From NCBI GenBank assembly GCA_045537795.1, contig JAZSQE010000068.1:56252-120251 (forward strand): a stretch of 64,000 nucleotides of DNA. Direction: 5' to 3'. The DNA is from Kiritimatiellia bacterium (GTDB lineage: Bacteria; Verrucomicrobiota; Kiritimatiellia; RFP12; UBA1067). Made by a program: the position numbers and the translations under genes. Of this stretch, positions 1 to 64,000 are shown piece after piece (within the stretch, counting starts at the first letter, position 1; each line of letters starts with the position of its first letter). Below the pieces are notes generated by a model, which was not told where the DNA came from, did not search any database, and was given only the letters and a program-made list of their open reading frames with translations.

Positions 1-221
1 CCGAAATAAACGGTTTTGAATTTAATGTCGGCAGGCGCTTCCGATACCGCCGCCGCAAGACGCTTCACGTAGTCTTCACGCGTCTCCGGCGTCGAGCCGG
101 CGCGCGAATGAAGCGCGCAATAAGCGCACTTCATCCGGCAGAAGGGAAAATGGACGTAGAGGTTGCGCTTCAGATTTTGAAGTATTTCTTGATCTTCGCG
201 ACCTTGTCGAGCTTCTCCCAC
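1..221 (-). CDS. Radical-SAM HemW/HemN-like protein, N-terminal fragment (the gene runs off the left edge)
   Basis: This ORF is absent from the ORF track because it is too short. My own minus-strand translation reads ..QNLKRNLYVHFPFCRMKCAYCALHSRAGSTPETREDYVKRLAAAVSEAPADIKFKTVYFG. It carries the CxxxCxxC radical-SAM motif in the LY(V/I)H(F/I)PFC context typical of HemW/HemN. The start is uncertain (GTG at 221 or CTG at 173), and the gene overlaps the 3' end of metK. Confidence 0.6.
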   Translation of the reverse strand, partial: MGEARQGREDQEILQNLKRNLYVHFPFCRMKCAYCALHSRAGSTPETREDYVKRLAAAVSEAPADIKFKTVYF

Positions 222-1366
222 GGGAACGCCTCGCGGCCGAAGTGGCCGTATGCGGCCGTATCCTCGTACGACCAACCCTTCGGTTTGAGAAGCTTCAAGT
301 CCGCCGTGAGCGCATATGGTCTGAAATCGAAAATCCTGCCCGACGAGAGCATCTTTTCGATATCTTCATTGGTGACGCCGTGCGACGTGCCGAAAGTTTT
401 CACGCAGAAGCTGACGGGCTTGTCGACGCCGATGGCATAAGCGACCTGTATCTGGCAGCGGTCTGCAAGACCTGCGGCGACGATATTCTTCGCGGCGTAG
501 CGCGTGTAATACGCGGCGCTGCGGTCGACCTTCGAAGGATCCTTCCCGGAGAATGCGCCGCCGCCGTGCGCTGCCATGCCGCCGTAAGTGTCGACGATGA
601 TCTTTCTCCCGGTAAGCCCACTGTCGCCGCAAGGCCCGCCCACGACAAACTTGCCGGTCGGGTTGACGAGAAATTTCGTTTTCGCGGTAAGAAGCCCGGT
701 CGGTTTCAGATATTCGCGGCAGAGCTTCGCGATTTTCGCGTAATTCGCCTTGGTCGCGCCTTTCTGCGTCGTCTGGTGCGAGAGGACGACCGTATCGATG
801 GCGACGGGGCGGCCGTCTGCATAAACGACCGAGACCTGGCTCTTCGAGTCGGGCCTCAGCCACGAGTACTTTCTGTCGGTGTGTCTCAGGCGCGCGAACA
901 TCTCGACGAGACCGTGCGAATAGACGATCGGCGCGGGCATGAAGCTCGGCGTTTCGTTCGTCGCGTAGCCGAACATCATCCCCTGGTCGCCCGCGCCCTG
1001 CGATTTCTTCTCCTTGCGGTTGACCCCCTGCGCGATGTCGGGCGACTGGCCGTGGAGATGCGAGACATAGGAGAAGGTATCCCAGCTGAAATTTTCTTCG
1101 GGACGGTCGTAGCCGATCTTTTTGACGACGCGCCTGGCGATGGCGGCGGGGTCGATCTTACCGAAACCCTTGGCCGTGATCTCGCCCATATTGACGACGA
1201 CGTCGGGCCCGACCATCGTTTCGCACGCGACATGCGCGCGCGGGTCGGCCTTCAGGCAGGCGTCGAGAATCGCGTCGGAGATCTGATCGGCCACCTTGTC
1301 GGGATGCCCTTCCGAAACGGACTCCGACGTGAATACGTGGCAATGCGTTTTTTTGTTCGTTTTCAT
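170..1366 (-). CDS. metK: S-adenosylmethionine synthetase
   Basis: The 398-aa ORF contains FTSESVSEGHPDKVADQISDAILDA, GAGDQGMMFGYA and GGGAFSGKDPSKVDRSAAY, the hallmark MetK motifs. Confidence 0.97.
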   Translation of the reverse strand: MKTNKKTHCHVFTSESVSEGHPDKVADQISDAILDACLKADPRAHVACETMVGPDVVVNMGEITAKGFGKIDPAAIARRVVKKIGYDRPEENFSWDTFSYVSHLHGQSPDIAQGVNRKEKKSQGAGDQGMMFGYATNETPSFMPAPIVYSHGLVEMFARLRHTDRKYSWLRPDSKSQVSVVYADGRPVAIDTVVLSHQTTQKGATKANYAKIAKLCREYLKPTGLLTAKTKFLVNPTGKFVVGGPCGDSGLTGRKIIVDTYGGMAAHGGGAFSGKDPSKVDRSAAYYTRYAAKNIVAAGLADRCQIQVAYAIGVDKPVSFCVKTFGTSHGVTNEDIEKMLSSGRIFDFRPYALTADLKLLKPKGWSYEDTAAYGHFGREAFPWEKLDKVAKIKKYFKI

Positions 1367-1436
1367 TCCCTGTTAGACTTTCCATTTTATGTCTCACGCG
1401 GGCCCCGTAGAGCCCGCGTCACAGACTGAAATGATT

Positions 1437-1530
1437 TGGCGGAGGGAGGGGGATTCGAACCCCCGGTACGGAAGTTAAACCGTACGACGATTTAGCAAAC
1501 CGCTGCCTTCAGCCACTCAGCCATCCCTCC
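1437..1530 (-). tRNA. tRNA-Ser (anticodon GCU), class II with a long variable arm and an encoded CCA
   Basis: The reverse complement reads GGAGGGA-TG-GCTGAGTGGCTGAAGGC-A-GCGGT-TTGCTAA-ATCGT-CGTACGGTTTAACTTCCGTAC-CGGGGGTTCGAATCCCCCT-TCCCTCC-GCCA. The 7-bp acceptor stem pairs, the anticodon loop is TT-GCT-AA, the T-loop is GTTCGAATC, and the variable arm is GTACGG/CCGTAC. Confidence 0.9.
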
Positions 1531-1551
1531 AAATCGTTGGGTGATAGTTTA

Positions 1552-2715
1552 TCAAATCCTCTGCTCTCCGTCAACGAAGACGGCTGAAGGCTTCCAGCTG
1601 CGCGGATTGATGACGACGAGGTCGGCGGTGTAACCCTTTTCGACCTTGCCCAGTTCATCGCCCCAGCCGAGCTCGATGGCCTGGTTCCACGACGTGGTCC
1701 TGACGAGATCCTTGAGCGGCAGCCCCGTCACGTCGCGCACGTTCTTGAGCCCCATGCCCATCCAAAGCGTGGAGCCGGCGAGATTGCCGCCTTCGACGAG
1801 GCGCGCTTCGCCGTTCTCGAGTTTGACCTTGAGCCCGCCCATCTCGAACGCGTAGCCGTCCTTGCAGTGAGAACACCTGAGCGAGTCGGTGATGATCTGC
1901 ACGTGCGCGAGGTTGCGGCGCGTGAAGACGAGCCTGAGCATATCGGGACAGAGGTGGATCTTGTCGGCGATGACTTCGGTGTTGAGGTCTTCGATAAGGA
2001 AGCCCGCTCCCACCATGCCGATTTCGCGGTGATGCAGCGGCGTCATCTGATTGCAGAAATGCGTCATGTGCCTGAGCCCGTTCTTGTAGGCCGGCATAAG
2101 CTCCTTGAGCTTCGCGCCCGTGTGGCCGCAGCTCGGGACAATGCCCGCCTTGAGGCAGTCCTTCGCGAACTTCGCTCCGCCTTCGGTCTCGGGTGCGTAG
2201 GAGATGAGCTTCACGGGATAGACCTTGGCGATCGCCTTCACTTCGGCGATCGAGGGCTTGCGCACGAACGCGGGGTTCTGTGCGCCGCAGCACTTCACGT
2301 TGATGAACGGCCCTTCAAGATGGATGCCCGGCACCTTCGCGTAAGGCGCGCCCGCTTCGGCGTACTTCTTCGCATTCGCGGCGGCGACAAGCAGCTCCTC
2401 ATGGCTGACGGTGAGCGTCGTCGGCAGGAACGTCGTCACGCCTTCCTGAAGCTTCGCCTTGGCGACTTCGAAAACGGCCTTTTCATCGGCGTCGCAGAAA
2501 TCGTGCGTAAGAGCGCCGTGAGTGTGCACGTCGATGAAGCCCGGCATGACGTACTGACCGTTGACGTCGACTGTCGTCGTCGACTTGTCGGCCTTGGGCG
2601 TCTTCTTCGCGGCGCTTACCGACTTGATTTTCTTTCCTTCAATGACGATTGTCGCGTTTTCGATGTCGACGCCGGGGGAGATGACGTGGGCGTTTACGAT
2701 GACTGTTTTCTGCAT
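1552..2715 (-). CDS. nagA: N-acetylglucosamine-6-phosphate deacetylase
   Basis: Motifs present are PGFIDVHTHG, HLEGPFIN, CGHTGA and HFCNQM, giving the amidohydrolase metal-ligand pattern of NagA. I trimmed the start to MQKTVIV (ATG 2715), which has an AAAGGA Shine-Dalgarno (SD) ribosome-binding site upstream. Confidence 0.9.
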   Translation of the reverse strand: MQKTVIVNAHVISPGVDIENATIVIEGKKIKSVSAAKKTPKADKSTTTVDVNGQYVMPGFIDVHTHGALTHDFCDADEKAVFEVAKAKLQEGVTTFLPTTLTVSHEELLVAAANAKKYAEAGAPYAKVPGIHLEGPFINVKCCGAQNPAFVRKPSIAEVKAIAKVYPVKLISYAPETEGGAKFAKDCLKAGIVPSCGHTGAKLKELMPAYKNGLRHMTHFCNQMTPLHHREIGMVGAGFLIEDLNTEVIADKIHLCPDMLRLVFTRRNLAHVQIITDSLRCSHCKDGYAFEMGGLKVKLENGEARLVEGGNLAGSTLWMGMGLKNVRDVTGLPLKDLVRTTSWNQAIELGWGDELGKVEKGYTADLVVINPRSWKPSAVFVDGEQRI

Positions 2716-2768
2716 GACGTGAGTCCTTTCGTTGGTTTTGATATCGCTTATTCCTCGCAAGGAACGCT

Positions 2769-3743
2769 TTACTTGAGCGCTACGGCCTTTACGTTCATGC
2801 GCAGTTCGTGCTCGCGGCCGGGCAGCACCTTGATCTGCATCTCGCGGCTGATGGTCGATGGCTCGAGACAGACGAAGCGCTTCCAGTCGTTCTCGGCGAA
2901 CTGGCCCTTGGAGGATGACGGGGGAATGCTCCAGAGGATGAGCTTGCGGTGGCCGCGCGCGGCGAGGGCGATGGCGCGGTTCTTGCCCTCGTCGAAGAGG
3001 ACGTATTCGCCGCGCCCGGGGAAGAAGACGCGGCCTTCGCCGGCAGAGAACTTGAGATCGCCCTTGAAAATCGGATTCGCCGCGCCGCTGTAGATGCGGT
3101 CGTTGCGCACTCCGTCAAGTCCTCTGAGGACGACACTGTTCACATCGGAGACTTCAATATAGGTATGAAAGCCCTCCGTAATGGAGAAGGGAATGTCGCC
3201 GGTGTTCTTCGTGCGGAGCGAGACGTTGAGCGATTCGCCGAGTTCGATCGTGTAGAGGAGCTTGAATTCATACGGCCACATCCTGAGAGTTTCGCGGTTT
3301 GATTCAAGAGAAAGAACGAGGCGGGAGACGTTCTTGCCCGCGACGTTCTCGACGATCTTCCAGCGCATCTGGCGCGCGAAGGAATGTATCGTGCTGCCGG
3401 CTTCGCCGTTCATGTTGAACCACGGCCAGCAGATCGGTATGCCGGCGTGGACAAAATCGTTGGTCGTAAAATCGGGGTCCTTCACCGTGAATAGGACTTC
3501 CTGGCCTCCGGCGGGAACGTAGCTGAAAACGTTCGCGCCGATGAGCGAGACCTTGATTTCGCCGTGGCGGTTCTTGACGGTGATGATGTCGTTTTTCGCC
3601 GCGAGCGCCTTCTGCGGGTTCTGCCCGGTGAGCTCGGCGTACGTGCGCGGATCGGGATGGGTGTATACGGTGGGCTGCGGGTCGGGGCTGCAACATCCCG
3701 CCGCAACCGCCGCCAACGTCAGTGCCGCCAGAAGTTTCTGCAT
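2769..3743 (-). CDS. Aldose 1-epimerase family protein (hexose-6-phosphate mutarotase/YeaD-like) with a lipoprotein signal peptide
   Basis: HAGIPICWPWFN and the following beta-sandwich sequence resemble the YeaD/glucose-6-P 1-epimerase family. The N-terminus MQKLLAALTLAAVAAGCCSPD has a lipobox. I trimmed the start to ATG 3743, which has an AAGGAG SD. Confidence 0.7.
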   Translation of the reverse strand: MQKLLAALTLAAVAAGCCSPDPQPTVYTHPDPRTYAELTGQNPQKALAAKNDIITVKNRHGEIKVSLIGANVFSYVPAGGQEVLFTVKDPDFTTNDFVHAGIPICWPWFNMNGEAGSTIHSFARQMRWKIVENVAGKNVSRLVLSLESNRETLRMWPYEFKLLYTIELGESLNVSLRTKNTGDIPFSITEGFHTYIEVSDVNSVVLRGLDGVRNDRIYSGAANPIFKGDLKFSAGEGRVFFPGRGEYVLFDEGKNRAIALAARGHRKLILWSIPPSSSKGQFAENDWKRFVCLEPSTISREMQIKVLPGREHELRMNVKAVALK

Positions 3744-3773
3744 CTTGATTGCTCCTTTTTGACTGTCAACCCG

Positions 3774-3782
3774 ATTATACCA
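3774..3782 (-). promoter_or_regulatory. Extended -10 promoter element TGGTATAAT for the mutarotase-nagA unit
   Basis: The reverse complement of attatacca is TGGTATAAT. It lies in the 50-nt gap after the stop of the upstream gene and is followed by a roughly 24-nt leader carrying AAGGAG, then ATG 3743. Confidence 0.5.
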
Positions 3783-3793
3783 CAATTCGCCGT

Positions 3794-5128
3794 TTACAGG
3801 CAAAGGCCGACGGCCTTTATATCATCGGCATCGAGCGCGTAGACGGGGTCTATCTCGACGGGCAGAGCCGCCGAAACGGCGATGCCCGCCTCCGCGAGCC
3901 ACCTGCGCCACTTCGCCTGCATATCGGCGCGGCACGTCGCCGGCGAATCGGCGCCTTCGGCGTTTTTGACGGGCGAGAACTCGTCCTTCTGGTCGAAAGC
4001 GAGAAAGGCCGCCTTTTTCGCGTTGGGCAGAATGTCGAAAATGAACTTTTCGAACTTGTAGCCGTTGGGTTCCGAAGGCTTTACGACCTTGCCGTCCGGT
4101 CCGAGCATGGGGATTTTCTTGAACGCGAGATGAAGAGGCATCGCCTTCGACGCCTCCCGCTCGAGAAAGGCGCGGTCGAAAACGTGTATCGCGGGCGAGC
4201 CGTAGAGGAAGTAGAGAGCGCCGCTCTTCGTTTTGCGGTTGCACTGCGCATCGGTCATCTCGGTATACTCGACCATTCTGAAACGATCGCCGAACTTCAT
4301 CGGCATGCCGACTTTCTCGTACGGGTCGCGCTTGGCGCAGAGCTTGAGCGAATACTCCGACTTTTCCGTGACGTGATGCCCGATGAACGCGGGGTCGGCG
4401 ATTTCGACGAGAGGATTGTCGACCTGGAAGAAGAAGACGGATTTTATCCCCCGCTTCTTCATGTCGGAGAGCGCTCCCGAGCGCTTGAGGGCGGCGAGAA
4501 GTCCGCCGTGACCGTCGGGGCTCATGAAGATGCGTCCGGGTGCCTCAAGGATGATTTTCCCCTCTTTCGTCATCCCGGGCCACATCCCCTGCGTGAAGAA
4601 AAAGACGTCGTCCGGATTGAGACCGAAATAATCGTTCTCCTCGAAGCACTTGACCGTCGCGGCGTTGTTCGCCTCGCTAGTCATCACGTAGAACGGTATC
4701 GGCGCGCCGTAGCGGATGGATCTGGCGAGGATCTTGCGCGCGTGGAAATAAAACAGCGGCGCGCCCGTGACGGGACCTATCGAATAGCAGCCCTTCGGAC
4801 CGTCGTAGCCCAGACGCGAACCCTGGCCGCCCGCGACGAGAAGCGCGGCGACGCGCCCGGCGGAAAGTTCCTTCTCGCCCGCCGCCTGCGCGGCCGCGAG
4901 CGCCTTGCCTTTGAGGAGCGTGACTTTGGGGGCGACGCCCTTCGAGCTGTCGGGAGTTCCCGCCCCTTCGGCGAGCGCCTTCGCGCAGCGCTTCACGCTC
5001 GCGGGATCTACCGTCGCGATCTGGGCGAGAAGCGCCTCGCGCTCTGCCTTTCCGAGTTTGTTCCAGTACGCGAGCACGTGCTGCTGGCCGCACTTCTTCA
5101 AAAGTTTTTCAGCTTCTGATCTGTTCAT
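3794..5128 (-). CDS. UDP-N-acetylhexosamine (UDP-GlcNAc) pyrophosphorylase, eukaryotic UAP1/UDPGP type
   Basis: LLVAGGQGSRLGYDGPKG matches the L-x2-GGQG-x-RLG-x3-PKG signature of the UDPGP/UAP family. The length of 444 aa fits that family. Confidence 0.8.
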   Translation of the reverse strand: MNRSEAEKLLKKCGQQHVLAYWNKLGKAEREALLAQIATVDPASVKRCAKALAEGAGTPDSSKGVAPKVTLLKGKALAAAQAAGEKELSAGRVAALLVAGGQGSRLGYDGPKGCYSIGPVTGAPLFYFHARKILARSIRYGAPIPFYVMTSEANNAATVKCFEENDYFGLNPDDVFFFTQGMWPGMTKEGKIILEAPGRIFMSPDGHGGLLAALKRSGALSDMKKRGIKSVFFFQVDNPLVEIADPAFIGHHVTEKSEYSLKLCAKRDPYEKVGMPMKFGDRFRMVEYTEMTDAQCNRKTKSGALYFLYGSPAIHVFDRAFLEREASKAMPLHLAFKKIPMLGPDGKVVKPSEPNGYKFEKFIFDILPNAKKAAFLAFDQKDEFSPVKNAEGADSPATCRADMQAKWRRWLAEAGIAVSAALPVEIDPVYALDADDIKAVGLCL

Positions 5129-5150
5129 TTCATCTGTTCCTTTCTTGAAA

Positions 5151-7238
5151 TCAGTACGTTCCTATTTCCGCCTCGTCGGGGAGCGGGGAGAAAGCGCTCT
5201 TTCCGGCGAAGTCATCGAGATCGGGCAGCTTGCCGAAACGCCAGTTGCGATGGGTTTCGACCGGGCAGGCTTCGGGCGTTTTGACGAGAGGCCCCGTGCC
5301 GACGAAAACGTTGCGCGTGAAAAGGTTGCTCTGCACGAGAGTGTCGTGAAGATTCTCTATGCCGGGATATCTGATCGTATACGGGGGCTTGTAGATGTTG
5401 ACGTCTTCCTCGGTCATCTTCACCGAGCTCCTGTTCCTGAACGACTTGAGCCACTCATGGCGGGTGTATTCAGTGATCGAAACTCCTATGCCGCAAAGCG
5501 TGAAAACGTTGTTGTCGATCACGTTCCATCTGCCGCCGTTTATCTGCACGCCGCCGAAATGCACGCCGTCCGACGCGTTGTCGAAGCGGTTGCCGTAGAC
5601 GATCTGCCCGCAGATGCGGTCATCAAAGCGTATCCCTGCCTGACCATGCCCCTTGACGCCGATGTTGCGCCAGATGTTGTACGAATAGACGTTGCCGAAA
5701 TACGAAGGATCGCCGTAGATGTCGACGGCGCCCTGATCGCCCGACTCCATGACGGCCCTTTCGACGAGATTCATGCTTATGAGAAAATCGTTGCCTTCGA
5801 CCCTGATGGCGCTGGAAGCGATGTCGTGAAAATGGTTATAGACGACTTTCGTCCCGCACCCGTAGAGCCGCAGCCCCGGCGTGTAGGTTCTGAGCGTGTG
5901 CGAAGTGTCGCCGATCTCATTGTTTTCGATTCTGATGCCGCTGGGCACGAGATTCTTCCTGTCGCCGCCTCTGACGTCCATCGCCGCGCGCCCGAACCCG
6001 AGAAAGCGGTTGCCCCATATCGTCGCGTCGCGGGCATTCGTCATCTTGAAGCCTTCTCCGCCGAAATTCAGTATCTCATTCCCGGCGAAAACAAAATCGG
6101 AGCAGTTGTCGGCGACGACGGCGCGGCCGCGGCCGTATTGGAAGACGAGCGAGCGTATCTCGACGTGGCTTATGTCCCTGAGTTCGAGAAACGTCCCGTC
6201 GAACGAAGAAAGCGTATAAACGTTCTTCTTTCCCTTGACTGGCTCTTTCGGCCAGACGTAAAGCTTCGCCGTGCGCGCGTCGAGATACCACTCGCCCTCC
6301 CTGTCGAGCGCGTGAAGCGCGTTGAGAAGACAGTAATAGACGTTTGGGTTCCACTTAGCCATCATCCCCAGACTGTGCGGCGGCGTGACGGCAAAAGTCC
6401 CCTTCTGCGCATCGACGGCGATGCGGTCGGTGAAATCGGCCCAGCACCAGATCCAGTAGCCGCGCGCCATAAGATCGGGCTCCTTCGCCCACGCCGAAAG
6501 ATCGCCGACGGCGGCGCACGGCCTGAAGACGTGCCTTTTGCGGTCGACTATGTTCGTCGCATGAAGATCGCGGTCGTTCGGAAATCTCGCCAGCGGCAGA
6601 TACGAGCCGTTGAAGTAGAGATCCTGCACGCGGTTTTTGTCGCCGTCTCCGTAGCCGACGGTTCCGCGGATCTCGCGAGCATGCGCAAAGCCCGTCTTCG
6701 AAAGATCGCAGACGCGCACGGCCGCGCGCGCTTCATCGTCCGGGAGACGCGCGAGGACGGCGGGGTCGCTCACGCGCTCGAAACCGTCGATCTCGAAACC
6801 CGACGTGAAGACGGGCTTTTCGTTGCCGTAGGCGCGGTAGACTATCCTGAAATCCTCCGAGCCGGAATCCTCCTTCGTCAGAGACGTCGTCGCCGTGACC
6901 TTGTATTCACCGCCCCTGAAATAAACGCACATTCCGCCCTTGAGACCGTCCGTCCGCAGTCTCCTCACGCGCTCCGCGGCGCCGCGCCACGTCGCGAGGG
7001 GGTCTTCGAGAGTGCCCGCCGCCGAGTCGTCGCCGTCCGGCGCGACGAAAAGGGAATTCGCGCACGCCGGTGCACGCGGTATGACGCGCGGTTCGATTTT
7101 CGCGTAAGGGACGCGTTCGGCTTCGCCCATGCGCTTTATTTCGTCAGTCGTGTAAAACCTGACGTCATCGCTCTGCGCTACTGCGGTTGAAACGCACGCG
7201 AACGCCGCGGCGGCAAAAATCGTCTTCATCATGATCAT
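5151..7238 (-). CDS. Secreted right-handed parallel beta-helix repeat protein (polysaccharide lyase/hydrolase-like fold), exact activity unknown
   Basis: The signal peptide is MIMMKTIFAAAAFACVSTAVAQ. The sequence has periodic N/G/I-rich coils (NNEIGDTSH.., VVYNHFHDI.., IVYGNRFDN.., VIDNNVFT..). The start overlaps the alr stop as ATGA. Confidence 0.7.
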   Translation of the reverse strand: MIMMKTIFAAAAFACVSTAVAQSDDVRFYTTDEIKRMGEAERVPYAKIEPRVIPRAPACANSLFVAPDGDDSAAGTLEDPLATWRGAAERVRRLRTDGLKGGMCVYFRGGEYKVTATTSLTKEDSGSEDFRIVYRAYGNEKPVFTSGFEIDGFERVSDPAVLARLPDDEARAAVRVCDLSKTGFAHAREIRGTVGYGDGDKNRVQDLYFNGSYLPLARFPNDRDLHATNIVDRKRHVFRPCAAVGDLSAWAKEPDLMARGYWIWCWADFTDRIAVDAQKGTFAVTPPHSLGMMAKWNPNVYYCLLNALHALDREGEWYLDARTAKLYVWPKEPVKGKKNVYTLSSFDGTFLELRDISHVEIRSLVFQYGRGRAVVADNCSDFVFAGNEILNFGGEGFKMTNARDATIWGNRFLGFGRAAMDVRGGDRKNLVPSGIRIENNEIGDTSHTLRTYTPGLRLYGCGTKVVYNHFHDIASSAIRVEGNDFLISMNLVERAVMESGDQGAVDIYGDPSYFGNVYSYNIWRNIGVKGHGQAGIRFDDRICGQIVYGNRFDNASDGVHFGGVQINGGRWNVIDNNVFTLCGIGVSITEYTRHEWLKSFRNRSSVKMTEEDVNIYKPPYTIRYPGIENLHDTLVQSNLFTRNVFVGTGPLVKTPEACPVETHRNWRFGKLPDLDDFAGKSAFSPLPDEAEIGTY

Positions 7239-8365
7239 CCTTTCACGTAACGTTCCACACGCGAACCAAGAGAGCAGATTATGTCGTAGGCGTGGGTGCC
7301 TTTTATCGCCGCCCAGTCATCGGGCGTGATGGAGTCGTTCCCGACGCGGCCGAGACAGATGACTTCGTCGCCGGGGGCGACCGCGCCGAGATGCGAAACA
7401 TCGACGGTCGTATAATCCATCGAGACGCGACCGACGATCGGGCATCTGACGCCGCCGATGAAGACGCTCCCGCGGTTGCCGAGCGCGAGCGGCAACCCGT
7501 CGGCGTATCCGGCTGAAATCGTAGCGATCTTCGAGCGGTTCGGGAGACACCACGTCCGCCCGTAGCCGAGCGTCGTGCCGGCGTCGAGGCTGCGCACCTG
7601 CGCGACACGCGTCTTTAGCGTCAGCACCGGCTCCACCTTCAGAGTCTTTCGCCCCGCGGGATCGAAACTCCCATGTAGATTGATGCCGGTCCTTACGAGA
7701 TTGAACGGCGCTTTTGCCGCCTCGGGAAAATTGTTGAGGGCGTCGCTTGCGGCTATATGCACCTTGTCGAACACGTATCCCTTCGCCGCGAGTTTCCTGA
7801 CGAGAGAGGCGAAACGCGAAATCTGGCCGGCGGTAAAAGGATGCTTCGGATCGTACGCCACGGGACAATGCGAAAAGATCCCTTCGGGGCGGAGGTTCTT
7901 TAATTTTGCCGTTTTCGCGACGACGCCGGGAGCCTCGGTCACGGGAATGCCGAGCCTACCCATCCCGGAATCGATCTTGATATGCACCTTCGCCTTGACG
8001 CGCGCTTCAGCCGCCGCACGGTCGATGAGGCGCGCCGAGTCGAAATCGGTCACGGGGAGCGTCACTCCCGACGCTACCATTTCGCCGATTTCATCGGGAA
8101 GAACGCTCGAGAGTATCTGCACGTCGGCATCGATCCCCTCGCGCAGAAAAAGATCTTTCAACTCTTTCGCTTCGCACGGTTCGGCGATGCCGAAGCGTCT
8201 GCAGCCGGCGGCCGCAAGGGCTTTGGCGTAAGGTGCAACGCCGAGACCATAGGCATTCGCCTTGAGTACCGCCAGAACTTCGGCGGGCGCGGCGTACTGC
8301 ACTATGCGCCGGTAGTTTCTGACGAGAGCCTTGAGATCGATCTCGACGCGAACACGCTTTTTCAT
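7235..8365 (-). CDS. alr: Alanine racemase
   Basis: AVLKANAYGLG contains the PLP-binding lysine context. The 376-aa length and the C-terminal beta domain (..GRVSMDYTTVDV..) are also typical. Confidence 0.93.
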   Translation of the reverse strand: MKKRVRVEIDLKALVRNYRRIVQYAAPAEVLAVLKANAYGLGVAPYAKALAAAGCRRFGIAEPCEAKELKDLFLREGIDADVQILSSVLPDEIGEMVASGVTLPVTDFDSARLIDRAAAEARVKAKVHIKIDSGMGRLGIPVTEAPGVVAKTAKLKNLRPEGIFSHCPVAYDPKHPFTAGQISRFASLVRKLAAKGYVFDKVHIAASDALNNFPEAAKAPFNLVRTGINLHGSFDPAGRKTLKVEPVLTLKTRVAQVRSLDAGTTLGYGRTWCLPNRSKIATISAGYADGLPLALGNRGSVFIGGVRCPIVGRVSMDYTTVDVSHLGAVAPGDEVICLGRVGNDSITPDDWAAIKGTHAYDIICSLGSRVERYVKG

Positions 8366-10500
8366 CTCATCAGGTCCTTGCCGTAATCGCGTTCCATACG
8401 TTTGAGCTTCCAGCGGATCTGCTCCGTGCCGCCGCCGTATTCCATCGACGGCTCCCAGCCGAGGCGCGAATCGTTTTCGACGAAGACGAGCGCCGCCTTG
8501 GCGTTGGCGTATTCGGCGCGGGCCGCCTCCATGAGTTCCTTTCCGTCTCCGTTCCTGAACGCGATCGCGCCGCGTTTGACGTTGACGGCCGTGCGGCAGG
8601 CGGCGGCGAAATATCCGGCGAGATTCGCCATGTTCTCGGCCTGGGCCTTCCGCCGGCCGGAGAGACCGTTCGCCATCGCGAGGAATTCAGCGCGCCCCTC
8701 TTCATAACGCGCGGCCATCGGCTCGAGAAGTTCGATCTCCTTGGCGAAATATTCGTTGTCCATGCGCTCCGGAGTGAGCTGCGGCACATAGCCCTCCTTC
8801 AGGTAATCGAGGCGGCAGATGCCGATGGAGTTCGACGCGTATTTCTTCGCGGGGAACTCCTCTTTCGTCGCCGTGGCGCGCCCGAACGTGAACGGATAGG
8901 CGGGGCCGATCCTGAAAGTGCCGTACTGGTTGCAGTCGGTCGGCACGTAGTCTTCGGCCGATTCGCTCCACGACTTCCAGACGGCGACGGCCGTATCGGC
9001 GTTCTCTTCGCCGAAGTCGCGCGCGGCGATCATCCTGAGATGGCGGTCGAAGGGAATGCCGCCTTTGACGTACGCCTCCTTCTCGAGTTCCGCGACAAAG
9101 CTCGGCCACCAGCCAAAGTGATGGTTCTCCATCACGCCTGTCAGGTTCCACTTCGCGTTCGCTTCGCGAAGCGCGCTCCAGCGGCGGTTCCACTGCTGCG
9201 GAACAGGTTGATAGGGAACGACGCCGAAGTCCCACGTAAGACCCGACGCGTTCGCCTGAGTGTAGAACTTGAGCCCGCGCATCTTCGCGCGCTCGGCTTC
9301 GCTGACGAAATACTTGCCCGGTCCCGCGAACGAAATCGTGTAATCGGCGGTCGGGCAGTCGATGCCATTGCGCTTTTTGCGGCGTTCAAACATTTCGAAG
9401 GTGGCCATAAGCGTTACGTCCTTCGGCAACGCGTCGATAAGCCTGAGTCGATCCTCCTTCGGCGCCCAGCCCCAGTTGTACGTCCAGAATACGAGCTCCT
9501 GACGCGGGGCTTTGGCCTTGATCGCGCTCTTGACGGCGTCGAGCCATTCGGGATAGTCCGTACAGGGGAACCAGCCCGCGAGAGGACGCTTGTCCTTCTC
9601 GTCGCGCGTCTGCCACATGCGCGGCTGGACGCGCGGATCTTTCGAGGGGAACTGGCAGCTCTCGCCGACGAGAATTATTCCCTTCGCTTCGGGATAATGC
9701 CCGGCGATCCGTCCGTAGGCGTTATTGATCGCCTCGCGCCCGCCCTTGTCGGCAGGATGCGCGAACGCTGTGATGTAGGAATAAAGGTACGTGTCGAGAC
9801 CGTATTTTGCGGCGCGGCGGATAAGCGCCGTGATATCCTGATAGTCCTGCGCCTTCGTCTTGTCGATATCGTCGAGAAAGACGAGGATTGATGTCATGCC
9901 GAAGTGAGCCATCTGAATGAGATGCTCGTCGGGAAAGATATCGTTTCCGTAGCCGGAGTGCGTCATCCTCACCTTCATGAGACTGTGACGCGTCGAAGTT
10001 GCGACCTCGAGGAACGGTGCGCCCCTGAGATTCATGAGATCTTCGAGATGATAAACGCCCTGGGCCGTCTGGCGCTCGTCATACCCCATCACGCTCACCG
10101 CGCCGCAACCGACGCTGACGCGGCACGAGTCGGCTTTGAGCTGCGCGCCGCGGTCGGCGTCTGCATAATCGCGTTGCGAACCGATGACAATCGTGTTTTC
10201 GGCCCCGACGGGCAGACGCGAGAAGCGCCTGATGCACGCTTCGATCTCCATCGAGACGGCGAGATAATCCTCAAAGTCGCGGGCGAGGCGATAGATGAAA
10301 TCGTTCGCATCTTCGCGTATGGCAATGACCGCGCCGTCCTTTATCTCGCACTCCGACGCTTTGCATTTCGCGTCCTTGTCGCGCATACCGCTTTTATGCA
10401 CCGTTTCGAGGCGCTTCCTGAAATCGTATTCTTTCTCCTTGACCGCAAAAACCCCCGAAGCGGTCAACGCCGCCGCCAGCGGCAGAACGAATCTTTTCAT
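8362..10500 (-). CDS. Secreted protein of unknown function, possibly a glycoside-hydrolase-like (beta/alpha)8 barrel
   Basis: The long ORF has the signal peptide MKRFVLPLAAALTASGVFA. I trimmed the start to ATG 10500, which has an AAAGGG SD; the track start at 10527 is a TTG. The central region has alternating strand/helix character (..GIILVGES.., ..LVFWTYNWGW..). I recognised no catalytic motif, so the function is a guess. Confidence 0.75.
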   Translation of the reverse strand: MKRFVLPLAAALTASGVFAVKEKEYDFRKRLETVHKSGMRDKDAKCKASECEIKDGAVIAIREDANDFIYRLARDFEDYLAVSMEIEACIRRFSRLPVGAENTIVIGSQRDYADADRGAQLKADSCRVSVGCGAVSVMGYDERQTAQGVYHLEDLMNLRGAPFLEVATSTRHSLMKVRMTHSGYGNDIFPDEHLIQMAHFGMTSILVFLDDIDKTKAQDYQDITALIRRAAKYGLDTYLYSYITAFAHPADKGGREAINNAYGRIAGHYPEAKGIILVGESCQFPSKDPRVQPRMWQTRDEKDKRPLAGWFPCTDYPEWLDAVKSAIKAKAPRQELVFWTYNWGWAPKEDRLRLIDALPKDVTLMATFEMFERRKKRNGIDCPTADYTISFAGPGKYFVSEAERAKMRGLKFYTQANASGLTWDFGVVPYQPVPQQWNRRWSALREANAKWNLTGVMENHHFGWWPSFVAELEKEAYVKGGIPFDRHLRMIAARDFGEENADTAVAVWKSWSESAEDYVPTDCNQYGTFRIGPAYPFTFGRATATKEEFPAKKYASNSIGICRLDYLKEGYVPQLTPERMDNEYFAKEIELLEPMAARYEEGRAEFLAMANGLSGRRKAQAENMANLAGYFAAACRTAVNVKRGAIAFRNGDGKELMEAARAEYANAKAALVFVENDSRLGWEPSMEYGGGTEQIRWKLKRMERDYGKDLMR

Positions 10501-10534
10501 CTTGGTATACCCTTTCATATTTTTCAACAGATAC

Positions 10535-10543
10535 AGTATACCA
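10535..10543 (-). promoter_or_regulatory. Extended -10-like element TGGTATACT upstream of the 8362..10500 operon
   Basis: The reverse complement of agtatacca is TGGTATACT. It would give a leader of about 28 nt to ATG 10500. Confidence 0.4.
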
Positions 10544-10700
10544 AATTTAGCGGTCAGATATCGGCGTATATCATAGAATATCTTGATAGGGTGACAAGAC
10601 GAAGTAACGATATTGCATCCGTTTCAGCATCACCTTAATTTTGGCAAAAGACAGAAAGCCGAAGAGCGATAAGATTTTTCCGCATTGAATTCTCATTTTA

Positions 10701-10709
10701 TGGTATAAT
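10701..10709 (+). promoter_or_regulatory. Extended -10 promoter element TGGTATAAT reading into the repeat array
   Basis: This is an exact TGGTATAAT in the AT-rich gap. It is followed by the tandem 11-mers GTTGTGGGAAA and GTTGTGGGACA (10717-10738) and then the repeat array. Confidence 0.45.
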
Positions 10710-10746
10710 GTGTCGCGTTGTGGGAAAGTTGTGGGACAAGAAGATA

Positions 10747-10892
10747 TTATCGGTATAAGAAAATCTTGTCGATATGAGAAAAGTTTATCGGTAAGGAAAA
10801 AGTTTATAGATATGAGAAAAATCGTCGATAAGATAAAATTTGTCGGTAAGAGAAAAATTTGTCGGTAAGATAAAAGCCGATATGAGAAAGAC
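10747..10892 (+). repeat. Tandem array of eight degenerate 17-20-bp direct repeats (iteron-like or operator-like)
   Basis: The head-to-tail units are: ttatcggtataagaaaatc, ttgtcgatatgagaaaagt, ttatcggtaaggaaaaagt, ttatagatatgagaaaaatc, gtcgataagataaaatt, tgtcggtaagagaaaaatt, tgtcggtaagataaaag and ccgatatgagaaagac. There are no spacers between units, and the last unit contains the start codon of the next ORF. Confidence 0.85.
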
Positions 10893-11871
10893 TTATCAAC
10901 ATTCGGCGTATTGGTACGCATACAACAAAGGATGGACGCATAGCGATAAGCGTTCATTTGCCGAGCAATATCTTGATTTTCATACATACAGACCCCGCCC
11001 TCGAATGAAGTCTTGCATCAGAGAGCGTCCTTCGCGTGCTTACGGCTCCGGCGGCGGATATTACGGTGCGCGGGGCTCAGGCAGAGAGTATTATGGAGAA
11101 TGGAAATACGGCTACGAAAACGACTTCGATTTCAAAGAATGGAAGAAATGGCGAGATTCATCGAACCTGCCAGACTCCGCTTTCAACCCCCTTTTGTTCG
11201 GCGCTTGCATCGCGATGGATATTGGTGTCGCGATGCGCCATCACGTAAAGACGCTGAAAGACCCCGTGGAGCGCGACCGCATAAAGCGCGAACTTATGCG
11301 CGATTTAAGAATAATCCGCCGCCCCTTCTACTACGAGCGCGAAAAAGCGCGGCGTCGCGAGCTTGCCGCCGAACGTCGCAAGATTCGCCGACGCTCCACG
11401 ACGGCGCCTATGCCTACGCCGGAAAGCATCATGACGGCCTGGGAGAAACGCAAAGACTCGCAGGAGGCGATGATCGTTCTCGGCGCAATGTTGCATGATT
11501 TAGAATGTTACGTCGACAATTGCCTTAAATTCGACAATACGGGCGCGGTCGTCGGCCGCAACGGAGGAATCCGCGGATGGCTTAAAGAAAATCTCCCTGA
11601 GCTCGCGCCGAAATACAAAACGCTTATGCGCTACAAGGCGCTCGCCGTGAGGCTGCGGCAAGTGACCGAAACGAAAGACCCGACACCCACATCAGCGCTT
11701 CTCGACGAGCCGCGCAAAGAAAAAGTCGTCGCCCTTCTTTCGGAAACAAAGCCCTTCTTCACGCATGTCTTCGAATATCTCGAACACGAGCTCTCGGCAG
11801 AGACGGTATTTCTCGACAAGCCGCGAGCGGCGGCTTCGCCGCGACCACATAGACCACGGGAGCCGGCTTAA
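10882..11871 (+). CDS. Orphan hypothetical protein (329 aa), basic, with a possible DNA-binding helix segment
   Basis: The ORF is in frame with track ORF 10840..11871, and I trimmed it to the first ATG (MRKTYQHS). It has a Tyr/Gly-rich N-terminal part (GGGYYGARGSGREYYGEWKYGYE) and an Arg-rich coiled segment (REKARRRELAAERRKIRRR). The segment GGIRGWLKENLPELAPKYKTLMRYKALAVRL loosely resembles the W-x2-WL..N..(RT)A..YM(R/K)LA helix-turn-helix motif of phage/plasmid DUF3102-type proteins. That resemblance is from memory and is weak. Confidence 0.6.
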   Translation: MRKTYQHSAYWYAYNKGWTHSDKRSFAEQYLDFHTYRPRPRMKSCIRERPSRAYGSGGGYYGARGSGREYYGEWKYGYENDFDFKEWKKWRDSSNLPDSAFNPLLFGACIAMDIGVAMRHHVKTLKDPVERDRIKRELMRDLRIIRRPFYYEREKARRRELAAERRKIRRRSTTAPMPTPESIMTAWEKRKDSQEAMIVLGAMLHDLECYVDNCLKFDNTGAVVGRNGGIRGWLKENLPELAPKYKTLMRYKALAVRLRQVTETKDPTPTSALLDEPRKEKVVALLSETKPFFTHVFEYLEHELSAETVFLDKPRAAASPRPHRPREPA

Positions 11872-12007
11872 CCGAATAGCGCTACACGGCTTCACGAAAT
11901 TACCGCACGCCGCAACACCCCGCATTCTTCGAATAACACCTAAAACCTCTTCATACACTCACACGCTCACGCTTCATATCGTACACCCAGTTGCTTCGTT
12001 TACATTA

Positions 12008-12016
12008 TGGTATAAT
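12008..12016 (+). promoter_or_regulatory. Extended -10 promoter TGGTATAAT placed 8 nt before the dinB ATG (leaderless-type arrangement)
   Basis: The sequence is TGGTATAAT-gcctgccg-ATG(12025). No SD is possible in the 8-nt interval. Confidence 0.5.
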
Positions 12017-12024
12017 GCCTGCCG

Positions 12025-13263
12025 ATGAAAACGATTTTGCATGTCGACATGGACGCGTTCTTCGCGTCGGTGGAACTTCTCGCCCACCCCGAGTGGCGCG
12101 GGAAGCCCCTCATTGTCGGCGCGGGGCCTCACGAACGCGGCGTCGTTTCGACCTGCTCGTACGAGGCGCGCAAATACGGTATTCATTCCGCAATGCCTTC
12201 GAGAACGGCCTACGCGCTTTGTCCCCACGCGATATTCACGCCTCCGAACGGCCGGATGTACACGGAAGTCTCCGAAAAGGCGTTCGAAGTCTTCGGGCAT
12301 TTCACCCCGTATATAGAAGCCGTCTCGATCGACGAAGCTTTTCTTGACATAACGGGGTCGATCCACCTTTACGCAAGCGCGCGCGAACTTGGCGAAACGC
12401 TCCGCTCCGAAGTAAAGCGCGCGTGCGGCGTAACGTGCTCGGTCGGCATCGCGCCCAACCGTCTTCTTGCGAAAATAGGCTCCGAGGAAAACAAGCCCGA
12501 TGCGCTGACGATGATGCCTTTCGAACGCGGCGAAATCGCCGCGTTTCTCGAATCAAAGCCCATCTCGGTTTTATGGGGCGTCGGCAAAAAGACGGCGGAG
12601 ATGCTGAAACCGTACGGACTTTCGCTCTGCGGCGACATCCAGCGCACCGACACGGAACGTCTGGCGGCGGTGCTCGGTTCGCGGACGGCCGCCGAAACGC
12701 TGAAGAATTATGCGTTGGGCATCTCCGATGACACCGTGTACTGGGAAGAAGAGCCCGAGAAATCGGTTTCGAACGAACATACTTTCGGCGAAGACGAAAC
12801 GCACCGCGAAATCGTGCGCGCGAAGCTAATCGAACTCGCCGCGAAAGTCGGACGGCGTTTCAGAAGACGCGAGCGATGGGCCGCGACGGCCAAAATGAAA
12901 CTGCGCAATGCCGTCTTCGAAACGTTTTCGCGTCAGATCCCTTTCGACCCTCCCGCCCGTGACGATATATCCTTCCGAGAAAAGGCGCTCGAACTTTTCG
13001 ATGCGATGTGGCCGGAAAACATACGCGCGAAAACGGGGAGAGAAGCCGTGCGCCTGATCGGTTTCGGCGTCGGCAATATTCGCCGGACGCCGCCGGACAG
13101 CGGACAGATGACCCTCTTCCCGTCACCTGACGACAGCGCCCGCAAAAAACGCGAACGCCTTTCGGAAGTCCTCGACAATCTTCACGGCAAAGGGCTGCGC
13201 GTCGCGGAAGGCTTCGGCGCCATACGCGAAACGCGACGCACGGACGGCAAAACAGGCCGGTAA
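12025..13263 (+). CDS. dinB: DNA polymerase IV (Y-family translesion polymerase)
   Basis: ILHVDMDAFFASVE, SYEARKYGIHSAMP and SIDEAFLDIT are canonical DinB/UmuC-family motifs. Confidence 0.93.
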   Translation: MKTILHVDMDAFFASVELLAHPEWRGKPLIVGAGPHERGVVSTCSYEARKYGIHSAMPSRTAYALCPHAIFTPPNGRMYTEVSEKAFEVFGHFTPYIEAVSIDEAFLDITGSIHLYASARELGETLRSEVKRACGVTCSVGIAPNRLLAKIGSEENKPDALTMMPFERGEIAAFLESKPISVLWGVGKKTAEMLKPYGLSLCGDIQRTDTERLAAVLGSRTAAETLKNYALGISDDTVYWEEEPEKSVSNEHTFGEDETHREIVRAKLIELAAKVGRRFRRRERWAATAKMKLRNAVFETFSRQIPFDPPARDDISFREKALELFDAMWPENIRAKTGREAVRLIGFGVGNIRRTPPDSGQMTLFPSPDDSARKKRERLSEVLDNLHGKGLRVAEGFGAIRETRRTDGKTGR

Positions 13264-13269
13264 AAACGA

Positions 13270-13302
13270 AGCGGCCGGCTTGACGCCGGCCGCTACCGTT
13301 TT
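13270..13302. terminator. Bidirectional rho-independent terminator between convergent genes
   Basis: A 10-bp GC-rich stem pairs agcggccggc (13270-13279) with gccggccgct (13285-13294) around the 5-nt loop ttgac. It is followed by accgTTTTc. Confidence 0.7.
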
Positions 13303-13319
13303 CAGCTGCCGCAAACGGC

Positions 13320-14234
13320 TCAGCAGCGACCTTTCGAACGGAGAAATTCGAACGAAGGCGTGATGGCCTTAAAGCTGTCGGCATGACGCTCGCACTCGAC
13401 AACCCACCACTCGACACCGTCCGCATCGGCCGCGGCGGCGACGCAGTCCCAGTCGACGGGTTTGGCGCCGGGCTTGCCGGGCTGACCGAGAATGGCGTCG
13501 AACGTCTTGACGTCCTTGCCCATGCCGTTCTCCTTGGCATGGAGCGTGAAGGAGCGCCCGGGATACTTCTTGAACTGTTCGCAGGGATCGAAACCGGCGC
13601 AGGTCGTCCAGCCGACATCCTGCTCCATCTGAACCTTCTTGTCGGTGTTGCTGAAGAAGTAATCCCAGAAGAGCGAGCCGTCGGTCATCTTGATCTGAAA
13701 CTCCCACATGTGATTGTGCAGACCAACGAGGCAGTCGTACTTCGCACAGTTCTCGGCGGCCGTGTTGTAGTAGTCGCAGAGATTCTTGACGAAATCGTCG
13801 GATTCCTTGCAGGGCGTACCCTTGCCGTCCCACGACCACTTCGGAGGCATATTGCCGCCGCCGGGGCAGCAGATGAAGTTGTTGCCCATCTCAAGGTTGA
13901 ACTCGCAGGTTTTAGCGTAGTTCTCGGGCGAGAACGCGTCGCGGCCGACGTGCGTGCCGCACGCGACAAGACCGTTGTCGTCGAGAAGCTTCTTAAGTTC
14001 CTTGGCGCTCTTGCCCCAGTAGCCCGCGAATTCGACGCCGGCATAGCCGATCTTGGCGACTTCTTCGAGAGCCTTCTCGATGCCGTTCTGCTTGATGTAC
14101 TTGTGGATGGAATAAAGCTGCACACCGACCTTGCCGATCTTCTTGCCGCAGCAGAGCGAACAGCATCCGGGAGCGAGATAGGCAGCGCCGGCGAACGCCG
14201 ACATGCCGAGGAAGTTTCTTCTTGAAAGATTCAT
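13320..14234 (-). CDS. Tat-exported sugar phosphate isomerase/epimerase (xylose-isomerase-like TIM barrel)
   Basis: The Tat motif is MNLSRRNFLGMSAFAGAAYLAPGCC. The sequence IGYAGVEFAGYWG... is typical of the AP-endonuclease-2/xylose-isomerase-like TIM family. Confidence 0.85.
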   Translation of the reverse strand: MNLSRRNFLGMSAFAGAAYLAPGCCSLCCGKKIGKVGVQLYSIHKYIKQNGIEKALEEVAKIGYAGVEFAGYWGKSAKELKKLLDDNGLVACGTHVGRDAFSPENYAKTCEFNLEMGNNFICCPGGGNMPPKWSWDGKGTPCKESDDFVKNLCDYYNTAAENCAKYDCLVGLHNHMWEFQIKMTDGSLFWDYFFSNTDKKVQMEQDVGWTTCAGFDPCEQFKKYPGRSFTLHAKENGMGKDVKTFDAILGQPGKPGAKPVDWDCVAAAADADGVEWWVVECERHADSFKAITPSFEFLRSKGRC

Positions 14235-14254
14235 TTTTTTTCTCCTTTTTCTTT

Positions 14255-15499
14255 TTACGAAAGCCTGTCCATCGTGACGACGGGAATGTTCTTCTTGCAG
14301 AACGCGTCAGTCATCGGTTTCAAGGCAGATTTATCAAACTCGTATCCGTTCGGGCCGAGCGGCCAAATTACCGGAGCCGTGTTGAGGATCGTCGCTTTGA
14401 AGCCCTGCATCGTAGCGCCGACATTTCCGGTATGGGAAGAGTTGCAGCCCTCGTTCTCGATGACGAAAGGATTCTTATAGCCCTTGGCCATGAGCGTTTC
14501 GAGGAACTTCGTCCAGTCGCAGCTGTCGCTGCCGCCGAAACCGGGAAGACGCGGCTCGTAATTGAGTCGATCCCACTCGTGAGCGGCGAGAGGAACGCCC
14601 GCCTTCTTGGCCAATTCAGCCTTGACGTTCTGAATCGGGAAGAGTCGGCCCCAGTGAACAGCCTCTGCGTCGGACGGGAAGTTGCGCGTACCCTTGATAT
14701 GCACGCGGCGCAGCTTCCTGAAATCCATCGCGTTTATGACGTCGCTCGGATCGATATGCTGCCAGATGTCGTGCGAAGGGTCGTACGTCTCCTGAAGATT
14801 TGAATCATCATCAAGAATCGCGTACATAAGCTTACGCGCCGCGAGGCAGCCAGGGAGGTTGCAGTAGCAATCGGTCGAAGAAACCTTGCGCCAACCTTCC
14901 ATCGGGCAGTTTTCGACGCAAACGGTCACACCGAGACTCTTGGCGTATTTGAGGATCGGGGTGAAGACCTTTTTGAACTTCTCGAGATTCTTCTCGAAGC
15001 CGTTCTCTTCATTGCCGAGATCAACATCATATCCCACGAACGAACCGCAAACGACATCGTTCGCGTCACCGCCCAGAAGCGATGCGATGCGAACGAGCTT
15101 GAGTATGTGGTTCTGGTTTTTGATCTGCTGCTCGGGATCGCCGCCGATAAGGTTATCGTACGAACCGACGGAAATACGAAGCCCCGTTTTATTGCAGACA
15201 TCAATGACCTTGCGCGCCGTTTCGGGCGTGAAGTTGTCATACTCGAGGTGAGTGGCGACATGATCCGTGCGGTCGGTATCGCGACGGAAGACGCAAAGCT
15301 CGAGGCCCTGAGCCCCGACTTCGAGAGCGCGTTTAATGACGCCGTCGAAATTCTTCTCGAACGCGAGAGCTGAAGTCATGAGCCAAATCGGGTTGTTGCC
15401 CGCCTTGGGTCTGACGTCGCGCGCAAAAGCGCCTCTGGGCGCTAAAGAGCCGACCGCGGCCAAAGCCGCGGCGCTCTTGAAAAAGTCCCTGCGATTCAT
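14255..15499 (-). CDS. Tat-exported sugar phosphate isomerase/epimerase (xylose-isomerase-like TIM barrel)
   Basis: I trimmed the start to MNRRDFFKSAAALAAVGSLAPRGAFA. The 152-codon Arg-rich extension in the track lies inside the upstream gene. The start overlaps the upstream stop by 1 nt (TGATG). The sequence ..GAQGLELCVF.. ..VCVENCP.. is TIM-barrel family-like. Confidence 0.85.
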   Translation of the reverse strand: MNRRDFFKSAAALAAVGSLAPRGAFARDVRPKAGNNPIWLMTSALAFEKNFDGVIKRALEVGAQGLELCVFRRDTDRTDHVATHLEYDNFTPETARKVIDVCNKTGLRISVGSYDNLIGGDPEQQIKNQNHILKLVRIASLLGGDANDVVCGSFVGYDVDLGNEENGFEKNLEKFKKVFTPILKYAKSLGVTVCVENCPMEGWRKVSSTDCYCNLPGCLAARKLMYAILDDDSNLQETYDPSHDIWQHIDPSDVINAMDFRKLRRVHIKGTRNFPSDAEAVHWGRLFPIQNVKAELAKKAGVPLAAHEWDRLNYEPRLPGFGGSDSCDWTKFLETLMAKGYKNPFVIENEGCNSSHTGNVGATMQGFKATILNTAPVIWPLGPNGYEFDKSALKPMTDAFCKKNIPVVTMDRLS

Positions 15500-17058
15500 C
15501 AGAACGCCCAGCCTTCGCGGATAAAGGGCTTGATGAAGCCGTTGGCCTTTTCGTTGTCGAACTTCTGCGCGGCGCTGTTCCACGCGAGCTTGACGCCCTT
15601 GCCCATGCGCTGGGCCATGCAGCCGACGAGGATGCCTTCCATCTGCGGAATGCAGAACTCGATGTCGGAGAAGCAGCGCGAGTGCGTCTGCTCGTAGTAA
15701 TTGCCTTCCCCGCGGATGGCGAGCATGAATTCGCCGTAGTGACCTTCGGCGAAGCCCTTCATCTCCACGGTCGACTTGCCGCCTTCGACCTTGGCCGAAG
15801 AACCTTCGCAGAACGGGATCGAACGCTTTACGACCTTGGCGGCCTCGTGCTGGAAGATGTCGATGAACTTCTTGTCGTCGTTGAGGGCGATAGCGCACTT
15901 TGCGCCGTAGTCGTCCTGCATAAGGACCGCGCCCTTCGAACCGATGATGTAGCAACCTGTGTTCGGGACCTTACCGCCGTTGACAGAAGCCCACTTGGGC
16001 ATAATCTCAGCCTTGGGCTTGAGATCGCCGTCGTACCAATAGAAGTCGACCTTCGGAAGCTTCACGCCGGGACGCACTTTCGATTCGCGCGCGCTGTAGA
16101 CCATCTTAACGACCGATCTCGACGGGAAGGAGATGTCGTTCCACTCATCGACCTCGATCATCTCGGCCGTCTCGACGGCTCCGAGCTCAAGCCCGCGGAA
16201 CGGAAGGTTCATCGTATGGCAGGCCATATCGCCGAACGCGCCCGCGCCGAAATCATAGAACCCGCGCCAGCTGAACATGTGATAGACGTTCTGGCACAGA
16301 CCCCACGGATCGTAGCCCTTCATGCCCGGCTTGTACGCGCCCTTGAAGTTGCGCATCTTGGCGGTGCCGATCCACGAGTTCCAGTTAAGCCCGCGGTCGA
16401 TCGCGTCAGCCTTGCCCTTGGTGGATTCGGCCGCCTTGAGACCCTGGGGCCACACGGGACGGTTCGTCCAGACGTGAACTTCGGTGATGTCGCCGAGAAT
16501 GCCGCTCTGAATGACTTCGGTGCAGCGGCGCATCGAATCGAGCGAGGAGCCCTGGTTGCCCATCTGAACGATGACGTTGTTCTCCTTGGCGGTTTCTTCG
16601 AAGTACTTGTTCTCCCAGAGTGTTCTGACGAGAGGCTTCTGGACGTAGACGTGAATACCCTGCTTCATCGCGCCGATCGCGATAGCCGCATGGACATGGT
16701 CGGGCGTAGAAACGGTCATCGCCTGAATACCGAGAACGCCGGCGTCATCGAGAAGCTTGCGGTAGTCGGTATAGAACGGGATGCGGCTCATATCAAGGTC
16801 GATGCCGTCGCGGATAAGAGCCATCTGGGCCTTTTCGCGCTGCGTGTAATCGGCATCGCAGAAAGCGACCATCTCGGCGAGGCCCGTCTTGATCATCGGA
16901 ACCCAGTCGCTGTAACCCTTACCCATGACGCCTACGGCGGCAAGACGGATCTTTCCGTTGCCGCTGCGTCCGATTGAAAAACATCCGCCTGCACCAAGCG
17001 CCGCAACACCGGCCATTCCGCGCAGAAAACCTCTTCTTGAAGAATTAATCATTTTCAC
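15499..17058 (-). CDS. Tat-exported Gfo/Idh/MocA family oxidoreductase (519 aa)
   Basis: The Tat/lipobox N-terminus is SSRRGFLRGMAGVAALGAGGC. It is followed by IRLAAVGVMGKG (Rossmann fold) and ..VSTPDHVHA.. ..VYVQKPL.., the Gfo/Idh/MocA signature EKP-type region. Confidence 0.85.
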   Translation of the reverse strand: MKMINSSRRGFLRGMAGVAALGAGGCFSIGRSGNGKIRLAAVGVMGKGYSDWVPMIKTGLAEMVAFCDADYTQREKAQMALIRDGIDLDMSRIPFYTDYRKLLDDAGVLGIQAMTVSTPDHVHAAIAIGAMKQGIHVYVQKPLVRTLWENKYFEETAKENNVIVQMGNQGSSLDSMRRCTEVIQSGILGDITEVHVWTNRPVWPQGLKAAESTKGKADAIDRGLNWNSWIGTAKMRNFKGAYKPGMKGYDPWGLCQNVYHMFSWRGFYDFGAGAFGDMACHTMNLPFRGLELGAVETAEMIEVDEWNDISFPSRSVVKMVYSARESKVRPGVKLPKVDFYWYDGDLKPKAEIMPKWASVNGGKVPNTGCYIIGSKGAVLMQDDYGAKCAIALNDDKKFIDIFQHEAAKVVKRSIPFCEGSSAKVEGGKSTVEMKGFAEGHYGEFMLAIRGEGNYYEQTHSRCFSDIEFCIPQMEGILVGCMAQRMGKGVKLAWNSAAQKFDNEKANGFIKPFIREGWAF

Positions 17059-17086
17059 TCCTTGTTGTTTTTATTTTACGATTTTA

Positions 17087-18628
17087 TCAAACGACGATGT
17101 CCCAGCCGTTGCGGTAGTGATCGCGTTTGAACGAAAGCCCCTTGACGTTGCAGCCCTTGATCTCCATCTTCTCGCCGTCCCAGTCGAACCCGGTGTCGTA
17201 CTGGTAGGACATGTTGCAGAGAATGCAGAGAACGCCGCTGCGGGCGCCGGTCTCGGCGTCGGAAACGGGGAGCTTGCGCGATTCGACACACTCGACGAAG
17301 TTGAGCACCTGATTGACCGAACGATAAAGCTGAACCTTCGCGTTCTTGATGTCGAACTTCTTCATGAGCTTGTCGAGAGCGGCCGCGAGACGATTGTCCG
17401 TCTTGACGATCGCGTCGGTGCCGTAATCCTTGCCGACGGATTCGGCGACGATCTTGTCCTTCATGAAGGTCGCGTCCTGAAGCGCCTTGCGCACCGCCGC
17501 ATCCGGCTTGACGAGACCCGTGCCCTTCCAGACCGCGATCTTGCCGCGGTTGACGGCGACGATGCCGTCGGTGCCGTAGAAGACCGTACCCCAGACGCCG
17601 AAAGGTCCGTGGTAGAGCTCGACGTCGCCGTAGGGCTTCTTGAAGAGCATCTTCATGCCGTACTGGCGGCGGCCGCCGTGGAAGAGGTCGGTCGAATGCG
17701 GCTCGTCGGAGCGGATGATCTTGTACGGGCCGCTGCGGTCCATGTCAAGACCCCACTGCGCGATATCGAGATGATGCGCGCCCCAGTCGCCGTTGTAGCC
17801 GGTGCCGATGTCGTCGTCGAAACGCCAGAACATCGGATAGAAGTGGTTGACGCCGCGCGGAGCGAGCTGATCGGAATACGGCCGCCATTTCGCGGGCCCG
17901 AGCCACATGTTCCAGTCGCAGTCGGGATTCGGCGCGCCTTCCTTGGCGGCGTTCTCAGGCTTGTCGTAGAAGCGCATCGGGTGCGAAGGACCGCCGAGCT
18001 TCTTGCCGCCGATGCCGAAGTTGGCGTCGACATACTTCACCTCGCCGATGCCGCCGTTGCGCACGATCATGCACGCGACCCAGAATTCGGAAAGTTTCGA
18101 CCAGCTGCGCTGCATGGAGCCGACCTGAAAGACGCGGTCATACTTCTTCTGGGCGGCGATGATCTTCTGCGCTTCCTCGACGCTGAAAGCGAGCGGCTTT
18201 TCACAGTAGACGTCCTTGCCGTGCTTCATCGCCTCGACGCTCATGTAGGCGTGCCAGTGATCGGGCGTGCCGATGCAGACCATGTCGATCGTCGGATCGG
18301 CGAGAACCTCGCGGAAGTCGGCGACGGCCTTGCAGTTGTTCGTGCCGTAGGCATCGTTGACCTGCTTGGCGCCGGCGGCCGCGCGCACGCGGTCGCAGTC
18401 GCACACGGCGACGATCTCGACCGAATCGCGGACCTTCTTCGTGGCTCCGCCGTTTCCGAGGAACTGCGGGATGAGAGCCGTGCGCATCTGAATGCCGTAG
18501 CCTATCATCGCGGCGCGGCGTTTTTCACCGCTCTTGAGTGGCCTCAGACCTGTCTTGGCCGTGGCGCATCCGGCGAGAGCGCTCGCCGCCGCCGAACCGA
18601 GAAGAAAGCCTCTTCTGTTGATTTTCAT
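17087..18628 (-). CDS. Tat-exported Gfo/Idh/MocA family oxidoreductase (513 aa)
   Basis: The N-terminus is MKINRRGFLLGSAAASALAGC. The sequence also contains ..IGTPDHWHA.. and ..VYCEKPLA... Confidence 0.85.
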   Translation of the reverse strand: MKINRRGFLLGSAAASALAGCATAKTGLRPLKSGEKRRAAMIGYGIQMRTALIPQFLGNGGATKKVRDSVEIVAVCDCDRVRAAAGAKQVNDAYGTNNCKAVADFREVLADPTIDMVCIGTPDHWHAYMSVEAMKHGKDVYCEKPLAFSVEEAQKIIAAQKKYDRVFQVGSMQRSWSKLSEFWVACMIVRNGGIGEVKYVDANFGIGGKKLGGPSHPMRFYDKPENAAKEGAPNPDCDWNMWLGPAKWRPYSDQLAPRGVNHFYPMFWRFDDDIGTGYNGDWGAHHLDIAQWGLDMDRSGPYKIIRSDEPHSTDLFHGGRRQYGMKMLFKKPYGDVELYHGPFGVWGTVFYGTDGIVAVNRGKIAVWKGTGLVKPDAAVRKALQDATFMKDKIVAESVGKDYGTDAIVKTDNRLAAALDKLMKKFDIKNAKVQLYRSVNQVLNFVECVESRKLPVSDAETGARSGVLCILCNMSYQYDTGFDWDGEKMEIKGCNVKGLSFKRDHYRNGWDIVV

Positions 18629-18654
18629 GTCGGGTGTTTTCCTTTCGTCTTCTT

Positions 18655-19983
18655 TTATTTTCTAAGATACGCGCTGTACGCACGATAAGTCTGCCAGCAG
18701 TCGAAGGCGCTCGCGAGCTCCCACGGCGCGTGCATGTTCCACAGCCCGGTGCCCATATCGAGAACATCCATGCCGAAACGCGCCATATACTGCGAAATCG
18801 TGCCGCCGCCGCCCTTCTCCATCTTGCCGAGCTCGGCCATCTGCCAGACGACTTTTTCATCATCCATGATCTTGCGGATCTTTGCGACAAATTCGGGCGA
18901 ACAGTCGCTCGCGCCGCCCTTTGAAGTGCCGCCCGTATACTTCGACGCGCAAGGCCCCTTGTGGAAGGACGCGCTGTTGCCGGTCGAATCGACATCTGGA
19001 AAATGCGGATCGGCGACGGCCGTTACGTCGGCTGAGAGCATCGAACTCTTTTCGAGAGCACGTCTGACCATGATGTCGCGGGCTCTCTTCTCCTGACGTT
19101 CGATCATTTCGGCGACCGTATTCTCGAAGAACGAGCTCTGCATGCCCGTGGCGCCCATCGAGCCGACCTCCTCCTTGTCGCACATCAGCATCGAGGCCGT
19201 CACCTCGGGCGTCGAAGCCGCCGCATCGAGAAGCGCCGTCAGCGCGGCGAACGAGCAGACGCGGTCGTCGTGGCCGTAGCCCGCGATAAGGGCTTTGTCG
19301 AGACCGACGTAGCGGGGCATCCCAGCGGGAACGATCTCAAGCTCGGCCGAAAGAAGATCTTCTTCTGTCACCTTATACGTCTTCTTGAGATACGCGACCA
19401 GCGCCTGTCGAGGCTTTTCACCGCTCGTCCAGCAGACGACGTCGAGATCTTCGGCCGGAAAGAATTCGTTCGCTTTTTTCTTCTCCTGATCCTTGCCGAG
19501 ATGAGGCAGAATGTCGGAGATCATGAAAACGGGATCGTCCGGAGCGTCTCCGACGGCGACCTCGACCTTGGAGCCGTCCTTGCGCACGATCGTCCCGTAA
19601 AGCGCGAGCGGAAGCGTGAGCCACTGGTATTTCTTAATCCCGCCGTAGATGTGGCAGTCGAAATAAACGTAGCCGCCTTTCTCGTAAAGCGGTTTCGGCT
19701 TTAGATCGAGTCTCGGCGCGTCGGTGTGGCCGCCGACGACCTTGATGCCCGCTTCGGAAATTTTCTTTTTGCCGATGACGGCGGCCATGATCGTGCGGTC
19801 GCAGTATCCGCGATAGACCTTGTCTCCCGGCTTGAGCGTCTTGAAAGCCGATATGTCCCTGAAACCTTTTGATTCGAGAAGTCTGAGACTTTCGAAATAA
19901 CTTCTGCGTGCCGTTTTGGCGGCACCGAGATAACGCATGTACTCGCTGCAGTATTTCGACTCGGAGATATAATCCATCTTCAT
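18655..19983 (-). CDS. M18-family aminopeptidase
   Basis: VVGGHTDAPRLDLKPKPLYE and YGGIKKYQWLTLPLALYG resemble clostridial/Thermotoga-type M18 aminopeptidase 1. I chose the start at MKMDY (ATG 19983); 20007 or 20049 remain possible. Confidence 0.78.
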   Translation of the reverse strand: MKMDYISESKYCSEYMRYLGAAKTARRSYFESLRLLESKGFRDISAFKTLKPGDKVYRGYCDRTIMAAVIGKKKISEAGIKVVGGHTDAPRLDLKPKPLYEKGGYVYFDCHIYGGIKKYQWLTLPLALYGTIVRKDGSKVEVAVGDAPDDPVFMISDILPHLGKDQEKKKANEFFPAEDLDVVCWTSGEKPRQALVAYLKKTYKVTEEDLLSAELEIVPAGMPRYVGLDKALIAGYGHDDRVCSFAALTALLDAAASTPEVTASMLMCDKEEVGSMGATGMQSSFFENTVAEMIERQEKRARDIMVRRALEKSSMLSADVTAVADPHFPDVDSTGNSASFHKGPCASKYTGGTSKGGASDCSPEFVAKIRKIMDDEKVVWQMAELGKMEKGGGGTISQYMARFGMDVLDMGTGLWNMHAPWELASAFDCWQTYRAYSAYLRK

Positions 19984-20121
19984 GGATGCGATTATATCAA
20001 AATTCATCCCGTTCTTGCAATGCGGCGAGCACGCTATTTTGCACCGCATGCGCTCTTGCGCGCCGCAGCGGCGGTTTCATTCCTCGCGCTCCTTCCGCAT
20101 CGTAACGGACGCCGGGGGATG

Positions 20122-20616
20122 TCAGCCCCTGAATATGAAGAATTTGCGGATGCAGAAATTGACGGCGAAAGAGACGACCACCTCGACGAGAACGGCGAGA
20201 GTCGTCATCAGACCGCACCAGTTTATGAGCGCGGCGCTGAAACCGAGGGCGAGCAGCATCGCCGCCGTCGAGACGGAGAAAAACATCGCAAGCTCCGCAT
20301 ACCAGCGAAACTTGCCGGGCCTGAAGACGAACCGTCTGTTCATCAGCCAGCAGAAAACGTTGGCGATGACGAACCCGACCCCCGTCGCCACCATGAACCT
20401 GAACGCCCTGAGGGAATCGGAAATGTCGACGCCGGGAAGGAAAAGATGCTTCACCGCGAAATCATCCGCCTTTAGACACTGAAAGCACGTTGCCGCGAGG
20501 AGATAGAAGACGGCCGTCTGGACGATCGTCGACATGACGCCTATGACGCCGTATTTGACGAACTGCCAGAACGGCCCGCAGTCGTGGGAAAGAATCTTTT
20601 TGACGTAATCAAACAT
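20122..20616 (-). CDS. GtrA-family membrane protein
   Basis: The 164-aa protein has four predicted TM helices. FVKYGVIGVMSTIVQTAVFY and NRRFVF are typical of the GtrA family. It overlaps the stop of the upstream gene by 8 nt. Confidence 0.75.
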   Translation of the reverse strand: MFDYVKKILSHDCGPFWQFVKYGVIGVMSTIVQTAVFYLLAATCFQCLKADDFAVKHLFLPGVDISDSLRAFRFMVATGVGFVIANVFCWLMNRRFVFRPGKFRWYAELAMFFSVSTAAMLLALGFSAALINWCGLMTTLAVLVEVVVSFAVNFCIRKFFIFRG

Positions 20617-22096
20617 TCAGCGCCGAGGCGTCTTTCTTCGCCTCGTTGAACTCGCCCATGCGCGCGAGGTCGACGTCGACGATGCCGAGAGGCTTGGCGC
20701 TCTTCCACCCGCCCTTGGTGAAATCCGGGACATCGACCGACGCAGAGCGGTTTCTGACGCTCTTCTCGCTGAGTTCGGCGAGACAGCACCACGAAGCGAG
20801 ATCGTAGACGTCCGTGTCGAGCGCAAGACCGTTCTGCAGGCAGTAGCACCACCTGAGATCCATCAGGAAATCCATGCCTCCGTGGCCACCGACCTTCTTG
20901 GCGAATTCGCCGGCGCGCTTCCAGAGAGGATGTTTGTACTGCTCGCGGATCGCCTGCGTCTTCTTGTGATCGAAATACGCGTGAGCGCCGGCGCCCGGCT
21001 TTTCCTCCCAGCAGAAGTGGCAGACATTGCCGTTCTTGATGACGTTCTCGGGATTTGTCACGAAGTCAATGCCGTTGAAGATGCCTTTCGTGCCCGTGCA
21101 GACGTTCAGGCGCGAGTAGGGACGCGGCGAAGAGACATCGTGCTGAACCATGATCGAACGCCCGAGCGCCGTCTTGATGAGCATCGTGTTCATATCGCCC
21201 ATCGCGATCTTGAGCGAGTCTTTCCACTTGTGACCGGGGAAGTTCGCCTTAGCGTAGCTCTCGAAATTGAACTGGTTCGACTCAAGCGAGACGAGATAAT
21301 CGAAGCGGTCGCCCCGGTTGATGTTCATGTACTGGCAGATGGGGCCGAGACCGTGCGTGTCGTAATGGTTGCCTTTATGCTTGGCGTTGTGCCTGAGGCG
21401 CCAATAGTCGGCATAGCCCGACTTCGACCACTCCGGCTTCGGAGCCCAGTCGGCATAACACAGCGAGCGCAGATCGTGGATGTACGCGCCTTCGCCGTGG
21501 ACGATCTCGCCGAGGAGCCCCTTTCTGACGAGGCTGAGGCAGAGCATTTCGGGTTCGCCGTAGCAGCAATTCTCGAGCTGCATGCAGTGGCGGCGCGTGC
21601 GCTCGGCCGTTTCCACGAGAGCCCAGCACTCGTCGACGGTGAACGCGGAGGGCACCTCGACCATGACGTGCTTGCCGTGCTCCATCGCGTAGAGCGCGAT
21701 CGGCACGTGCATATTCCAGCTGGTCGTGTTGTAGACGACATCGATGTCGCTGTCGCAGAGAGCCTTCCACCCTTCAGCGCCGGTATATTCCTTCGCGGCG
21801 GGATGGCCGTTTTTCCTAAGCCATTCGCTCTGCGCGGCGACGCGCTCGGGATAGATGTCGCAAAGGGCCGCCACTTCGACGCCCGGAATCGCCGAGAGGC
21901 GGTGCACCGCGCCGGGACCGCGCATACCCAGACCGACCACGCCTACGCGAATCTTCTTGAGCGCGGGAGCGGCGAAACCCTGCATGTTGCCGGCGACTTC
22001 CGTCAGTTTGAAAGGCGCGGCCATGCCTTCTGCGGCGATCGCCGCCGCGCCCATCCACGCGGTACCCTTGATAAAATCTCTACGATTCGATTCCAT
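20609..22096 (-). CDS. Tat-exported Gfo/Idh/MocA oxidoreductase-fold protein, GH109-like (NAD-dependent glycosidase family)
   Basis: The N-terminus is MESNRRDFIKGTAWMGAAAIAA. The sequence contains IRVGVVGLGMRG, ..HVMVEVP.. and HCMQLENCCYG. Length and motif order recall GH109 alpha-N-acetylgalactosaminidases. ATG 22096 is preceded by an AAAGGAG SD. Confidence 0.75.
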   Translation of the reverse strand: MESNRRDFIKGTAWMGAAAIAAEGMAAPFKLTEVAGNMQGFAAPALKKIRVGVVGLGMRGPGAVHRLSAIPGVEVAALCDIYPERVAAQSEWLRKNGHPAAKEYTGAEGWKALCDSDIDVVYNTTSWNMHVPIALYAMEHGKHVMVEVPSAFTVDECWALVETAERTRRHCMQLENCCYGEPEMLCLSLVRKGLLGEIVHGEGAYIHDLRSLCYADWAPKPEWSKSGYADYWRLRHNAKHKGNHYDTHGLGPICQYMNINRGDRFDYLVSLESNQFNFESYAKANFPGHKWKDSLKIAMGDMNTMLIKTALGRSIMVQHDVSSPRPYSRLNVCTGTKGIFNGIDFVTNPENVIKNGNVCHFCWEEKPGAGAHAYFDHKKTQAIREQYKHPLWKRAGEFAKKVGGHGGMDFLMDLRWCYCLQNGLALDTDVYDLASWCCLAELSEKSVRNRSASVDVPDFTKGGWKSAKPLGIVDVDLARMGEFNEAKKDASALNV

Positions 22097-22129
22097 TTTC
22101 TGAACTCCTTTCAATAAAGCGTTTGTTCA

Positions 22130-23527
22130 TCAAACGCCGCCGCGACCGCGCAGCGTACCGTGACTCAAGAAGCCGTCGTACTTTCTGACGAGAAGATGCG
22201 ACTCCATGATTCTCAAGGTATCGAGCGCGACGCCGACGATGATCAAAAGCGAGGTGCCGCCGAAGAACGACGCGACATCCCACGGAATGTTCATCCAGCC
22301 CATGAGAAGCATCGGGATGAGAGCGACGACAAGAAGCCCTGTGCCGCCGATCAGCGTGATCTTCGTCATCATGTCATCGAGATATTCTGCCGTGGCACGC
22401 CCCGGGCGGATGCCGGGCAGATACGAGCCGTCTTTCTTGAGGTTCTCGGAGATGTCGATCGCGTTGAACTGCGTCGCGACCCAGAAGAACGCGAAGAACA
22501 TGATGAGCGCGGCGTAGACGACGAGATGGAGCGTCGTCGGGTTGGAAAGATTCTGCGCGAAGCGGTAGAGCGCGCCGGAGAACCCTGTCGACGTCGCATC
22601 GGTCACCTTCATGATGAGCGCGCTCGGAATCTGGATGAGCGGCTGGGCGAAGATGATAGGCATTACGCCCGTATAGTTGACCCTCAGCGGCATGAACGTC
22701 TGCTGCATACCGTACGTATTGCCGCCGCCGACGCTGCGGCGCGTCGTGTGGATGGCGACCTTCCTGACGCCCTGCGTGAGCATCACCGTGCCCATGACGA
22801 CGAGGAGGAAGAAGATGACGAGGATCGGGAGTTCGGCGATCGGAGCCGAGGCCTGCACGCCCGCGAGACCGAAGTAACGCTCCCAAGCCTGAATGAGAGC
22901 CTGCGGCAGACGCGAGGTGATGTTGATCATGATGATGAGCGAAGCGCCGTTGCCTATGCCGAAGGTCGTGATCTGATCGGCGAGCCACATGACGAAGAGC
23001 GAGGCGCTCGTCATGCCGATGACCGTCATTAGGTGAAAGCCTATGCCGGGGTTGGTGACGATCTCGACACCGGCGAACGCAGGGCCGAGCGCGCCGGGGT
23101 GGCTGAGCATCGTGGCTATGCCCCACGACTGGACGACGCAGAGAACGATCGTGAGATAGCGCGTGATCTGCGCGAGCTGCTGACGGCCGCTCTCTCCTTC
23201 TTTCTTGAGCTTTTCAAGCGAGGGGATGACCGAACCGAGAAGCTGAATCACAATCGAGGCCGAGATGTAAGGCCAGATCGAGAGGAAGCCGATCGCGCAC
23301 TGCCCGAGGGCGCCGCCCGTGAAGACCTCGAACCAGTCGAGAAGACCGCCGCCCGTGGAACTCTCCTTGGCGATTTCAATGACGCGCTGAAGCGCCTGCC
23401 AATCGACGCCGGGGGTGGGAATCTGCGAAATCAGACGGCACACGAACACGAGCCCGAGCGTAATCAAGATTTTTTTGCGAAGCTCCGGGATGCGGAACGC
23501 GTTCGAAAAACCTTTCATCATCGACAT
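22130..23527 (-). CDS. secY: Preprotein translocase subunit SecY
   Basis: The N-terminus is FRIPELRKKILITLGLVFVCRLISQIPTPGV. The 465-aa protein has a 10-TM pattern and ..GTSLLIIVGVALDT.. near the C-terminus. Confidence 0.93.
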   Translation of the reverse strand: MSMMKGFSNAFRIPELRKKILITLGLVFVCRLISQIPTPGVDWQALQRVIEIAKESSTGGGLLDWFEVFTGGALGQCAIGFLSIWPYISASIVIQLLGSVIPSLEKLKKEGESGRQQLAQITRYLTIVLCVVQSWGIATMLSHPGALGPAFAGVEIVTNPGIGFHLMTVIGMTSASLFVMWLADQITTFGIGNGASLIIMINITSRLPQALIQAWERYFGLAGVQASAPIAELPILVIFFLLVVMGTVMLTQGVRKVAIHTTRRSVGGGNTYGMQQTFMPLRVNYTGVMPIIFAQPLIQIPSALIMKVTDATSTGFSGALYRFAQNLSNPTTLHLVVYAALIMFFAFFWVATQFNAIDISENLKKDGSYLPGIRPGRATAEYLDDMMTKITLIGGTGLLVVALIPMLLMGWMNIPWDVASFFGGTSLLIIVGVALDTLRIMESHLLVRKYDGFLSHGTLRGRGGV

Positions 23528-23569
23528 ATTTTTACCTTCTCCTTCTTTTATTGAAAAATTATCTCGCGT

Positions 23570-23578
23570 ATTTTACCA
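23570..23578 (-). promoter_or_regulatory. Extended -10-like element TGGTAAAAT for secY
   Basis: The reverse complement of attttacca is TGGTAAAAT. It is followed by a leader of about 35-40 nt carrying AAGGAGAAGG, then ATG 23527. Confidence 0.45.
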
Positions 23579-23638
23579 TAACCCGCCGACAACCGCAAGA
23601 CGCCGACGACCGCAAGCGCAACCTCCGGCGCGAATTTT

Positions 23639-23647
23639 TGGTATAAT
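23639..23647 (+). promoter_or_regulatory. Extended -10 promoter TGGTATAAT placed 8 nt before an ATG (leaderless-type arrangement)
   Basis: The sequence is TGGTATAAT-tggagact-ATG(23656). The GGAG lies only 3 nt from the ATG, so it is poorly placed to act as an SD. Confidence 0.5.
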
Positions 23648-23655
23648 TGGAGACT

Positions 23656-24783
23656 ATGAAACGGAAAATAAGATTCGCCATGGTCGGCGGAGCGCGCGCG
23701 TCGTTTATCGGCCCCATCCACCGCATGGCCGCCAAGATGGACGATTCGGCGCAACTGGTGGCCGGGTGCTTCTCGCGCGAGGCGCGCGAAAACGCCGCCA
23801 CGGGCAGAGAACTCGACCTGGATCCCGCCCGCGTCTACGCCGACTGGAAAAGTCTCATCGAAGGCGAAAAGGACAAAATCGACTTTATCACCGTCTGCAC
23901 ACCGAACGACTCGCACTACGCCGTGACGAAAGCATCCCTCGAGGCGGGGCTGCACGTCCTGTGCGAAAAGCCGCTCTCCCTGACAAGCCGCGAGGCGCAG
24001 ACCATCGAGAAGCTCGCCGCTGAAAAAAATCTCCTCGTCGCGGTGCCGTTCACGTATACGGGCTTTCCGATGATCAAGCTCGCGCGCGATCTCGTCCTTG
24101 CGGGCAAGCTCGGCAAGATCTGCAAGGTCCACGTCGAATACGTTCAGGGCAGTTTCAGAAAAATCGACTTCACAAAGCCCCTCGACAAACGCACCGCGTG
24201 GAAGATGAACCCCGAAAATTCGGGCCCGAGCTGCGTCGTCGCCGATATCGGCGTGCACGGAGCCAATCTCATCGAAACGATCACCGGTTTGAGCATAGAA
24301 AGCGTCCTTTCGGACATTTCCTCGTTCGCTCCCGGCAACACGCTCGATGACGACGCGTCGATCCTCATGCGGCTCGAAGGCGGCGTCAAAGCGGCGATGG
24401 TTACGTCGAAAATCGCCACGGGCGAAGAAAACGGCGTGCGCGTGCGCGTGTACGGCGACAAAGCGAGCCTCTTCTGGGATCAGGAGCGCCCGAACCGCCT
24501 GAGCGTGAAATACCCTCTCGAGCCCGAACGCATCTACAAGCGCAACGCCGCGTGTGTGCGCGCGATATCCCCGACGGCGGCGGCTTCAACGCGCATACCC
24601 GCCGGCCATGACGAAGGTTTCATCGAAGCGTTCGCCAACATCTACCGCGGCTTCACCGCCGCGATACGCGGAGAAAAGACGAAGGTGGACTTTCCGACGG
24701 CGCGCGAAGGCGTCAGAACCATGCGCTTTGTCGAAGCGGTTCTCAAATCCGCCAAAACCGGTTCAAAGTGGACAAAAGTTTGA
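23656..24783 (+). CDS. Cytoplasmic Gfo/Idh/MocA family oxidoreductase
   Basis: The N-terminus is MKRKIRFAMVGGARASFIG, followed by ..VCTPNDSHY.. and ..VLCEKPLS... There is no signal peptide. Confidence 0.85.
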   Translation: MKRKIRFAMVGGARASFIGPIHRMAAKMDDSAQLVAGCFSREARENAATGRELDLDPARVYADWKSLIEGEKDKIDFITVCTPNDSHYAVTKASLEAGLHVLCEKPLSLTSREAQTIEKLAAEKNLLVAVPFTYTGFPMIKLARDLVLAGKLGKICKVHVEYVQGSFRKIDFTKPLDKRTAWKMNPENSGPSCVVADIGVHGANLIETITGLSIESVLSDISSFAPGNTLDDDASILMRLEGGVKAAMVTSKIATGEENGVRVRVYGDKASLFWDQERPNRLSVKYPLEPERIYKRNAACVRAISPTAAASTRIPAGHDEGFIEAFANIYRGFTAAIRGEKTKVDFPTAREGVRTMRFVEAVLKSAKTGSKWTKV

Positions 24784-24793
24784 GTCAACGGCG

Positions 24794-25675
24794 ATGAAAT
24801 GCGAAATATGCGATAAGAACGACGCCCAGACGGCGATCACCGTGACCGACGGCGACGGCGAAAAGGAGCTTTACGTCTGCAACGCCTGCGCCGGCGCCGA
24901 AAGAAAGAAGCGCCAGAAGAAGAGCCTGCGCACGCGCAAGATCGGCAATCTCCCTCCGGGAATGTCGATAACCGTCAGCGGCTCGGCGGGGGACGCGCCG
25001 CCGCCTTTCATCGGCGCGATTCTCGAGGCGGTGGGCGGGATGGTCGACAATCTCGAAAAAGCCAGCCGGAAAAACTGCGAAAAGCGCGATGCCGAATATG
25101 TAAAACTGCCGCTCTCGCGCGTCAAGCGCGAATACCGCGTCGCGTCCTCGCTCCATCTCGAGGGGCTGCATCTCATCGGAGAAATGGAAGCCGTGCAGCG
25201 CGCCGTCAAGGCGCTCGGGATGAAGCTGACGGGCATCGACATCGACGGCATCAGGTCGGCAGGTCACGTATATCAGCTGGAATACAGCGGCGCGCTCGAG
25301 CGGGCGAAACGCTTTGTGAGCGATCTCCTCGAGCAGGAGCGCAACGCGCGCGTGAGGCTCTTCGAGGAGATGCCGCGCGTTTTCGGCGATTCGCTCTGCA
25401 GGGCGCTGGCGATTCTGAAGAACTGCCGGCTCCTTTCTCCGGGCGAACTTTTCGATCTTCTCTCGCCGCTCAGACTCGCGGCGCTCGAAAACATGCTCGA
25501 AGGAACCGATCTGGCGACAATCGAAGAAATGATTTCGAACGTCGACCTCTCCGGGCGGGAGGAACATCTCCCGAACGAAGAGCGCGACAGGCTTGACGCC
25601 GAACGTGCCGACAGGATAAACGCCGTTTTCGAGGATGTCGTCCTCAACGAAACAGCCGAAGGGAAATTTCTGTGA
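24794..25675 (+). CDS. Hypothetical protein with an N-terminal CxxC...CxxC zinc ribbon (McsA-like N-terminus), translationally coupled to clpC
   Basis: I trimmed the start to MKCEICDKNDAQTAITVTDGDGEKELYVCNACAG at ATG 24794, with the extension lying inside the upstream gene. The remaining roughly 250 aa are helical and I do not recognise them. The stop overlaps the clpC GTG start as GTGA at 25672-25675. Confidence 0.7.
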   Translation: MKCEICDKNDAQTAITVTDGDGEKELYVCNACAGAERKKRQKKSLRTRKIGNLPPGMSITVSGSAGDAPPPFIGAILEAVGGMVDNLEKASRKNCEKRDAEYVKLPLSRVKREYRVASSLHLEGLHLIGEMEAVQRAVKALGMKLTGIDIDGIRSAGHVYQLEYSGALERAKRFVSDLLEQERNARVRLFEEMPRVFGDSLCRALAILKNCRLLSPGELFDLLSPLRLAALENMLEGTDLATIEEMISNVDLSGREEHLPNEERDRLDAERADRINAVFEDVVLNETAEGKFL

Positions 25676-28131
25676 ACATTCCGTTCAGTAAAAACGCGAT
25701 AGACGCTCTCAACGCATCTTCAAGCTGCGCCAGACAGTTCGGCCACGACCATATCGGCGCCGAACACATCTTTCTTTCGCTCCTTGCGATACCGAAGTGT
25801 CAGGCGACGCAGAGGCTGGCGACGCTCGGTCTCGGCGCCGAAGACCTCTCCGAATCGATGAAGTCGATGATATCCGGCGGCAACGCCGGAACGCTCCAGC
25901 GCGGCCAGCTGCCGCTGACCGCACGCACACGCAAGATTCTCGAGATGGCGGCGATCGAAGCGGGTCAGGGCAACGGCGTAGGGACGACGCATCTCGTTCT
26001 CGCGATGCTGCGCGAAGGCGAAAACGCGGCCGCGCAGCTTCTCTTCAACGCGGGCGTCACGGTCGAGAAATTCATCGCCGCCGGCAGCCAGGGCGCCGCC
26101 GGCGAAACCGAAGCGCCCGACAGCGGCGAAGGCGAAGACGAGGAGGCCGGCGCGGATGCGCCCGCGAAAAGAGGCGACAACGGCAAGTCGCGCAAAACGC
26201 CCACCGTCAACGCGTTCGGGCGAGACCTTACGGATCTCGCGCGGGAAGGAAAACTTGACCCCGTCATCGGCCGCGACAAGGAACTCAAACGCATGGTACA
26301 GGTGCTGGCGCGCCGCACGAAAAACAACGTCGTCCTCATCGGCGAGGCGGGCGTGGGCAAGACGGCCGTCGTCGAGGGGCTGGCGCAAGCGATTCACAGA
26401 GGCGAGGTTCCCGAGCGGATGCAGAACAGGCGCGTCGTCGCCATCGACATGGCGCGGGTCGTAGCCGGCACGCAGTATCGCGGCCAATTCGAAGAGCGCC
26501 TCAAGAAAATCGTCGACGAGACAAAACGCGCAGGCAACATAATACTCTTCCTCGACGAGATACACACCATGGTCGGCGCGGGCGGCGCCGAAGGCGCGAT
26601 GGATGCGGCAAACATCCTCAAGCCGGCGCTCGCGCGCGGCGAACTGCAGTGCGTCGGCGCGACGACCCTCAAGGAATACCACAAGTCGATCGAGAAGGAC
26701 GCGGCGCTCGAAAGGCGCTTCCAAAGCGTTCTGGTCGACGAACCCTCCATCGCCGACACGATCGAGATACTAAAGGGCATCGCGCCCAAATACGAGGAGT
26801 ATCACGCGGCCAGATTCTCCGAAAACGTCCTGAGAGCGGCCGTTGAGCTCACGGCTCGCTATCTGCCCGCGCGTCAGCTGCCCGACAAGGCTATCGACGC
26901 GATGGACGAGACGGGCGCGCGCCTCAGAGCGCTCGCGAGCGCGCGCCCGAAGCATCTGACGGCCATGCAGGAGAAGATGGATTCTCTGCGCGCGCGCAAG
27001 GACGCTTTCGTCGCGAAGGGCGATTTCGATTCGGCTGCCGAATGCCGCGAAGAACTGCGCCTCGCCGCCGAGCGTTTCGAAGAAGATCTCAAAAAGTGGC
27101 GCGAGACGCACGCGGAAGAAACGCTCGACGTCACCGAAGCCGACATAGCCGAGACCGTCTCTTCGATGAGCGCGGTTCCGGTGGAAAAGATGGACACCAC
27201 AACGGCATCCAAACTCCTCGGCATGGAAAAAACCCTCTCCGAGACGGTCATCGGGCAAAGCGACGCGATAGGCGCGATCTCAAGGGCGCTCAGGCGCTCG
27301 CGCGCGCTCATGGCCGATCCGAAAAGACCGATAGGCGGTTTTCTTTTCCTCGGGCCCACGGGCGTGGGCAAGACGCATCTGGCGAAGATGCTCGCCGAGC
27401 GCGTCTTCGGCGACGAAAAGGCGCTGATCACTCTTGACATGTCGGAATTTCAGGAACGTTACTCCTCTTCACGTCTCGTGGGCGCGCCTCCCGGGTACGT
27501 CGGCTACGACGAAGGCGGGCAGCTCACGGAGAAAGTGCGCCGCCGCCCGTACAGCGTCGTTCTCTTCGACGAGTTCGAAAAGGCGAATCCCGACGTCATA
27601 AACATGCTGCTGCAGATTCTCGACGAAGGGCGCCTCACCGACGGGCAGGGGCGCGCGATCGACTTTCGCAACACGATAATAATCTGCACGGCCAATCTCG
27701 GGTTTGACTTCGCAAAAGAAGGCCATACCCTGGGCTTCGCGAAGGACACGGCCGAGACGAATCCCGACCTTCTGAAAGAAAAGCTCCTCGCCGAAGCGAA
27801 GCGCACTTTCAGGCCGGAACTTCTCAACAGGTTCGACGAGATCGTCGTCTTCAGGAAACTCGAAAAAGAAGACCTGAAAAAAATTCTCGCCATCGAGATG
27901 GAGAAGCTCGGCAAACGCCTCGCGAAGGCGGGCGTCACGCTTTCGCTCGACGCGAAGGCGCTCGACTTCCTCGTCGGGAAAGGCACCGACGGCCAGCTCG
28001 GCGCACGACCGCTCAGACGCGTCGTCCAGCAGTACGTCGAAGATCCTCTCGCCGAAAAGATCCTCGCCGGCAAAACGAAGAGCCGCATGCGCGGCAAATT
28101 GTCGAAGGACGGGCTTTCGCTCGTTTTCTGA
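25672..28131 (+). CDS. clpC: ATP-dependent Clp protease ATP-binding subunit ClpC (class I AAA+)
   Basis: The Clp-N repeats include [14 protein letters not shown] and [10 protein letters not shown]. There are two Walker A boxes (GEAGVGKTA and GPTGVGKTH) and a UVR-like middle domain (..[14 protein letters not shown]..). An unusual acidic linker ([17 protein letters not shown]) follows the N-domain. Confidence 0.93.
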
Positions 28132-28137
28132 AGCGCG

Positions 28138-28458
28138 ATGGAAGGCTACAGGCCGATAGATCCCGGCAAGCGCGGCCGCCACGCCTCTTTCTCGAGCGCG
28201 CTCGACGCGGCGTTCACCGATCTCGTGACCGAAAAAAACGCATTCTTCGATTCTCTCGTCGACAACTGGAACGACCTCTTCCCCGAAATACCGGCGAAGC
28301 CCGGGCGTTACGAGGACGGCAAGATATTCATCTACGTCAAAAACGCCCCTCTCTCGTTCGCCGTCAGACCGAAACTCCGCGAGATGGCCGGACGCCTCTC
28401 CCGGCTTCCGGGCGCTCCGCGCAAAGTGGACCTCAGACTGGAGATACATTCGCGATGA
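28138..28458 (+). CDS. DUF721 (DciA-like) domain protein
   Basis: The 106-aa protein contains W..LFPEI.A.P..YEDGKIFIYVKNAPLSFAVRPKLREMAGRL. This fits the DUF721 pattern W..ivg..ia.ht.p..l.dg.L.v.v.s..w..el.....il..l, which I recognise from memory. Confidence 0.55.
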   Translation: MEGYRPIDPGKRGRHASFSSALDAAFTDLVTEKNAFFDSLVDNWNDLFPEIPAKPGRYEDGKIFIYVKNAPLSFAVRPKLREMAGRLSRLPGAPRKVDLRLEIHSR

Positions 28459-29936
28459 CGGCGGGCGCCATTCTGCTGGCGGCGAGCGTCTTCACGCGTT
28501 CGATGGAGCGCGTTGAGACGATGGATCCCGCGATGATTCAGGGCGTCTACACCGCGCAGGCCGTTGCGCTCGTTTACGAGTCGCCGCTTGCCGTCGACTA
28601 CAGGAAGCGGCCCTACGCTCTGGCGCCCGGGTACTGCAATCTGCCCGAGGTCTCCCGTGACGGTCTCGTCTACGTTTTCAAAACGCGCGGCGCTCGACGT
28701 GCGCAGGACATGGCGCGCTCGCTGAAGCGCATCGCCGACAAGCGGACCGTCTCCCCGAACGGCTGGATAATGGCCGACGTCGCATCGGTCGAAGCGAAGG
28801 ACGAAACCACCGTCGAAATCAGGCTCAAACGGCGCGTGCATTACTTTCCGTGGCTGATGGCCATGCCGTGCGCCGGGGTCCGAATGGAGAACGGCGACGG
28901 CACGGGCCCCTACCGCCTCACGCAATGGCGCAGAAACCACAAAATGACGTTCGAGAGGCGACGCCCGGTCAGGGACGGCTTTGACATCGTGAGATATTAC
29001 GTCATCGACGACGCTTCGACGCGGTGGCTCATGTTCCTCAAGGGCGAGATCGATCTTTTGGGCAACATCTCGCGCGACAACTGGGACGCCGTCGTCGGGA
29101 AAGACGGTTCGCTCGACGACATTCTCGTGCAAAAAGGCGTTCGTATGGTCTCCGGCGACACGCTCGACGTTCTCTACATCGGCTTCAACATGGATGACCC
29201 GGTCGTCGGCTCCAACGTGAAACTTCGCCAGGCGCTCAACGCCGCGTTTGATTTTCCGACATGGCGGAAATTCTACAACGGCTGCATCTCGAAATGCGAC
29301 GGTCCTTTGCCTCAGGGCATCGACGGCAGGATCGAAGAGCCGTTCGCCTATTCGTGGAATCCCGAAAAAGCGAAAAAGCTCATGATCGAAGCGGGGTACC
29401 CCGGCGGCATCGACCCTAAGAGCTCAAAACGTCTCGTCCTCACGCTCTCTCTCGGCCGCGCCACGCAGGAGGGACGCGAAGCGGGGGAACTCCTCGCGTC
29501 GTTCTACGAAAAAATAGGCGTGAAGCTCGAGCTGAAGTTCATGACGTGGGAGTCGTTTCTGCGGGCTGTCAACGAGGGGCGCGTTCAGATGTACCAGATG
29601 GGCTGGGTGGGGGATTATCCCGACGCGCAGAACTTTCTGCAGCTTTTCCATTCGGGCAACGCGCGACCGGGGCCGAACCGCATGAACTACAAAAACGCCG
29701 CGTTCGACCGCGCTTACGAATCGGCGATGGCGGCGGACACGCCTGAGCGCCGCAACGGGCACTGGCTCGAATGCCAGAGGATAATACGCGAAGACTGCCC
29801 GTGGATTTTCACGCACTGCAACCGTTCGTTTTCCCTCGTCAGCAGACGCGTCGGAAACTTCATACCGGGCGCTTTCCCCTACGGCAACGAAAAACACCTG
29901 ACGCCCGCTTCGCCCCGTCAGGCCTCTTCTCCTTGA
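28455..29936 (+). CDS. ABC-transporter substrate-binding protein, family 5 (peptide/nickel type), with no adjacent permease or ATPase genes
   Basis: ..ETMDPAMIQGVYTAQAVALVYESPL.. and ..YQMGWVGDYPDAQNFL.. are SBP_bac_5-like. The start overlaps the upstream stop as ATGA. Confidence 0.78.
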   Translation: MTAGAILLAASVFTRSMERVETMDPAMIQGVYTAQAVALVYESPLAVDYRKRPYALAPGYCNLPEVSRDGLVYVFKTRGARRAQDMARSLKRIADKRTVSPNGWIMADVASVEAKDETTVEIRLKRRVHYFPWLMAMPCAGVRMENGDGTGPYRLTQWRRNHKMTFERRRPVRDGFDIVRYYVIDDASTRWLMFLKGEIDLLGNISRDNWDAVVGKDGSLDDILVQKGVRMVSGDTLDVLYIGFNMDDPVVGSNVKLRQALNAAFDFPTWRKFYNGCISKCDGPLPQGIDGRIEEPFAYSWNPEKAKKLMIEAGYPGGIDPKSSKRLVLTLSLGRATQEGREAGELLASFYEKIGVKLELKFMTWESFLRAVNEGRVQMYQMGWVGDYPDAQNFLQLFHSGNARPGPNRMNYKNAAFDRAYESAMAADTPERRNGHWLECQRIIREDCPWIFTHCNRSFSLVSRRVGNFIPGAFPYGNEKHLTPASPRQASSP

Positions 29937-30649
29937 AACGGCTGATCGCAGATCAATTCAGAGGATGGCGGGCGACGGAGATCGCATGGCTCGTTTTCTC
30001 CGTTTCGGCGATAGCCGCTCTTTCCGTCTACTGGAAAGACGACGCGGTCGGGATTGTCGCGGCTACGAGCGGGATGGCGTATACCGTGCTTGCGGGAAAG
30101 GGCAAGGTTTCCTGCTTTCTTTTCGGGCTCGTCAACACGCCCATCTACGCGTATCTCGCTTTCAAGGCGGGGTATTACGGCGACGGAGCGCTAAATGTCT
30201 ATTATTTCGCGATGATGCCCGCCGGCATGAGAGCGTGGCTCAAAAACGCCTCTGACGACTGCGCCGAAGGCATAACGCGCACGAGTCTTTCCGCCCGGGG
30301 CCGGCTTTCGCTCGCGGCTCTCTGCACGGCGGCGACCATCCTTCTCTGGGCGGCGCTCGCCGCGGCCGGCGGCTCCCGGCCGCTGTGCGATTCCGCGACG
30401 AACGTCCTCTCGGTCGCCGCCATGATACTCACGGTGAGGCGGGCGATCGAGCAGTGGATGCTCTGGATCGCCGTCAACACGATCGAAGTCTTCATGTGGT
30501 ACAAATCATGGACGGCGGGCGAAGGCGGCATTTCAATACTTCTGATGTGGCTGCTGTTCCTCGCGAACGGCATTTACATCCTGACAACGTGGCTCGGGGT
30601 CTCGCGTCCCGCGGCCCCGTCCGCAGACGGACGCGACAGGCGCCGGTAA
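29933..30649 (+). CDS. pnuC: Nicotinamide riboside transporter PnuC
   Basis: I trimmed the start to TTG 29933, which overlaps the SBP stop as TTGA. ..VLAGKGKVSCFLFGLVNTPIYAY.. and ..RAIEQWMLWIAVNTIEVFMWY.. are PnuC-like. Confidence 0.78.
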   Translation: MKRLIADQFRGWRATEIAWLVFSVSAIAALSVYWKDDAVGIVAATSGMAYTVLAGKGKVSCFLFGLVNTPIYAYLAFKAGYYGDGALNVYYFAMMPAGMRAWLKNASDDCAEGITRTSLSARGRLSLAALCTAATILLWAALAAAGGSRPLCDSATNVLSVAAMILTVRRAIEQWMLWIAVNTIEVFMWYKSWTAGEGGISILLMWLLFLANGIYILTTWLGVSRPAAPSADGRDRRR

Positions 30650-30671
30650 TGCCGAGACGTTTTTCGGCCCG

Positions 30672-33038
30672 CTACCTGCCGGCGGCAAGAAGGCTTTCCG
30701 CGTAGCGGACGGTTCGCATCGCGTCTTTGGCGTAGAAATCGGCGCCTATCTCGTCGGCGTATTCCTGCGTGACGACGGCGCCTCCGACACAGACGCGGCA
30801 CTTGAGAGAGCGATCGCGCACAAGTTTTATCGTATCGGCCATCGAGCCGACCGTCGTCGTCATAAGCGCAGAAAGACCCACAAGCATCGCTCCCGATTTC
30901 TCCGCCGCGTCGACGATAACCTCGGCGTCCACGTCGCGTCCGAGATCGATGACGTCGAAACCGTAATTCTCGAGAAGCGCCTTGACGATGTTTTTGCCGA
31001 TGTCGTGAATATCGCCCTTGACCGTCGCCAGCACTATCGGAGCGCCCTTCTTCTCGCCGACGCCCGACGCCGCGAGAGACGAGCGCACCACTTCGAACGC
31101 GGCGCCCGCCGCGTCGGCGGCCATCAGAAGCTGCGGCAGAAAAACGCTGCCTCTTTCGAATCCGCCGCCGATCTCTTCAAGCGCCGGAACGATGAAACGC
31201 TGAACGAGCGCCATGGGCTCTTCGCCGGCGGCGAGGAGCCTGCCGGCCGCGGCCGCGGCATCGTCGCGAAGACCTCTTTTCACGGCCTCGCCGAGCGTCG
31301 GGGCGCTCTTCGCCGCGGCTGGCGCGGCTGACGGCGCGGCGGAGCGCGAGGCTATCCACTTCGCGCACCCCTCGTCGCGGCCGAGAAGAACGTCGAGCGC
31401 CGCCTCTTCTGCCGCATCCTCTATCGCCGAAGGATTCGCGATCGCCGCCGAAAGCCCCGCCTTTTTCGCGAGCGAATACATCGCGTTGTTGAGGGTCGCG
31501 CGCTCGGGCAGACCGAAGCTCACGTTCGACACCCCGAGAACCGTGTTGACGCCGAGCTCTTCCGTGAGACGCTTCACCGTCTCGAGAGTGACAACGGCCG
31601 CGGAAGGATCGGCGCTCACGGCGAGCGTGAGCGCGTCGAAAACGAAATCCTTTTTGCCGAGAGCGTACTTCGCGCCTTCGGCGAGAATCCTGCGGGCGAT
31701 TTCAAGGCGGCCCTCGGCCGTAGAGGGTATGCCGTTTTCGTCGAGGCAGAGCGCTACGACGGTGCCGCCGTATTTCGCGACGAGAGGAAAGACCGCGTCC
31801 ATCGATTCGCGTTTGCCGTTTACGGAGTTGACGAGAGCCTTGCCGTTGACACGCCTCAAAGCGCGTTCGAGCGAGGCGGGATCGGCAGAGTCGATCTGGA
31901 TCGGCACGCCCACCACGCTCTGCACCGCTTCGATCGTCGCTTCAAGCGTCGCCGCTTCGTCTATCCCCGGCACGCCGCAATTGATATCGAGAATCCGCGC
32001 GCCGTCCTCCACCTGCCTGACGGCTTCTCTCAGAATGTACGCCGTATCGCCCTTCCGGTACGCCTCCTTCAGAAGTTTCTTGCCCGTGGGATTTATCCGT
32101 TCGCCGATAACAAGACCTTCACCCGGCCTGAGAGTCAGCGAAACGGAGCCGCTCGAAACGTGCGCGGCGACGCGAGGCGGCGGGAGAAGGCGCTTCACGC
32201 CGCGAGAAAGCTCCTCGTTGGCCCGCTTCACGTGCGCGCTCGTCGTCCCGCAGCAGCCGCCGGTTATCGTCGCGCCCGCGGCGGCGAGCGACGATATCTG
32301 CCGGGAGAAAACCTCCGGCGTCACGGTGAATACGGTTTTGCCGCCGACCGTTTTCGGCAGCCCCGCGTTCGGTTTGACAAGAACAGGTTTCGTCGACACG
32401 GCCGCGAGACGCTTGACATAAGGGAGCATCAAATCCGGCCCGAGCCCGCAGTTGAAGCCGTACGCGTCGACACCGAGCGATTCAAGAAGTGCTGCGACGC
32501 ACTCGACGTCGGCGCCCGTCAGGAGTTTGCCGTTCTCGTCGAGCGCGACGCTCGCGTACACGCTCAGGGAGCAGTTTTCCTTCGCGGCGAGAACAGCCGC
32601 CTTGAGTTCGCGCGTGTCGCTCATCGTTTCGATGAAAACGAGATCGGCCCCGGCCGCCGCGCCGAGGCGCACGGTCCGGGCGAAAGCTTCGACGGCCTCG
32701 TCGAACGGGAGATCGCCCGCGGGCGCGAGAAGCCGCCCCAGAGGCCCCACGTCGAGCGCGACCTTCGCTTCGGCGCCGGCAGCCTCTCGCGCAACGCGAA
32801 CGCCCGCCGCGATCACCTCTTCGAGGGTGCGGCGACCGTGATACTTGAGCGGGTTGGCGCCGAACGTGTTCGTGACGATTATGTCCGCGCCCGCTTTCAC
32901 GTATGCGCGGTGGACGGCGGCGACATCTTCGGGGCGCTCCACGTTCCAGTCTTCGGGCGCTTCGCCGGGCATGAGCCCGCGCGATTGAAGTTCGGTGCCC
33001 ATCGCCCCGTCGAGAGACAAAGTGAAAGAATTCTTCAT
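30672..33038 (-). CDS. metH: Methionine synthase, short form (Hcy-methyltransferase + pterin-binding + B12-binding domains, lacking the AdoMet reactivation domain)
   Basis: I trimmed the start to MKNSFTLSLDGAMGTEL; the 248-codon Arg-rich extension in the track lies inside the upstream gene. The GGCCGTT zinc site, the pterin-binding middle region and GDIHDIGKNIV (the DxHxxG cobalamin ligand motif) are all present. The length is 788 aa, compared with about 1200 aa for full-length MetH. Confidence 0.9.
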   Translation of the reverse strand: MKNSFTLSLDGAMGTELQSRGLMPGEAPEDWNVERPEDVAAVHRAYVKAGADIIVTNTFGANPLKYHGRRTLEEVIAAGVRVAREAAGAEAKVALDVGPLGRLLAPAGDLPFDEAVEAFARTVRLGAAAGADLVFIETMSDTRELKAAVLAAKENCSLSVYASVALDENGKLLTGADVECVAALLESLGVDAYGFNCGLGPDLMLPYVKRLAAVSTKPVLVKPNAGLPKTVGGKTVFTVTPEVFSRQISSLAAAGATITGGCCGTTSAHVKRANEELSRGVKRLLPPPRVAAHVSSGSVSLTLRPGEGLVIGERINPTGKKLLKEAYRKGDTAYILREAVRQVEDGARILDINCGVPGIDEAATLEATIEAVQSVVGVPIQIDSADPASLERALRRVNGKALVNSVNGKRESMDAVFPLVAKYGGTVVALCLDENGIPSTAEGRLEIARRILAEGAKYALGKKDFVFDALTLAVSADPSAAVVTLETVKRLTEELGVNTVLGVSNVSFGLPERATLNNAMYSLAKKAGLSAAIANPSAIEDAAEEAALDVLLGRDEGCAKWIASRSAAPSAAPAAAKSAPTLGEAVKRGLRDDAAAAAGRLLAAGEEPMALVQRFIVPALEEIGGGFERGSVFLPQLLMAADAAGAAFEVVRSSLAASGVGEKKGAPIVLATVKGDIHDIGKNIVKALLENYGFDVIDLGRDVDAEVIVDAAEKSGAMLVGLSALMTTTVGSMADTIKLVRDRSLKCRVCVGGAVVTQEYADEIGADFYAKDAMRTVRYAESLLAAGR

Positions 33039-34144
33039 CTGCCCCTCGTGTAGATCCATGCGCCCGCGAACGCCGTGAAGGGAGCGACGAGAACGAGCCC
33101 GAAACTGCCGACGAACGTCTTTACGACTTCGGCCGAGACGATCGTCGAATTGAGAAAGACGAGAGGCGGCGTGCCCTGCGCCGCGAACACCATCAGAAGC
33201 ATGAGATAGCCGCCCGAGTAGGCGAGCAGGAGAGTCGTCGTCATCGTTCCGACGACGGCGCGGCCGATGCGCATACCGGAAAGAAGCAGTTCCCTGAAAC
33301 CGAGTGAAGGGTTGTGGCGCCCGACTTCTTCCATCCCCGCCGCGATATCCATCGCGAGATCCATGACCGCGCCCGAAGAGGCGAGAATGACGGCTCCCGT
33401 GAAGATGTCGGAGGTGTCGAGAGATTCGACACCCGAGTTCGCGAGAGCCTGCACGAAAGGCATCGTCATCCCGTCTACGTGCATGACGGCCGAGAAGAAC
33501 CGCGCGAGAAGAAGAGAGGCGACGACTCCAAGAACGGAACCGGAGAACGCGGCGACTCCCTTTCTGGTCGGACCCGCGACGAGATACATTATGACGAGCG
33601 TGAGCAGAGAGACCGTAGCGAGCGAAACGAGCGAAGCGCAATATCCCTTGAGGCACATCGGCACGAGAAACTTCCACACCGCAAAACAGCTGAACGCGAA
33701 ACTCAATATGGCCTTGACGCCCGTCCAGCCCGCGAATGCGGCGAGAAGCGCGACGAAGAGAACTGCCATCAGCAGAATCCACCCGAGCCGCCAGTGGTCG
33801 CGCGCGACGAGAACGCTCGAGGCCGTCACATCGCCTTCGGGCCAGTCGACGAGCGCCACATCCCCGGGCGAAAACGCCTTGTCGATATCGGCCTGCGCCC
33901 TAAGTTCGTTGGAGGCGCGCATTTTCGCGCCCTTGAGAGGACCTTCGAGAAGTTCCACTTCAAGCTTCTGGCTGCCGTACCTGAGCGAAAGCGTTTCGAC
34001 CACTTCGGAGTCGTCCGTCGAGAGCACTTTCGCGCGGTACGCCTTTCCCGTGTCGTATGCGACGATCTCGGCCGGCGGAACGAAAGCCACCGCGACGGTC
34101 ATCGCCGCCAGTACCGCGCAGGCGATGTAATCTCGCCGATTCAC
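33035..34144 (-). CDS. YibE/F-family integral membrane protein
   Basis: An N-terminal anchor and periplasmic beta domain are followed by about 7 TM helices. ..GSVLGVVASLLLA.. and ..GAVMDLAMDIAAGMEEV.. are typical of YibE/F. The GTG start overlaps the upstream stop, and the stop overlaps the metH ATG as ATGA. Confidence 0.75.
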   Translation of the reverse strand: MNRRDYIACAVLAAMTVAVAFVPPAEIVAYDTGKAYRAKVLSTDDSEVVETLSLRYGSQKLEVELLEGPLKGAKMRASNELRAQADIDKAFSPGDVALVDWPEGDVTASSVLVARDHWRLGWILLMAVLFVALLAAFAGWTGVKAILSFAFSCFAVWKFLVPMCLKGYCASLVSLATVSLLTLVIMYLVAGPTRKGVAAFSGSVLGVVASLLLARFFSAVMHVDGMTMPFVQALANSGVESLDTSDIFTGAVILASSGAVMDLAMDIAAGMEEVGRHNPSLGFRELLLSGMRIGRAVVGTMTTTLLLAYSGGYLMLLMVFAAQGTPPLVFLNSTIVSAEVVKTFVGSFGLVLVAPFTAFAGAWIYTRGR

Positions 34145-35514
34145 TTCTCGTCGCGAAGAAGTTCGATGAGCCGCTTGCCGATGTCCGTATTCTCGATCAT
34201 CCCGACGAGAATATCGGCGTCCTTGCCCTGGGCCGTCGTCAGAGTAGGCAGAGCCGTGTGCGAGCCCGAGCTCCAGCCGATGCCGGCGCGGGAATTGAGA
34301 ACGTTCTTCACCGCCTGCGCGAAAACGTAGCGCCGGCTCACGTCATGGGCCGTCGTGTCCTCGAGTTTCGCTTTGACAAATCCGACATCCTTCTCGAACG
34401 CGTCCTTGAGCTGCTTTTTCTCCTTTTCGGACAAATTCTCGAGGCCGAAAAGCTCCTTGAGCTCAATCTCGATATCCTCAAAAGCGACATTGCCTTGGGC
34501 TTTGCCGATTTTCTTTTTTATCTTCTCCGAATATTCTTCAACGGAAATCTTCTGACCTTCGAGCAGTCCGACCCTGAACGCGCCGCCTATACCCGAGAAG
34601 CCCATCGCCATGCCGCCCGTCTCGTGATCGCCCGTCACGACGACGAGAGCTTCGTCCGGGCGCTTTTTCTGGAACTCGAGCGCGAGCGCGACGGCGCGGT
34701 CGAGTTCGATGACGTCTCGCAGGTTCGTTGCCGCGTCGTTGGCGTGACCGGCGTAGTCGATCTTGCCGCCCTCGCACATGATGAAGAAGCCGTCTTTCCC
34801 GTCGACGAGTTCGATCGTCTTTTCAAGCATCTGCGAAAGCGAAGGTTCGGAGCCGTCGTTGTCTATCGCGAACGGCATCGGCCCTCTCGAAAAAACGCTC
34901 CACGACCTGCCGCCCGGCTTGAGCGCCTTCCAGTCGTCGACGCTTTTCGTGACCGTATAACCCGCTTTCGCGGCAAGCTCGAAAATATCGCCTTTGTATT
35001 CGGGGTGATTCTTCCTGTTCTCCTGCCCGTTCATGCCGCCGCCCGCGAAATGATCGAAGCCGCTCGCGACGAGATCCAACCCGATGCCGTAGCCGTCGCT
35101 TCTGCTCGTGCGATGGGCATAGAAACCGGCGGGGGTCGCGTGACAGATCGTGACGGTCGTGAGAATGCCGACTTTCATGCCGCGCTTTTTGGCGACTTCG
35201 GCGACACTCTCGAGCCTCTTGCCGTCTTTGGATATGCCGATCATGCCGTTTCTCGTCTTTTCACCGCACGCGATGGCCGTGGCCGCCGCCGCCGAATCGG
35301 TTATGAGAGAGTTGGAACTGCGCGTCCTTGTCGAAGATTGGTACGGCATGGCGTTCATCACCAGCGGCCCGTAGCCGGTCTTTCTGGCGAATTCCTCGGC
35401 GACCATGCGCTGCGGCACGGACATTCCGTCGCCGATGAAGAGGAACACGTATTTCGGCGCGGCGCAGAGCGGCAGCACGAAGCATACCGCCAGGACAAGG
35501 GGGAATCTTTTCAT
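34141..35514 (-). CDS. Secreted alkaline phosphatase (PhoA family)
   Basis: The signal peptide is followed by FIGDGMS, then ITDSAAAATA (active-site Ser context) and ..VVTGDHETGG... Confidence 0.85.
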   Translation of the reverse strand: MKRFPLVLAVCFVLPLCAAPKYVFLFIGDGMSVPQRMVAEEFARKTGYGPLVMNAMPYQSSTRTRSSNSLITDSAAAATAIACGEKTRNGMIGISKDGKRLESVAEVAKKRGMKVGILTTVTICHATPAGFYAHRTSRSDGYGIGLDLVASGFDHFAGGGMNGQENRKNHPEYKGDIFELAAKAGYTVTKSVDDWKALKPGGRSWSVFSRGPMPFAIDNDGSEPSLSQMLEKTIELVDGKDGFFIMCEGGKIDYAGHANDAATNLRDVIELDRAVALALEFQKKRPDEALVVVTGDHETGGMAMGFSGIGGAFRVGLLEGQKISVEEYSEKIKKKIGKAQGNVAFEDIEIELKELFGLENLSEKEKKQLKDAFEKDVGFVKAKLEDTTAHDVSRRYVFAQAVKNVLNSRAGIGWSSGSHTALPTLTTAQGKDADILVGMIENTDIGKRLIELLRDEK

Positions 35515-35527
35515 TTTCGGTTTTTCT

Positions 35528-37741
35528 TTAACGTTGCAGTTTTCTCAGAAAGGTCGCGGCCTGACGCGCGGGCTGACCGCCCGGATATTCTTCGAGAAGC
35601 CGCTGGAATTTCGATATCGCGTCATCCCGTCTGCCCATGCGGTGGCAGACGACGCCCCACTTCAGAAGCATCTCGTCAAGCCACGGCGCGTCGGGATAAT
35701 CCTCGAAGACGCGCTCGAGCGTCTCGTTGGCACGGGTGTAGTCGCGCGTCGAAATGTAGTAGTCGATGACGCGCTTGTAGCTGTCGCCGGCGTATGAACT
35801 CGAGGGATACGTCTCGGCGCAACGCTTGAAAGCGAGCATCGCCGCGGAAAAATCAGGCTTGCGCCGGTCCCTTCTCTGCTCGGACAAGAGACGGATGCGC
35901 TCTTCTATGGCCTCGCCGATGCGGAACTGCGCCTCGGCCTTGAGCGTCGAATTGGGCAGATTGATGACCGCGTTGTAGACCTCGATCGCCGAGTAGAGCG
36001 ACTCGAGCGTCTTCTCGGTGCGGCGGGCGTTGGCGATCTGCATGAACGCGCGGTCGGCGAGCGCCGTGTCGGGATAACGCTTCACGAGCGCGCGACATGT
36101 GGCGATGGCGTCTCTCAGCCTGCCCATGACAAGATGGAGATTCCACATGACTTCATACGCCTCTTCGATGACGGAGCGGTCGAGCGAGAAACGGCGGGCA
36201 AGATCCATGAGTTCGCCGACGCGCTCAAGCCCCTCCTTGGCCTTCGACGTTGCGCTCGCCTCAAGACCTACATCCTTGAAGATCGTCGCCCATTTGTAAA
36301 GGAGCTGGGCTTCGAGAAGAAGTTTCTTGGACTGAACGGTCGCTTCGCTCGAATGGGCGACGATCGACTGCGGCTCGGTCGAGCCGCCGACGAGAACGAA
36401 CGCGTCGGCCGTGCGCATGATCTTGTTCGTGCCGCCGAGGTGCACCGCATCTTCGTATTCCGCGACAACCTTTTCTTCGGGGTTGACGCCTATTTCGCCC
36501 GCGGGGAACTTCACCTTTGCAGGTTCGTTCGTGCCGGCGGGGAGAAGACGCGTGACGAGCCGGCCGGTGAAGATGCCGCTTCGCGGCGAGGTTTCAACGA
36601 GTTTTACCTTGATCGAATCACGTTCGATCCACGGCGCGTCGGGAGCGGGCGGGGGCGGGGGCGTGCCCGGTTCGGCGTCGGCCGGCAGTTCGGGGCGCTC
36701 GCGGTAGAAGACCTTGATCGCCACTTCGGCCTCGTCGATCCTGTCGGAGACGTCGAGGTCGAAATCCCTGAGGCGGATGAACGCGGGCTGATCGACGAAA
36801 ACGCCGCGCACGCGCTGGCGCTGGGCGCCGTCCATGAACGAAATCGAGGCGGACGACACGATGCTCGCGCCCGCCGCGCGCGTGATGTCCTTGCGCCCGT
36901 CCTCGGTGTTGGAGTCGACATACTTGACGGCTATCTTCTCCGCCCCGTGGACGGTCAGCCTGCCGTCGCCGCTCGCCGTGGGTTCGCTTGTCGTTTCGAC
37001 GGACGCGAGAAAGTCCCCGTCGCCGCGGCCGAAGGGAACGAGTTCGGCGCGTTCGCGGTCACCCGACATCGAGCCGAGTTCGACGTGGCTTTTTTCGCCG
37101 AGCGAAGCGAGAACGGCGAGGTCTTTGTCTTTGACGTGCACGAAAACGCGCTGGCCGGCTTCGGCGAGAACAACACGGTTGGTGAGATCGTCGACAGGCA
37201 CGGCCGTGCCGACCATCGCGAACGCTTCCGCCGCGCGCGTGTAGCGCCCGGCTTCGAAGTGGATCTCGCCTATGGTGAAGAAGGCGTCGTTCGAAAAATC
37301 GCTCGTCGGATATTCCTGCGTGAGCTTTCTCAGCGTCATGACGGCCTCGCCGGGCTTGCCGCGCGCGAGCTGGAGCTTGCCTTCGAGAAGAAGCGTCTCG
37401 GCGAGCTCTTCGTTATCGGCGCTCTTCGCGGACTTCCTGAGTTCCTGCTGGGCGTGGTCGAAATCGCGCTTCTCGAGATAATGCCTCGCGAGCGTGAGAG
37501 ATGCGGTGAAGCGCGCCTTCGAATCGGGGTACATGCGCCAGACGGCTTCAAGCATGCCGATCGCACGCTCGTCTTCGCCGGTCTCGAAAAGCGCGGCGGC
37601 GTTCTTGACCATGCGCTTGGCGCGCATTTCCACCTTGTCCTTGTCGATACGGGCGGTGCCCTTCGCCGTGCGCTGCGGCGGCGCGGCGAGAAGCGAGGCT
37701 GAAATTGCGAGTACGGCCGTTGCCAGAATTTTCTTCTTCAT
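35528..37741 (-). CDS. Secreted TPR-repeat protein (737 aa) with BamD/YbgF-like TPRs flanking two beta-rich insert modules
   Basis: I trimmed the start to ATG 37741 (MKKKILATAVLAISASLLAAPP), which has a GAAAGG SD. YP-type TPR motifs recur: MYPDSKARF, EYPTSDFSNDAFF, RYPDTALADRAF, TYPSSSYAGDSY, DYPDAPWLDE and EYPGGQPARQA. There is also a Pro-rich linker (GTPPPPPAPDAP). Confidence 0.85.
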   Translation of the reverse strand: MKKKILATAVLAISASLLAAPPQRTAKGTARIDKDKVEMRAKRMVKNAAALFETGEDERAIGMLEAVWRMYPDSKARFTASLTLARHYLEKRDFDHAQQELRKSAKSADNEELAETLLLEGKLQLARGKPGEAVMTLRKLTQEYPTSDFSNDAFFTIGEIHFEAGRYTRAAEAFAMVGTAVPVDDLTNRVVLAEAGQRVFVHVKDKDLAVLASLGEKSHVELGSMSGDRERAELVPFGRGDGDFLASVETTSEPTASGDGRLTVHGAEKIAVKYVDSNTEDGRKDITRAAGASIVSSASISFMDGAQRQRVRGVFVDQPAFIRLRDFDLDVSDRIDEAEVAIKVFYRERPELPADAEPGTPPPPPAPDAPWIERDSIKVKLVETSPRSGIFTGRLVTRLLPAGTNEPAKVKFPAGEIGVNPEEKVVAEYEDAVHLGGTNKIMRTADAFVLVGGSTEPQSIVAHSSEATVQSKKLLLEAQLLYKWATIFKDVGLEASATSKAKEGLERVGELMDLARRFSLDRSVIEEAYEVMWNLHLVMGRLRDAIATCRALVKRYPDTALADRAFMQIANARRTEKTLESLYSAIEVYNAVINLPNSTLKAEAQFRIGEAIEERIRLLSEQRRDRRKPDFSAAMLAFKRCAETYPSSSYAGDSYKRVIDYYISTRDYTRANETLERVFEDYPDAPWLDEMLLKWGVVCHRMGRRDDAISKFQRLLEEYPGGQPARQAATFLRKLQR

Positions 37742-37761
37742 GTTCTTACCTTTCAAAACGA

Positions 37762-39408
37762 TCAGTGGACTTCATTGATGACCGCGCCGCCCGTGGCGAC
37801 ACCGAGGCGCTCGAGCTGCTGGTGAGCCTGCGAAGACTCCCAGGTCTTCTTCCATTCGGGCTGGCGAAGCAATCTCTTGTAGAGCGCAATAGCCATCTCC
37901 TTTTCGCCGTCGGCCTCGCGGTACTGCGCCATCTGGTAGACCGCCTTGGCGGCGTAATCCGGGAACATCGACATGAGTTCCGTGAGAGCGGCGTAGCTCT
38001 CCTTCTTCTTGTTCGCGGCGCGGTACGCGTACTGAAGTTCCCAGAGCGTGCGGGGCGGATCGGAAAGCTCCACATATATCTTGATCGCCTTTTCGTACTC
38101 CTTCGTGCGGTCTCTGTAAACCCACCCGAGAGTATACTTGACCCTGACCGAAAGATCCGCGTCGGGCCCTTGACTTAAGCACTCCTCGAGATCGAGGGCA
38201 GCTGCCTTCCAGTCGCCGGCACGGCTGTCGATTTCATATTTCAGCCATGCGCGCGAAGGCGCACCGTCGACGGCGGGCACGAGAAGATGCGCCGCTTCGT
38301 ATAAACGGTTATCGGCGAGCGTGATCGCCACGTCGCGAGCGTGCTTCGAGCGGCGCACGGTGTTTTTTTCAGCCATCAGACTCTTCACGAGTTCGTCGGC
38401 GCTCGCTGAAATTTCCTTGCGCGAAAGAAGCCCGATCTGAAGACGGAAGATCGCCGTGCGCGATTCCCACACAAGGCCGCCATCCTCCATAATCTTTCTC
38501 ACGCTCATGGCCCAGGCGAGAAACGCGCGGTTGAACTTCTCGATCATCTCGCTGCGCTTCTTGGGGTTTTCGCATTTTTCGATAAACCACCTGCCGAAAA
38601 AGAGATGACTGTGTTGGAGATAGGTAATCTTCCAGCCTATAGTGTCGAGAATCGCCTGCGCGCGCTTTTTGCTGTCTTCGCCGCAATCAATGAGAACCAC
38701 TCTTTCCATCTGCTGGAAATTCTGCATGATCGCATACGCCTCCCGAAGCCTCGAGCGGGATGAAGACCAGGTGTTGTAAACGACTTCTTTGAAACCGCCG
38801 AGAACTCGCTCCCAGTATTCGATCGCTTCGTCTATCTTGCCGGCGGTCCAGAGACGGCAGGCGCGATCGTAGAGCGCGAGCGCCATGACGGGCTCCTTGG
38901 CGCACGCCTCGTCGTCGATCAGCTCGTCGATGATGACATCGCCCGCCTTGGTGTCACCCATATCGATCTTCGCGCGACCCATCCAATACGTCGCGTTCGC
39001 CGCGATCCACTTCTCATCGCCGTAGAGGTCAAGCATTTCAAGATAAAGCCTGACGGCCTCGTTGCGGTCTCTGGCGAGATGCCTCGAGAACGCCTGCATA
39101 AAGGCCACGTATCCGAGAAGAGAAGCGTCCGAAGATTCGGCCTCCGCCTGAATCTGCACCTTCTTCCACTCGGCGGCGGCCGCGCGGAATCTCGTCACCT
39201 GCTGCTGCGCCGAGAGCCGCCCTCCGCCGCGCGCATCGTACGCTTCGCCGAATATTTTTGCGGCGCGGTCTACGCTGGCGCGGATCGTGAATTCGAGATT
39301 GCGGTACACCTCGCCCGGCATGCGCCACGTCCATTCGTAAACGCGCGCGTCGCACGTGAGCACCGCCGCGATGGCGATTACGGCTGTCGAGACAAGTTTC
39401 TTCATCAT
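37762..39408 (-). CDS. Secreted all-helical TPR-like repeat protein (548 aa), function unknown
   Basis: The signal peptide is MMKKLVSTAVIAIAAVLT. The rest is a helical-repeat sequence (..AIEYWERVLGG.., ..AIKIYVELS.., ..AIALYKRLL..). The start overlaps the giant gene's stop as ATGA. Confidence 0.8.
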   Translation of the reverse strand: MMKKLVSTAVIAIAAVLTCDARVYEWTWRMPGEVYRNLEFTIRASVDRAAKIFGEAYDARGGGRLSAQQQVTRFRAAAAEWKKVQIQAEAESSDASLLGYVAFMQAFSRHLARDRNEAVRLYLEMLDLYGDEKWIAANATYWMGRAKIDMGDTKAGDVIIDELIDDEACAKEPVMALALYDRACRLWTAGKIDEAIEYWERVLGGFKEVVYNTWSSSRSRLREAYAIMQNFQQMERVVLIDCGEDSKKRAQAILDTIGWKITYLQHSHLFFGRWFIEKCENPKKRSEMIEKFNRAFLAWAMSVRKIMEDGGLVWESRTAIFRLQIGLLSRKEISASADELVKSLMAEKNTVRRSKHARDVAITLADNRLYEAAHLLVPAVDGAPSRAWLKYEIDSRAGDWKAAALDLEECLSQGPDADLSVRVKYTLGWVYRDRTKEYEKAIKIYVELSDPPRTLWELQYAYRAANKKKESYAALTELMSMFPDYAAKAVYQMAQYREADGEKEMAIALYKRLLRQPEWKKTWESSQAHQQLERLGVATGGAVINEVH

Positions 39409-42400
39409 TCAAGCCCTTCGAAGGATTTCGCTTCCTGCAGAAGAAGACCGCGGGCGCGGCGGGCCCATTCGGTTTCCGGATATTCGAACACCGTGCGCTT
39501 GAGATAGAGATACGACTGTTCGAAATTGCGCACTCTCAAAGCGGTGTCGCCGGCCCAGTAGAGCGACTGCGCGCGCATCGCGGGCGGAGCGCTCTCGGCG
39601 TACTTCTCCGCCACGTCGGCAAACGCCACGACGGCCTTGCGGTACATCTCGCTCGCATCCCGGCACAAGCCCTTGTAGGCGGGATGTTTCTCCATGAACG
39701 CCTTCTGCGTGACCTCGGCCTGCTTGACGTAGCAGCTGCCGCTCATGAAGAGCGCTCGCGGCGCCTTCTCGTGTGTCGGGAAGCGCTTCTGGAAGTTCTG
39801 GTATATCTTGCCGGAGATGTCGTAGCGCTTGGCCTCCTTGTAGTAGTAGGTCGCCAGACGTATCGTCGCATCGCCGACGAGTTCGCTCTCGGGATAGAGA
39901 TAGGTCATCTTGACGTACTCTTCGGACGCGCGGGCGTAGTCGCCAAGCATTTCAAGACAGAGCGCCTTGTGGTACTGGCTGCGCGCGGCAAAGGCGCCGT
40001 CGGGCCAGCTCGAGAGAATCGCCGAGAAACGCGCGAGCGCTTCGGTGTAAAGCGGCGTAGCCGCGACCATGTCCTTGGCGTCCTTCTTCTCGGTCGCGAG
40101 TTCCTGATAAAGGTTGGCGAGGAGAAATTCACCCTGCGCGAGGTGCGATGAGTCGGGATAGTTCTTCAGAGCCTCTTCGAGGATGTGCTTGCCCTCGTCG
40201 ATGGCCTTGGTGCTGCGCTCCTGCTGTTTGAGCTTTCTGTGTTCCTTGGCCTGCTCGAAGAGACATTCCGCCAGACGGAACTGAACGAGAACCGCGGCGT
40301 CGGAATCGCGGAAGCGCTTCGAGAACATTCTCACGGAACCGTCGGACCCGCGGAAGACGCTGCCCGTCACGCAGAGCGTCTGCGCCGGAGTTCCCGGGAG
40401 AGTCAGGTCGTCGCGGTACGAGAAGACCATCCTGTCGCCGTACTTCTCGCTCGGACAGGTGCCGGTGAAAATCCCCGAATGGGGCAGCGTCTCGGTGAGG
40501 CGGATCGTATTCGTCGTGCCGCTTACGAGACCGACGGCCCTGACGTCGATCAGATCCGCCGCGTCGCTTACGTCGCGGTCGGCGTCTTCGACCTGAATGA
40601 AGAACTTCTCGCCCACGTGCGCGGCATCGCGCGGCGCGGTATAGGTGGAATCCATAAGCGTGAGCGACGCGTTGGAGACGAGCTTGAGCGTGCGGGAAAG
40701 CAACGGCTCGCCGTTTTCGTCCAGCACTTCGATCTTCACCATGTCCGCGCCCGTGACGCCAAGTTCGGGATCTTCATCCTCGGCGAGCGTCGTGTTCGGA
40801 TCGGGCGGCCCCATGCGGAGTTTGACGAGCGTGTTGAAGCTGCCTGCCGCATACGCCTCCTTCGCGGACTCGTCGCCCTTGCGCAGATAGAAACCGGGGA
40901 AGCGCTGAGCGAGTCTCATCGGTATCTCGATCGACTCGGTGGCGCTCGAGGCACGCAGCGTTATCTTGGACGCGGCATGACGCGCGCGCGCCGGATCGTT
41001 GACCCTGACCGGAATCGGCGTCGAGACGTTGACGGGGATCGGCTCCTTCGAAGAACTGATCCGGCTTGTCATCGGCACGGCGTGCAGGACGTCTCGGTAG
41101 AGAGCCTTGACGTTCTCGTTGCCGGCGCGGCGGCGGATTTTTTCAAGCTGCGCCTTGGCGGTCACGGAATTGTCGACTATGCGGGTGCGGCGCGTGTGGA
41201 AGAGCGTCACGTGCGGTTCGCCCTTCTTCGCGGCCTGAACCTTGTCGGTGCGCACGAACGGCACGCCGGGATTGGTATTCTCGCGGTCCTCGTAGGCGAG
41301 CGTGAGCATATCGTCGCTCCGGACTTTCAAGGCGCCGGCGGGAGCTTTCGGATCATCCGCGGCGGCCGTCTTCACAAGAGCCATGAAAAGACCGCTGTGG
41401 ATGCCGTCGAGCGTGTCGCCGTTGAGCGAGACGCCTTCATAGTACTTCGACTGTTCGATGAGAGTGATCTCCTTGCTTTGGCCGGATTTCGTCGTGACGA
41501 CGGCCTTGATCCTGTCGGCCTCCGGCGTCAGATCGCCGTCCGCGTCGACGACGGAAGCGATGATGACATCCCCCGGCTGGAAGCGGAAAGCCTTGTAGAG
41601 GCGCTGTCTTTCCCAGCCGCCTTTCGTGACTTCGGTCTGCTCGAAGAAGAAGTTGACCCTCGCGTTGTTGAACGAGCTTCTGAGGTTCTTCTGGAGGACG
41701 CGCTTTTCCCCGGACGAGGTGACTTCGTCCTGATACGTGACGAAGATGGAATCGCCGGGCGCGACTTCGAGATTGTCGTTGCGCTGCGCGTCCGAGAAGT
41801 CGCTCTCGCACGGAATGATCGTCTCGCCTTTGGCATCGGTGACGGTCATCTTCGAGACCGTGACATCCGGCCCGGTGCGGTCGGCGAATTCCCACCTGAG
41901 CGATCTGAGACGCACGGGTTTGGGGAAGACGGCCGAGAAGCCGTCGTCCGTGCGCGAAATGACGGCCTTGTCCTCGAGGAACTTGACGATCGAGGAGTGC
42001 TTTTCGGCGTCGAACCAGTCGTAGGGAATCGCCTTGGCATCTTCGCCCACGGGCTCCCAAAGGATGTCGAAGGAATCTTCTTTGAGAAGCGCGGAGGCGA
42101 AAAGCTCGAAGCGGTGCGCGCCGGCCGGCACGTCGAAAGTGACGATGCGGTTGTGGAGCGAGGCGCCCTGACCCTGAAAAACCTGCTCGCCGTCGAGATC
42201 CATCGCGATCCAGAGATTGCGGAACGTGTCGCCCTGGGTGTTTTGGGCGACGATCCTCAGACGCATGTAATCGTAATTCCCGGGCTGGTTGAACGCCGCA
42301 GACCAGTACATCGTAGAATTGCGGCGGTTGCTGTGCGTAGCGGTGTATGTAAAGTTGGAGACATTCATCTCCTTCGGCCCTCTCACGCGGCCGAAGCGCG

Positions 42401-45400
42401 CGCGGATGGAGTTCGCCGATCGCAGACGGATGCCGTCCTCGCGCTGGAACTTGATGCCGATGCGCTTATTGACATTTTCCGCCGGAAGCGAACCGAGGCG
42501 TATCGTCTCCGTGCCGAGCCGGCCGACGAGCGTGACGGCGCGGATTTCCTGCGAGTTTTTGATTCTGATCGTGGCGTTTGAGACACGGTGCGAGGCCATG
42601 GTGTCGACTTCGATCCATTTGCCGGGCTGCCCGTCGGCAAGGCTGCGCCATTCGCCGGACTTGTTCTTGTTGATGACGTCGCCGGAATTAAAGCCCGCGG
42701 CGGTGTCGCTCGCGAACGCTCGCGGCGGCGGCAGCGATGTCGGAATCTGCGCGCGGAAGACGCCCGAATACGGCTTCGTCTCCTTGAGCATGACGTTTTC
42801 GAGCGTGTCGCCGCTCGTCGTCTTCACCGAGACCGGCACCTCGCCGATGCCGTTCTTGCCGGCGGAGCAGTCCTTGTCCTGCACGAAGATGTAAAGCGGA
42901 TTGCCGGGTCTCAAGGCGCTTGAAACGACCGACGTGTCTAAAACGCCTTCGAGCGAATCTTCAAGGGCGCTCTGCGTATCCTTCTCTTCTGCGCGCGGAG
43001 CGCCCGCGCCGATGGAGAGCTTCGCATCGTCGATGACCCTGAGAACCTTGGGCTTGTTGAGCGGCAGGCCGCGCGCCTTGAGGAACTCCGGCTCGATCAC
43101 GTACTGCGCGACATCGTCGCCCTGCACTTCGAGGACGAGGTTCGACGGAAACGCCGCCGCGAGCCTGACGTCGATGACGCCCTTGAACAGATTGGGGTCG
43201 CGCGACGAGGGATAAAGAAGAATGCGCTCGGAGTCGCCGCCGGGCTTCGCCGTCAGGATGACGGGGATTGAAGCGCCGCCGCCCGCGACGGAAAGGTTGC
43301 GGTCCTGAACGGTAATCGTGAGCTGCTGTCCGGGGCGGATGGCCGTGCGGTCCGAGAGATCGCCGATCATGACGTCGGTATCGTCGACTTCATTGTTGGT
43401 GGCGAGTTTCCACTTGCCCTGGAGGAATCGCGCTTCGGTGTGGGTGAAGTCGATCGCGAAGACTTCGCGCAGTTCCTTGATCGTTTCGTCATAGTCCTTG
43501 CGGTCGAAGGCTATGCGCGCGGCAAAGTAGTGCGCCTGCGCCTGAATCTGGGTGTCGGGCTGGCTGAGCCAGTATTCGATCGTCGCTTCGGCCCCGGACG
43601 TGTTGCCCGTCTCGATCATGAGGTCGACGGCGCGGAACATCGCCTGTCGCCCGGCCGGCGTCGAGTTGTACTTCGGGTTGTTGCGGATCGACTGGTATTC
43701 GAGCTTCGCCGCTTCGAAGTTCTGCTGATCGCGGAAGCACTCCGCCCTGACGAGAAGCATGGCGGCCGCGAGGTCGGCGATGACGCGGGCCTCGTTGCCG
43801 AGGATGGCGGTAGCGATCTGACGGGCCTTGATGAGATTTTCATCCTTCGCGCCACGGTCGAGACGCAGCTGCTCGACGCCCCAGGCGGTGAAGTCGGGCG
43901 GCAGATTGATCGCCTCGCGTTCGAAGACGGCGATGTTTTTCTTCAGAAGCTCCCACGCGCGCTCGCCGTTCTTGCGCGAAAGCTCGTCGGCCGCGACGTA
44001 AAGCGGATATGCGGGATTCTTCTCGTCCACGGGATAGATGCCGGGCAGTTTAGGCGCAGCCTCGGCGCGCACGCGCGAAGCGAATGCGACGGTCGACGAA
44101 TCGCGATCCGCCGGAACGGAATTGGCCATAAGATAGGCGCTCTCCCAGAAGCCGGCGTCACGAGTCTTGGTGAGGAGATTCCTGAACGCACCGTAGTTCC
44201 AGTGCCAGACGCTGGCGCCGAAAGTAGCGGCGCACTCCGCCATCTTGAACGTATTGGAGGCGGCGAGCGACTCGGCGTATACGTTCTGGTAAGCGATGCA
44301 GTGGTAAACACTGTCGGGGGGCGCTCCGCGGCAATTGCCGTTCATAAGTTTCACGCCCTGACGATACGTGTCAAGGAGAGTTTTCTGGACTTCCTTGTTT
44401 TCTCTGTTGGCATTGCCGTAATTGTAGAGAGCATCCCAGCTTTGCGTATCTCCAAGATCTACGAGCGGAAACTCGTTAGACTTGATCGCGCTCAGCGCAG
44501 GGATGACATGCTCACGGAGAAACGGCCCCATACGGTCCTTGACGCCGGCTTCTACCGCCGCCTTGTCACGCGGGAAGGTTATGATTTGATACATTCCCAC
44601 AAGAGCGAAAATCCTGGACGCTTTAGGAACGGAATCGAGTTTATTCGCGGCGGCGAGATAAGTTTTGAGAGCCTCGTCACCTCTGCCGACGGCGGCAAAC
44701 ATGTTGAGCATAACTCTTGCGGCACGTCCGCTATTCGCAACATCGGCGTCGACGATTTTCGCGAGAGCCTCATTCCAGGGAAACGCCTTCACGACTTCCG
44801 GCTTGCTCAAGCGTGACGAGAAATGGCGCGAAACATTATCGATCAGCCAATCACCGGGGATTCTGAAGCCGGGATGCTTGAAGAGCAGATTGAGCGCTTC
44901 AAGCATATCTTTCTCCGACTTGATTCTTCCATGGTCGAACTGACGCGTGATAAACGAAGCGAAAGCGTCGAAGTTGGCCTTGAAATAATCAATGTCCTTA
45001 GGCAGAGCCCCGATCGATGAAGGAATATTGCAGCCCAGGAGCGACGAATAGTCTCCTGTAACCTTAGCTCTTTTTTTATTGATTGCCCATACTATGCCCT
45101 CGTTCTTGGCATTGCGCATAGCCAAACCGCACATGTGGTTGAGCCCGTCCCAGTATCCATAGCCGTTACCATAAATATCCTTGGTCACCTCAATGTATTT
45201 GGCCGCCGAATTGGGCTCTCTTTGACAGAGCGCATAATATCTATAAAGTATGGCATGCATCGCGCTTGTACGGGATTTCGCCTTGTTCGCAAGAGCGATA
45301 TATGCCTTGATAGCGTCGGCAACGACTTTATGCGCTTCACCAGGGCATACGCCCCCGCTTGCGTGTTTGAGCGAAGCAATCTTAACGAGCGCGGCATATA

Positions 45401-46901
45401 TAGGATCGCTCGACACGACTGTGGGCTTAATAGTCGCAAGAAACGCATTACCCTCCGGCGTATTTAAGAATTTATAATCCTTCTTGGCTTTTTCTGCGCC
45501 CTTGCCGATAAGGAATTCCCAACGCTTGCCGTGACCCGTCAATTTATAGAAGCCCGTGACCATCTCAACCTTCTGCTTGTCGCTCAGATTTTTGCACCGC
45601 GCGGCGCTTGAGAGAATTGCACCGACATCAGGAGCGAGAACATCATTAGAAATAGATTCCTCAAGCGTCGACTTTACGATGGTCGTTTCACCGTATTCGG
45701 CAAGCAGATAGAGCGTATTCCAGCGCACCAGGTAGCGGTTATCGGCCCTGGCCAGAAGATCCTTGAGAGGCTTGATGGATTTCTGTTTGGAGACCTCCGC
45801 CTGAACTCCGGACAGATTGTAGAGATCAACAGCGGAGAAAACTTTCGGATTTTCACGCGAGTACGCAACGATATCCGCAGGAAAAACAGCTTTATGTGCA
45901 ATAAACTCGCCAATAACCCCCTCACAAACGCTGCGCCCCGCAGCAGTTGCGGGAATGGCTTTAACAAAACGCTTTATAAACTCAACATTGGCCTTTGACT
46001 GCTCGGCGGTAGCGCTGAGCCCATCACCGAGATAACGCGCATAACGCGCATAGAAGCGGCCGAACCACTCTGCAGAATGAAGGTATAGGCTATCGGGCTT
46101 TTCGCCGCCTTTCAGATAGACGTTTTCAAGCGCAATGAAATCCTTAATAAGTTTTTTGCGAAGTTCGGCATCTTTGACTTCACCCAGTCTGGGCATCATG
46201 CTGTTAGGGATGTAGTTAAAAGGCAAACGCACTTTATATTTGGTGGAATAATCGACGATCCACTTCGCATCAAGCTCCTTACCCCTCCAGTTGATGAACG
46301 TATTGACAGGCTCACTGCCGGCGAGTTCCGGGTATTTAAGAAGAAGATCGAGAGAATCTTTAAGGGAATACCCTGGCGCATTCTCCCACTTGAAGTTGTA
46401 AAGATCGCCAGCGACCGAAAGCCGCTTGTTTTTTTCGGTGAATTTTTCAAGCAGCGTACCTGCCACTGACATGAAGTCGGACGTGCGCTTCTCTGACTTA
46501 AAACGAGAGAGAAGGAGCTTTCCGGCGCGATAAAGAAGCGGCGAAGCCGGCACGTTCTTCGCTAACCTCGCAAACTCGCGCGCATCGGCGGAAGCGACGC
46601 AAAGCTCCCATGCGGCCTGCTCGGTCTCCTTTGTCCACTTTTTCTCAAGAGCGAGAAAACGCGCGAGCCTATCGCGCCTCAGCGAAGCCTTGCGCGTCTG
46701 GCGGGCGACCTCGGCCGCCTGCCAATATCTGATGGGCGCAAGTTTAGCCTTCTTCTCTGTCAGCTGCCGAAACGCGCGCTCGGCCGTAAGAGGCTTGCCT
46801 TCGTTAAAGGCTTTAACGAACGTAGCTTCAAGATCTCCCTCGGCGAACACGGCGGTGAACGCGGCGACGGAGCCGAAAATGCAAAGGGTCTTTTTCATCA
46901 T
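39405..46901 (-). CDS. Giant secreted protein (2498 aa): helical N-terminal third, TPR block, multiple beta-sandwich-like modules, C-terminal BamD/YbgF-like TPRs
   Basis: A single uninterrupted ORF with the signal peptide MMKKTLCIFGSVAAFTAVFAEG. The C-terminal TPR motifs are NYPDSSHLAQGEF, SWPDGAFAARSQY, LYPESELVGDATI, RFPTHEKAPRALF and EYPETEWARRA. One segment (GKWIEVDTMASHRVSNATIRIKN) weakly recalls an F5/8-type-C (discoidin) domain. I recognised no catalytic motif. Confidence 0.88.
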   Translation of the reverse strand: MMKKTLCIFGSVAAFTAVFAEGDLEATFVKAFNEGKPLTAERAFRQLTEKKAKLAPIRYWQAAEVARQTRKASLRRDRLARFLALEKKWTKETEQAAWELCVASADAREFARLAKNVPASPLLYRAGKLLLSRFKSEKRTSDFMSVAGTLLEKFTEKNKRLSVAGDLYNFKWENAPGYSLKDSLDLLLKYPELAGSEPVNTFINWRGKELDAKWIVDYSTKYKVRLPFNYIPNSMMPRLGEVKDAELRKKLIKDFIALENVYLKGGEKPDSLYLHSAEWFGRFYARYARYLGDGLSATAEQSKANVEFIKRFVKAIPATAAGRSVCEGVIGEFIAHKAVFPADIVAYSRENPKVFSAVDLYNLSGVQAEVSKQKSIKPLKDLLARADNRYLVRWNTLYLLAEYGETTIVKSTLEESISNDVLAPDVGAILSSAARCKNLSDKQKVEMVTGFYKLTGHGKRWEFLIGKGAEKAKKDYKFLNTPEGNAFLATIKPTVVSSDPIYAALVKIASLKHASGGVCPGEAHKVVADAIKAYIALANKAKSRTSAMHAILYRYYALCQREPNSAAKYIEVTKDIYGNGYGYWDGLNHMCGLAMRNAKNEGIVWAINKKRAKVTGDYSSLLGCNIPSSIGALPKDIDYFKANFDAFASFITRQFDHGRIKSEKDMLEALNLLFKHPGFRIPGDWLIDNVSRHFSSRLSKPEVVKAFPWNEALAKIVDADVANSGRAARVMLNMFAAVGRGDEALKTYLAAANKLDSVPKASRIFALVGMYQIITFPRDKAAVEAGVKDRMGPFLREHVIPALSAIKSNEFPLVDLGDTQSWDALYNYGNANRENKEVQKTLLDTYRQGVKLMNGNCRGAPPDSVYHCIAYQNVYAESLAASNTFKMAECAATFGASVWHWNYGAFRNLLTKTRDAGFWESAYLMANSVPADRDSSTVAFASRVRAEAAPKLPGIYPVDEKNPAYPLYVAADELSRKNGERAWELLKKNIAVFEREAINLPPDFTAWGVEQLRLDRGAKDENLIKARQIATAILGNEARVIADLAAAMLLVRAECFRDQQNFEAAKLEYQSIRNNPKYNSTPAGRQAMFRAVDLMIETGNTSGAEATIEYWLSQPDTQIQAQAHYFAARIAFDRKDYDETIKELREVFAIDFTHTEARFLQGKWKLATNNEVDDTDVMIGDLSDRTAIRPGQQLTITVQDRNLSVAGGGASIPVILTAKPGGDSERILLYPSSRDPNLFKGVIDVRLAAAFPSNLVLEVQGDDVAQYVIEPEFLKARGLPLNKPKVLRVIDDAKLSIGAGAPRAEEKDTQSALEDSLEGVLDTSVVSSALRPGNPLYIFVQDKDCSAGKNGIGEVPVSVKTTSGDTLENVMLKETKPYSGVFRAQIPTSLPPPRAFASDTAAGFNSGDVINKNKSGEWRSLADGQPGKWIEVDTMASHRVSNATIRIKNSQEIRAVTLVGRLGTETIRLGSLPAENVNKRIGIKFQREDGIRLRSANSIRARFGRVRGPKEMNVSNFTYTATHSNRRNSTMYWSAAFNQPGNYDYMRLRIVAQNTQGDTFRNLWIAMDLDGEQVFQGQGASLHNRIVTFDVPAGAHRFELFASALLKEDSFDILWEPVGEDAKAIPYDWFDAEKHSSIVKFLEDKAVISRTDDGFSAVFPKPVRLRSLRWEFADRTGPDVTVSKMTVTDAKGETIIPCESDFSDAQRNDNLEVAPGDSIFVTYQDEVTSSGEKRVLQKNLRSSFNNARVNFFFEQTEVTKGGWERQRLYKAFRFQPGDVIIASVVDADGDLTPEADRIKAVVTTKSGQSKEITLIEQSKYYEGVSLNGDTLDGIHSGLFMALVKTAAADDPKAPAGALKVRSDDMLTLAYEDRENTNPGVPFVRTDKVQAAKKGEPHVTLFHTRRTRIVDNSVTAKAQLEKIRRRAGNENVKALYRDVLHAVPMTSRISSSKEPIPVNVSTPIPVRVNDPARARHAASKITLRASSATESIEIPMRLAQRFPGFYLRKGDESAKEAYAAGSFNTLVKLRMGPPDPNTTLAEDEDPELGVTGADMVKIEVLDENGEPLLSRTLKLVSNASLTLMDSTYTAPRDAAHVGEKFFIQVEDADRDVSDAADLIDVRAVGLVSGTTNTIRLTETLPHSGIFTGTCPSEKYGDRMVFSYRDDLTLPGTPAQTLCVTGSVFRGSDGSVRMFSKRFRDSDAAVLVQFRLAECLFEQAKEHRKLKQQERSTKAIDEGKHILEEALKNYPDSSHLAQGEFLLANLYQELATEKKDAKDMVAATPLYTEALARFSAILSSWPDGAFAARSQYHKALCLEMLGDYARASEEYVKMTYLYPESELVGDATIRLATYYYKEAKRYDISGKIYQNFQKRFPTHEKAPRALFMSGSCYVKQAEVTQKAFMEKHPAYKGLCRDASEMYRKAVVAFADVAEKYAESAPPAMRAQSLYWAGDTALRVRNFEQSYLYLKRTVFEYPETEWARRARGLLLQEAKSFEGLE

Positions 46902-46910
46902 GATTTCACA

Positions 46911-46919
46911 ATATTACCA
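46911..46919 (-). promoter_or_regulatory. Extended -10-like element TGGTAATAT placed 9 nt before the giant gene's ATG (leaderless-type arrangement)
   Basis: The reverse complement of atattacca is TGGTAATAT, giving TGGTAATAT-tgtgaaatc-ATG(46901). There is no SD. Confidence 0.45.
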
Positions 46920-47007
46920 TTTTTTGCCTTGTGACACAATAGGGGCGGCCTTTTTGCAAAGACGCGCAAAAGAGATAATGCGTCCGAACGGAAAAACGTT
47001 CAATATT

Positions 47008-48177
47008 TCATCTGCGGTGGCAGATCCGGTTAATGATCTCTTCAAAGTTCTCGCCGCCCGCAAGAATCTCTATGGCGATTCTCAAATAAAGGCATCTGAC
47101 GGGAGTCGTCTCGAAGCGCGGGAATCTCACGGCGTCTTTCTCCGTCGTTATGAGCGCGTCGGCGCCGATGTCCGCCGTGCGGTTGAGCGCGTAGAGAACT
47201 TCGGACGAATCGTACCTGTGATGGTCGGCGTAGCGCTCGCACCAGACGACCTTCGCTCCGAGACGTCTCAGCGAATTCTCGAACCCCTTCGGCGAGGCGA
47301 TCCCCGAAAGAGTGCACGTGACCTTGCCCTTCAGCCAGTCTAACGGGTACTCTTCGCGGCTCCAGACGTCTTTGAGAACCTTCGGAGAGTGGTTGCACTC
47401 GACGATCTCCGCCTCGGTGTTGTACTTTCTGATCTCCTCCTTGACGGCCGAAACGTCGCCCCGGCACTTCGTGAGAAAGATTATATCGGCCCTTTTCAGG
47501 TTTTTGACCGGCTCGCGCAGCACCCCGCGCGGCAGCATGCTGCCGTTGCCGAACGGGTTTGTAGAGTCGACGAGAACGACCTCGACGGAGTGCTTGAGCT
47601 TCTGATACTGGAAACCGTCGTCGAGAATGATCGTGTCGCACCCGAGGCGCTTGATGGCGTAGCGCCCGGCCTTGACGCGGTTGCGATCGACCACGACCGC
47701 GACGCCCGGCAGGTTCGAAGCGAGCATGTACGGCTCATCGCCGCCCACAGCCGAATCGAGAAGGACGCGCTTACCGTCAGAGACGACGAGCGGCGGATCG
47801 ATGACGTCTGTGAACATCCTCTGCCACCACGGGGCCTCTTTGCGGCGATACCCGCGCGAAAGTATCGCGACCTTGCGCCCTTCGGCGGCGAGAGTGCGGG
47901 CGAAAATCTCCGTGACTGGCGTCTTACCCGTTCCTCCCGCCGTGACGTTGCCGATTGAAATCACCTGAATTCCAAGCGGATAGCGGCGAATAAGCCCGGT
48001 ATTATAAAGAAAATATCTAATTTTTACGATAAACGCAAAAATAAAGCTTATTCCCTTGAGAAACGCCAGAAGAAAGCGGATCGAAAGGGGCTGATCCATA
48101 TCGGCCCCCGGCTCCTGTATGAGTTTTACGAGATAGCTCTCAAGCCGCTCGAGCGCGCTCTGTTTAGCCTTGCGCAC
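47008..48177 (-). CDS. lpxK: Tetraacyldisaccharide 4'-kinase
   Basis: GNVTAGGTGKTPVTE is the P-loop in the LpxK context, followed by ..AILSRGYRRK.. and ..IILDDGFQ... Confidence 0.88.
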   Translation of the reverse strand: MRKAKQSALERLESYLVKLIQEPGADMDQPLSIRFLLAFLKGISFIFAFIVKIRYFLYNTGLIRRYPLGIQVISIGNVTAGGTGKTPVTEIFARTLAAEGRKVAILSRGYRRKEAPWWQRMFTDVIDPPLVVSDGKRVLLDSAVGGDEPYMLASNLPGVAVVVDRNRVKAGRYAIKRLGCDTIILDDGFQYQKLKHSVEVVLVDSTNPFGNGSMLPRGVLREPVKNLKRADIIFLTKCRGDVSAVKEEIRKYNTEAEIVECNHSPKVLKDVWSREEYPLDWLKGKVTCTLSGIASPKGFENSLRRLGAKVVWCERYADHHRYDSSEVLYALNRTADIGADALITTEKDAVRFPRFETTPVRCLYLRIAIEILAGGENFEEIINRICHRR

Positions 48178-48183
48178 TTCGCG

Positions 48184-50415
48184 TCAGTCCTCGTACATTT
48201 CGTTCGTACCGAAGCCGAACGCGCGCAGATACACGGCGAAACCGTAGCTCCAGTCGTGATCGTATTTCGAGCCGTCGATGCGCGTATAGCCGTTTTCGTA
48301 TTCGCAGTAGACTCTGAACGCGAGACAGTCGGTGCGGTATTCAAGTCCGAGCGACACGACATCGAGTTCGTTCTCGGTGCAGTCCCAGCTTATGCCGAAA
48401 TCCCACTTGAACTCGTCGCAGATCTCATGATCGAAGCCGATCGTGGCGGTGCTGAAGTAAGGGTGGTTGAATTCGTCATCCTCCATCTTTTTGGAGTTGT
48501 ACGGGAAAACGGAATAATCCCACCAGCGGTGCTGACGGTGCGTGAAATCCACGTTGTACGAGAAGGCTCTGCTGAGCTTATGGCGCCACATCACGGAAGC
48601 GAGCGCGATTTCGTCGTCTTCGCTGTTGTACTCGGCAAGAACGCCGAGCATGACATCTTCGGCGGGTGTCCACCTCGCGCGGAACCCGGGCACGGCGACG
48701 ACGTCGTCCTCGCCGTAGTTCGGCTCACCCGGCTTGGTGATTCTGCGCTTCAAAGAAGACCTCTCGAACCATTCGGTGTCGTTGAACTGCAGCGCGACGT
48801 AAGCGTCGAAGTCAAACATTGTCACAAGACGCCCCTTCTCGTCGATCGTGCGCAACGCGTTGCGTACGCCGGGCGTCACGCCGTAGTACGTGTGCGGCAG
48901 ATTGCGCCCGCGACCCGCGAACTGGTCCTCCCACATCGTCGACATGTCGAGCGCGTCGAAGACGTAGGGCATCTCGCCGTCATCGATCCCCGACCAGTCG
49001 GCCTCCTGCGCCAAAACGTCGAAATACGGCTCGATGAGATGCTGCCAGTTTTTGTCGAGCCACGCGGTGCCGCGGCCCGCGAAAGTGATTCCGCCTTCGA
49101 CGATCGACCTGAAAGCCGCGTCGTCCGTGCCGCCCGCCTTTCTCATCCCGTCGAAAACCGCATTTCCGGCCTCGCCGTAATACGTGCCGCGCCAGCCCGC
49201 GCGCGGAGCGACGGAGAGAACATCCCAAAGTTTGAACGGCGCAGTCAGGCGGTGGTACGTATCGAGTCTGAACGTTCCGTATTGAGCCCACTTGCCGGGA
49301 TTGTAGGAATACACGCTGTCGGCGCGCGAGTAATGGGCGGCGCTGCGGCGCATATACCCGGCGCGGTTCTGCGATTCGTAATTGACGGGCAGCGTCCACA
49401 CGGGCCGGGGGAGAACGTCGAAATAGAATTCGGGCAGTCTCATCGTCCCGCCGTAGACGTCGTTGAGAGGCCCCGCGACGCTCGCGCCGTAGGCGTAGCT
49501 GTTTTCATTGTGTTCCCATGCGAGCTCGTTGCTGTTTCTGCCCGCCCACCTGTGACGCAGCGAAAAAAGCCTGTCGCGCAGGAAATCCTCGTCGAAATAG
49601 GAGTCGGACATCAACATCCCCTTCAACCTCACCGTATCACGCTCGGTAGCCTCCCAGCGGTGTTCAAGGCTTATCGCGTAGCGTTCCTCGGGCACATCGC
49701 TGCCGAAGTTGTATCTGTTTCCACCGTGTCTGTACTTGCGGCGGTCGCGCCTGTCATAGTCGTCATCCCACGCGTGATACACCTTGAACTTGCCCCTGCC
49801 GAATTTGCCCAGCCCCCACCCGAGCGTCTGCCCGAGCGCTATGCCGTTTTCCTTGCGAAGATCCAGGCGCGTGTTACCCGAGAGCCAGTACGATCCTTCC
49901 GAGTGCGATCTGTCGCCCGCGATCGGGTAGACGTACTTCGTCAGAAGGTACGTACCCCAGCGGCTCGCGTAACCGGGCATCATACGAAGGCCGTAGTCGG
50001 TCTCGAGCGGATACCAGAAATACGGCACCCACGCAACCGGATATTCCATGAAATTGAGCCACACGTTGCGCATCACGATGTAGTCGCGGTTTTTGAACTC
50101 GACTTCGCCCTCGGCCGACCAATGCAGATGCCCGGGACAGTTCGTGCACGTCGTCACCTGCGTACCCTCGGCGAGGCGGATGAGCCCGTCCGCTTCGCGG
50201 CGCGCCGATTCGCTTCGCATGATGATCGGCTTCATGACGGCCGTCACGTTACCCGTGGCGACCATGGCCTTCGTCACGTTGTCGACGGCCATCCTGTCGG
50301 CGCTGATCGTGAGATCGCCTTCTTTGAACGCCGATTCCCTGGCGAGACGCTCGAGCATACCGTACGCGAGCGCGCCCGAAAAAACGACCGCGAGAAAAAG
50401 ATATTTTTTCATCAT
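48184..50415 (-). CDS. lptD: LPS-assembly outer-membrane protein LptD
   Basis: I trimmed the start to MMKKYLFLAVVFSGALAYG, whose ATG overlaps the rng stop. The N-terminal OstA-like jellyroll (..ISADRMAVDNVTKAMVATGNV..) is followed by a long beta-barrel with an aromatic-rich sequence. Confidence 0.85.
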   Translation of the reverse strand: MMKKYLFLAVVFSGALAYGMLERLARESAFKEGDLTISADRMAVDNVTKAMVATGNVTAVMKPIIMRSESARREADGLIRLAEGTQVTTCTNCPGHLHWSAEGEVEFKNRDYIVMRNVWLNFMEYPVAWVPYFWYPLETDYGLRMMPGYASRWGTYLLTKYVYPIAGDRSHSEGSYWLSGNTRLDLRKENGIALGQTLGWGLGKFGRGKFKVYHAWDDDYDRRDRRKYRHGGNRYNFGSDVPEERYAISLEHRWEATERDTVRLKGMLMSDSYFDEDFLRDRLFSLRHRWAGRNSNELAWEHNENSYAYGASVAGPLNDVYGGTMRLPEFYFDVLPRPVWTLPVNYESQNRAGYMRRSAAHYSRADSVYSYNPGKWAQYGTFRLDTYHRLTAPFKLWDVLSVAPRAGWRGTYYGEAGNAVFDGMRKAGGTDDAAFRSIVEGGITFAGRGTAWLDKNWQHLIEPYFDVLAQEADWSGIDDGEMPYVFDALDMSTMWEDQFAGRGRNLPHTYYGVTPGVRNALRTIDEKGRLVTMFDFDAYVALQFNDTEWFERSSLKRRITKPGEPNYGEDDVVAVPGFRARWTPAEDVMLGVLAEYNSEDDEIALASVMWRHKLSRAFSYNVDFTHRQHRWWDYSVFPYNSKKMEDDEFNHPYFSTATIGFDHEICDEFKWDFGISWDCTENELDVVSLGLEYRTDCLAFRVYCEYENGYTRIDGSKYDHDWSYGFAVYLRAFGFGTNEMYED

Positions 50416-51998
50416 GATTGAGAGTATAGCACTTGTGAGGTGGCCGCGTCCAGTATGGAGAACGATTCGGGATGGCGGTGAAGCTCCGAAACGAACGTCA
50501 GACGCGTATTGAAATCCTTCTGCAAAGCGGCGAGAATTTCGCTGTCTTCCGTCCTCAAACGCTGCATCACCTGCGGCGCGATGACGATCTTCGGCTCGAA
50601 AGGCCGCTTCTGCGCTTCGGCTTTCTTGAGCAGCGAAATGAGATGGCGCTGTATCTCGACCGAAATCGCCATGGGCGATTTGACGAGCCCGCGCCCCTTG
50701 CAGTACGGGCACTTCGAAGTGAGCTGCGAGAGAATCGAGCGGTCCTGACGCTGACGCGACATTTCGAGAAGCCCGAGCTCCGAAATCTCCAGCACGTTCG
50801 TGCGCGCCCTGTCGCGCTTGAGCGCTTCCTTGAGCGCGCGGTAGACTTCGCGCTGGTGCTTGCGGCTTTTCATGTCGATGAGGTCGAGTATGACGAGCCC
50901 GCCGATGTTCCTGAGCCTGAGCTGGCGCGCGACTTCTTCGACGGCTTCGAGGTTGACCTCGAGAATCGCGTCCTCCTGCGAGCCGTTGCCCTTGTAGTGG
51001 CCCGTGTTGACGTCGACGGCGATGAGCGCTTCCGTCTCGTCGATGACGAGATAGCCGCCCGACTTGAGCGGCACCTGCCGCGCGAACGCGTCGTGAAGCT
51101 GCCTTTCGAGCCCGTAATGCTCGAATATCCCCGAACCGCCGTCATAGCGGCGGATCTTCGACTTCGCGCGGCGCGAAATCTTGCCCGCGACCTCGCGCAT
51201 CTCGTTGAAGCTGCGCTCGTCGTCGATGACGATCGAGTCGACGTCTTCGGTGAGCCAGTCGCGGATGACCCTCTCGCACAGATCCGGCTCCTGAAAGATG
51301 CAGCACGGCGTGCGGCGCGTCCTGATGTTGCCCTGCATTTCGTTCCAGATCGAAATGAGGTTCCTGAGGTCGCGCGCGAACGCCCGCGCCGACGCGCCCT
51401 GCCCGGCGGTGCGCACGACGAGTCCGACGTTCTCCGGGAGCGGCAGCTTGTCGAGAATCTTCTTCAGGCGCTGGCGCTCCTTCGCGTCGCCGATCTTCTT
51501 CGAGACGCCGCGCGTGCGCGTGCCCGGCATCATGACGAGATAACGCCCCGGTATCGAGAGGTTCGCGATCGTGACGCGCGGCCCCTTCGTCGAAATGGGC
51601 CCTTTCGTCACCTGGACGATTATCTCCGAGCCCGGAGGAAAACGCTTGGCGATCTCGGCGTCGGAGAGACGGTTGGACTTCTTCTGGTTCTTTCTGCGCG
51701 AAGCCTGATCGTCGTCGTCGTCGAGAAACGCGTCCACGTCGGGGAGCATATCCCAGTAGTGGAGAAACGCGTTTTTCTTCAGCCCTATGTCAACGAACGC
51801 CGCCTGCAGATCGTTCTCGAGATTCTGCACGCGCCCTTTGAAGACGCTCCCGACGAGACGTTCGGCCTCGTCATGTTCGACCATGAACTCCTCGAGTCTG
51901 CCGTTCTCCAGAACGGCGACACGCGTATCGAGTTTTTCTACGTTCACGATTATTTCGCGCTTGAGCTTCGAGCGCTTAAGCCATCCGAATAGGTTCAT
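50412..51998 (-). CDS. rng: Ribonuclease G/E family (Rng-like)
   Basis: The S1 domain is GSVFKGRVQNLENDLQAAFVDIG. It is followed by ..LVIDETEALIAVDVNTG.., the DNase-I-like catalytic region. Confidence 0.88.
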   Translation of the reverse strand: MNLFGWLKRSKLKREIIVNVEKLDTRVAVLENGRLEEFMVEHDEAERLVGSVFKGRVQNLENDLQAAFVDIGLKKNAFLHYWDMLPDVDAFLDDDDDQASRRKNQKKSNRLSDAEIAKRFPPGSEIIVQVTKGPISTKGPRVTIANLSIPGRYLVMMPGTRTRGVSKKIGDAKERQRLKKILDKLPLPENVGLVVRTAGQGASARAFARDLRNLISIWNEMQGNIRTRRTPCCIFQEPDLCERVIRDWLTEDVDSIVIDDERSFNEMREVAGKISRRAKSKIRRYDGGSGIFEHYGLERQLHDAFARQVPLKSGGYLVIDETEALIAVDVNTGHYKGNGSQEDAILEVNLEAVEEVARQLRLRNIGGLVILDLIDMKSRKHQREVYRALKEALKRDRARTNVLEISELGLLEMSRQRQDRSILSQLTSKCPYCKGRGLVKSPMAISVEIQRHLISLLKKAEAQKRPFEPKIVIAPQVMQRLRTEDSEILAALQKDFNTRLTFVSELHRHPESFSILDAATSQVLYSQS

Positions 51999-53158
51999 TT
52001 CTGCTTATCCTCTCTGTGTACGCTGACACTTTGTACAAGACCGAGCCCGGCCATCACCGTCACGAGGAAGGTGCGGCCCGACGATATGAACGGCAGCGGC
52101 AGCCCTGTGATCGGCACAAGCCCTATCGACATGGCTATATTCACATAGACATGCGCGAATACGAGGGTCGATACGCCGAGCGCGAGAAGTCTCCCCGCCG
52201 CGTCCGTTGAAACAAAAGCCGTCCAGCAGCCCGGCACGACGATCGCGCCGAAGAGCAGGAGCAGCACCAAAGATCCGATGAAACCGGTTTCTTCCGCCCA
52301 TACGCAGAAAATGAAATCGTTCATCGAAATAGCCTGGGGCAGATATTTGAGATGGTTCGTCTCGCCTTTGCCGATCCCCTTGCCGGTCATTCCGCCCGAA
52401 CCGATGGAGATTTTGGCCTGCCGCAGATTGTAACCCGCGCCGAGTTGATCCTCGTCGGGGAAAAGAAAAACCTTCACCCTCTTCACCTGATGAGCCTTGA
52501 GAGGGACGTATTTCAGAATCGCCGCCCTTCGCTCTTCGCTGACGCCCGGCTTCTCCGCCTCCCACACGGCGCCGAGAACGGCCGCCGCGCCGATCGCCCC
52601 GACGAGCGCGATCGTGACGAGTCCGCGCCGCCACACGCCCGCGACGAAAAGAATGACGAGACACGCGGGGACGAGCGTGAGCGTCGTGCCGAGATCGGGT
52701 TCGGCGAGAATGAGCGCCGCGGGAACGCCTATAATCGCGAGCGCCGCCGCGAACCAGGCGAACGACGTCCTCGGCTTTTCGCGTTTAGCGCCGAACAGCC
52801 ACGCCATGAACGATATCACGCAGAGCTTCGATATTTCGCTCGGCTGAAAGAACCACAGCCACCTCTTTCCGCCGTAGACCGTCGAGCCGAAAACGAGAAC
52901 CGCCGCGAGAAGGACTATCGCGCCGATGTACGCGGGGAGCGAGAACCAGTCGAGAAACTTGCGGTAATCGAAGAAGGAAAGCGCGAGATAGACGACCAGC
53001 CCGAACGCGGCGCTTGCAAGGTTGTTGACCCACATCCCGTGAAACACCGCTTCCGCGCGCGCGTTGCCTGCCGAGTGGATGGCGATCGTCCCTATGGCGA
53101 TGAGCGCGAGCATCGCGACGAACATCACGAGGTTGAAACGTTTGAGTTTCGCGATCAT
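51995..53158 (-). CDS. rodA: Peptidoglycan glycosyltransferase RodA (SEDS family)
   Basis: I trimmed the start to MIAKLKRFNLVMFV; the 152-codon extension lies inside mrdA. The sequence is FtsW/RodA-like (..RWLWFFQPSEISKL.., ..PITGLPLPFISSGRT..) and the gene is adjacent to PBP2. Confidence 0.9.
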   Translation of the reverse strand: MIAKLKRFNLVMFVAMLALIAIGTIAIHSAGNARAEAVFHGMWVNNLASAAFGLVVYLALSFFDYRKFLDWFSLPAYIGAIVLLAAVLVFGSTVYGGKRWLWFFQPSEISKLCVISFMAWLFGAKREKPRTSFAWFAAALAIIGVPAALILAEPDLGTTLTLVPACLVILFVAGVWRRGLVTIALVGAIGAAAVLGAVWEAEKPGVSEERRAAILKYVPLKAHQVKRVKVFLFPDEDQLGAGYNLRQAKISIGSGGMTGKGIGKGETNHLKYLPQAISMNDFIFCVWAEETGFIGSLVLLLLFGAIVVPGCWTAFVSTDAAGRLLALGVSTLVFAHVYVNIAMSIGLVPITGLPLPFISSGRTFLVTVMAGLGLVQSVSVHREDKQK

Positions 53159-54927
53159 TGCGCGTCGCTCCTTTCGCCGAACAGAGCCGCGAGAACGTTG
53201 CGCGCCTTCGGAGCGGCCGTGCCGCCGCCGGAGTCGCCGTTCTCGACGAGCATCGCGATGGCGACCGAAGGTTCGCGCGCCGGGGCGTAGGCGATGAACC
53301 ACGTGTTCTTGCGACGCGTCTCGCCTTTGCCGATTTCGGCGGTGCCGGTCTTGCCGCAGAGATCCACGGCAAGGCCGCGCCCCGCGCGCCTGCCGGTGCC
53401 GCCCGTGACGACGAGACGCATCCCATCGCGCACGACGTCGAGCGAGCGCCTGGAAAAACCGATCTTCCTGCGCTCCGTCCCGGTGCCCGGCAGAAGTTTG
53501 GGCGTGACGAGATACCCGGTACCGATCGCGCCCGCCATGCGCGCCATCTGCAGGGGGCTCACAAGGAGCATCCCCTGACCTATCGACATCTGGGCAAGAT
53601 CGCCCATGAACCATTTTTCGCCGTACGTGCGCATCTTCCAGTCGGCATCGGGTATGACGCCCGCCGAATCGAGACCGAAGTCGATGCCCGTCTTTGCGCC
53701 GAGCCCCAGTTCATACGCCGCCGAGACGATGGCGTTGGTGCCGATATCCATGCCGAGATTGCAGAAATACGGATTGCAGCTTTTCATGATGGCGCTGCGC
53801 ATGTCGACGGCGCCGTGCCCCCAGCGGCTCGCGCAGCGTATGCGCATTTTGCCGAGAATGTAGACGCCTGTGCATTCGCAGGTTTCGTCGGGAGGATAGC
53901 CGAGTTTGAGCCCCGCGAGCGCGACGACCGGCTTGAAGATGGAGCCGGGAGCGTACAAGCCGCCCGCCGCGCGGTTGAGCAGGGGCTTGCCGATGTCGCT
54001 CATGTACCGGTCGTAAAGATCATGCGTTATCCCCGGCACGAACGAATTGAGATCATACCCCGGAGCCGAGACCATCGCGAGGACTTCGCCGCTGCGCGGG
54101 TCCATCACGACACACGCGCCCTTCTCGCCGCGCAGTTCCTTTTCGGCCGCGAGCTGCGCGCGCATGTCGATGGTGAGCGTGAGATCGGGGCCGGGGCGCG
54201 GCTCGACCACGATCGTCTCTTCGATCGCGAAGCCGCGCGCGTCGACGAGAAGCTTGCTCTCGCCGGGGACGCCCTTGAGAAAACTGTCGTAATAATGCTC
54301 GACGCCCGCGCGCCCGCGCATCTCGGGATTGAAGAAATTGAATTTCTCGTCGCCCGCCACCGCGTCGGCGCGGTCGCGCCCGACATACCCGACGAGATGA
54401 GCCGCGACGGAGCCGTACGGATAATGGCGCTCTTCGGAGACGACGGCCTCGAAGCCTTCGAAAAGTTCCTCATTCTCGGCGAATCTCGCGAGCGTCTCGT
54501 GATCGACGTCGCGCCAGACGTAAAGCGGCATCGCGAGCGACCGGTTGACGTGGCGGCGGATGTCGTCGGTATCGAGCGGCGAGGGCTTGCGCGTCACCTC
54601 TGCGACGGCGTCTATCGCCTTGCCGATGCGCTCCACCGTGGCATTCCACGTCTTCTCCTGAAAGGCAGCAGCGTCGCAGACTATCGAGACCGACATGCGG
54701 TTGCCGGCGAGAACCTCGCCGCCGCGCGCGAGAATGCGCCCGCGCGCCCCCGCGAGCTGCACGCGACGGACGGCCTGGCGCGAATACGCGTAGCGGTAAT
54801 CGGCCGTGTCTTGGACCTGAACCTCTTTCAGCCTCGCGGCGAGAACAGCGAGCGCGATCGCGAACAACGCGCCGAGCACGATGCAGGAGACGTCCGCGAC
54901 GAGCGTTTCACCGTCAAACCGCTTCAT
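53155..54927 (-). CDS. mrdA: Penicillin-binding protein 2 (elongasome transpeptidase)
   Basis: The SxxK (GSIFKP), SxN (KSCN) and KTG (GKTGTAE) motifs are present, together with an N-terminal membrane anchor. Confidence 0.9.
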   Translation of the reverse strand: MKRFDGETLVADVSCIVLGALFAIALAVLAARLKEVQVQDTADYRYAYSRQAVRRVQLAGARGRILARGGEVLAGNRMSVSIVCDAAAFQEKTWNATVERIGKAIDAVAEVTRKPSPLDTDDIRRHVNRSLAMPLYVWRDVDHETLARFAENEELFEGFEAVVSEERHYPYGSVAAHLVGYVGRDRADAVAGDEKFNFFNPEMRGRAGVEHYYDSFLKGVPGESKLLVDARGFAIEETIVVEPRPGPDLTLTIDMRAQLAAEKELRGEKGACVVMDPRSGEVLAMVSAPGYDLNSFVPGITHDLYDRYMSDIGKPLLNRAAGGLYAPGSIFKPVVALAGLKLGYPPDETCECTGVYILGKMRIRCASRWGHGAVDMRSAIMKSCNPYFCNLGMDIGTNAIVSAAYELGLGAKTGIDFGLDSAGVIPDADWKMRTYGEKWFMGDLAQMSIGQGMLLVSPLQMARMAGAIGTGYLVTPKLLPGTGTERRKIGFSRRSLDVVRDGMRLVVTGGTGRRAGRGLAVDLCGKTGTAEIGKGETRRKNTWFIAYAPAREPSVAIAMLVENGDSGGGTAAPKARNVLAALFGERSDAQ

Positions 54928-55372
54928 CGACCGCCGCCTTTCTTTCGATCCAGAGACATGCGTGCGATACGACCCACAACGTCGCCGCTCCCGTGCAGAG
55001 CGAAATGGACATCCTCACGAAAAGCGACCCCTCGACGCCCGAGGGCCAGAGCGCGAGCCACAGCTGATAAAACGGAAACGCCGCGGACGTGACGGCCGGC
55101 GGCAGTTCCCACCGCCGCACGAACGCGGCGACGGCGAGAAAACAAACGGGGCTCGTCATCATCGGCAGCGACGATATCGCGTCCTCCGCGCCGCCCGCGG
55201 CGACGGCGAAAACGGCGAGAGAAAACCAGTCGCGTCTCGGGGCCGTGGCGAGAACGACGCTCAGAAGAACGGGGAACCCCATACCCGCCGCCTTCGGGAG
55301 CATTTCTTCGGCCGCGCACCCGAAAACGATCGCGAACGCCGCGAGAACGATCAATGTGACGTTATTTTTCAC
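54914..55372 (-). CDS. mreD: Rod shape-determining protein MreD
   Basis: This small polytopic membrane protein lies between mreC and mrdA. I trimmed the start to GTG 55372 (VKNNVTLIVLAAF). The sequence is poorly conserved, so position is the main evidence. Confidence 0.6.
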   Translation of the reverse strand: MKNNVTLIVLAAFAIVFGCAAEEMLPKAAGMGFPVLLSVVLATAPRRDWFSLAVFAVAAGGAEDAISSLPMMTSPVCFLAVAAFVRRWELPPAVTSAAFPFYQLWLALWPSGVEGSLFVRMSISLCTGAATLWVVSHACLWIERKAAVDEAV

Positions 55373-56147
55373 GGCGGATGAAAACGTCCTCCAAAGTCGA
55401 AAAATCGACAGACGGCGACACTTCACCCGCAACCTCACGCATCTTGTTGGTGACGATAAGCAAAGTGCCGATTTCGATGCCCTTCGGGAACACCCCTCCG
55501 AGCCCGGATGTCAAAACCCTTGAACGCACGGGCACCTCCCGCACGTTCGTCAAATGCTTCATCAAAAGTATATCGTGGCCGCCGCCCGTTATGATGCCGC
55601 GCATCTTCACGCTGTCCGCAGACTCGACTTCGCAGGCGACCTTCGTCCTGCGGTCGGTGACGAGTCTGACTTCGCTTGTATGCGGCGTCACGGATACGAC
55701 GCGCCCGACCAGTCCTTCGGGAACGGTCACGACAGCGTCCTTCACGATGCCCGCGAGCGAACCTTTGTCGACGCGTATCGACTCCGCCGCCCCCGCCGCG
55801 CCACCGCCGCGGGAAAGAACGGCCGCCGCGACGTAATCGACGTCCTTCGCGCTCTTGTAACCGAGCGCTCGCCTCAGACGGGCGTTTTCGGCTTCGAGGG
55901 AATCGAGCTCTGCGCGCTCGAGCGTGAGAAGCGCGACTTCCCGCTTGAGCTTGACGTTTTCCGCCGCCGCTTCGGCGCCGCGAAACGCCCCGGCCACGCG
56001 CGAGGCGACCTTTCTGAGAAAAAGAGATTTGCCGCGCTCGACTGGATAAACCGCCTCGACCGCCGCGCCGCGCCAGACAACGAGCGTGACGGCCCCGATC
56101 GCCGCCAATACCATAGCACCCAGAGCGCCGGTGGTACGTGCCTTCAC
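55362..56147 (-). CDS. mreC: Rod shape-determining protein MreC
   Basis: An N-terminal anchor is followed by a coiled coil (..LKREVALLTLERAELDSLEAENARLRRAL..) and then beta domains (..GLVGRVVSVTPHTSEVRLVTD..). Confidence 0.85.
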   Translation of the reverse strand: MKARTTGALGAMVLAAIGAVTLVVWRGAAVEAVYPVERGKSLFLRKVASRVAGAFRGAEAAAENVKLKREVALLTLERAELDSLEAENARLRRALGYKSAKDVDYVAAAVLSRGGGAAGAAESIRVDKGSLAGIVKDAVVTVPEGLVGRVVSVTPHTSEVRLVTDRRTKVACEVESADSVKMRGIITGGGHDILLMKHLTNVREVPVRSRVLTSGLGGVFPKGIEIGTLLIVTNKMREVAGEVSPSVDFSTLEDVFIRREK

Positions 56148-57181
56148 GTCGCGCGTTTATTTCTGGCGAGGAAGTCGAGCTCGTTCATCACGACGCCCGT
56201 CCCTTCGGCGACCGCCGACAAGGGGTCGTCCGCCAGAGTCACAGGGAGCCCCGTCTGGGCCGCCAGGAGCTTGTCGAGACCGCGCAACTGCGCGCTGCCG
56301 CCCGACAAGACAAGACCGCGGTCGACAAGGTCGGCGGCGAGTTCGGGCTCGCAGCGGTTGAGCGTCGTGCGAACCGCATCGACGATCATGCTGACGGGGT
56401 CTTTGAGAGCGTCTCTGATCTCCTCGGAGGTGATGGTCATCGTCTTCGGGAGACCCGCTACGATATCACGCCCCTTGATCTCGAGAGTCGTATCCTCTCC
56501 GACGGGATAAGCGCTGCCGATCTTGATTTTGATCTCTTCGGCCATGCGCTCGCCGATAAGGAGATTGTAGACGCGGTGGATGTACTTGGAGATGCAATCG
56601 TCCATCGCGTCACCTCCGGCCTGACGCGCGGAGTAGCTGTGGACGATGCCGGCGAGCGAAATGATCGCCACTTCGCAAGTACCCCCTCCGATGTCGACGA
56701 TCATCGAACCCGCCGGTTCCGAGACGGGCAGCCCAACGCCGATGGCGGCGGCCATGGGCTCTTCGATGAGAAACACGTCTCCCGCACCGGCCGCGTGGGC
56801 GGCGTCTTCGACGGCTCTCTTCTCCACTTCGGTGATGCCGCTCGGAACGGCGATGACCATGCGGGGCTTCGAGTACTTCGAATAGAAACGCGGCGGGCAG
56901 ACTTTGTTGATGAAATAGGCGAGCATCGCCTCGGTAATGTCAAAATCGGCTATGACGCCCGATTTCATCGGTCTTATGGCGACGATGTTGCCGGGCGTGC
57001 GCCCGAGCATGCGCTTGGCCTCGGCGCCGACGGCGAGAACTCGTTTGGAGCCGGCCTGAATGGCGACGACCGAAGGTTCTCTCAGCACGATGCCGCGGTC
57101 TTTCGCGTATACGAGCGAGTTCGCGGTGCCGAGATCGATACCGATATCGGTTGAAAAAAGCGATTTTATTTTACCGAGCAT
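56144..57181 (-). CDS. mreB: Rod shape-determining actin homologue MreB
   Basis: DIGIDLGTANSLVY, ..MVIAVPSGITEVEKRA.., ..DIGGGTCEVAIISL.. and ..LSGGSAQLRGLDKLL.. are all present. Confidence 0.96.
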   Translation of the reverse strand: MLGKIKSLFSTDIGIDLGTANSLVYAKDRGIVLREPSVVAIQAGSKRVLAVGAEAKRMLGRTPGNIVAIRPMKSGVIADFDITEAMLAYFINKVCPPRFYSKYSKPRMVIAVPSGITEVEKRAVEDAAHAAGAGDVFLIEEPMAAAIGVGLPVSEPAGSMIVDIGGGTCEVAIISLAGIVHSYSARQAGGDAMDDCISKYIHRVYNLLIGERMAEEIKIKIGSAYPVGEDTTLEIKGRDIVAGLPKTMTITSEEIRDALKDPVSMIVDAVRTTLNRCEPELAADLVDRGLVLSGGSAQLRGLDKLLAAQTGLPVTLADDPLSAVAEGTGVVMNELDFLARNKRAT

Positions 57182-57216
57182 ATATTTCGCAAGCCTTGTT
57201 AAATCATTATTCGTGT

Positions 57217-57245
57217 ATTTTATGCGATTTACGTCCGTTTGTCAA
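57217..57245 (-). promoter_or_regulatory. Sigma-70-type promoter of the mreB operon
   Basis: The minus strand reads TTGACA (57245-57240), a 17-nt spacer and TAAAAT (57222-57217). A leader of about 30 nt runs to ATG 57181. The promoter starts only 4 nt after the stop of the upstream giant ORF. Confidence 0.6.
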
Positions 57246-57248
57246 CGC

Positions 57249-60200
57249 TTACTTGTATGTTGAATCTGGTTCGAGCATTTCGGTCGTGACGGGCTGGGCC
57301 AGTTCGTTGATCGTCCACTTGAAGAACATCTGCGTGTTAGCGTACTTTGTCCAGCCGTACGAATACCCGGGCGACATAATCGAGAACGGGTCTATGATGT
57401 CAATCACCGCCTCGTAAGGATACTGCGGATGATCGCCGTCGTAAACGGAGTCTTTCGTCAGGACGAAAGTCCTGAACGGCAGCCACGCGTCGTTCTTCTG
57501 AAGTTGCAGCTTGCCGAGTATTTTGAGAGAGGCCGAGCGCCAGCCGATCGGATACGTCGAAGGATCGTCGCTCACCGAATCGTCAAGCCCTCGCATGCGC
57601 GCGATCCTGTTCGTCGTGTTCTTGTCTAGATCTTCGATGAAGATCTTGAGCCTGACGCGCTGGTTCGTGAGAATAAGGCCCGTATGGAGCGGGAAGTCGT
57701 ACGCCACGGGCCCGTACGAAATATCGCCTCTGAGGCGCAGATGACTCTTGCCGCCGTCGCCGTAGAAAGGATCCATGTCGAGCCAATACATCGACTTGAG
57801 CGTCAGCGGCGTCTCGACTGAATTTTCACTCAGCCCCTTGTACGTCGCTATCTGCACGTCATCGAGATTCTTGTCGGGCCAGCCGTTCGTCAGCCAGTTG
57901 ACGATGCTCGGAGTGTAGCGGTCGTTGAGATCGAGCCCCCACTTCGTGGAAAGCCTGTTGTCGTAGCCGGCCGTCGCGTTGATGTACATCGTCTCCTTGG
58001 GCTCTACGATATCAAACGAATACTTGAGCTCCCCATCCGTCAGCACCGGCGTGCCGTGCGCCACGTTCGTGACGCCGTTGACCGTGATCGCCGCGACCTC
58101 GTGGTATCTAGCTACCGTATAGACGATGCTCGTCGACGCGCTCGAAGGCATGACGACGAGAAGCGAGCGGTTGGTCTCGCCGCCGATGCTCTGGGCAATG
58201 CCCTCGCCGAGAACGCTCGCGTAAATCCACACGTTCGTCCCGTTGGGAACGAGGAACCAGCCCTCGGGTATTATCTGTCCTTCGTTCGGAGCGCCGGGCG
58301 TGAGCCTCATCTCGTTCGACCACGTCCCCTCTCCTCCGGGCGGAGGTTCGCCCTCCTTGTTGCCGCCGACGACACCGATCGACGAGAAGATGCCGCTGCC
58401 CGGGAGCGTCGCGCACTCTTCGCCCGCGTAGAATCTTCTCGTCGAATCGTCGAGGGCGTTCAGTGTCTTCACGAGGTTCAGACCCGAATTGTAATGCGCT
58501 AAAGCCGGCATATTCGCGAACTCGTTCGTACCCTGAATGACGATCTGATGCTCGAGAACGCCAGAAGGACGGTAAAGCTCGAATTGATACGGCTCGTTGA
58601 ACCTTATTCTCCCCGAAGGCATCGACGACGACTCGGGGATGCCGCTCTGCGACCACGTGCCGTCGGCGAGCGTGCCGTCGACGAGCTTGAATGAGCCGCT
58701 GTTCTGCGCGTTCGGACTCTGTATGACGTAGAACGAATATCCGTTCGTCGCCGTACTTGAAATCTTCGAGGCGCTGTTCGCCCTCTTGAGCGTGTAGATG
58801 TTGGCGCTCTTGCCGTTCTTTTCGGTGATGAAAACGCGCCAGTTCGTGAGATCCACGCCGCTCGGGACGGCGAGTTCGATGAACTGATCGTTCTCCTTCT
58901 CCTTGCTGTCTTTGCCGTCGTTCCAGTTGACTTCGTTGATCCACGCGCGGCCGGGCGAGACGGTGTCGATGATCGTGTAGGCAGAGAACCTGTTAGGATC
59001 GGTGTCGCCGCCGTACGCCCGGTTGTGGTCGACGGGGTAATACCATTTGGGCTGCTGCCAGTTGTCTGCATCGAGCCTGCGCGTGTATTCGTTGCCGCCG
59101 CGGTCCCAGTATTTGACGTTGACCATGAACTGGACGACCTCGCCGCCCGTGGCGCTCGGCGAAACGAGCGACTGCGGCACGTCCATCACGCTCCTGAAGA
59201 CGAGATTCGAAGAGTCGACACACGTGAGCTTGTACTCTTTCGCATGGTCGCGCCACGCGAGATAGCCCCAGACGTTCGTGCCGGGATAGTAGGAGAGCGT
59301 CACGTCGAACCCGCGCTCGACGTCGATCTCGTCGGCGAGCTGCTCGAGCGAAAGAGCGGCCTGCACGCCCCAGCTCTCGCCCGCGATGGGCTGCTCGTTC
59401 GGCGAGAGGATGTCTTTGATGATTTCGCTGTTGAGAAGGTTCATCCTGAAAGGCATGGCGTACCTGAAGTTGACGGCGGGGCGTATCTTCTCGCTGACGA
59501 CGACCTCGTCGAGAACGACTCTCGCAACCTCGGCCGCGTCGGAAACCTTCTCTCCGGACGGGTTCGTTATCTCGAACTTGACGGCGCGGTAGCTGACATC
59601 GCCCGCCGACCACGTGAAGTTCGTGAGCGTCTGCGAATAAATCCAGTTCGTGCAAACGGGCGTCCAGTTGTCGCTCGTCGAATCGAGCGAGCCGTAAATG
59701 ACGATCCGCCCGGGCAGATTGTTCAAGTCGGGCTCGCTCGCCGTCGAGTAGAGCCTCGCCTTGTACGAGACGGAGCCGATGCCGGGCTTCTTGTCGCCCA
59801 CGTCGCCGAACGTCGGCGAGACGATGGCGGGGTAAAAACTCTTCGCGCGCTCCGAATCTCCCGGCGCGATGACGAGATCGTTGAGCGAATTGTTGAGCGC
59901 CGCCGAAAGACCGTGCCCCGCGCCGCCCGTCATAAGGTCGGCGAGATACATTCGACTTTCGCTGTCTTCCTCGTCGCCTATGCCGCGCAGATTCCAGCCG
60001 CGCCACGACCTTTCGCAGAACCCGGGCTCGTCCCAGACCGTGCACGAAACAATCTCCATCTTCGCTTCGTCGGGTTTGAAATCGGGCGCCTTCGTCGATG
60101 CCGCTATCGCGCTCGCGACGACATTCGAAGGCACGAGAAGTCTGAAGACGCCCTTCACCGGGTTCGACCTGTTGTCATGAAGACCGACGTATACGGAGCG

Positions 60201-63200
60201 CTCCGAATTCTCCGTGAGCGTCCCGTCGGAAACCTTGAACTTCTCGAGCGTTATCCACTCGCCGTAAGCCGCGCCCTGTCCGGCGGGAGCTTCCTTCAGC
60301 GAATAGTTGTAGCCGCCGCTGCCGGTGAGATTGCCCTCGACGTTGTTCGTAGCCATCTGCACCCAGACCTCCGCCTCGGGCGCGAGCGCTCCTACCCTGA
60401 AAGAAATTTTGCCCATGCCGTCAAGAAGCGGCGAGCGAAGCGACACGGGCTTCGAGACATCGGCTCTCGCAGGCATGAGTACGAGGCGGTTGGCCCCGCC
60501 CTTCTTCTCGACCATACCCTGCGTATAGGCGAAGTCTTCTTCTTTGTAGCTGAGATTCTCTATATCGTCGACGTTCCACTGCGTCATCTCAAGATCGTCA
60601 TAAACGATATCGACGGCGTCGCCTCCCGTCGTGAACCGCACATCCCACTCGCCGGGGCGCCTGACGACACGCTCATGATAACCGTCTGCGAGAGCGTAGT
60701 TGCTGATCTCCACCTCGGCGAACGTCTCCCAATCGTCTTCGCTGTCGCTGCCATGCGGCCTTAACTTGACGACCGCCTTCTGCGCGAGATTGGTCGGGGT
60801 GCGCAGACCGTAACACTGCAGATTGATCGCGCCGTTCTGATAAATCTCAAGTCTCTTTGAGGGGACCGCCCACTGACGACCGCCCGCGAGCCCCTCGCGG
60901 CACGCCGTGAAATTAGCCTCATCACCCGCCTCGTCGAGCGTCAGCGTCTTCGCCTTGAACGCGCCGTTCGCCGCGAAAATGCTCGCCGCGCCGTCCTTCG
61001 GATAAATCCTCTCGTTGAAGCAGACGGGCAGAAGGAACTGCGCGGGGCAGTCCTTCGCCGCCAAGCCCGTATAACCGTACGAATATGCCGAAGAACTGTC
61101 CGTGCAGACGATGCCGTTATACGTCATGTCGCCAAAGAACTCCTCGGCAGGCGTGTTCAGCGAGGGCGTAGCCGTCGACGTCGAAATGCCGCCCGCGATC
61201 TTGACCGCCCCGTCGTTCTGATTTTCGCACGAGATAAAGAAACCGAAATACTTCTTTCGCCAATCGTCATCGCCCTCGCCTTCTTCCTTCTCCGTCCATG
61301 CCCACGACACATCGTTAGTCGTCACGGCCAGCGTATCGTACGTCATCGCGCCCGCGACGTTCTTCCATTTGCGCACGCTCATTATATAACTCGCCCCTTT
61401 ATGACGCCGCTCGACCCTGAACTCATACCCGCCGTAATACGGAATGTAGTAGGCGAAGAGCGATATCGCGCCGCCTACGGCCATATCGCCGAGACTCAGA
61501 CCGTTCGTCGGACACGCCTGGCTCATCGTCGCGGGAGCGAAAAACGTGTAGTTCTCGTTCGCCCACGTCGCCATATCGTACGCGACGGCGTCATGCGTGA
61601 TCGACTGGCCGATACGCGCCCGGAATTTAATCATGTCCAAACCATCCGGCGGATCGATTGAGGTTCTCGTATAATCGAGCGAACCCTTGCCCTGCCCAAG
61701 GAGCTTCGCCGACATGCCCGTCTCGTGATCCTGCTTCTTCGGGTCGTACGTCGAAAGGCTCTGTGGAACAAACGTCACCTGTTTCGCGCTCCAGCCGTTG
61801 GGTGTGTCATGAGACGCAAAAAGAACTTCGTACGGATATTTCGCGTCGCCGCTGTAGTCTGGGAGATAGAAAGTTTCGCGCCAGTTGCCGTTCGTGGTGT
61901 CGTAGATGTTCCAGTCGGCCATATTCAAAGAAAGCGTCTTCATCTCGACGAGGTTCACGGAGTTCGTCTCGACGCCGCTCATAAGGAATTTCTTCGAATC
62001 GTCTCTCGGCGCGATATCGTGCCAGTTGTTGAACGGCTGATACTCGGCGCGCGCCGCCGAGAACGTCATGAACTTTTCGCTCATCTTGAATTCGATAAAG
62101 CCCGCCGCGTGATCGATCTCGAAGGTGACGCGTTCGCCGTCGACGACGAGCTTGCCGCTCGCGGGGATGTCGTTCGTGACGCCCGCCGCGGCGACACCCC
62201 AGAAGACGGAGTTGGTTACAAACTCATCGGCGCCTGAAGCCTGCAGATCGCACCCGACGAAAGCGAACGAGCACCGGCCGTTCACGTTCGTCGAAATCGG
62301 CACGAGCGCGCGCCACATATAATCGTCGACGAGCTCCATCGGGTATTCGCCCGTCAGTTCCTGCGCTCCCTCATGGCCCTGAACAGAAACTTTGACGAGC
62401 GCGCGGTCGCTCTGGCCGTTGCGAAGACGGACGAACCAATCTGTGCCGCCGCTCGCGAGCGGCGTCAGCGGCTCGTTTCGCGTCTCGATCCGCGTCTTCT
62501 CTTCGGTCCAGCCGCCGAGCGGATCGGCTACGCCGCAGCCCGAATAATCGCTGTATTCGAAGTAAGTCGCCTGCATCGTCCCCGTGAAATAATACTCGAT
62601 ATCGCCCTCGGCGCCCTTCTCGAACTGAAGCGGCTCGATCGACTTCAGGGAATCGTCAGGGTCAAGATAAACCGACTTCCACTCGCCGACGCTCTGGTTG
62701 AGATAGCGCCAGCGGTAATGCATCACAGCCGAAATGATCGCGTCGCCATCCGCGGGCGGCGTCTGCCACACGGCCTTGGCGCGCCCGAAAACGCCCTCGT
62801 TGTCGGTAAAGGCGGGGAACGGCTTCGTGAACGCGCCCTCATAGCCGAGGGTGGACTTGCCGAACTTCTCCTCGTCATAACGCCCGCACGAAACAAGCTC
62901 GGCGAATTGCGCAGGTGGCGAGACGATTATATTGTCAAGAAGGATGTAGTTACTTTCAACAAGCGCTTCGGGAACGACGCTTGTTCTGCGGATGCGGATT
63001 CTGACGGGCTTTCTGATATTAAGCGTCGCGCGAAGACGGTAGAAATTCTCATACGTGCCGCCCGTCTGGATATTGAGCGCGACTTCATTCGTCGGGCTAA
63101 GCGCCGTGAACTTATTATCGTTCTCCTTTATCATGGGGACGACCGTCGCCGTCTGCCACATACCCTCAAGCTTCGTCTGATAATCCCAGCCGTCATCGTA

Positions 63201-64000
63201 TTTTTCGCCTTTACAGTTCTCGTCCGTCGGCTCTTTACCCTCGATCGTCTGCATAGCATACTCGATGACCAACTTAAACCCTTCCGGATCTCGTCCGGTC
63301 CCCCCGTTGACCGCATCAAGATAAACGGTGCCGACACCGTTTGAAAAACAGCCCGAATAAACACACGCATCCGTCGTATTGCGCATCACCACATGGCTTG
63401 TGGTAGCGCGGGTGGCGAGGGCGGCACCAGTCCTATGTAATGACGCGACATCATAATGAAGCGAATTATCTGACCAAGGAAGATAATTCTGGTTTGGTAC
63501 AAGACCCATTGTGCCAGATCCAGTTTTGGGGTACAAATTGCCGTGACGGCAGTCTTTAAGTTGCCATAATATCCGACCGTAATCCTTCGTATAAAGAGTT
63601 GAATATATCTCTTTCTTCAAATTAGGAAACGCCGAAACCGTCGCGGCATCTGTCGCGTTATGATTCCAGAATGACGGAACATCCGATTTCTTGAAACCGT
63701 AGTTATCGGCGTCACGATACGCCTGATAGTCGACAAGCGGGTATTGCCTCGTGCCGCCGTGCGTAAAGTCATTGTTCATCAACAAAATACGACCCGACAA
63801 TGTCAAGTTCGTTCTCCCGTTTTCATCGACAATGCCGTCCGACAAATCGGGGTTCGGGCTATGGCCCATAATCGCGAAGTCGATACGGCGCTTTTCGCCG
63901 ATAAGCGCGACGTTTTCAAGAGCGCTCTGAGTAAACTCGGCGACATAACTGCCGCGCACGACGGGGAATTCATTCGTCGGGTCGAGACGCGGGAGAACGA
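57249..64000 (-). CDS. Giant protein of more than 2250 aa, 5'-truncated by the window edge; beta-rich, with a lamin-tail-like domain; function unknown
   Basis: The track ORF 57249..63959 begins at an internal GTG. My translation of 63960-64000 in the same frame (..VLPRLDPTNEFPV) has no stop, so the gene continues past the window. The composition is W/Y/N/G/T-rich and beta-sandwich-like. I recognised no TM segment, catalytic motif or C-terminal sorting signal; the protein ends ..EMLEPDSTYK. Confidence 0.85.
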   Translation of the reverse strand, partial: VLPRLDPTNEFPVVRGSYVAEFTQSALENVALIGEKRRIDFAIMGHSPNPDLSDGIVDENGRTNLTLSGRILLMNNDFTHGGTRQYPLVDYQAYRDADNYGFKKSDVPSFWNHNATDAATVSAFPNLKKEIYSTLYTKDYGRILWQLKDCRHGNLYPKTGSGTMGLVPNQNYLPWSDNSLHYDVASLHRTGAALATRATTSHVVMRNTTDACVYSGCFSNGVGTVYLDAVNGGTGRDPEGFKLVIEYAMQTIEGKEPTDENCKGEKYDDGWDYQTKLEGMWQTATVVPMIKENDNKFTALSPTNEVALNIQTGGTYENFYRLRATLNIRKPVRIRIRRTSVVPEALVESNYILLDNIIVSPPAQFAELVSCGRYDEEKFGKSTLGYEGAFTKPFPAFTDNEGVFGRAKAVWQTPPADGDAIISAVMHYRWRYLNQSVGEWKSVYLDPDDSLKSIEPLQFEKGAEGDIEYYFTGTMQATYFEYSDYSGCGVADPLGGWTEEKTRIETRNEPLTPLASGGTDWFVRLRNGQSDRALVKVSVQGHEGAQELTGEYPMELVDDYMWRALVPISTNVNGRCSFAFVGCDLQASGADEFVTNSVFWGVAAAGVTNDIPASGKLVVDGERVTFEIDHAAGFIEFKMSEKFMTFSAARAEYQPFNNWHDIAPRDDSKKFLMSGVETNSVNLVEMKTLSLNMADWNIYDTTNGNWRETFYLPDYSGDAKYPYEVLFASHDTPNGWSAKQVTFVPQSLSTYDPKKQDHETGMSAKLLGQGKGSLDYTRTSIDPPDGLDMIKFRARIGQSITHDAVAYDMATWANENYTFFAPATMSQACPTNGLSLGDMAVGGAISLFAYYIPYYGGYEFRVERRHKGASYIMSVRKWKNVAGAMTYDTLAVTTNDVSWAWTEKEEGEGDDDWRKKYFGFFISCENQNDGAVKIAGGISTSTATPSLNTPAEEFFGDMTYNGIVCTDSSSAYSYGYTGLAAKDCPAQFLLPVCFNERIYPKDGAASIFAANGAFKAKTLTLDEAGDEANFTACREGLAGGRQWAVPSKRLEIYQNGAINLQCYGLRTPTNLAQKAVVKLRPHGSDSEDDWETFAEVEISNYALADGYHERVVRRPGEWDVRFTTGGDAVDIVYDDLEMTQWNVDDIENLSYKEEDFAYTQGMVEKKGGANRLVLMPARADVSKPVSLRSPLLDGMGKISFRVGALAPEAEVWVQMATNNVEGNLTGSGGYNYSLKEAPAGQGAAYGEWITLEKFKVSDGTLTENSERSVYVGLHDNRSNPVKGVFRLLVPSNVVASAIAASTKAPDFKPDEAKMEIVSCTVWDEPGFCERSWRGWNLRGIGDEEDSESRMYLADLMTGGAGHGLSAALNNSLNDLVIAPGDSERAKSFYPAIVSPTFGDVGDKKPGIGSVSYKARLYSTASEPDLNNLPGRIVIYGSLDSTSDNWTPVCTNWIYSQTLTNFTWSAGDVSYRAVKFEITNPSGEKVSDAAEVARVVLDEVVVSEKIRPAVNFRYAMPFRMNLLNSEIIKDILSPNEQPIAGESWGVQAALSLEQLADEIDVERGFDVTLSYYPGTNVWGYLAWRDHAKEYKLTCVDSSNLVFRSVMDVPQSLVSPSATGGEVVQFMVNVKYWDRGGNEYTRRLDADNWQQPKWYYPVDHNRAYGGDTDPNRFSAYTIIDTVSPGRAWINEVNWNDGKDSKEKENDQFIELAVPSGVDLTNWRVFITEKNGKSANIYTLKRANSASKISSTATNGYSFYVIQSPNAQNSGSFKLVDGTLADGTWSQSGIPESSSMPSGRIRFNEPYQFELYRPSGVLEHQIVIQGTNEFANMPALAHYNSGLNLVKTLNALDDSTRRFYAGEECATLPGSGIFSSIGVVGGNKEGEPPPGGEGTWSNEMRLTPGAPNEGQIIPEGWFLVPNGTNVWIYASVLGEGIAQSIGGETNRSLLVVMPSSASTSIVYTVARYHEVAAITVNGVTNVAHGTPVLTDGELKYSFDIVEPKETMYINATAGYDNRLSTKWGLDLNDRYTPSIVNWLTNGWPDKNLDDVQIATYKGLSENSVETPLTLKSMYWLDMDPFYGDGGKSHLRLRGDISYGPVAYDFPLHTGLILTNQRVRLKIFIEDLDKNTTNRIARMRGLDDSVSDDPSTYPIGWRSASLKILGKLQLQKNDAWLPFRTFVLTKDSVYDGDHPQYPYEAVIDIIDPFSIMSPGYSYGWTKYANTQMFFKWTINELAQPVTTEMLEPDSTYK
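58540..58950 (-). other. Lamin-tail-domain (LTD)-like segment inside the giant ORF
   Basis: WINEVNWNDG....NDQFIELAVPSGVDLTNWRVF matches the INE(V/I)...(E/Q)(F/W)IEL.N.....(V/I)DL.GW pattern of bacterial LTD domains. I recognise this from memory and the boundaries are approximate. Confidence 0.45.

Follow-up and report, generated by a model that had tools for sequence, protein, structure and literature searches.

Intergenic tandem repeats of the VNTR/MIRU type are found in mycobacteria and other organisms, and direct repeats of 17-22 bp serve as the iterons of replicons such as P1, F, R6K, pSC101 and RK2. Short, partly palindromic, dispersed motifs bracket single genes in REP/RAYT elements, integron attC cassettes and IS/MITE elements. 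In leadered mRNAs, start codons placed at the 5' terminus bind 70S ribosomes and can alter expression of the downstream gene (PMC4965119).

The locus analysed here lies in a window, meaning the whole stretch of DNA that was analysed, of 64,000 nt from a Kiritimatiellia bacterium (GCA_045537795.1, contig JAZSQE010000068.1, positions 56,252-120,251 of the forward strand). A preliminary description had read a group of direct repeats in this window as iterons with an autoregulated initiator or repressor. In the present study, the repeats were compared with their closest homologues, with the remaining members of the gene family next to them, and with each of the systems named above.

The array and its genomic setting

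The array is located on a 126-kb chromosomal contig, between a gene for a secreted glycan-type protein and dinB, and the genes neighbouring it are housekeeping genes. The AT-rich island claimed around the repeats was borne out, with a G+C content of 0.325-0.37 at 10500-10900 compared to 0.55-0.66 in the flanks (33-37% against about 60% overall). The features of the locus are as follows.

8362-10500, minus strand: divergent upstream gene for a secreted 712-aa protein, with a signal peptide in the translation
10535-10543, minus strand: putative extended -10 box TGGTATACT of the divergent 712-aa gene (from the sequence), outside the repeated module
10644-11817, plus strand: module homologous to L052, the closest homologue (blastn), from 34 nt upstream of the family motif to the codons for ...TVFLD
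10678-10698, plus strand: imperfectly palindromic family motif TTCCGCA-N7-CTCATTT (genome counts), here TTCCGCATTGAATTCTCATTT, overlapping the promoter -35/spacer region
10701-10709, plus strand: putative extended -10 box TGGTATAAT of the module (from the sequence), with no usable -35 and with its spacing to the motif kept in paralogues and homologues
10717-10897, plus strand: whole tandem array, some 10 units, of which two are 11-mers and eight are 16-22-mers (TRF, repeat search, unit alignment)
10720-10758, plus strand: uORF0, ancestral near-5'-terminal GTG with a 12-codon dead-end frame, VGKLWDKKILSV and a stop (translation)
10728-10887, plus strand: 160-bp segment forming the body of the array and missing in L052 (blastn junctions, MAFFT alignment)
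10774-10794, plus strand: uORF1, MRKVYR and a stop (translation), a decayed copy of the N-terminus MRKTYQ, with 85% identity between the units at 10770-10789 and 10878-10897
10812-10868, plus strand: uORF2, MRKIVDKIKFVGKRKICR and a stop (translation), the stop lying 13 nt before the main ATG
10882-11871, plus strand: 329-aa family protein P0001, all-helical, basic and with no known domain (translation, family alignment, AF2 model with pLDDT 74)

Analysis with Tandem Repeats Finder (TRF), a check that the preliminary description had proposed, showed the array to be real, with a period of 18-19 nt. Over 10739-10889, TRF returned a period of 19 with 7.3 copies and 74% matches as well as a period of 37 with 3.6 copies (score 137), and an independent repeat search yielded identical repeat families. 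The units are of two kinds, A-type (..GATATGAGAAAA..) and B-type (..GGTAAGAGAAAA..), with a 37-nt super-period, and the final copy (10878-10897) takes in the ATG and the opening five codons of the 329-aa ORF. Eight contiguous repeats had originally been counted; the tandem arrangement stands, while the number rises to about 10 over 10717-10897, since the 11-mers GTTGTGGGAAA and GTTGTGGGACA, present at 10717-10738 as stated, are themselves members of the array. A period near two helical turns, also suggested, does not agree with a spacing of 18-19 bp, which amounts to 1.7-1.8 turns. The core TCGRTAWGAKAAAA, with at most one mismatch, occurred six times in the array and seven times in the window, compared to an expectation of 0.11, and the exact core was found nowhere else in a genome-wide search. 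The 19-mer is thus not a dispersed repeat, and the objection that the unit might be a dispersed element fails. The units are about 26% diverged, so the array and the intact 329-codon ORF have long coexisted.

The repeats derive from the start of the gene

The closest homologue of the locus, L052 (protein P0005, 89% amino acid identity), has the same motif and promoter and no array. In L052, TATAAT-N10-GTG GGG AAA ACT TAT CAG opens the ORF directly, with the GTG 10 nt past the -10 box. A blastn comparison with L052 gave two HSPs, 10644-10727 and 10888-11817 (87-88% identity), which are contiguous in L052, and the homology begins only at 10644, thereby excluding the -10 box of the divergent gene from the module. 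Since L052 has the same promoter without the array, the window carries a 160-bp expansion between codons 2 and 3 of the ancestral start. The genes flanking L052 differ from those of the window and represent another genomic neighbourhood; they map to two other contigs of the window's genome.

All array units can be aligned to the ancestral start segment, GTCGTGGGGAAAACTTATC (GTG start and codons 2-5). The unit-by-unit alignment to the start segment of L052 reached a summed score of 58 compared to 26 for shuffles, with none of 2000 shuffles attaining 58, and five of the ten units matched the ancestral 19-mer individually at p<0.03. Among the three closest homologues, the copy number of units is none, about 2 and about 10. 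Homologue L053 (84%), the sequence of which ends about 40 nt upstream of its start, has one extra copy of the start segment, and L054 has an identical motif and promoter with a repeat-free leader of 57 nt. In addition, the paralogue C66 carries an independent array (23 nt, 5.5 copies) that includes its own start context (p=0.017). As judged by these sequence comparisons, the repeats arose in this lineage by tandem amplification of the segment at which translation of the gene itself starts. A start-region origin for all leader arrays of the family was considered and rejected, as it holds for the window and C66 only; the leader arrays of other members are mostly unlike their own starts, so that this origin cannot be generalised.

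Short reading frames in the leader

The occurrences of ATGAGAAA at 10774, 10812 and 10882 were confirmed, the box TGGTATAAT is present at 10701-10709 as described, and the two uORFs reported earlier, MRKVYR and MRKIVDKIKFVGKRKICR, were found as given; to these we add uORF0, the GTG of which opens the full ORF in L052. All three uORFs (12, 6 and 18 codons) lie downstream of the -10 box, and the gap from each uORF stop to the next start is 13-17 nt. The start of the main ORF at 10882 was set by the conserved N-terminus M-x-K/R-x-Y-x-HSAYWY in the family alignment, and this ATG has no Shine-Dalgarno sequence. The uORF arrangement is not conserved, being absent from L052 and L054. A search of 10300-11200 against Rfam at a permissive threshold detected no RNA family, and a riboswitch was rejected, with the leader folding only modestly better than shuffles (z = -2.4). 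Translational control by uORFs, which the preliminary description had listed as an alternative, comes closest to the evidence. Damped or relayed translation is the likely effect of the array.

The protein family and its 21-bp motif

The 329-codon ORF had been called an orphan; more than 1,370 homologues were found, none of which is assigned a Pfam domain, and the 2.36-Mb genome of the window itself has at least five paralogues. Of 41 relatives, 13 had the family, some with as many as 16 copies, and it is distributed in gut and rumen Kiritimatiellia. P0001 is under purifying selection (dN/dS 0.065-0.09 relative to P0005), and as it is basic and helical it may bind DNA. Its conserved core comprises residues 84-305 or thereabouts. 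Searches of Pfam, PHROGs, NCBIfam and PADLOC and a PDB profile search returned no match that would assign a function to P0001, and Foldseek with its model (pLDDT 74) found no fold match in PDB or BFVD. The predicted protein of the same gene, P0004 (288 aa), begins at Met42, which is a mis-called start, and long-ORF "fusions" in relatives proved to be spurious upstream extensions.

The 21-bp motif has 17 exact copies in the window's genome and 24-41 when mismatches are allowed, with none for the reversed control. It stands upstream of 47 of the 48 full-length family loci; 10678-10698 is its sole true copy in the window, and all paralogues in the same genome (five or more) are preceded by the motif and an extended -10 box. 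Across genomes the motif and the family protein are co-distributed, and the motif, which is partly palindromic, is dispersed at 17-125 copies per genome. One relative has it in series of short cassettes strung together head to tail. A covarying hairpin was considered for the motif and rejected, as its palindromy is only moderate and the blocks TTCCGCA and CTCATTT are well conserved but asymmetric; at a single position AT is swapped for TA (59 and 28 of 147 copies), with unpaired TT in 27 copies. This dispersed and conserved element, just upstream of the -10 box, did not figure in the preliminary description.

Roughly half of the family loci are flanked by an array of one sort or another; unit, period (7-63 nt) and position differ from copy to copy, also between paralogues with 60-65% identical proteins. 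When tested within intergenic DNA, seven of the 13 strongest arrays were near the family motif compared to 5.5% expected, a significant enrichment, and the suggestion that the repeats are associated with the adjacent basic-protein gene was right in the sense that arrays are statistically linked to that gene family. Such enrichment argues for something systematic behind it, be it a binding function or a mutational process acting locally, for which the uORF model offers no explanation. At orthologous loci with 94-96% identical flanks, arrays were missing or different, and leader length within the family varies between 9 and 323 nt. Construction of the arrays from motif half-sites was rejected, as only 8% of arrays gave p<0.05.

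A second motif was found downstream of the gene at 36 of 48 family loci, 22 in direct and 14 in inverted orientation; the window copy has the left motif only. The spacers of the two motif ends agree better than random pairs (2.4 versus 3.1 mismatches), and one MAG contains a pair of copies that share 93% identity across 1,051 bp, with sharp homology bounds and unrelated flanks. No target duplication was visible at 11 bracketed copies, and no syntenic empty site or filled-empty pair was found in relatives or sister species, where dinB lies in other contexts. P0001 has no recognisable transposase or recombinase domain or fold and no Y1_Tnp match, and the genome encodes two tyrosine recombinases and two weak Y1 hits, none of which is adjacent. 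Membership of REP/RAYT was rejected given that there is no HUH/Y1 transposase and that the inverted arrangement occurs at just 14 of 36 loci. Overall, the family is multicopy and appears to behave like a cassette-type mobile or selfish module, and it is probably mobile.

Evidence against a replication origin

The array contains at least three direct repeats of 17-22 bp with a core, as iterons do. No homologue of the protein was detected by tblastn on 72,556 plasmids, 50,697 phages or IMG/VR contigs, and P0001 showed no Rep-family winged-helix domain or fold in Pfam, NCBIfam, PHROG or PDB sequence and fold searches. There was no excess of DnaA boxes in the island. The iteron interpretation cannot be upheld: the closest homologue is free of the array despite an identical promoter, the array derives from the start segment, the arrays of paralogues share no sequence, period or position, and the gene belongs to a multicopy chromosomal family. 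We do not regard the array as an origin of replication or as a conserved operator.

Discussion

On balance, we consider it probable that the array is an amplified copy of the gene's own start segment, situated in the leader of one member of a probably mobile cassette family, where it would damp or condition translation, and that it is neither an origin nor a conserved operator. The start segment was amplified in this lineage between the conserved promoter (the motif and TGGTATAAT) and the ORF. According to this proposal, transcription would start about 7 nt after the -10 box, as suggested by the conserved extended -10 sequence, and the mRNA would consequently begin at or near the old GTG, with an A-rich leader of about 165 nt. 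A near-leaderless gene would thereby have become a leadered one, with about 165 nt and three decoy reading frames (12, 6 and 18 codons) ahead of the true ATG at 10882, which could be reached through a relay of termination and reinitiation or through SD-independent loading. The net effect would be to damp translation, or to make it conditional, for a protein the dose of which is probably important.

Alternatively, slippage-prone AT-rich DNA in a selfish module may simply have been duplicated, the uORFs being accidental and expression essentially unaffected or set otherwise. We think such a neutral by-product unlikely. The units have decayed (74% matches), close homologues and orthologous loci with near-identical flanks have no arrays or different ones, no sequence theme is common to the arrays, and the gene is under purifying selection with or without an array, all of which speaks for this reading. 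However, about 165 nt and four start codons ahead of an SD-less ATG could hardly be translationally silent, and the re-creation of ATG in three units, the regular stop-to-start gaps of 13-17 nt and the enrichment of arrays around the motif above the intergenic background also argue against it. Unit length, which is not a multiple of 3, together with the differing copy numbers of the three closest homologues, would suit a phase-variable contingency switch in which slippage adds or removes 18-19-nt units and thereby rearranges the uORFs and toggles the gene in the population; we regard this as very improbable because efficient slippage needs near-identical repeats, and the units are only about 74% alike.

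A role as binding sites was also weighed, either as a multi-site operator or iteron-like array whose 19-mers would be occupied by the neighbouring protein, or by some host factor, so that its own promoter is repressed or handcuffed, or as an origin of the plasmid or phage type that entered the chromosome together with its iterons and Rep initiator. The former is in our judgement quite improbable. Direct repeats do abut the promoter and overlap the start, P0001 is basic and helical, arrays are enriched at the family loci and found at about half of them, and the units hold TTCTCAT (the reverse complement of ATGAGAA), which is also present in the conserved right block of the motif (p=0.045, not corrected for multiple tests). 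Yet L052 encodes an 89% identical protein behind an identical promoter with no array, the units, periods (7-63 nt) and positions vary among paralogues whose proteins are 60-65% identical, motif half-sites are not generally enriched in the arrays (8% at p<0.05), and the 21-bp motif, rather than the array, is the conserved candidate for a binding site. To an integrated origin we assign next to no probability: the AT-rich island and the 17-20-bp direct repeats adjoining a gene for a basic protein recall one, but the family occurs at 5-16 copies per genome, searches of plasmids, phages and viral contigs gave no homologue, the protein shows neither a Rep domain nor a Rep fold, DnaA boxes are not in excess, and the array lies downstream of the promoter, originates from coding sequence and is missing in the sister copy L052.

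The proposal of an amplified start segment can be extended by a speculation that has some chance of being right, though clearly the smaller one. The 21-bp motif and the P0001-type protein might constitute an undescribed site-specific cassette system in Kiritimatiellia of the gut, integron- or REP-RAYT-like and with a protein of new fold, in which motif-directed DNA transactions make the adjacent few hundred bp hypermutable for tandem duplication, the array of the window being the footprint of this process at the gene's own start. Such a system would account for the locus-specific arrays and the hypervariable leaders throughout the family.

For annotation, these results remove a false origin/iteron call and correct the start of a gene whose predicted protein, P0004, had begun only at Met42, and they place a supposed orphan in an undescribed family of more than 1,300 members from rumen and gut Kiritimatiellia. 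As a natural case, the locus shows clearly how a near-leaderless gene became uORF-laden by amplification of its own initiation region, and it belongs to a family in which evolution of the non-coding flanks far outpaces that of the chromosome around them. Should an enzymatic process underlie the association of motif and arrays, this would represent a new kind of localised mutagenesis or recombination.

Compared with the iteron replicons P1, F, R6K, pSC101 and RK2, the locus likewise has AT-rich direct repeats of about 19 bp abutting the promoter and start of a gene for a basic protein; here, in contrast, the repeats lie in the predicted transcribed leader and come from the gene's own start segment, the array is not conserved in the closest homologue, and the family has no Rep/winged-helix match and is absent from plasmid and phage collections. 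With REP/RAYT elements, integron attC cassettes and IS/MITE elements the family shares a patchy, multicopy distribution among genomes and a short, partly palindromic dispersed motif that at most family loci stands on both sides of a single gene, the two motifs being direct or inverted. In contrast to these, P0001 shows neither the signature nor the fold of an HUH/Y1, DDE, serine or tyrosine recombinase, the window copy has the left motif alone, searches for target duplications and for empty sites detected none, and the family has locus-specific tandem arrays. Parallels to the leader are uORF/leader-peptide systems and 5'-uAUG control as in the E. coli 5'-uAUG mRNAs (PMC4965119), which resemble it in the predicted start codon near the 5' end, the serial short ORFs and the reinitiation gaps of 13-17 nt. 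The predicted uORFs here differ in being decayed duplicates of the main N-terminus that arose by tandem amplification, are not conserved in homologues and have no evident sensing function. Finally, short-period arrays in intergenic or 5' regions, with copy numbers differing between close relatives, are common to the locus and to VNTR/MIRU repeats, whereas here the units are highly diverged and the array is confined to one locus and built from a translation-initiation region.

An AT-rich tandem array in the P0001 leader

The G+C content falls to 0.325-0.37 at positions 10500-10900, compared to 0.55-0.66 in both flanks, and this AT-rich stretch is bounded by a minus-strand gene for a 712-aa secreted protein (ATG at 10500) and by the plus-strand ORF encoding P0001. 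Tandem Repeats Finder (TRF) returned a single array at 10739-10889 (period 19 nt, 7.3 copies, 74% matches), with a higher-scoring 37-nt super-period (score 137), and a second repeat search recovered the same array units. The last copy (10878-10897) takes in the ATG together with the first five ORF codons and shares 85% identity with the unit at 10770-10789. The degenerate core TCGRTAWGAKAAAA was found six times in the array compared to 0.11 expected in the window, and its exact form is absent elsewhere in the 2.36-Mb genome. These results bear out the AT-rich island and tandem repeats of the preliminary description, and the extended -10 box, two 11-mers, three ATGAGAAA sites and both uORFs that it listed all match the sequence and its translations. 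The observed feature is real; the first interpretation, an iteron array with its self-regulating initiator or repressor, is wrong. A 21-bp family motif directly 5' of the -10 box had been overlooked.

Features of the P0001 leader (window positions)
10678-10698: family motif, here TTCCGCATTGAATTCTCATTT
10701-10709: extended -10 box TGGTATAAT, upstream of the array
10717-10738: two 11-mers
10720-10758: uORF0 (old GTG), 12 codons, 15 nt to the next start
10774-10794: uORF1, 6 codons, 17 nt to the next start
10812-10868: uORF2, 18 codons, 13 nt to the next start
10882-11871, plus strand: P0001 ORF, main ATG at 10882, 329 codons

Tandem amplification of an ancestral start region

The closest homologue, P0005 (89% amino acid identity), is encoded on a 5.7-kb contig of another sample (L052). 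Since the flanks of L052 are ~87-96% identical to other contigs of the window's genome, L052 derives from a sister species in which the gene has a different neighborhood. L052 aligns collinearly with the window at 10644-10727 and 10888-11817 (87-88% identity), and these blocks are contiguous in L052. There, the start reads TGGTATAAT-GTATCGCGTC-GTG GGG AAA ACT TAT CAG CAC, which gives the conserved N-terminus of the family (M-x-K-x-Y-x-HSAYWY) from a GTG 10 nt past the -10 box; from this layout, the L052 gene is near-leaderless. In several other family members, an ATG lies 6-8 nt past the box. The dinB gene beside the P0001 gene likewise carries TGGTATAAT 8 nt before its ATG (window 12008-12027), a leaderless-type layout kept in the sister species as TGATATAAT.

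In the window, an additional 160 bases (10728-10887) come after GTG 10720 and before ...ACT TAT CAA CAT. Each of the 10 array units can be aligned in register with the ancestral GTCGTGGGGAAAACTTATC, five of them individually better than 97% of shuffles, and the summed unit score was 58 compared to a null mean of 26 (0/2000 shuffles reached 58), a significance that is overstated because the units are non-independent. Together with the L052 collinearity, this alignment indicates that the array is a tandem amplification of the start codon and codons 2-5, and the 37-nt super-period that two-unit blocks were amplified again. The array then drifted towards A+T, with ATG re-created in three units. 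The 84% homologue at L053 has ATGGGAAAAACTTATCA with one further copy in front, the homologue at L054 has the identical motif and promoter with a 57-nt leader free of repeats, and the paralogue on contig C66 carries an independent array of 23 nt x 5.5 that includes its own start context.

The iteron or operator reading would require the array to be kept with its protein, yet P0005, 89% identical and with an identical promoter, has none, which argues against it. Leaders in the family range from 9 to 323 nt, with arrays in 11 of 47; arrays also lie within 400 bp 5' of the motif at ~22 family loci and beyond the downstream motif at 14. The family arrays (periods 7-63 nt) have no common sequence, and neither conserved motif block is enriched in their consensus units. 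At three orthologous loci from three MAGs (L096, L103 and L104), flanking identity is 94-96% and ORF identity within the family module 88-93%. The non-coding sequence from motif to ORF and after the ORF can hardly be aligned, and near-unalignable DNA covers ~750 bp on the upstream and ~200 bp on the downstream side of the ORF, indicating hypervariability of the module outside its coding part. An iteron-type replicon was rejected: the context is not that of a replicon, the protein is not Rep-like, and DnaA boxes are not in excess. The 712-aa secreted neighbor (8362-10500, minus strand) gave a PriCT_2 match of 16.8 bits (cut-off 22), which was set aside as replicon evidence because it is sub-threshold and not meaningful.

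P0001 belongs to a multicopy family

The ORF had been called an orphan; instead, five other contigs of its genome carry P0001 paralogues (two same-type copies with 63-64% identity, two longer ones with the core in common and one 54-aa relic with 91% identity), and a search of 5.8 billion proteins gave 1,370 homologues, most on short contigs. The relic (contig C9, 21676-21837, minus strand) matches residues 253-306 and is a remnant of a second copy of P0001's own subfamily. The 1,370 homologues all lack Pfam domains and informative names, and P0001 itself had no match in Pfam, PHROGs, NCBIfam, PADLOC or PDB sequences. AlphaFold models it as a purely helical protein (mean pLDDT 74, with 219 of the 329 residues reaching at least 70), with no Foldseek match in PDB or BFVD. 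By tblastn, no relative was found on 72,556 plasmids, 50,697 phage genomes or IMG/VR contigs, and a full-text literature search found no paper describing the family. Matches occur in 13 of 41 related genomes (1-16 each), often at contig ends, and all 80 loci from species-representative genomes are from MAGs of gut or rumen origin, with yak, goat, sheep, cattle, human and chicken as hosts, nearly all labelled Kiritimatiellia or older names for that lineage. A dN/dS of 0.065 between P0001 and P0005 (308 codons, dS 0.54) indicates that the gene is under strong purifying selection. The public-collection protein for this gene (P0004, 288 aa) begins at Met42 (ATG 11005), leaving out 10882-11004; the family-wide conserved N-terminus (HSAYWYAY..GWT.S) places the true start at 10882.

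The family gene is part of a repeated module

The family motif, TTCCGCA-N7-CTCATTT, has 17 exact copies in the window's own genome compared to 0 in a reversed control, and 24-41 copies with mismatches allowed. In other genomes, 47 of 48 full-length family genes have it upstream, in each case with an extended -10 box after it, and a second motif is found at or just beyond the 3' end of the ORF at 36 of 48 loci (22 direct, 14 inverted); the window module has the left motif only. Palindromy is only moderate, and the two best-conserved blocks are asymmetric. Spacers of the two copies in one module differ by 2.4 mismatches compared to 3.1 for random pairs (0/5000 shuffles). One MAG has two family copies that share 93% identity over 1,051 bp and have unrelated flanks, the similarity beginning ~10 bp before the left motif and stopping at the ORF stop codon. 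Motif and protein family are co-distributed over 41 genomes: both are present in 9, the protein only (distant homologues) in 4, the motif only in 4 and neither in 24. Taken together, the bracketing motifs, spacer agreement, sharply bounded copies and co-distribution suggest that the family is a repeated, cassette-like and probably mobile module. Since no empty site or target duplication was found for it, we only infer mobility.

The two long-type paralogues (C43:44956-46135 and C54:10058-11428) each lie between motif copies in perfect inverted repeat, of which the right one encodes KNEITVRN within the conserved C-terminus of the ORF, and both arms of each copy have a C/A motif variant in common. 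One relative has 125 motif copies, many of them in head-to-tail strings of the motif and 60-165-bp segments of a few recurring types, 5' of a family gene. Two of its strings, L144 (G032:C98:25000-27671) and L145 (G032:C102:52500-54025), have eight direct motif copies, each followed by a segment of one of ~four types; L144 leads straight into a long-type family gene, and L145 reaches the contig end before any gene. These strings resemble an integron or a MITE pile-up. Solo motifs lie just 5' of a Tat-signal protein gene (C4:1935-1956, followed by an identical ATGTTATAAT box) and of a gene for a 490-aa membrane protein (C40:20252-20273), which is putatively of the sodium:alanine-symporter type. 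The promoter end of the module may drive host genes.

At a TRF score of at least 60, the genome has 122 arrays, of which 14 lie within 400 bp of a family motif; among the 25 strongest, 11 are this close to one. Within intergenic DNA alone, which a crude ORF mask puts at 7.9% of the genome, 7 of the 13 strongest arrays were near a motif compared to 5.5% expected (p = 2e-6). Some arrays (on C1, C25 and C37) have motifs in direct orientation on either side. The concentration may reflect tolerance of, or selection for, arrays in the modules; alternatively, the motif may direct a process (for example fork stalling, nicking or recombination) that renders neighboring DNA duplication-prone, and the link would be of greater interest if enzymatic. 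A second, unrelated tandem family of 8-mers (AACATTCN / CATTCAAA; periods 8, 16 and 24) is dispersed over more than 15 loci outside the window (contigs C71, C59, C48, C12, C9, C60, C19, C68, C49, C54, C41, C25, C52 and C29), some near motif copies of the C34/C48/C49 type.

A putative role in translation and comparison with known systems

From the conserved extended -10 box, the transcript is predicted to start at ~10716-10720, and the array would then be a 5' leader in which short frames form a relay. The main ATG lacks a Shine-Dalgarno sequence; AAGGAG is present in leadered family members. Start codons at the 5' terminus of leadered mRNAs can bind 70S ribosomes and alter downstream expression (PMC4965119). 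The array units differ from one another by ~26%, so that, measured against the P0001/P0005 split, the earliest duplications are not recent, and the ORF is intact despite this age, suggesting that expression has been retained with the array in place. The main rival explanation is that the array is a neutral by-product. Most likely, though every functional step is read from sequence, the array damps or relays translation of a dose-sensitive protein of a selfish module.

The likeness of the array to iteron systems is one of layout and superficial only. The module as a whole most resembles REP/RAYT, integron-cassette or IS/MITE systems, but lacks the protein features that define them. The closest known mechanism to the layout of the array is that of uORF and 5'-uAUG leaders.

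Follow-up and report, generated by a model that had tools for sequence, protein, structure and literature searches.

A conserved trio of exported TPR and β-sandwich proteins in Kiritimatiellia: probable scaffold module of a Ton/Tol-class envelope machine

Introduction

What is the role of three consecutive genes encoding large, exported TPR proteins that lie beside cell-wall and lipopolysaccharide (LPS) genes in Kiritimatiellia, and do they belong with these neighbours or with partners encoded elsewhere? The question was raised by a sequence-only reading of one 64-kb stretch of DNA (the window), which proposed that the three proteins form a large periplasmic or outer-membrane-associated structural complex tied to LPS export and the elongasome. 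PVC bacteria (Kiritimatiellia, Planctomycetes and Verrucomicrobia, including Akkermansia) rank among the main degraders of complex and sulfated glycans, and to our knowledge the mechanisms by which they take up large polymers are largely unknown.

Gene layout and neighbourhood in the window

The three genes are co-oriented on the minus strand and encode proteins of 2498 (the giant), 548 and 737 aa, exactly as originally read:

39405..46901, minus strand: giant gene, 2498 aa (ORF list, translation)
37762..39408, minus strand: 548-aa gene, middle member of the trio (ORF list, translation)
35528..37741, minus strand: 737-aa gene, from ATG (ORF list, translation)
46911..46919, minus strand: TGGTAATAT, extended -10-like motif, ~10 nt 5' of the giant ATG (sequence match only)

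The 4-nt ATGA overlap of the giant and 548-aa genes (39405-39408) and the 20-nt gap between the 548-aa and 737-aa genes (37742-37761) likewise agree with the coordinates and translations; a TTG at 37756 is an alternative start for the 737-aa gene. Homology searches returned full-length homologues for each of the three genes, and the ORFs are therefore far beyond chance. As for the suggestion that the cluster has its own extended -10 element, TGGTAATAT is present at 46919-46911, but it lies only ~10 nt from the ATG and is absent from the promoter-scan list; the motif is no evidence of function.

Pfam matches bore out nearly all of the neighbours that had been named, i.e. MreB, MreC, PBP2, RodA, RNase E/G and LpxK upstream and alkaline phosphatase, YibE/F and MetH downstream, where phoA follows the 737-aa gene. 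An exception was lptD, the 842-aa ORF so called having no Pfam or NCBIfam matches. The functional tie to the LPS-export and elongasome genes did not hold, this neighbourhood being specific to the source lineage: lpxK, rng, mreB, PBP2, rodA and phoA lie near the trio in no other locus, except for phoA in the nearest relative (L006, 79% identical), where it is also downstream of the trio, i.e. the neighbourhood is shared in part. The apparent link of the trio to cell-wall and LPS genes in the window is incidental. None of the ExbB, ExbD and DUF4159 genes lies inside the 64-kb window, and the sequence-only reading missed this conserved partner, a motor gene set, because it is outside the window.

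Architecture of the three proteins

All three proteins, and nearly all of their homologues, start with a Sec-type leader, in line with the classical signal peptides read earlier. The leader of the 548-aa protein contains a Cys (LTC); a lipoprotein reading of it was ruled out because this Cys is not kept among homologues, and the trio proteins are therefore not lipoproteins. The earlier failure to recognise a catalytic motif was matched by the profile searches, in which Pfam and NCBIfam gave TPR families only (TPR_6, YfiO, TIGR02795 ybgF and TIGR03302 BamD-type) and zero catalytic domains. The YfiO, TIGR02795 and TIGR03302 matches confirm the claimed TPR variant of the BamD/YfiO and YbgF/CpoB type, and AlphaFold2 (AF2) models confirm that TPR arrays frame beta-rich modules in the giant and the 737-aa protein. 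The trio consists of Sec-exported, non-enzymatic, scaffold-type TPR/β-sandwich proteins, and very probably forms a large periplasmic complex.

From N- to C-terminus, the giant has a signal peptide, ~920 aa of variable sequence, a TPR block, a β-sandwich chain and a C-terminal YbgF/BamD-type TPR block:

46839..46901, minus strand: signal peptide, aa 1-21, MMKKTLCIFGSVAAFTAVFAE (read from sequence)
43392..44069, minus strand: conserved internal TPR block, aa ~945-1170 (weak TPR matches, invariant columns)
40347..43391, minus strand: Ig-like/macroglobulin-like β-sandwich chain, aa ~1171-2185 (AF2 model, Foldseek)
39408..40346, minus strand: C-terminal YbgF/BamD-type TPR block, aa ~2186-2498 (PF13525, TIGR02795, TIGR03302)

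Twelve full-length homologues of the giant were found (43-94% identity), and hydrophobic N-terminal leaders are present in all giant homologues. In the conservation profile the N-terminal ~920 aa are poorly conserved, invariant columns are dense at aa 945-1170, and the most conserved part is the C-terminal TPR block, also with invariant columns, which matches PF13525 YfiO (2.8e-8), TIGR02795 (9.8e-20) and TIGR03302 (2.9e-18). The internal TPR block gave weak matches to TPR_Slam and PrsT TPR at aa 1021-1163 (Pfam, NCBIfam) and aligns with the N-terminal TPR and first β module of the 737-aa protein. Residues 1170-2200 were modelled by AF2 as an all-β chain of roughly 8-10 Ig/MG-like β-sandwiches; BLAST self-comparison of the giant found no repeats at E<0.01, the β modules being too diverged, and a PDB sequence search with the giant-family profile gave zero matches.

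The top Foldseek match of the β chain was the Nitrosopumilus S-layer protein (8c8m_A, E 3e-17), followed by the MG arrays of complement and α2-macroglobulin at 8-10% identity. With S-layer Ig arrays and α2-macroglobulin MG arrays as the best structural matches, the trio might be thought to act alone in the source lineage, as a motor-independent periplasmic or surface lattice, i.e. an S-layer-like sheet or a protease-trap-like array. However, the S-layer family model scored 30 bits against a cut-off of 1400, and the giant gave no sign of a thioester, a bait region or any other hallmark of macroglobulins; the gene-order evidence on this reading is given in the next section.

The 548-aa protein consists of a signal peptide and a TPR-like region and is fast-evolving: a word-indexed search found only 11 homologues, with identity down to 36%, and a PDB sequence search gave zero matches. 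The 737-aa protein is the best-conserved member of the trio, with 214 cluster representatives at E<=1e-30 and 48-79% identity across gut lineages; tblastn against annotated plasmids gave zero matches. Its AF2 model (pLDDT 82) has TPR at 34-176, two β-sandwiches at 191-450 and TPR at 467-736:

37214..37642, minus strand: N-terminal TPR block (AF2 helices 34-176; TPR_19, TPR_21)
36392..37171, minus strand: two Ig-like β-sandwich modules, aa 191-450 (AF2, Foldseek, profile)
35534..36343, minus strand: C-terminal YbgF/BamD-type TPR block, aa 467-736 (PF13525, TIGR02795, TIGR03302, AF2 helices)

The β module is found again in the giant, and other giant proteins have as many as 32 copies of it, with positions ~190-350 of the 737-aa profile matching P0212, P0259, P0280 and others. 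Among the distant homologue clusters is a β-module protein from Candidatus Poribacteria. The C-terminal TPR block matches PF13525 (7.3e-15), and the whole protein exceeds the cut-offs of both TIGR02795 (118 bits, cut-off 90) and TIGR03302 (99.9 bits), both scores being sums over several stretches.

These matches invite a second alternative, i.e. that the system substitutes for Tol-Pal in outer-membrane tethering and constriction in PVC bacteria without TolA/TonB, the 737-aa protein being an enlarged CpoB/YbgF-like coordinator. The ybgF score, the JGI name of the 737-aa homologues ('TolA-binding protein') and their housekeeping-like conservation are all in keeping with this, but the CpoB equivalog model gave 55 bits against a cut-off of 383 and the architecture is unlike that of CpoB, with β modules and no coiled-coil. 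Similarly, the position of the trio after mreBC-PBP2-rodA-rng-lpxK in the source genome would suit such a substitute, but that neighbourhood is not conserved.

Conservation of the trio and linkage to a motor

We performed a census of 36 species-representative genomes and 80 metagenome loci, which gave 115 unique related loci. Across these the trio is kept as a unit: 85 of 95 loci have a 548-like gene directly upstream of the 737-like gene, and in 71 of 87 the giant gene adjoins. The proposal of a large periplasmic or outer-membrane-associated structural complex therefore stands as regards an exported scaffold trio conserved as a unit, and falls as regards LPS export and the elongasome.

A motor set directly follows the trio in 66 of the 86 informative loci, in the order ExbB/TolQ, two ExbD/TolR, a small TonB-like protein and a DUF4159 membrane protein (e.g. 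trio then ExbB-ExbD-ExbD-small-DUF4159 in L001 and L005). The same cluster is found in deep homologues (22-30% identity) on planctomycete-like contigs, beside PSCyt2/PSD1/DUF1501 genes, and is widespread in aquatic metagenomes; distant motor clusters also encode homologues of the giant (432 bits in L042, 230 bits in L044 and 142 bits in L043).

The remaining 20 informative loci were scored as without an adjacent motor. They comprise (i) 14 loci of gut sub-lineages (58-64% identity) in which the trio is intact, (ii) five loci (33-39% identity) with flanks perhaps too short to include the motor and (iii) L044, where DUF4159 and a TPR gene come first and ExbB follows further downstream. Motor linkage is the ancestral and dominant state; the source lineage is one of few gut sub-lineages with the trio apart from the motor, and the motor genes of the source genome are presumably elsewhere on the chromosome. 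This bears on the motor-independent lattice introduced above: the intact, conserved trio in the 14 loci is what such a lattice would leave, but with motor linkage dominant among the relatives we regard it as highly improbable.

Genes 3' of DUF4159 vary by locus, and a conserved outer-membrane or pilus component at this position was rejected for that reason; nor was a conserved outer-membrane component found in the cluster among the loci examined. A TPR protein of ~660 aa is occasionally encoded 3' of DUF4159, and sulfatase or Tad-pilus genes lie beside some clusters. No gene of the cluster encodes an outer-membrane channel, a carbohydrate-binding module or a CAZyme, no TonB-dependent receptor (TBDT) was present in the clusters examined, and no TolB or Pal/OmpA-type gene was found in or beside the cluster at any locus examined.

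Motor proteins, the small TonB-like protein and DUF4159

The ExbB of the cluster scored higher with the TolQ model (117 bits) than with the ExbB model (87 bits). It is followed by two distinct PF02472 (ExbD/TolR) proteins in L001, L005 and L042, and in the gut loci tblastn matched ExbD at two separate places. In the small protein, a TM helix carrying S-x3-H (His33-35) precedes a charged, flexible linker, and the protein ends in a conserved acidic peptide, which in the gut lineages reads PPEVxPLPPKxxFxYGDDLxLD. An equivalent acidic tail is present in the small protein of the deep lineages, where it was found by positional ORF extraction. The small protein had no TonB_C match (Pfam, NCBIfam) and no globular or vWA C-terminal domain. 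The gene that follows it encodes the DUF4159 polytopic membrane protein, and the only match of the DUF4159 domain to PDB sequences was an uncharacterised Haliangium protein (4i66).

The motor proteins also bear on the Tol-Pal substitute. The closeness of ExbB to the TolQ model agrees with it, as does the report, in the accessible part of PMC12204202, of Tichowtungia as lacking a discernible TolA and TonB. The missing TolB and Pal/OmpA-type genes stand against it. Overall we consider a Tol-Pal substitute unlikely, though a serious contender.

A candidate envelope machine and its output

In most relatives the trio is encoded beside a TolQ/TolR-type motor, and it is therefore probably the periplasmic part of an envelope machine. 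Our favoured reading, held with reasonable though far from full confidence, is that the trio would be the periplasmic scaffold module of a pmf-driven Ton/Tol-class envelope machine conserved in Kiritimatiellia and other PVC-type lineages. The association of trio and motor is read from gene linkage, not from physical interaction. In such a machine the stator, powered by proton flow, would pull on the TonB-like protein; the C-terminal peptide of the latter would, purely by conjecture, dock in a groove formed by TPRs of the 737-aa protein or of the giant; and force or a conformational change would pass along the Ig-like chain towards the outer membrane.

One further reading makes the cluster a counterpart of Myxococcus Agl-Glt, a machine for surface motility or adhesion in which a TolQ-like and two TolR-like proteins drive TPR-rich periplasmic proteins. 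The parts lists are similar (one ExbB/TolQ, two different ExbD/TolR, TonB-like proteins with a single membrane pass, and several TPR proteins, one of them a giant), but the likeness is one of parts lists, not of sequence, and the cluster has no outer-membrane β-barrel or cytoplasmic Glt-like components. A gliding role has been suggested for PVC transducers (accessible part of PMC12204202). We give this reading very little weight.

As to the output of the proposed Ton/Tol-class machine, our first choice, put forward tentatively, is that it energises the uptake of large polymers or their handling in the periplasm; close behind it, and rather doubtful in its own right, is Tol-like outer-membrane tethering or division. 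The polymer reading can be phrased as a PVC-specific apparatus that would take hold of large glycans or glycoproteins, pull them into the periplasm and scaffold periplasmic enzymes, functionally equivalent and possibly homologous to the mul1A locus of Akkermansia. mul1A (Amuc_0544) is described as a mucin transport gene whose loss lowers colonisation ~100-fold (PMC12570417), and nine CAZymes associate with Mul1A (bioRxiv 10.1101/2024.03.27.586211). The neighbours of mul1A are hypothetical proteins, ExbD/TolR (Amuc_0546) and MotA/TolQ/ExbB (Amuc_0548), and the locus adjoins mreB (Amuc_0540) and rng (Amuc_0541) (PMC11480725 supplement), two genes that also lie near the trio in the window. In addition, the variable N-terminal ~920 aa of the giant are as expected of a substrate- or partner-facing part, its Ig/MG-like arrays resemble adhesin and S-layer modules, and the sulfatase or Tad-pilus genes beside some clusters are compatible with such a role. 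However, Amuc_0543-0545 are annotated 'hypothetical', not TPR, so that the trio is likened to them by neighbourhood and annotation, not by sequence; aquatic Akkermansiaceae are reported to be without MUL1 synteny (PMC13174399), yet the trio cluster is widespread in aquatic metagenomes; and a channel, carbohydrate-binding module and CAZyme are missing from the cluster. On balance this equivalence to mul1A is a possibility we lean towards only tentatively.

A bolder version is that the trio and the TolQ-TolR2-TonB-like-DUF4159 set might together be a PVC-wide, envelope-spanning pmf machine that draws whole polysaccharides or glycoproteins into the periplasm without TonB-dependent receptors and holds degradative enzymes there. 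Akkermansia mul1A and macromolecule uptake in Planctomycetes would be instances of it, and the TonB-like C-terminal peptide in a TPR groove would be a new form of coupling; we think this rather unlikely as a whole. The analysis nevertheless defines a conserved set of about eight genes, with profiles per family and a concrete coupling hypothesis, and the energisation of the PVC outer envelope, or polymer import across it, becomes a directly testable genetic and structural question.

Comparison with known systems

The trio proteins share with CpoB/YbgF of Tol-Pal and with BamD/YfiO a TPR subtype (TPR_6/YfiO, with the Y/F/W-P-x-S/T/D signature) and a periplasmic location. CpoB (~260 aa) has a coiled-coil at its N-terminus and TPR at its C-terminus, is encoded after pal in tol-pal and binds TolA of the TolQR motor; BamD (~245 aa) is a lipoprotein of the outer membrane and has a lipobox Cys and five TPRs. 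In contrast, the trio proteins are 548-2498 aa long, are non-lipoproteins and contain β-sandwich inserts. Identity of the 737-aa protein with CpoB was rejected on the equivalog score (NF008068, 55 bits vs 383), the TIGR02795 score of 118 being the sum of four TPR stretches, with no tolB or pal nearby. Identity with BamD was rejected on its own model (NF008119, 16.5 bits vs 363), the lack of a conserved lipobox and the 548-2498 aa length; no bamA context is present near the trio.

Fold-level likeness only (8-18% identity, Foldseek) links the trio to the flagellar periplasmic scaffold of Campylobacter (PDB 9hmf), in which a TPR scaffold surrounds a stator of the MotAB family, and to archaeal S-layer chains of Ig-like domains (PDB 8c8m). 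No flagellar genes are present. Kustd1514-type or archaeal S-layer identity was rejected, the NF052345 match being confined to one 170-aa stretch (weak, giant aa 1705-1873, an anammox S-layer family), and so was α2-macroglobulin or complement identity, for which Foldseek found MG arrays only and Pfam no A2M or thioester match.

Among energised systems, Myxococcus Agl-Glt resembles the trio cluster in its parts list, with one TolQ-like protein, two TolR-like proteins, TonB-like anchors and several TPR proteins, of which one is a giant; it also has outer-membrane barrels and cytoplasmic parts not seen in the trio cluster. The TonB2 and TonB3 systems of Vibrio have a canonical TonB with its C-terminal domain, TonB-dependent receptors and iron as substrate, and no giant TPR/Ig protein or DUF4159. 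Like the trio cluster, they pair a Ton-type motor with a TPR protein, in their case the essential accessory protein TtpD, encoded in the operon alongside TtpC (accessible part of PMC6957404). A canonical TonB system was rejected for the trio cluster, in which the small protein lacks TonB_C and ends in a short peptide and TBDTs are lacking.

The Akkermansia muciniphila mul1A locus (Amuc_0543-0548) is likewise a PVC locus of uncharacterised exported proteins beside ExbD/TolR and MotA/TolQ/ExbB; it shares mreB and rng with the window, and ExbB/ExbD adjacency with most orthologous loci, not with the window. It is needed for mucin import and associates with periplasmic enzymes. It differs from the trio cluster in that its genes are annotated hypothetical, the order is ExbD ... 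ExbB, and MUL1 is reported to be gut-specific (PMC13174399).

The closest precedent is a PVC synteny 'TPR gene - tolQ-like - pair of tolR-like - force transducer' with an uncharacterized TPR gene (Mol Biol Evol 2025, PMC12204202), where a transducer with SHLS/His35 is proposed for Tichowtungia and other PVC bacteria; our account of it refers to the accessible part of that paper. The clusters described there, like those here, come from PVC/Kiritimatiellota and have, in this order, a TPR gene, TolQ/ExbB, a heterologous TolR/ExbD pair and a single-pass SHLS-type protein with its His near residue 35, and a 737-like gene lies immediately 5' of the tolQ-like gene in 66 of 86 loci, phoA taking this place in the window. 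The match is incomplete because the published transducer has a vWA C-terminal domain after a disordered linker, whereas the small protein here has a linker and a short peptide end without vWA, followed by the DUF4159 gene; gene-for-gene identity of the two sets of clusters is what we infer. The claim that no described system has this architecture must accordingly be narrowed: the TPR-tolQ-tolR-tolR-transducer synteny is published, with one TPR gene in place of three TPR/β proteins including a 2498-aa giant, and the giant and 548-aa proteins, which the accessible part of that paper does not mention, are what the trio adds to it.

Structure of the exported proteins

The three minus-strand genes of the trio lie where the sequence-only reading had placed them, with the lengths that it gave, as is seen in the ORF listing:

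39405-46901, minus strand, ORF of the giant protein (2498 aa)
37762-39408, minus strand, ORF of the 548-aa protein
35528-37741, minus strand, ORF of the 737-aa protein from ATG (alternative TTG start at 37756)

The stop of the giant gene overlaps the start of the 548-aa gene by 4 nt (ATGA), and the 548-aa and 737-aa genes are 20 nt apart. The extended -10 element proposed for the trio, TGGTAATAT, is present at 46919-46911, but it is a consensus match only, ~10 nt before the start codon, and is absent from the output of the promoter scan. Sec-type signal peptides, as had been predicted, were found in all three proteins and in nearly all of their homologues. The leader Cys of the 548-aa protein varies among homologues, and we therefore rejected a lipoprotein reading. 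Pfam and NCBIfam searches of the trio returned TPR models of the YbgF/BamD kind (TPR_6/YfiO), the sole exception being a weak NCBIfam match, 170 residues long, between the giant and an anammox S-layer family; they gave no enzyme domain, in agreement with the lack of a recognisable catalytic motif.

We used an AlphaFold2 model of the 737-aa protein (22 homologues as input, mean pLDDT 82) and an alignment of 12 full-length homologues of the giant to define the following regions:

737-aa protein, residues 34-176, TPR block 1
737-aa protein, residues 191-450, two β-sandwich modules
737-aa protein, residues 467-736, TPR block 2
giant, N-terminal ~920 residues, poorly conserved
giant, residues ~945-1440, strongly conserved block
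giant, residues ~2186-2498, strongly conserved C-terminal TPR block

Foldseek comparison with the PDB matched the β part of the 737-aa protein to the Ig-like arrays of a Nitrosopumilus S-layer protein and its helical parts to generic TPRs, including BamD, LapB and a Campylobacter flagellar periplasmic scaffold TPR protein. In the model of residues 1170-2200 of the giant (pLDDT 69, with good confidence from fragment residue ~260 onward), roughly 8-10 sandwiches follow one another in an all-β chain. The top structural matches of this chain were archaeal S-layer arrays (Foldseek, E 3e-17), followed by the macroglobulin-domain arrays found in complement proteins and in α2-macroglobulins from bacteria, with no enzyme fold among them. 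The giant and the 737-aa protein share the arrangement 'TPR - β module ... β module - TPR', so each fits the earlier description, in which β-rich inserts are framed by TPR arrays.

Up to 32 copies of the β-sandwich module seen in the 737-aa protein (profile positions ~190-350) occur in other giant proteins, in unrelated contexts; this unnamed Ig-like repeat is widespread and has the signature v-D-x-D ... E-T-x-x-x-S-G-x-F. The homologue cluster representatives that carry it include:

P0212, 6140 aa
P0259, 4788 aa
P0280, 5134 aa
P0237/P0296, 1886 aa, Candidatus Poribacteria

Conservation of the cluster and its linkage to a motor

Related loci were collected from one genome per species (36 loci, all in Kiritimatiellia-type MAGs with varying labels), from an exhaustive profile search (214 representatives at E<=1e-30) and from a metagenome scan (215 relatives, with 80 loci kept from gut, freshwater, marine, hypersaline and sediment samples). 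This gave 115 unique loci, with ratios calculated over informative loci only:

548-like gene directly upstream of the 737-like gene, 85/95 loci
giant adjacent, 71/87 loci (60 upstream, 11 downstream)
ExbB/ExbD adjacent, 66/86 loci

The trio is thus conserved as a unit well beyond this genome, and the finding is both real and more coherent than could be seen from the window alone. The 737-aa protein is its best conserved member (51-89% identity among the 120 clusters listed, of which one is named Kiritimatiellae and two are 'TolA-binding protein' according to JGI), the giant has 12 homologues at 43-94% identity, and the 548-aa protein is the fastest evolving, with 11 homologues at down to 36% identity.

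In two related loci, L001 and L005, the trio stands in the window's order, and directly after it come a gene of the MotA/ExbB family, a pair of ExbD genes, a small ORF and a gene for a DUF4159 protein. No adjacent motor was scored in 20 loci. Of these, 14 belong to gut sub-lineages (58-64% identity), the window's own group; five, at 33-39% identity, have downstream flanks of 1.5-3.2 kb that may end before a motor is reached; and in the last (L044) ExbB is located further downstream, with DUF4159 and a TPR gene in between. Homologues at just 22-30% identity have the same cluster type; they adjoin genes typical of Planctomycetes (PSCyt2/PSD1/DUF1501/DUF1800), and their large neighbours are genuine, collinear homologues of the giant (432, 230 and 142 bits). 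Linkage with genes for a TonB-like protein and a stator of the TolQR/ExbBD type is ancient and is the dominant state of the trio; that the trio instead forms a motor-independent lattice is less likely.

The MAG RGIG9514 (JAGBWQ01, Kiritimatiellae) carries two separate giant-548-737 trios (L030 and L032), with no motor adjoining either within the DNA surveyed of each locus. In some gut lineages (L003, L004 and L022) the 737-like gene stands alone, in L003 between gidA and a Mg-chelatase-like gene, and the giant and motor are non-adjacent i.e. the cluster is dispersed there.

Products of the partner genes

The ExbB-like protein scored higher with the TolQ model (117 bits) than with the ExbB model (87 bits) and fell under both cut-offs, which sets it apart as a branch of its own within the family. 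Each of the two ExbD-like proteins has a PF02472 match. The small ORF beside the motor encodes a member of a conserved family (123-210 residues) with a 'PD(E/D)L(L/M)' motif, one TM helix carrying S-x3-H, which is the signature by which TonB and TolA bind their stators, and a variable linker that is Ala/Glu/Lys-rich or charged. No globular domain was found in this family, which ends in a conserved acidic peptide: PPEVxPLPPKxxFxYGDDLxLD-COOH in gut lineages and ...ERPxxSSxxLDELD-COOH in deep lineages. Only in L001 (13762-14394) and L007 (13748-14368) does a Cys-rich insert, CQYCG...C...C, follow the TM helix, giving a spurious weak match to an anaerobic sulfatase-maturase model.

The product of the DUF4159 gene is a polytopic membrane protein that has its own Ala/Lys-rich segment; the one match to its domain is a structural-genomics entry, itself uncharacterised. 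Across the loci no gene further downstream is consistently conserved, and no outer-membrane barrel or secretin is a cluster member. After the cluster come Tad-pilus genes (prepilin peptidase, TadE, Tad) on one planctomycete-like contig (L043, 20577-22103) and a sulfatase gene in L064 (17596-19062); these are suggestive of polymer capture and use, though inconsistent across loci.

Neighbourhood in the window

Pfam bore out most neighbour identities: MreB, MreC, PBP2, RodA, RNase E/G and LpxK upstream of the trio, and alkaline phosphatase (13-nt gap), YibE/F and MetH downstream. The ORF called lptD had no Pfam or NCBIfam match; its likely true start at residue 100/101 yields a signal peptide, MMKKYLFLAVVFSGALAYG, and judged by eye it looks like a candidate divergent LptD-type protein. 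Near the other trio loci we found none of lpxK, rng, mreB, PBP2, rodA and phoA, save phoA in L006 (79% identical). The proposal that the trio coordinates wall growth with LPS export, drawn from these neighbours, is therefore not upheld. Other features of the window are:

48184-50712, minus strand, 842-aa ORF between rng and lpxK (called lptD)
57249-63959, minus strand, second giant ORF (2236 aa, GTG start), immediately upstream of mreB
17087-18628 and 20609-22114, both minus strand, GFO/IDH/MocA-type oxidoreductase genes (Pfam)
23548-24258, minus strand, 236-aa ORF between secY and a ClpA/B-type ATPase gene
24554-25675, plus strand, 373-aa ORF in the same interval

The second giant ORF has no Pfam/NCBIfam match, no similarity to the trio and no visible signal peptide at the listed GTG start. 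One of the oxidoreductase genes carries a GH109 C-terminal domain, and the pair fits a glycan-degrading lifestyle. The 236-aa and 373-aa ORFs have no significant Pfam match.

Proposed mechanism and output

The trio proteins are exported, repeat-built and without enzyme domains, and in the window they are probably the periplasmic module, now detached, of a Ton/Tol-class machine that is widely conserved in PVC bacteria and essentially uncharacterised. The stator would turn proton flow into pulling on the small TonB-like protein. As this protein has no C-terminal domain, coupling probably goes through its conserved terminal peptide. Terminal peptides are classically bound in TPR grooves, as in EEVD and PTS1 recognition, and a putative TPR site in the 737-aa protein (the most conserved) or in the C-terminal block of the giant could receive the peptide, with the Ig-like chains carrying the movement across the periplasm.

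Such a machine may import polymers independently of a receptor, by a peptide-to-TPR hand-over of force. Polymer import or handling is a tentative reading of the output, consistent with the variable N-terminus of the giant, the glycan-degrading habit of the trio-bearing lineages, and the ExbBD-linked mul1A locus of Akkermansia, which is needed for mucin import (PMC12570417) and whose product associates with nine CAZymes (bioRxiv 10.1101/2024.03.27.586211). Tol-like envelope maintenance is somewhat doubtful, although the YbgF-type TPRs, the TolQ-like stator, the housekeeping-like conservation and the reported lack of TolA or TonB in Tichowtungia (PMC12204202) all point towards it. Gliding or adhesion is a less likely output.

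Comparison with known systems

We rejected the trio as members of the CpoB, BamD, S-layer or α2-macroglobulin families, because equivalog models or other defining features fail.

According to the supplement of PMC11480725, in Akkermansia muciniphila Amuc_0540 is MreB, Amuc_0541 is Rne/Rng, Amuc_0543, Amuc_0544 (mul1A) and one further gene are hypothetical, Amuc_0546 is ExbD/TolR and Amuc_0548 is MotA/TolQ/ExbB. By annotation, MUL1 strikingly resembles the trio in gene content and in position relative to mreB and rng, and the relationship is a lead rather than a finding; the shared order (mreB ... rng ... trio in the window) could be coincidence or ancient PVC synteny.

The closest description found is that of a TPR-tolQ-tolR-tolR-transducer synteny in PVC bacteria (PMC12204202, Mol Biol Evol 2025), whose authors call the TPR gene uncharacterised and state that no deletion phenotypes exist. 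This TPR gene is very probably the 737-like gene. The correspondence is incomplete, as their transducer has a vWA domain that is not seen in our small protein. The claim that no described system has this architecture is therefore only partly right: the paper describes neither the giant nor the 548-aa protein, nor a TonB-like protein ending in a peptide, but part of the trio-motor synteny has been published, and the Ton/Tol class to which the machine belongs is known.
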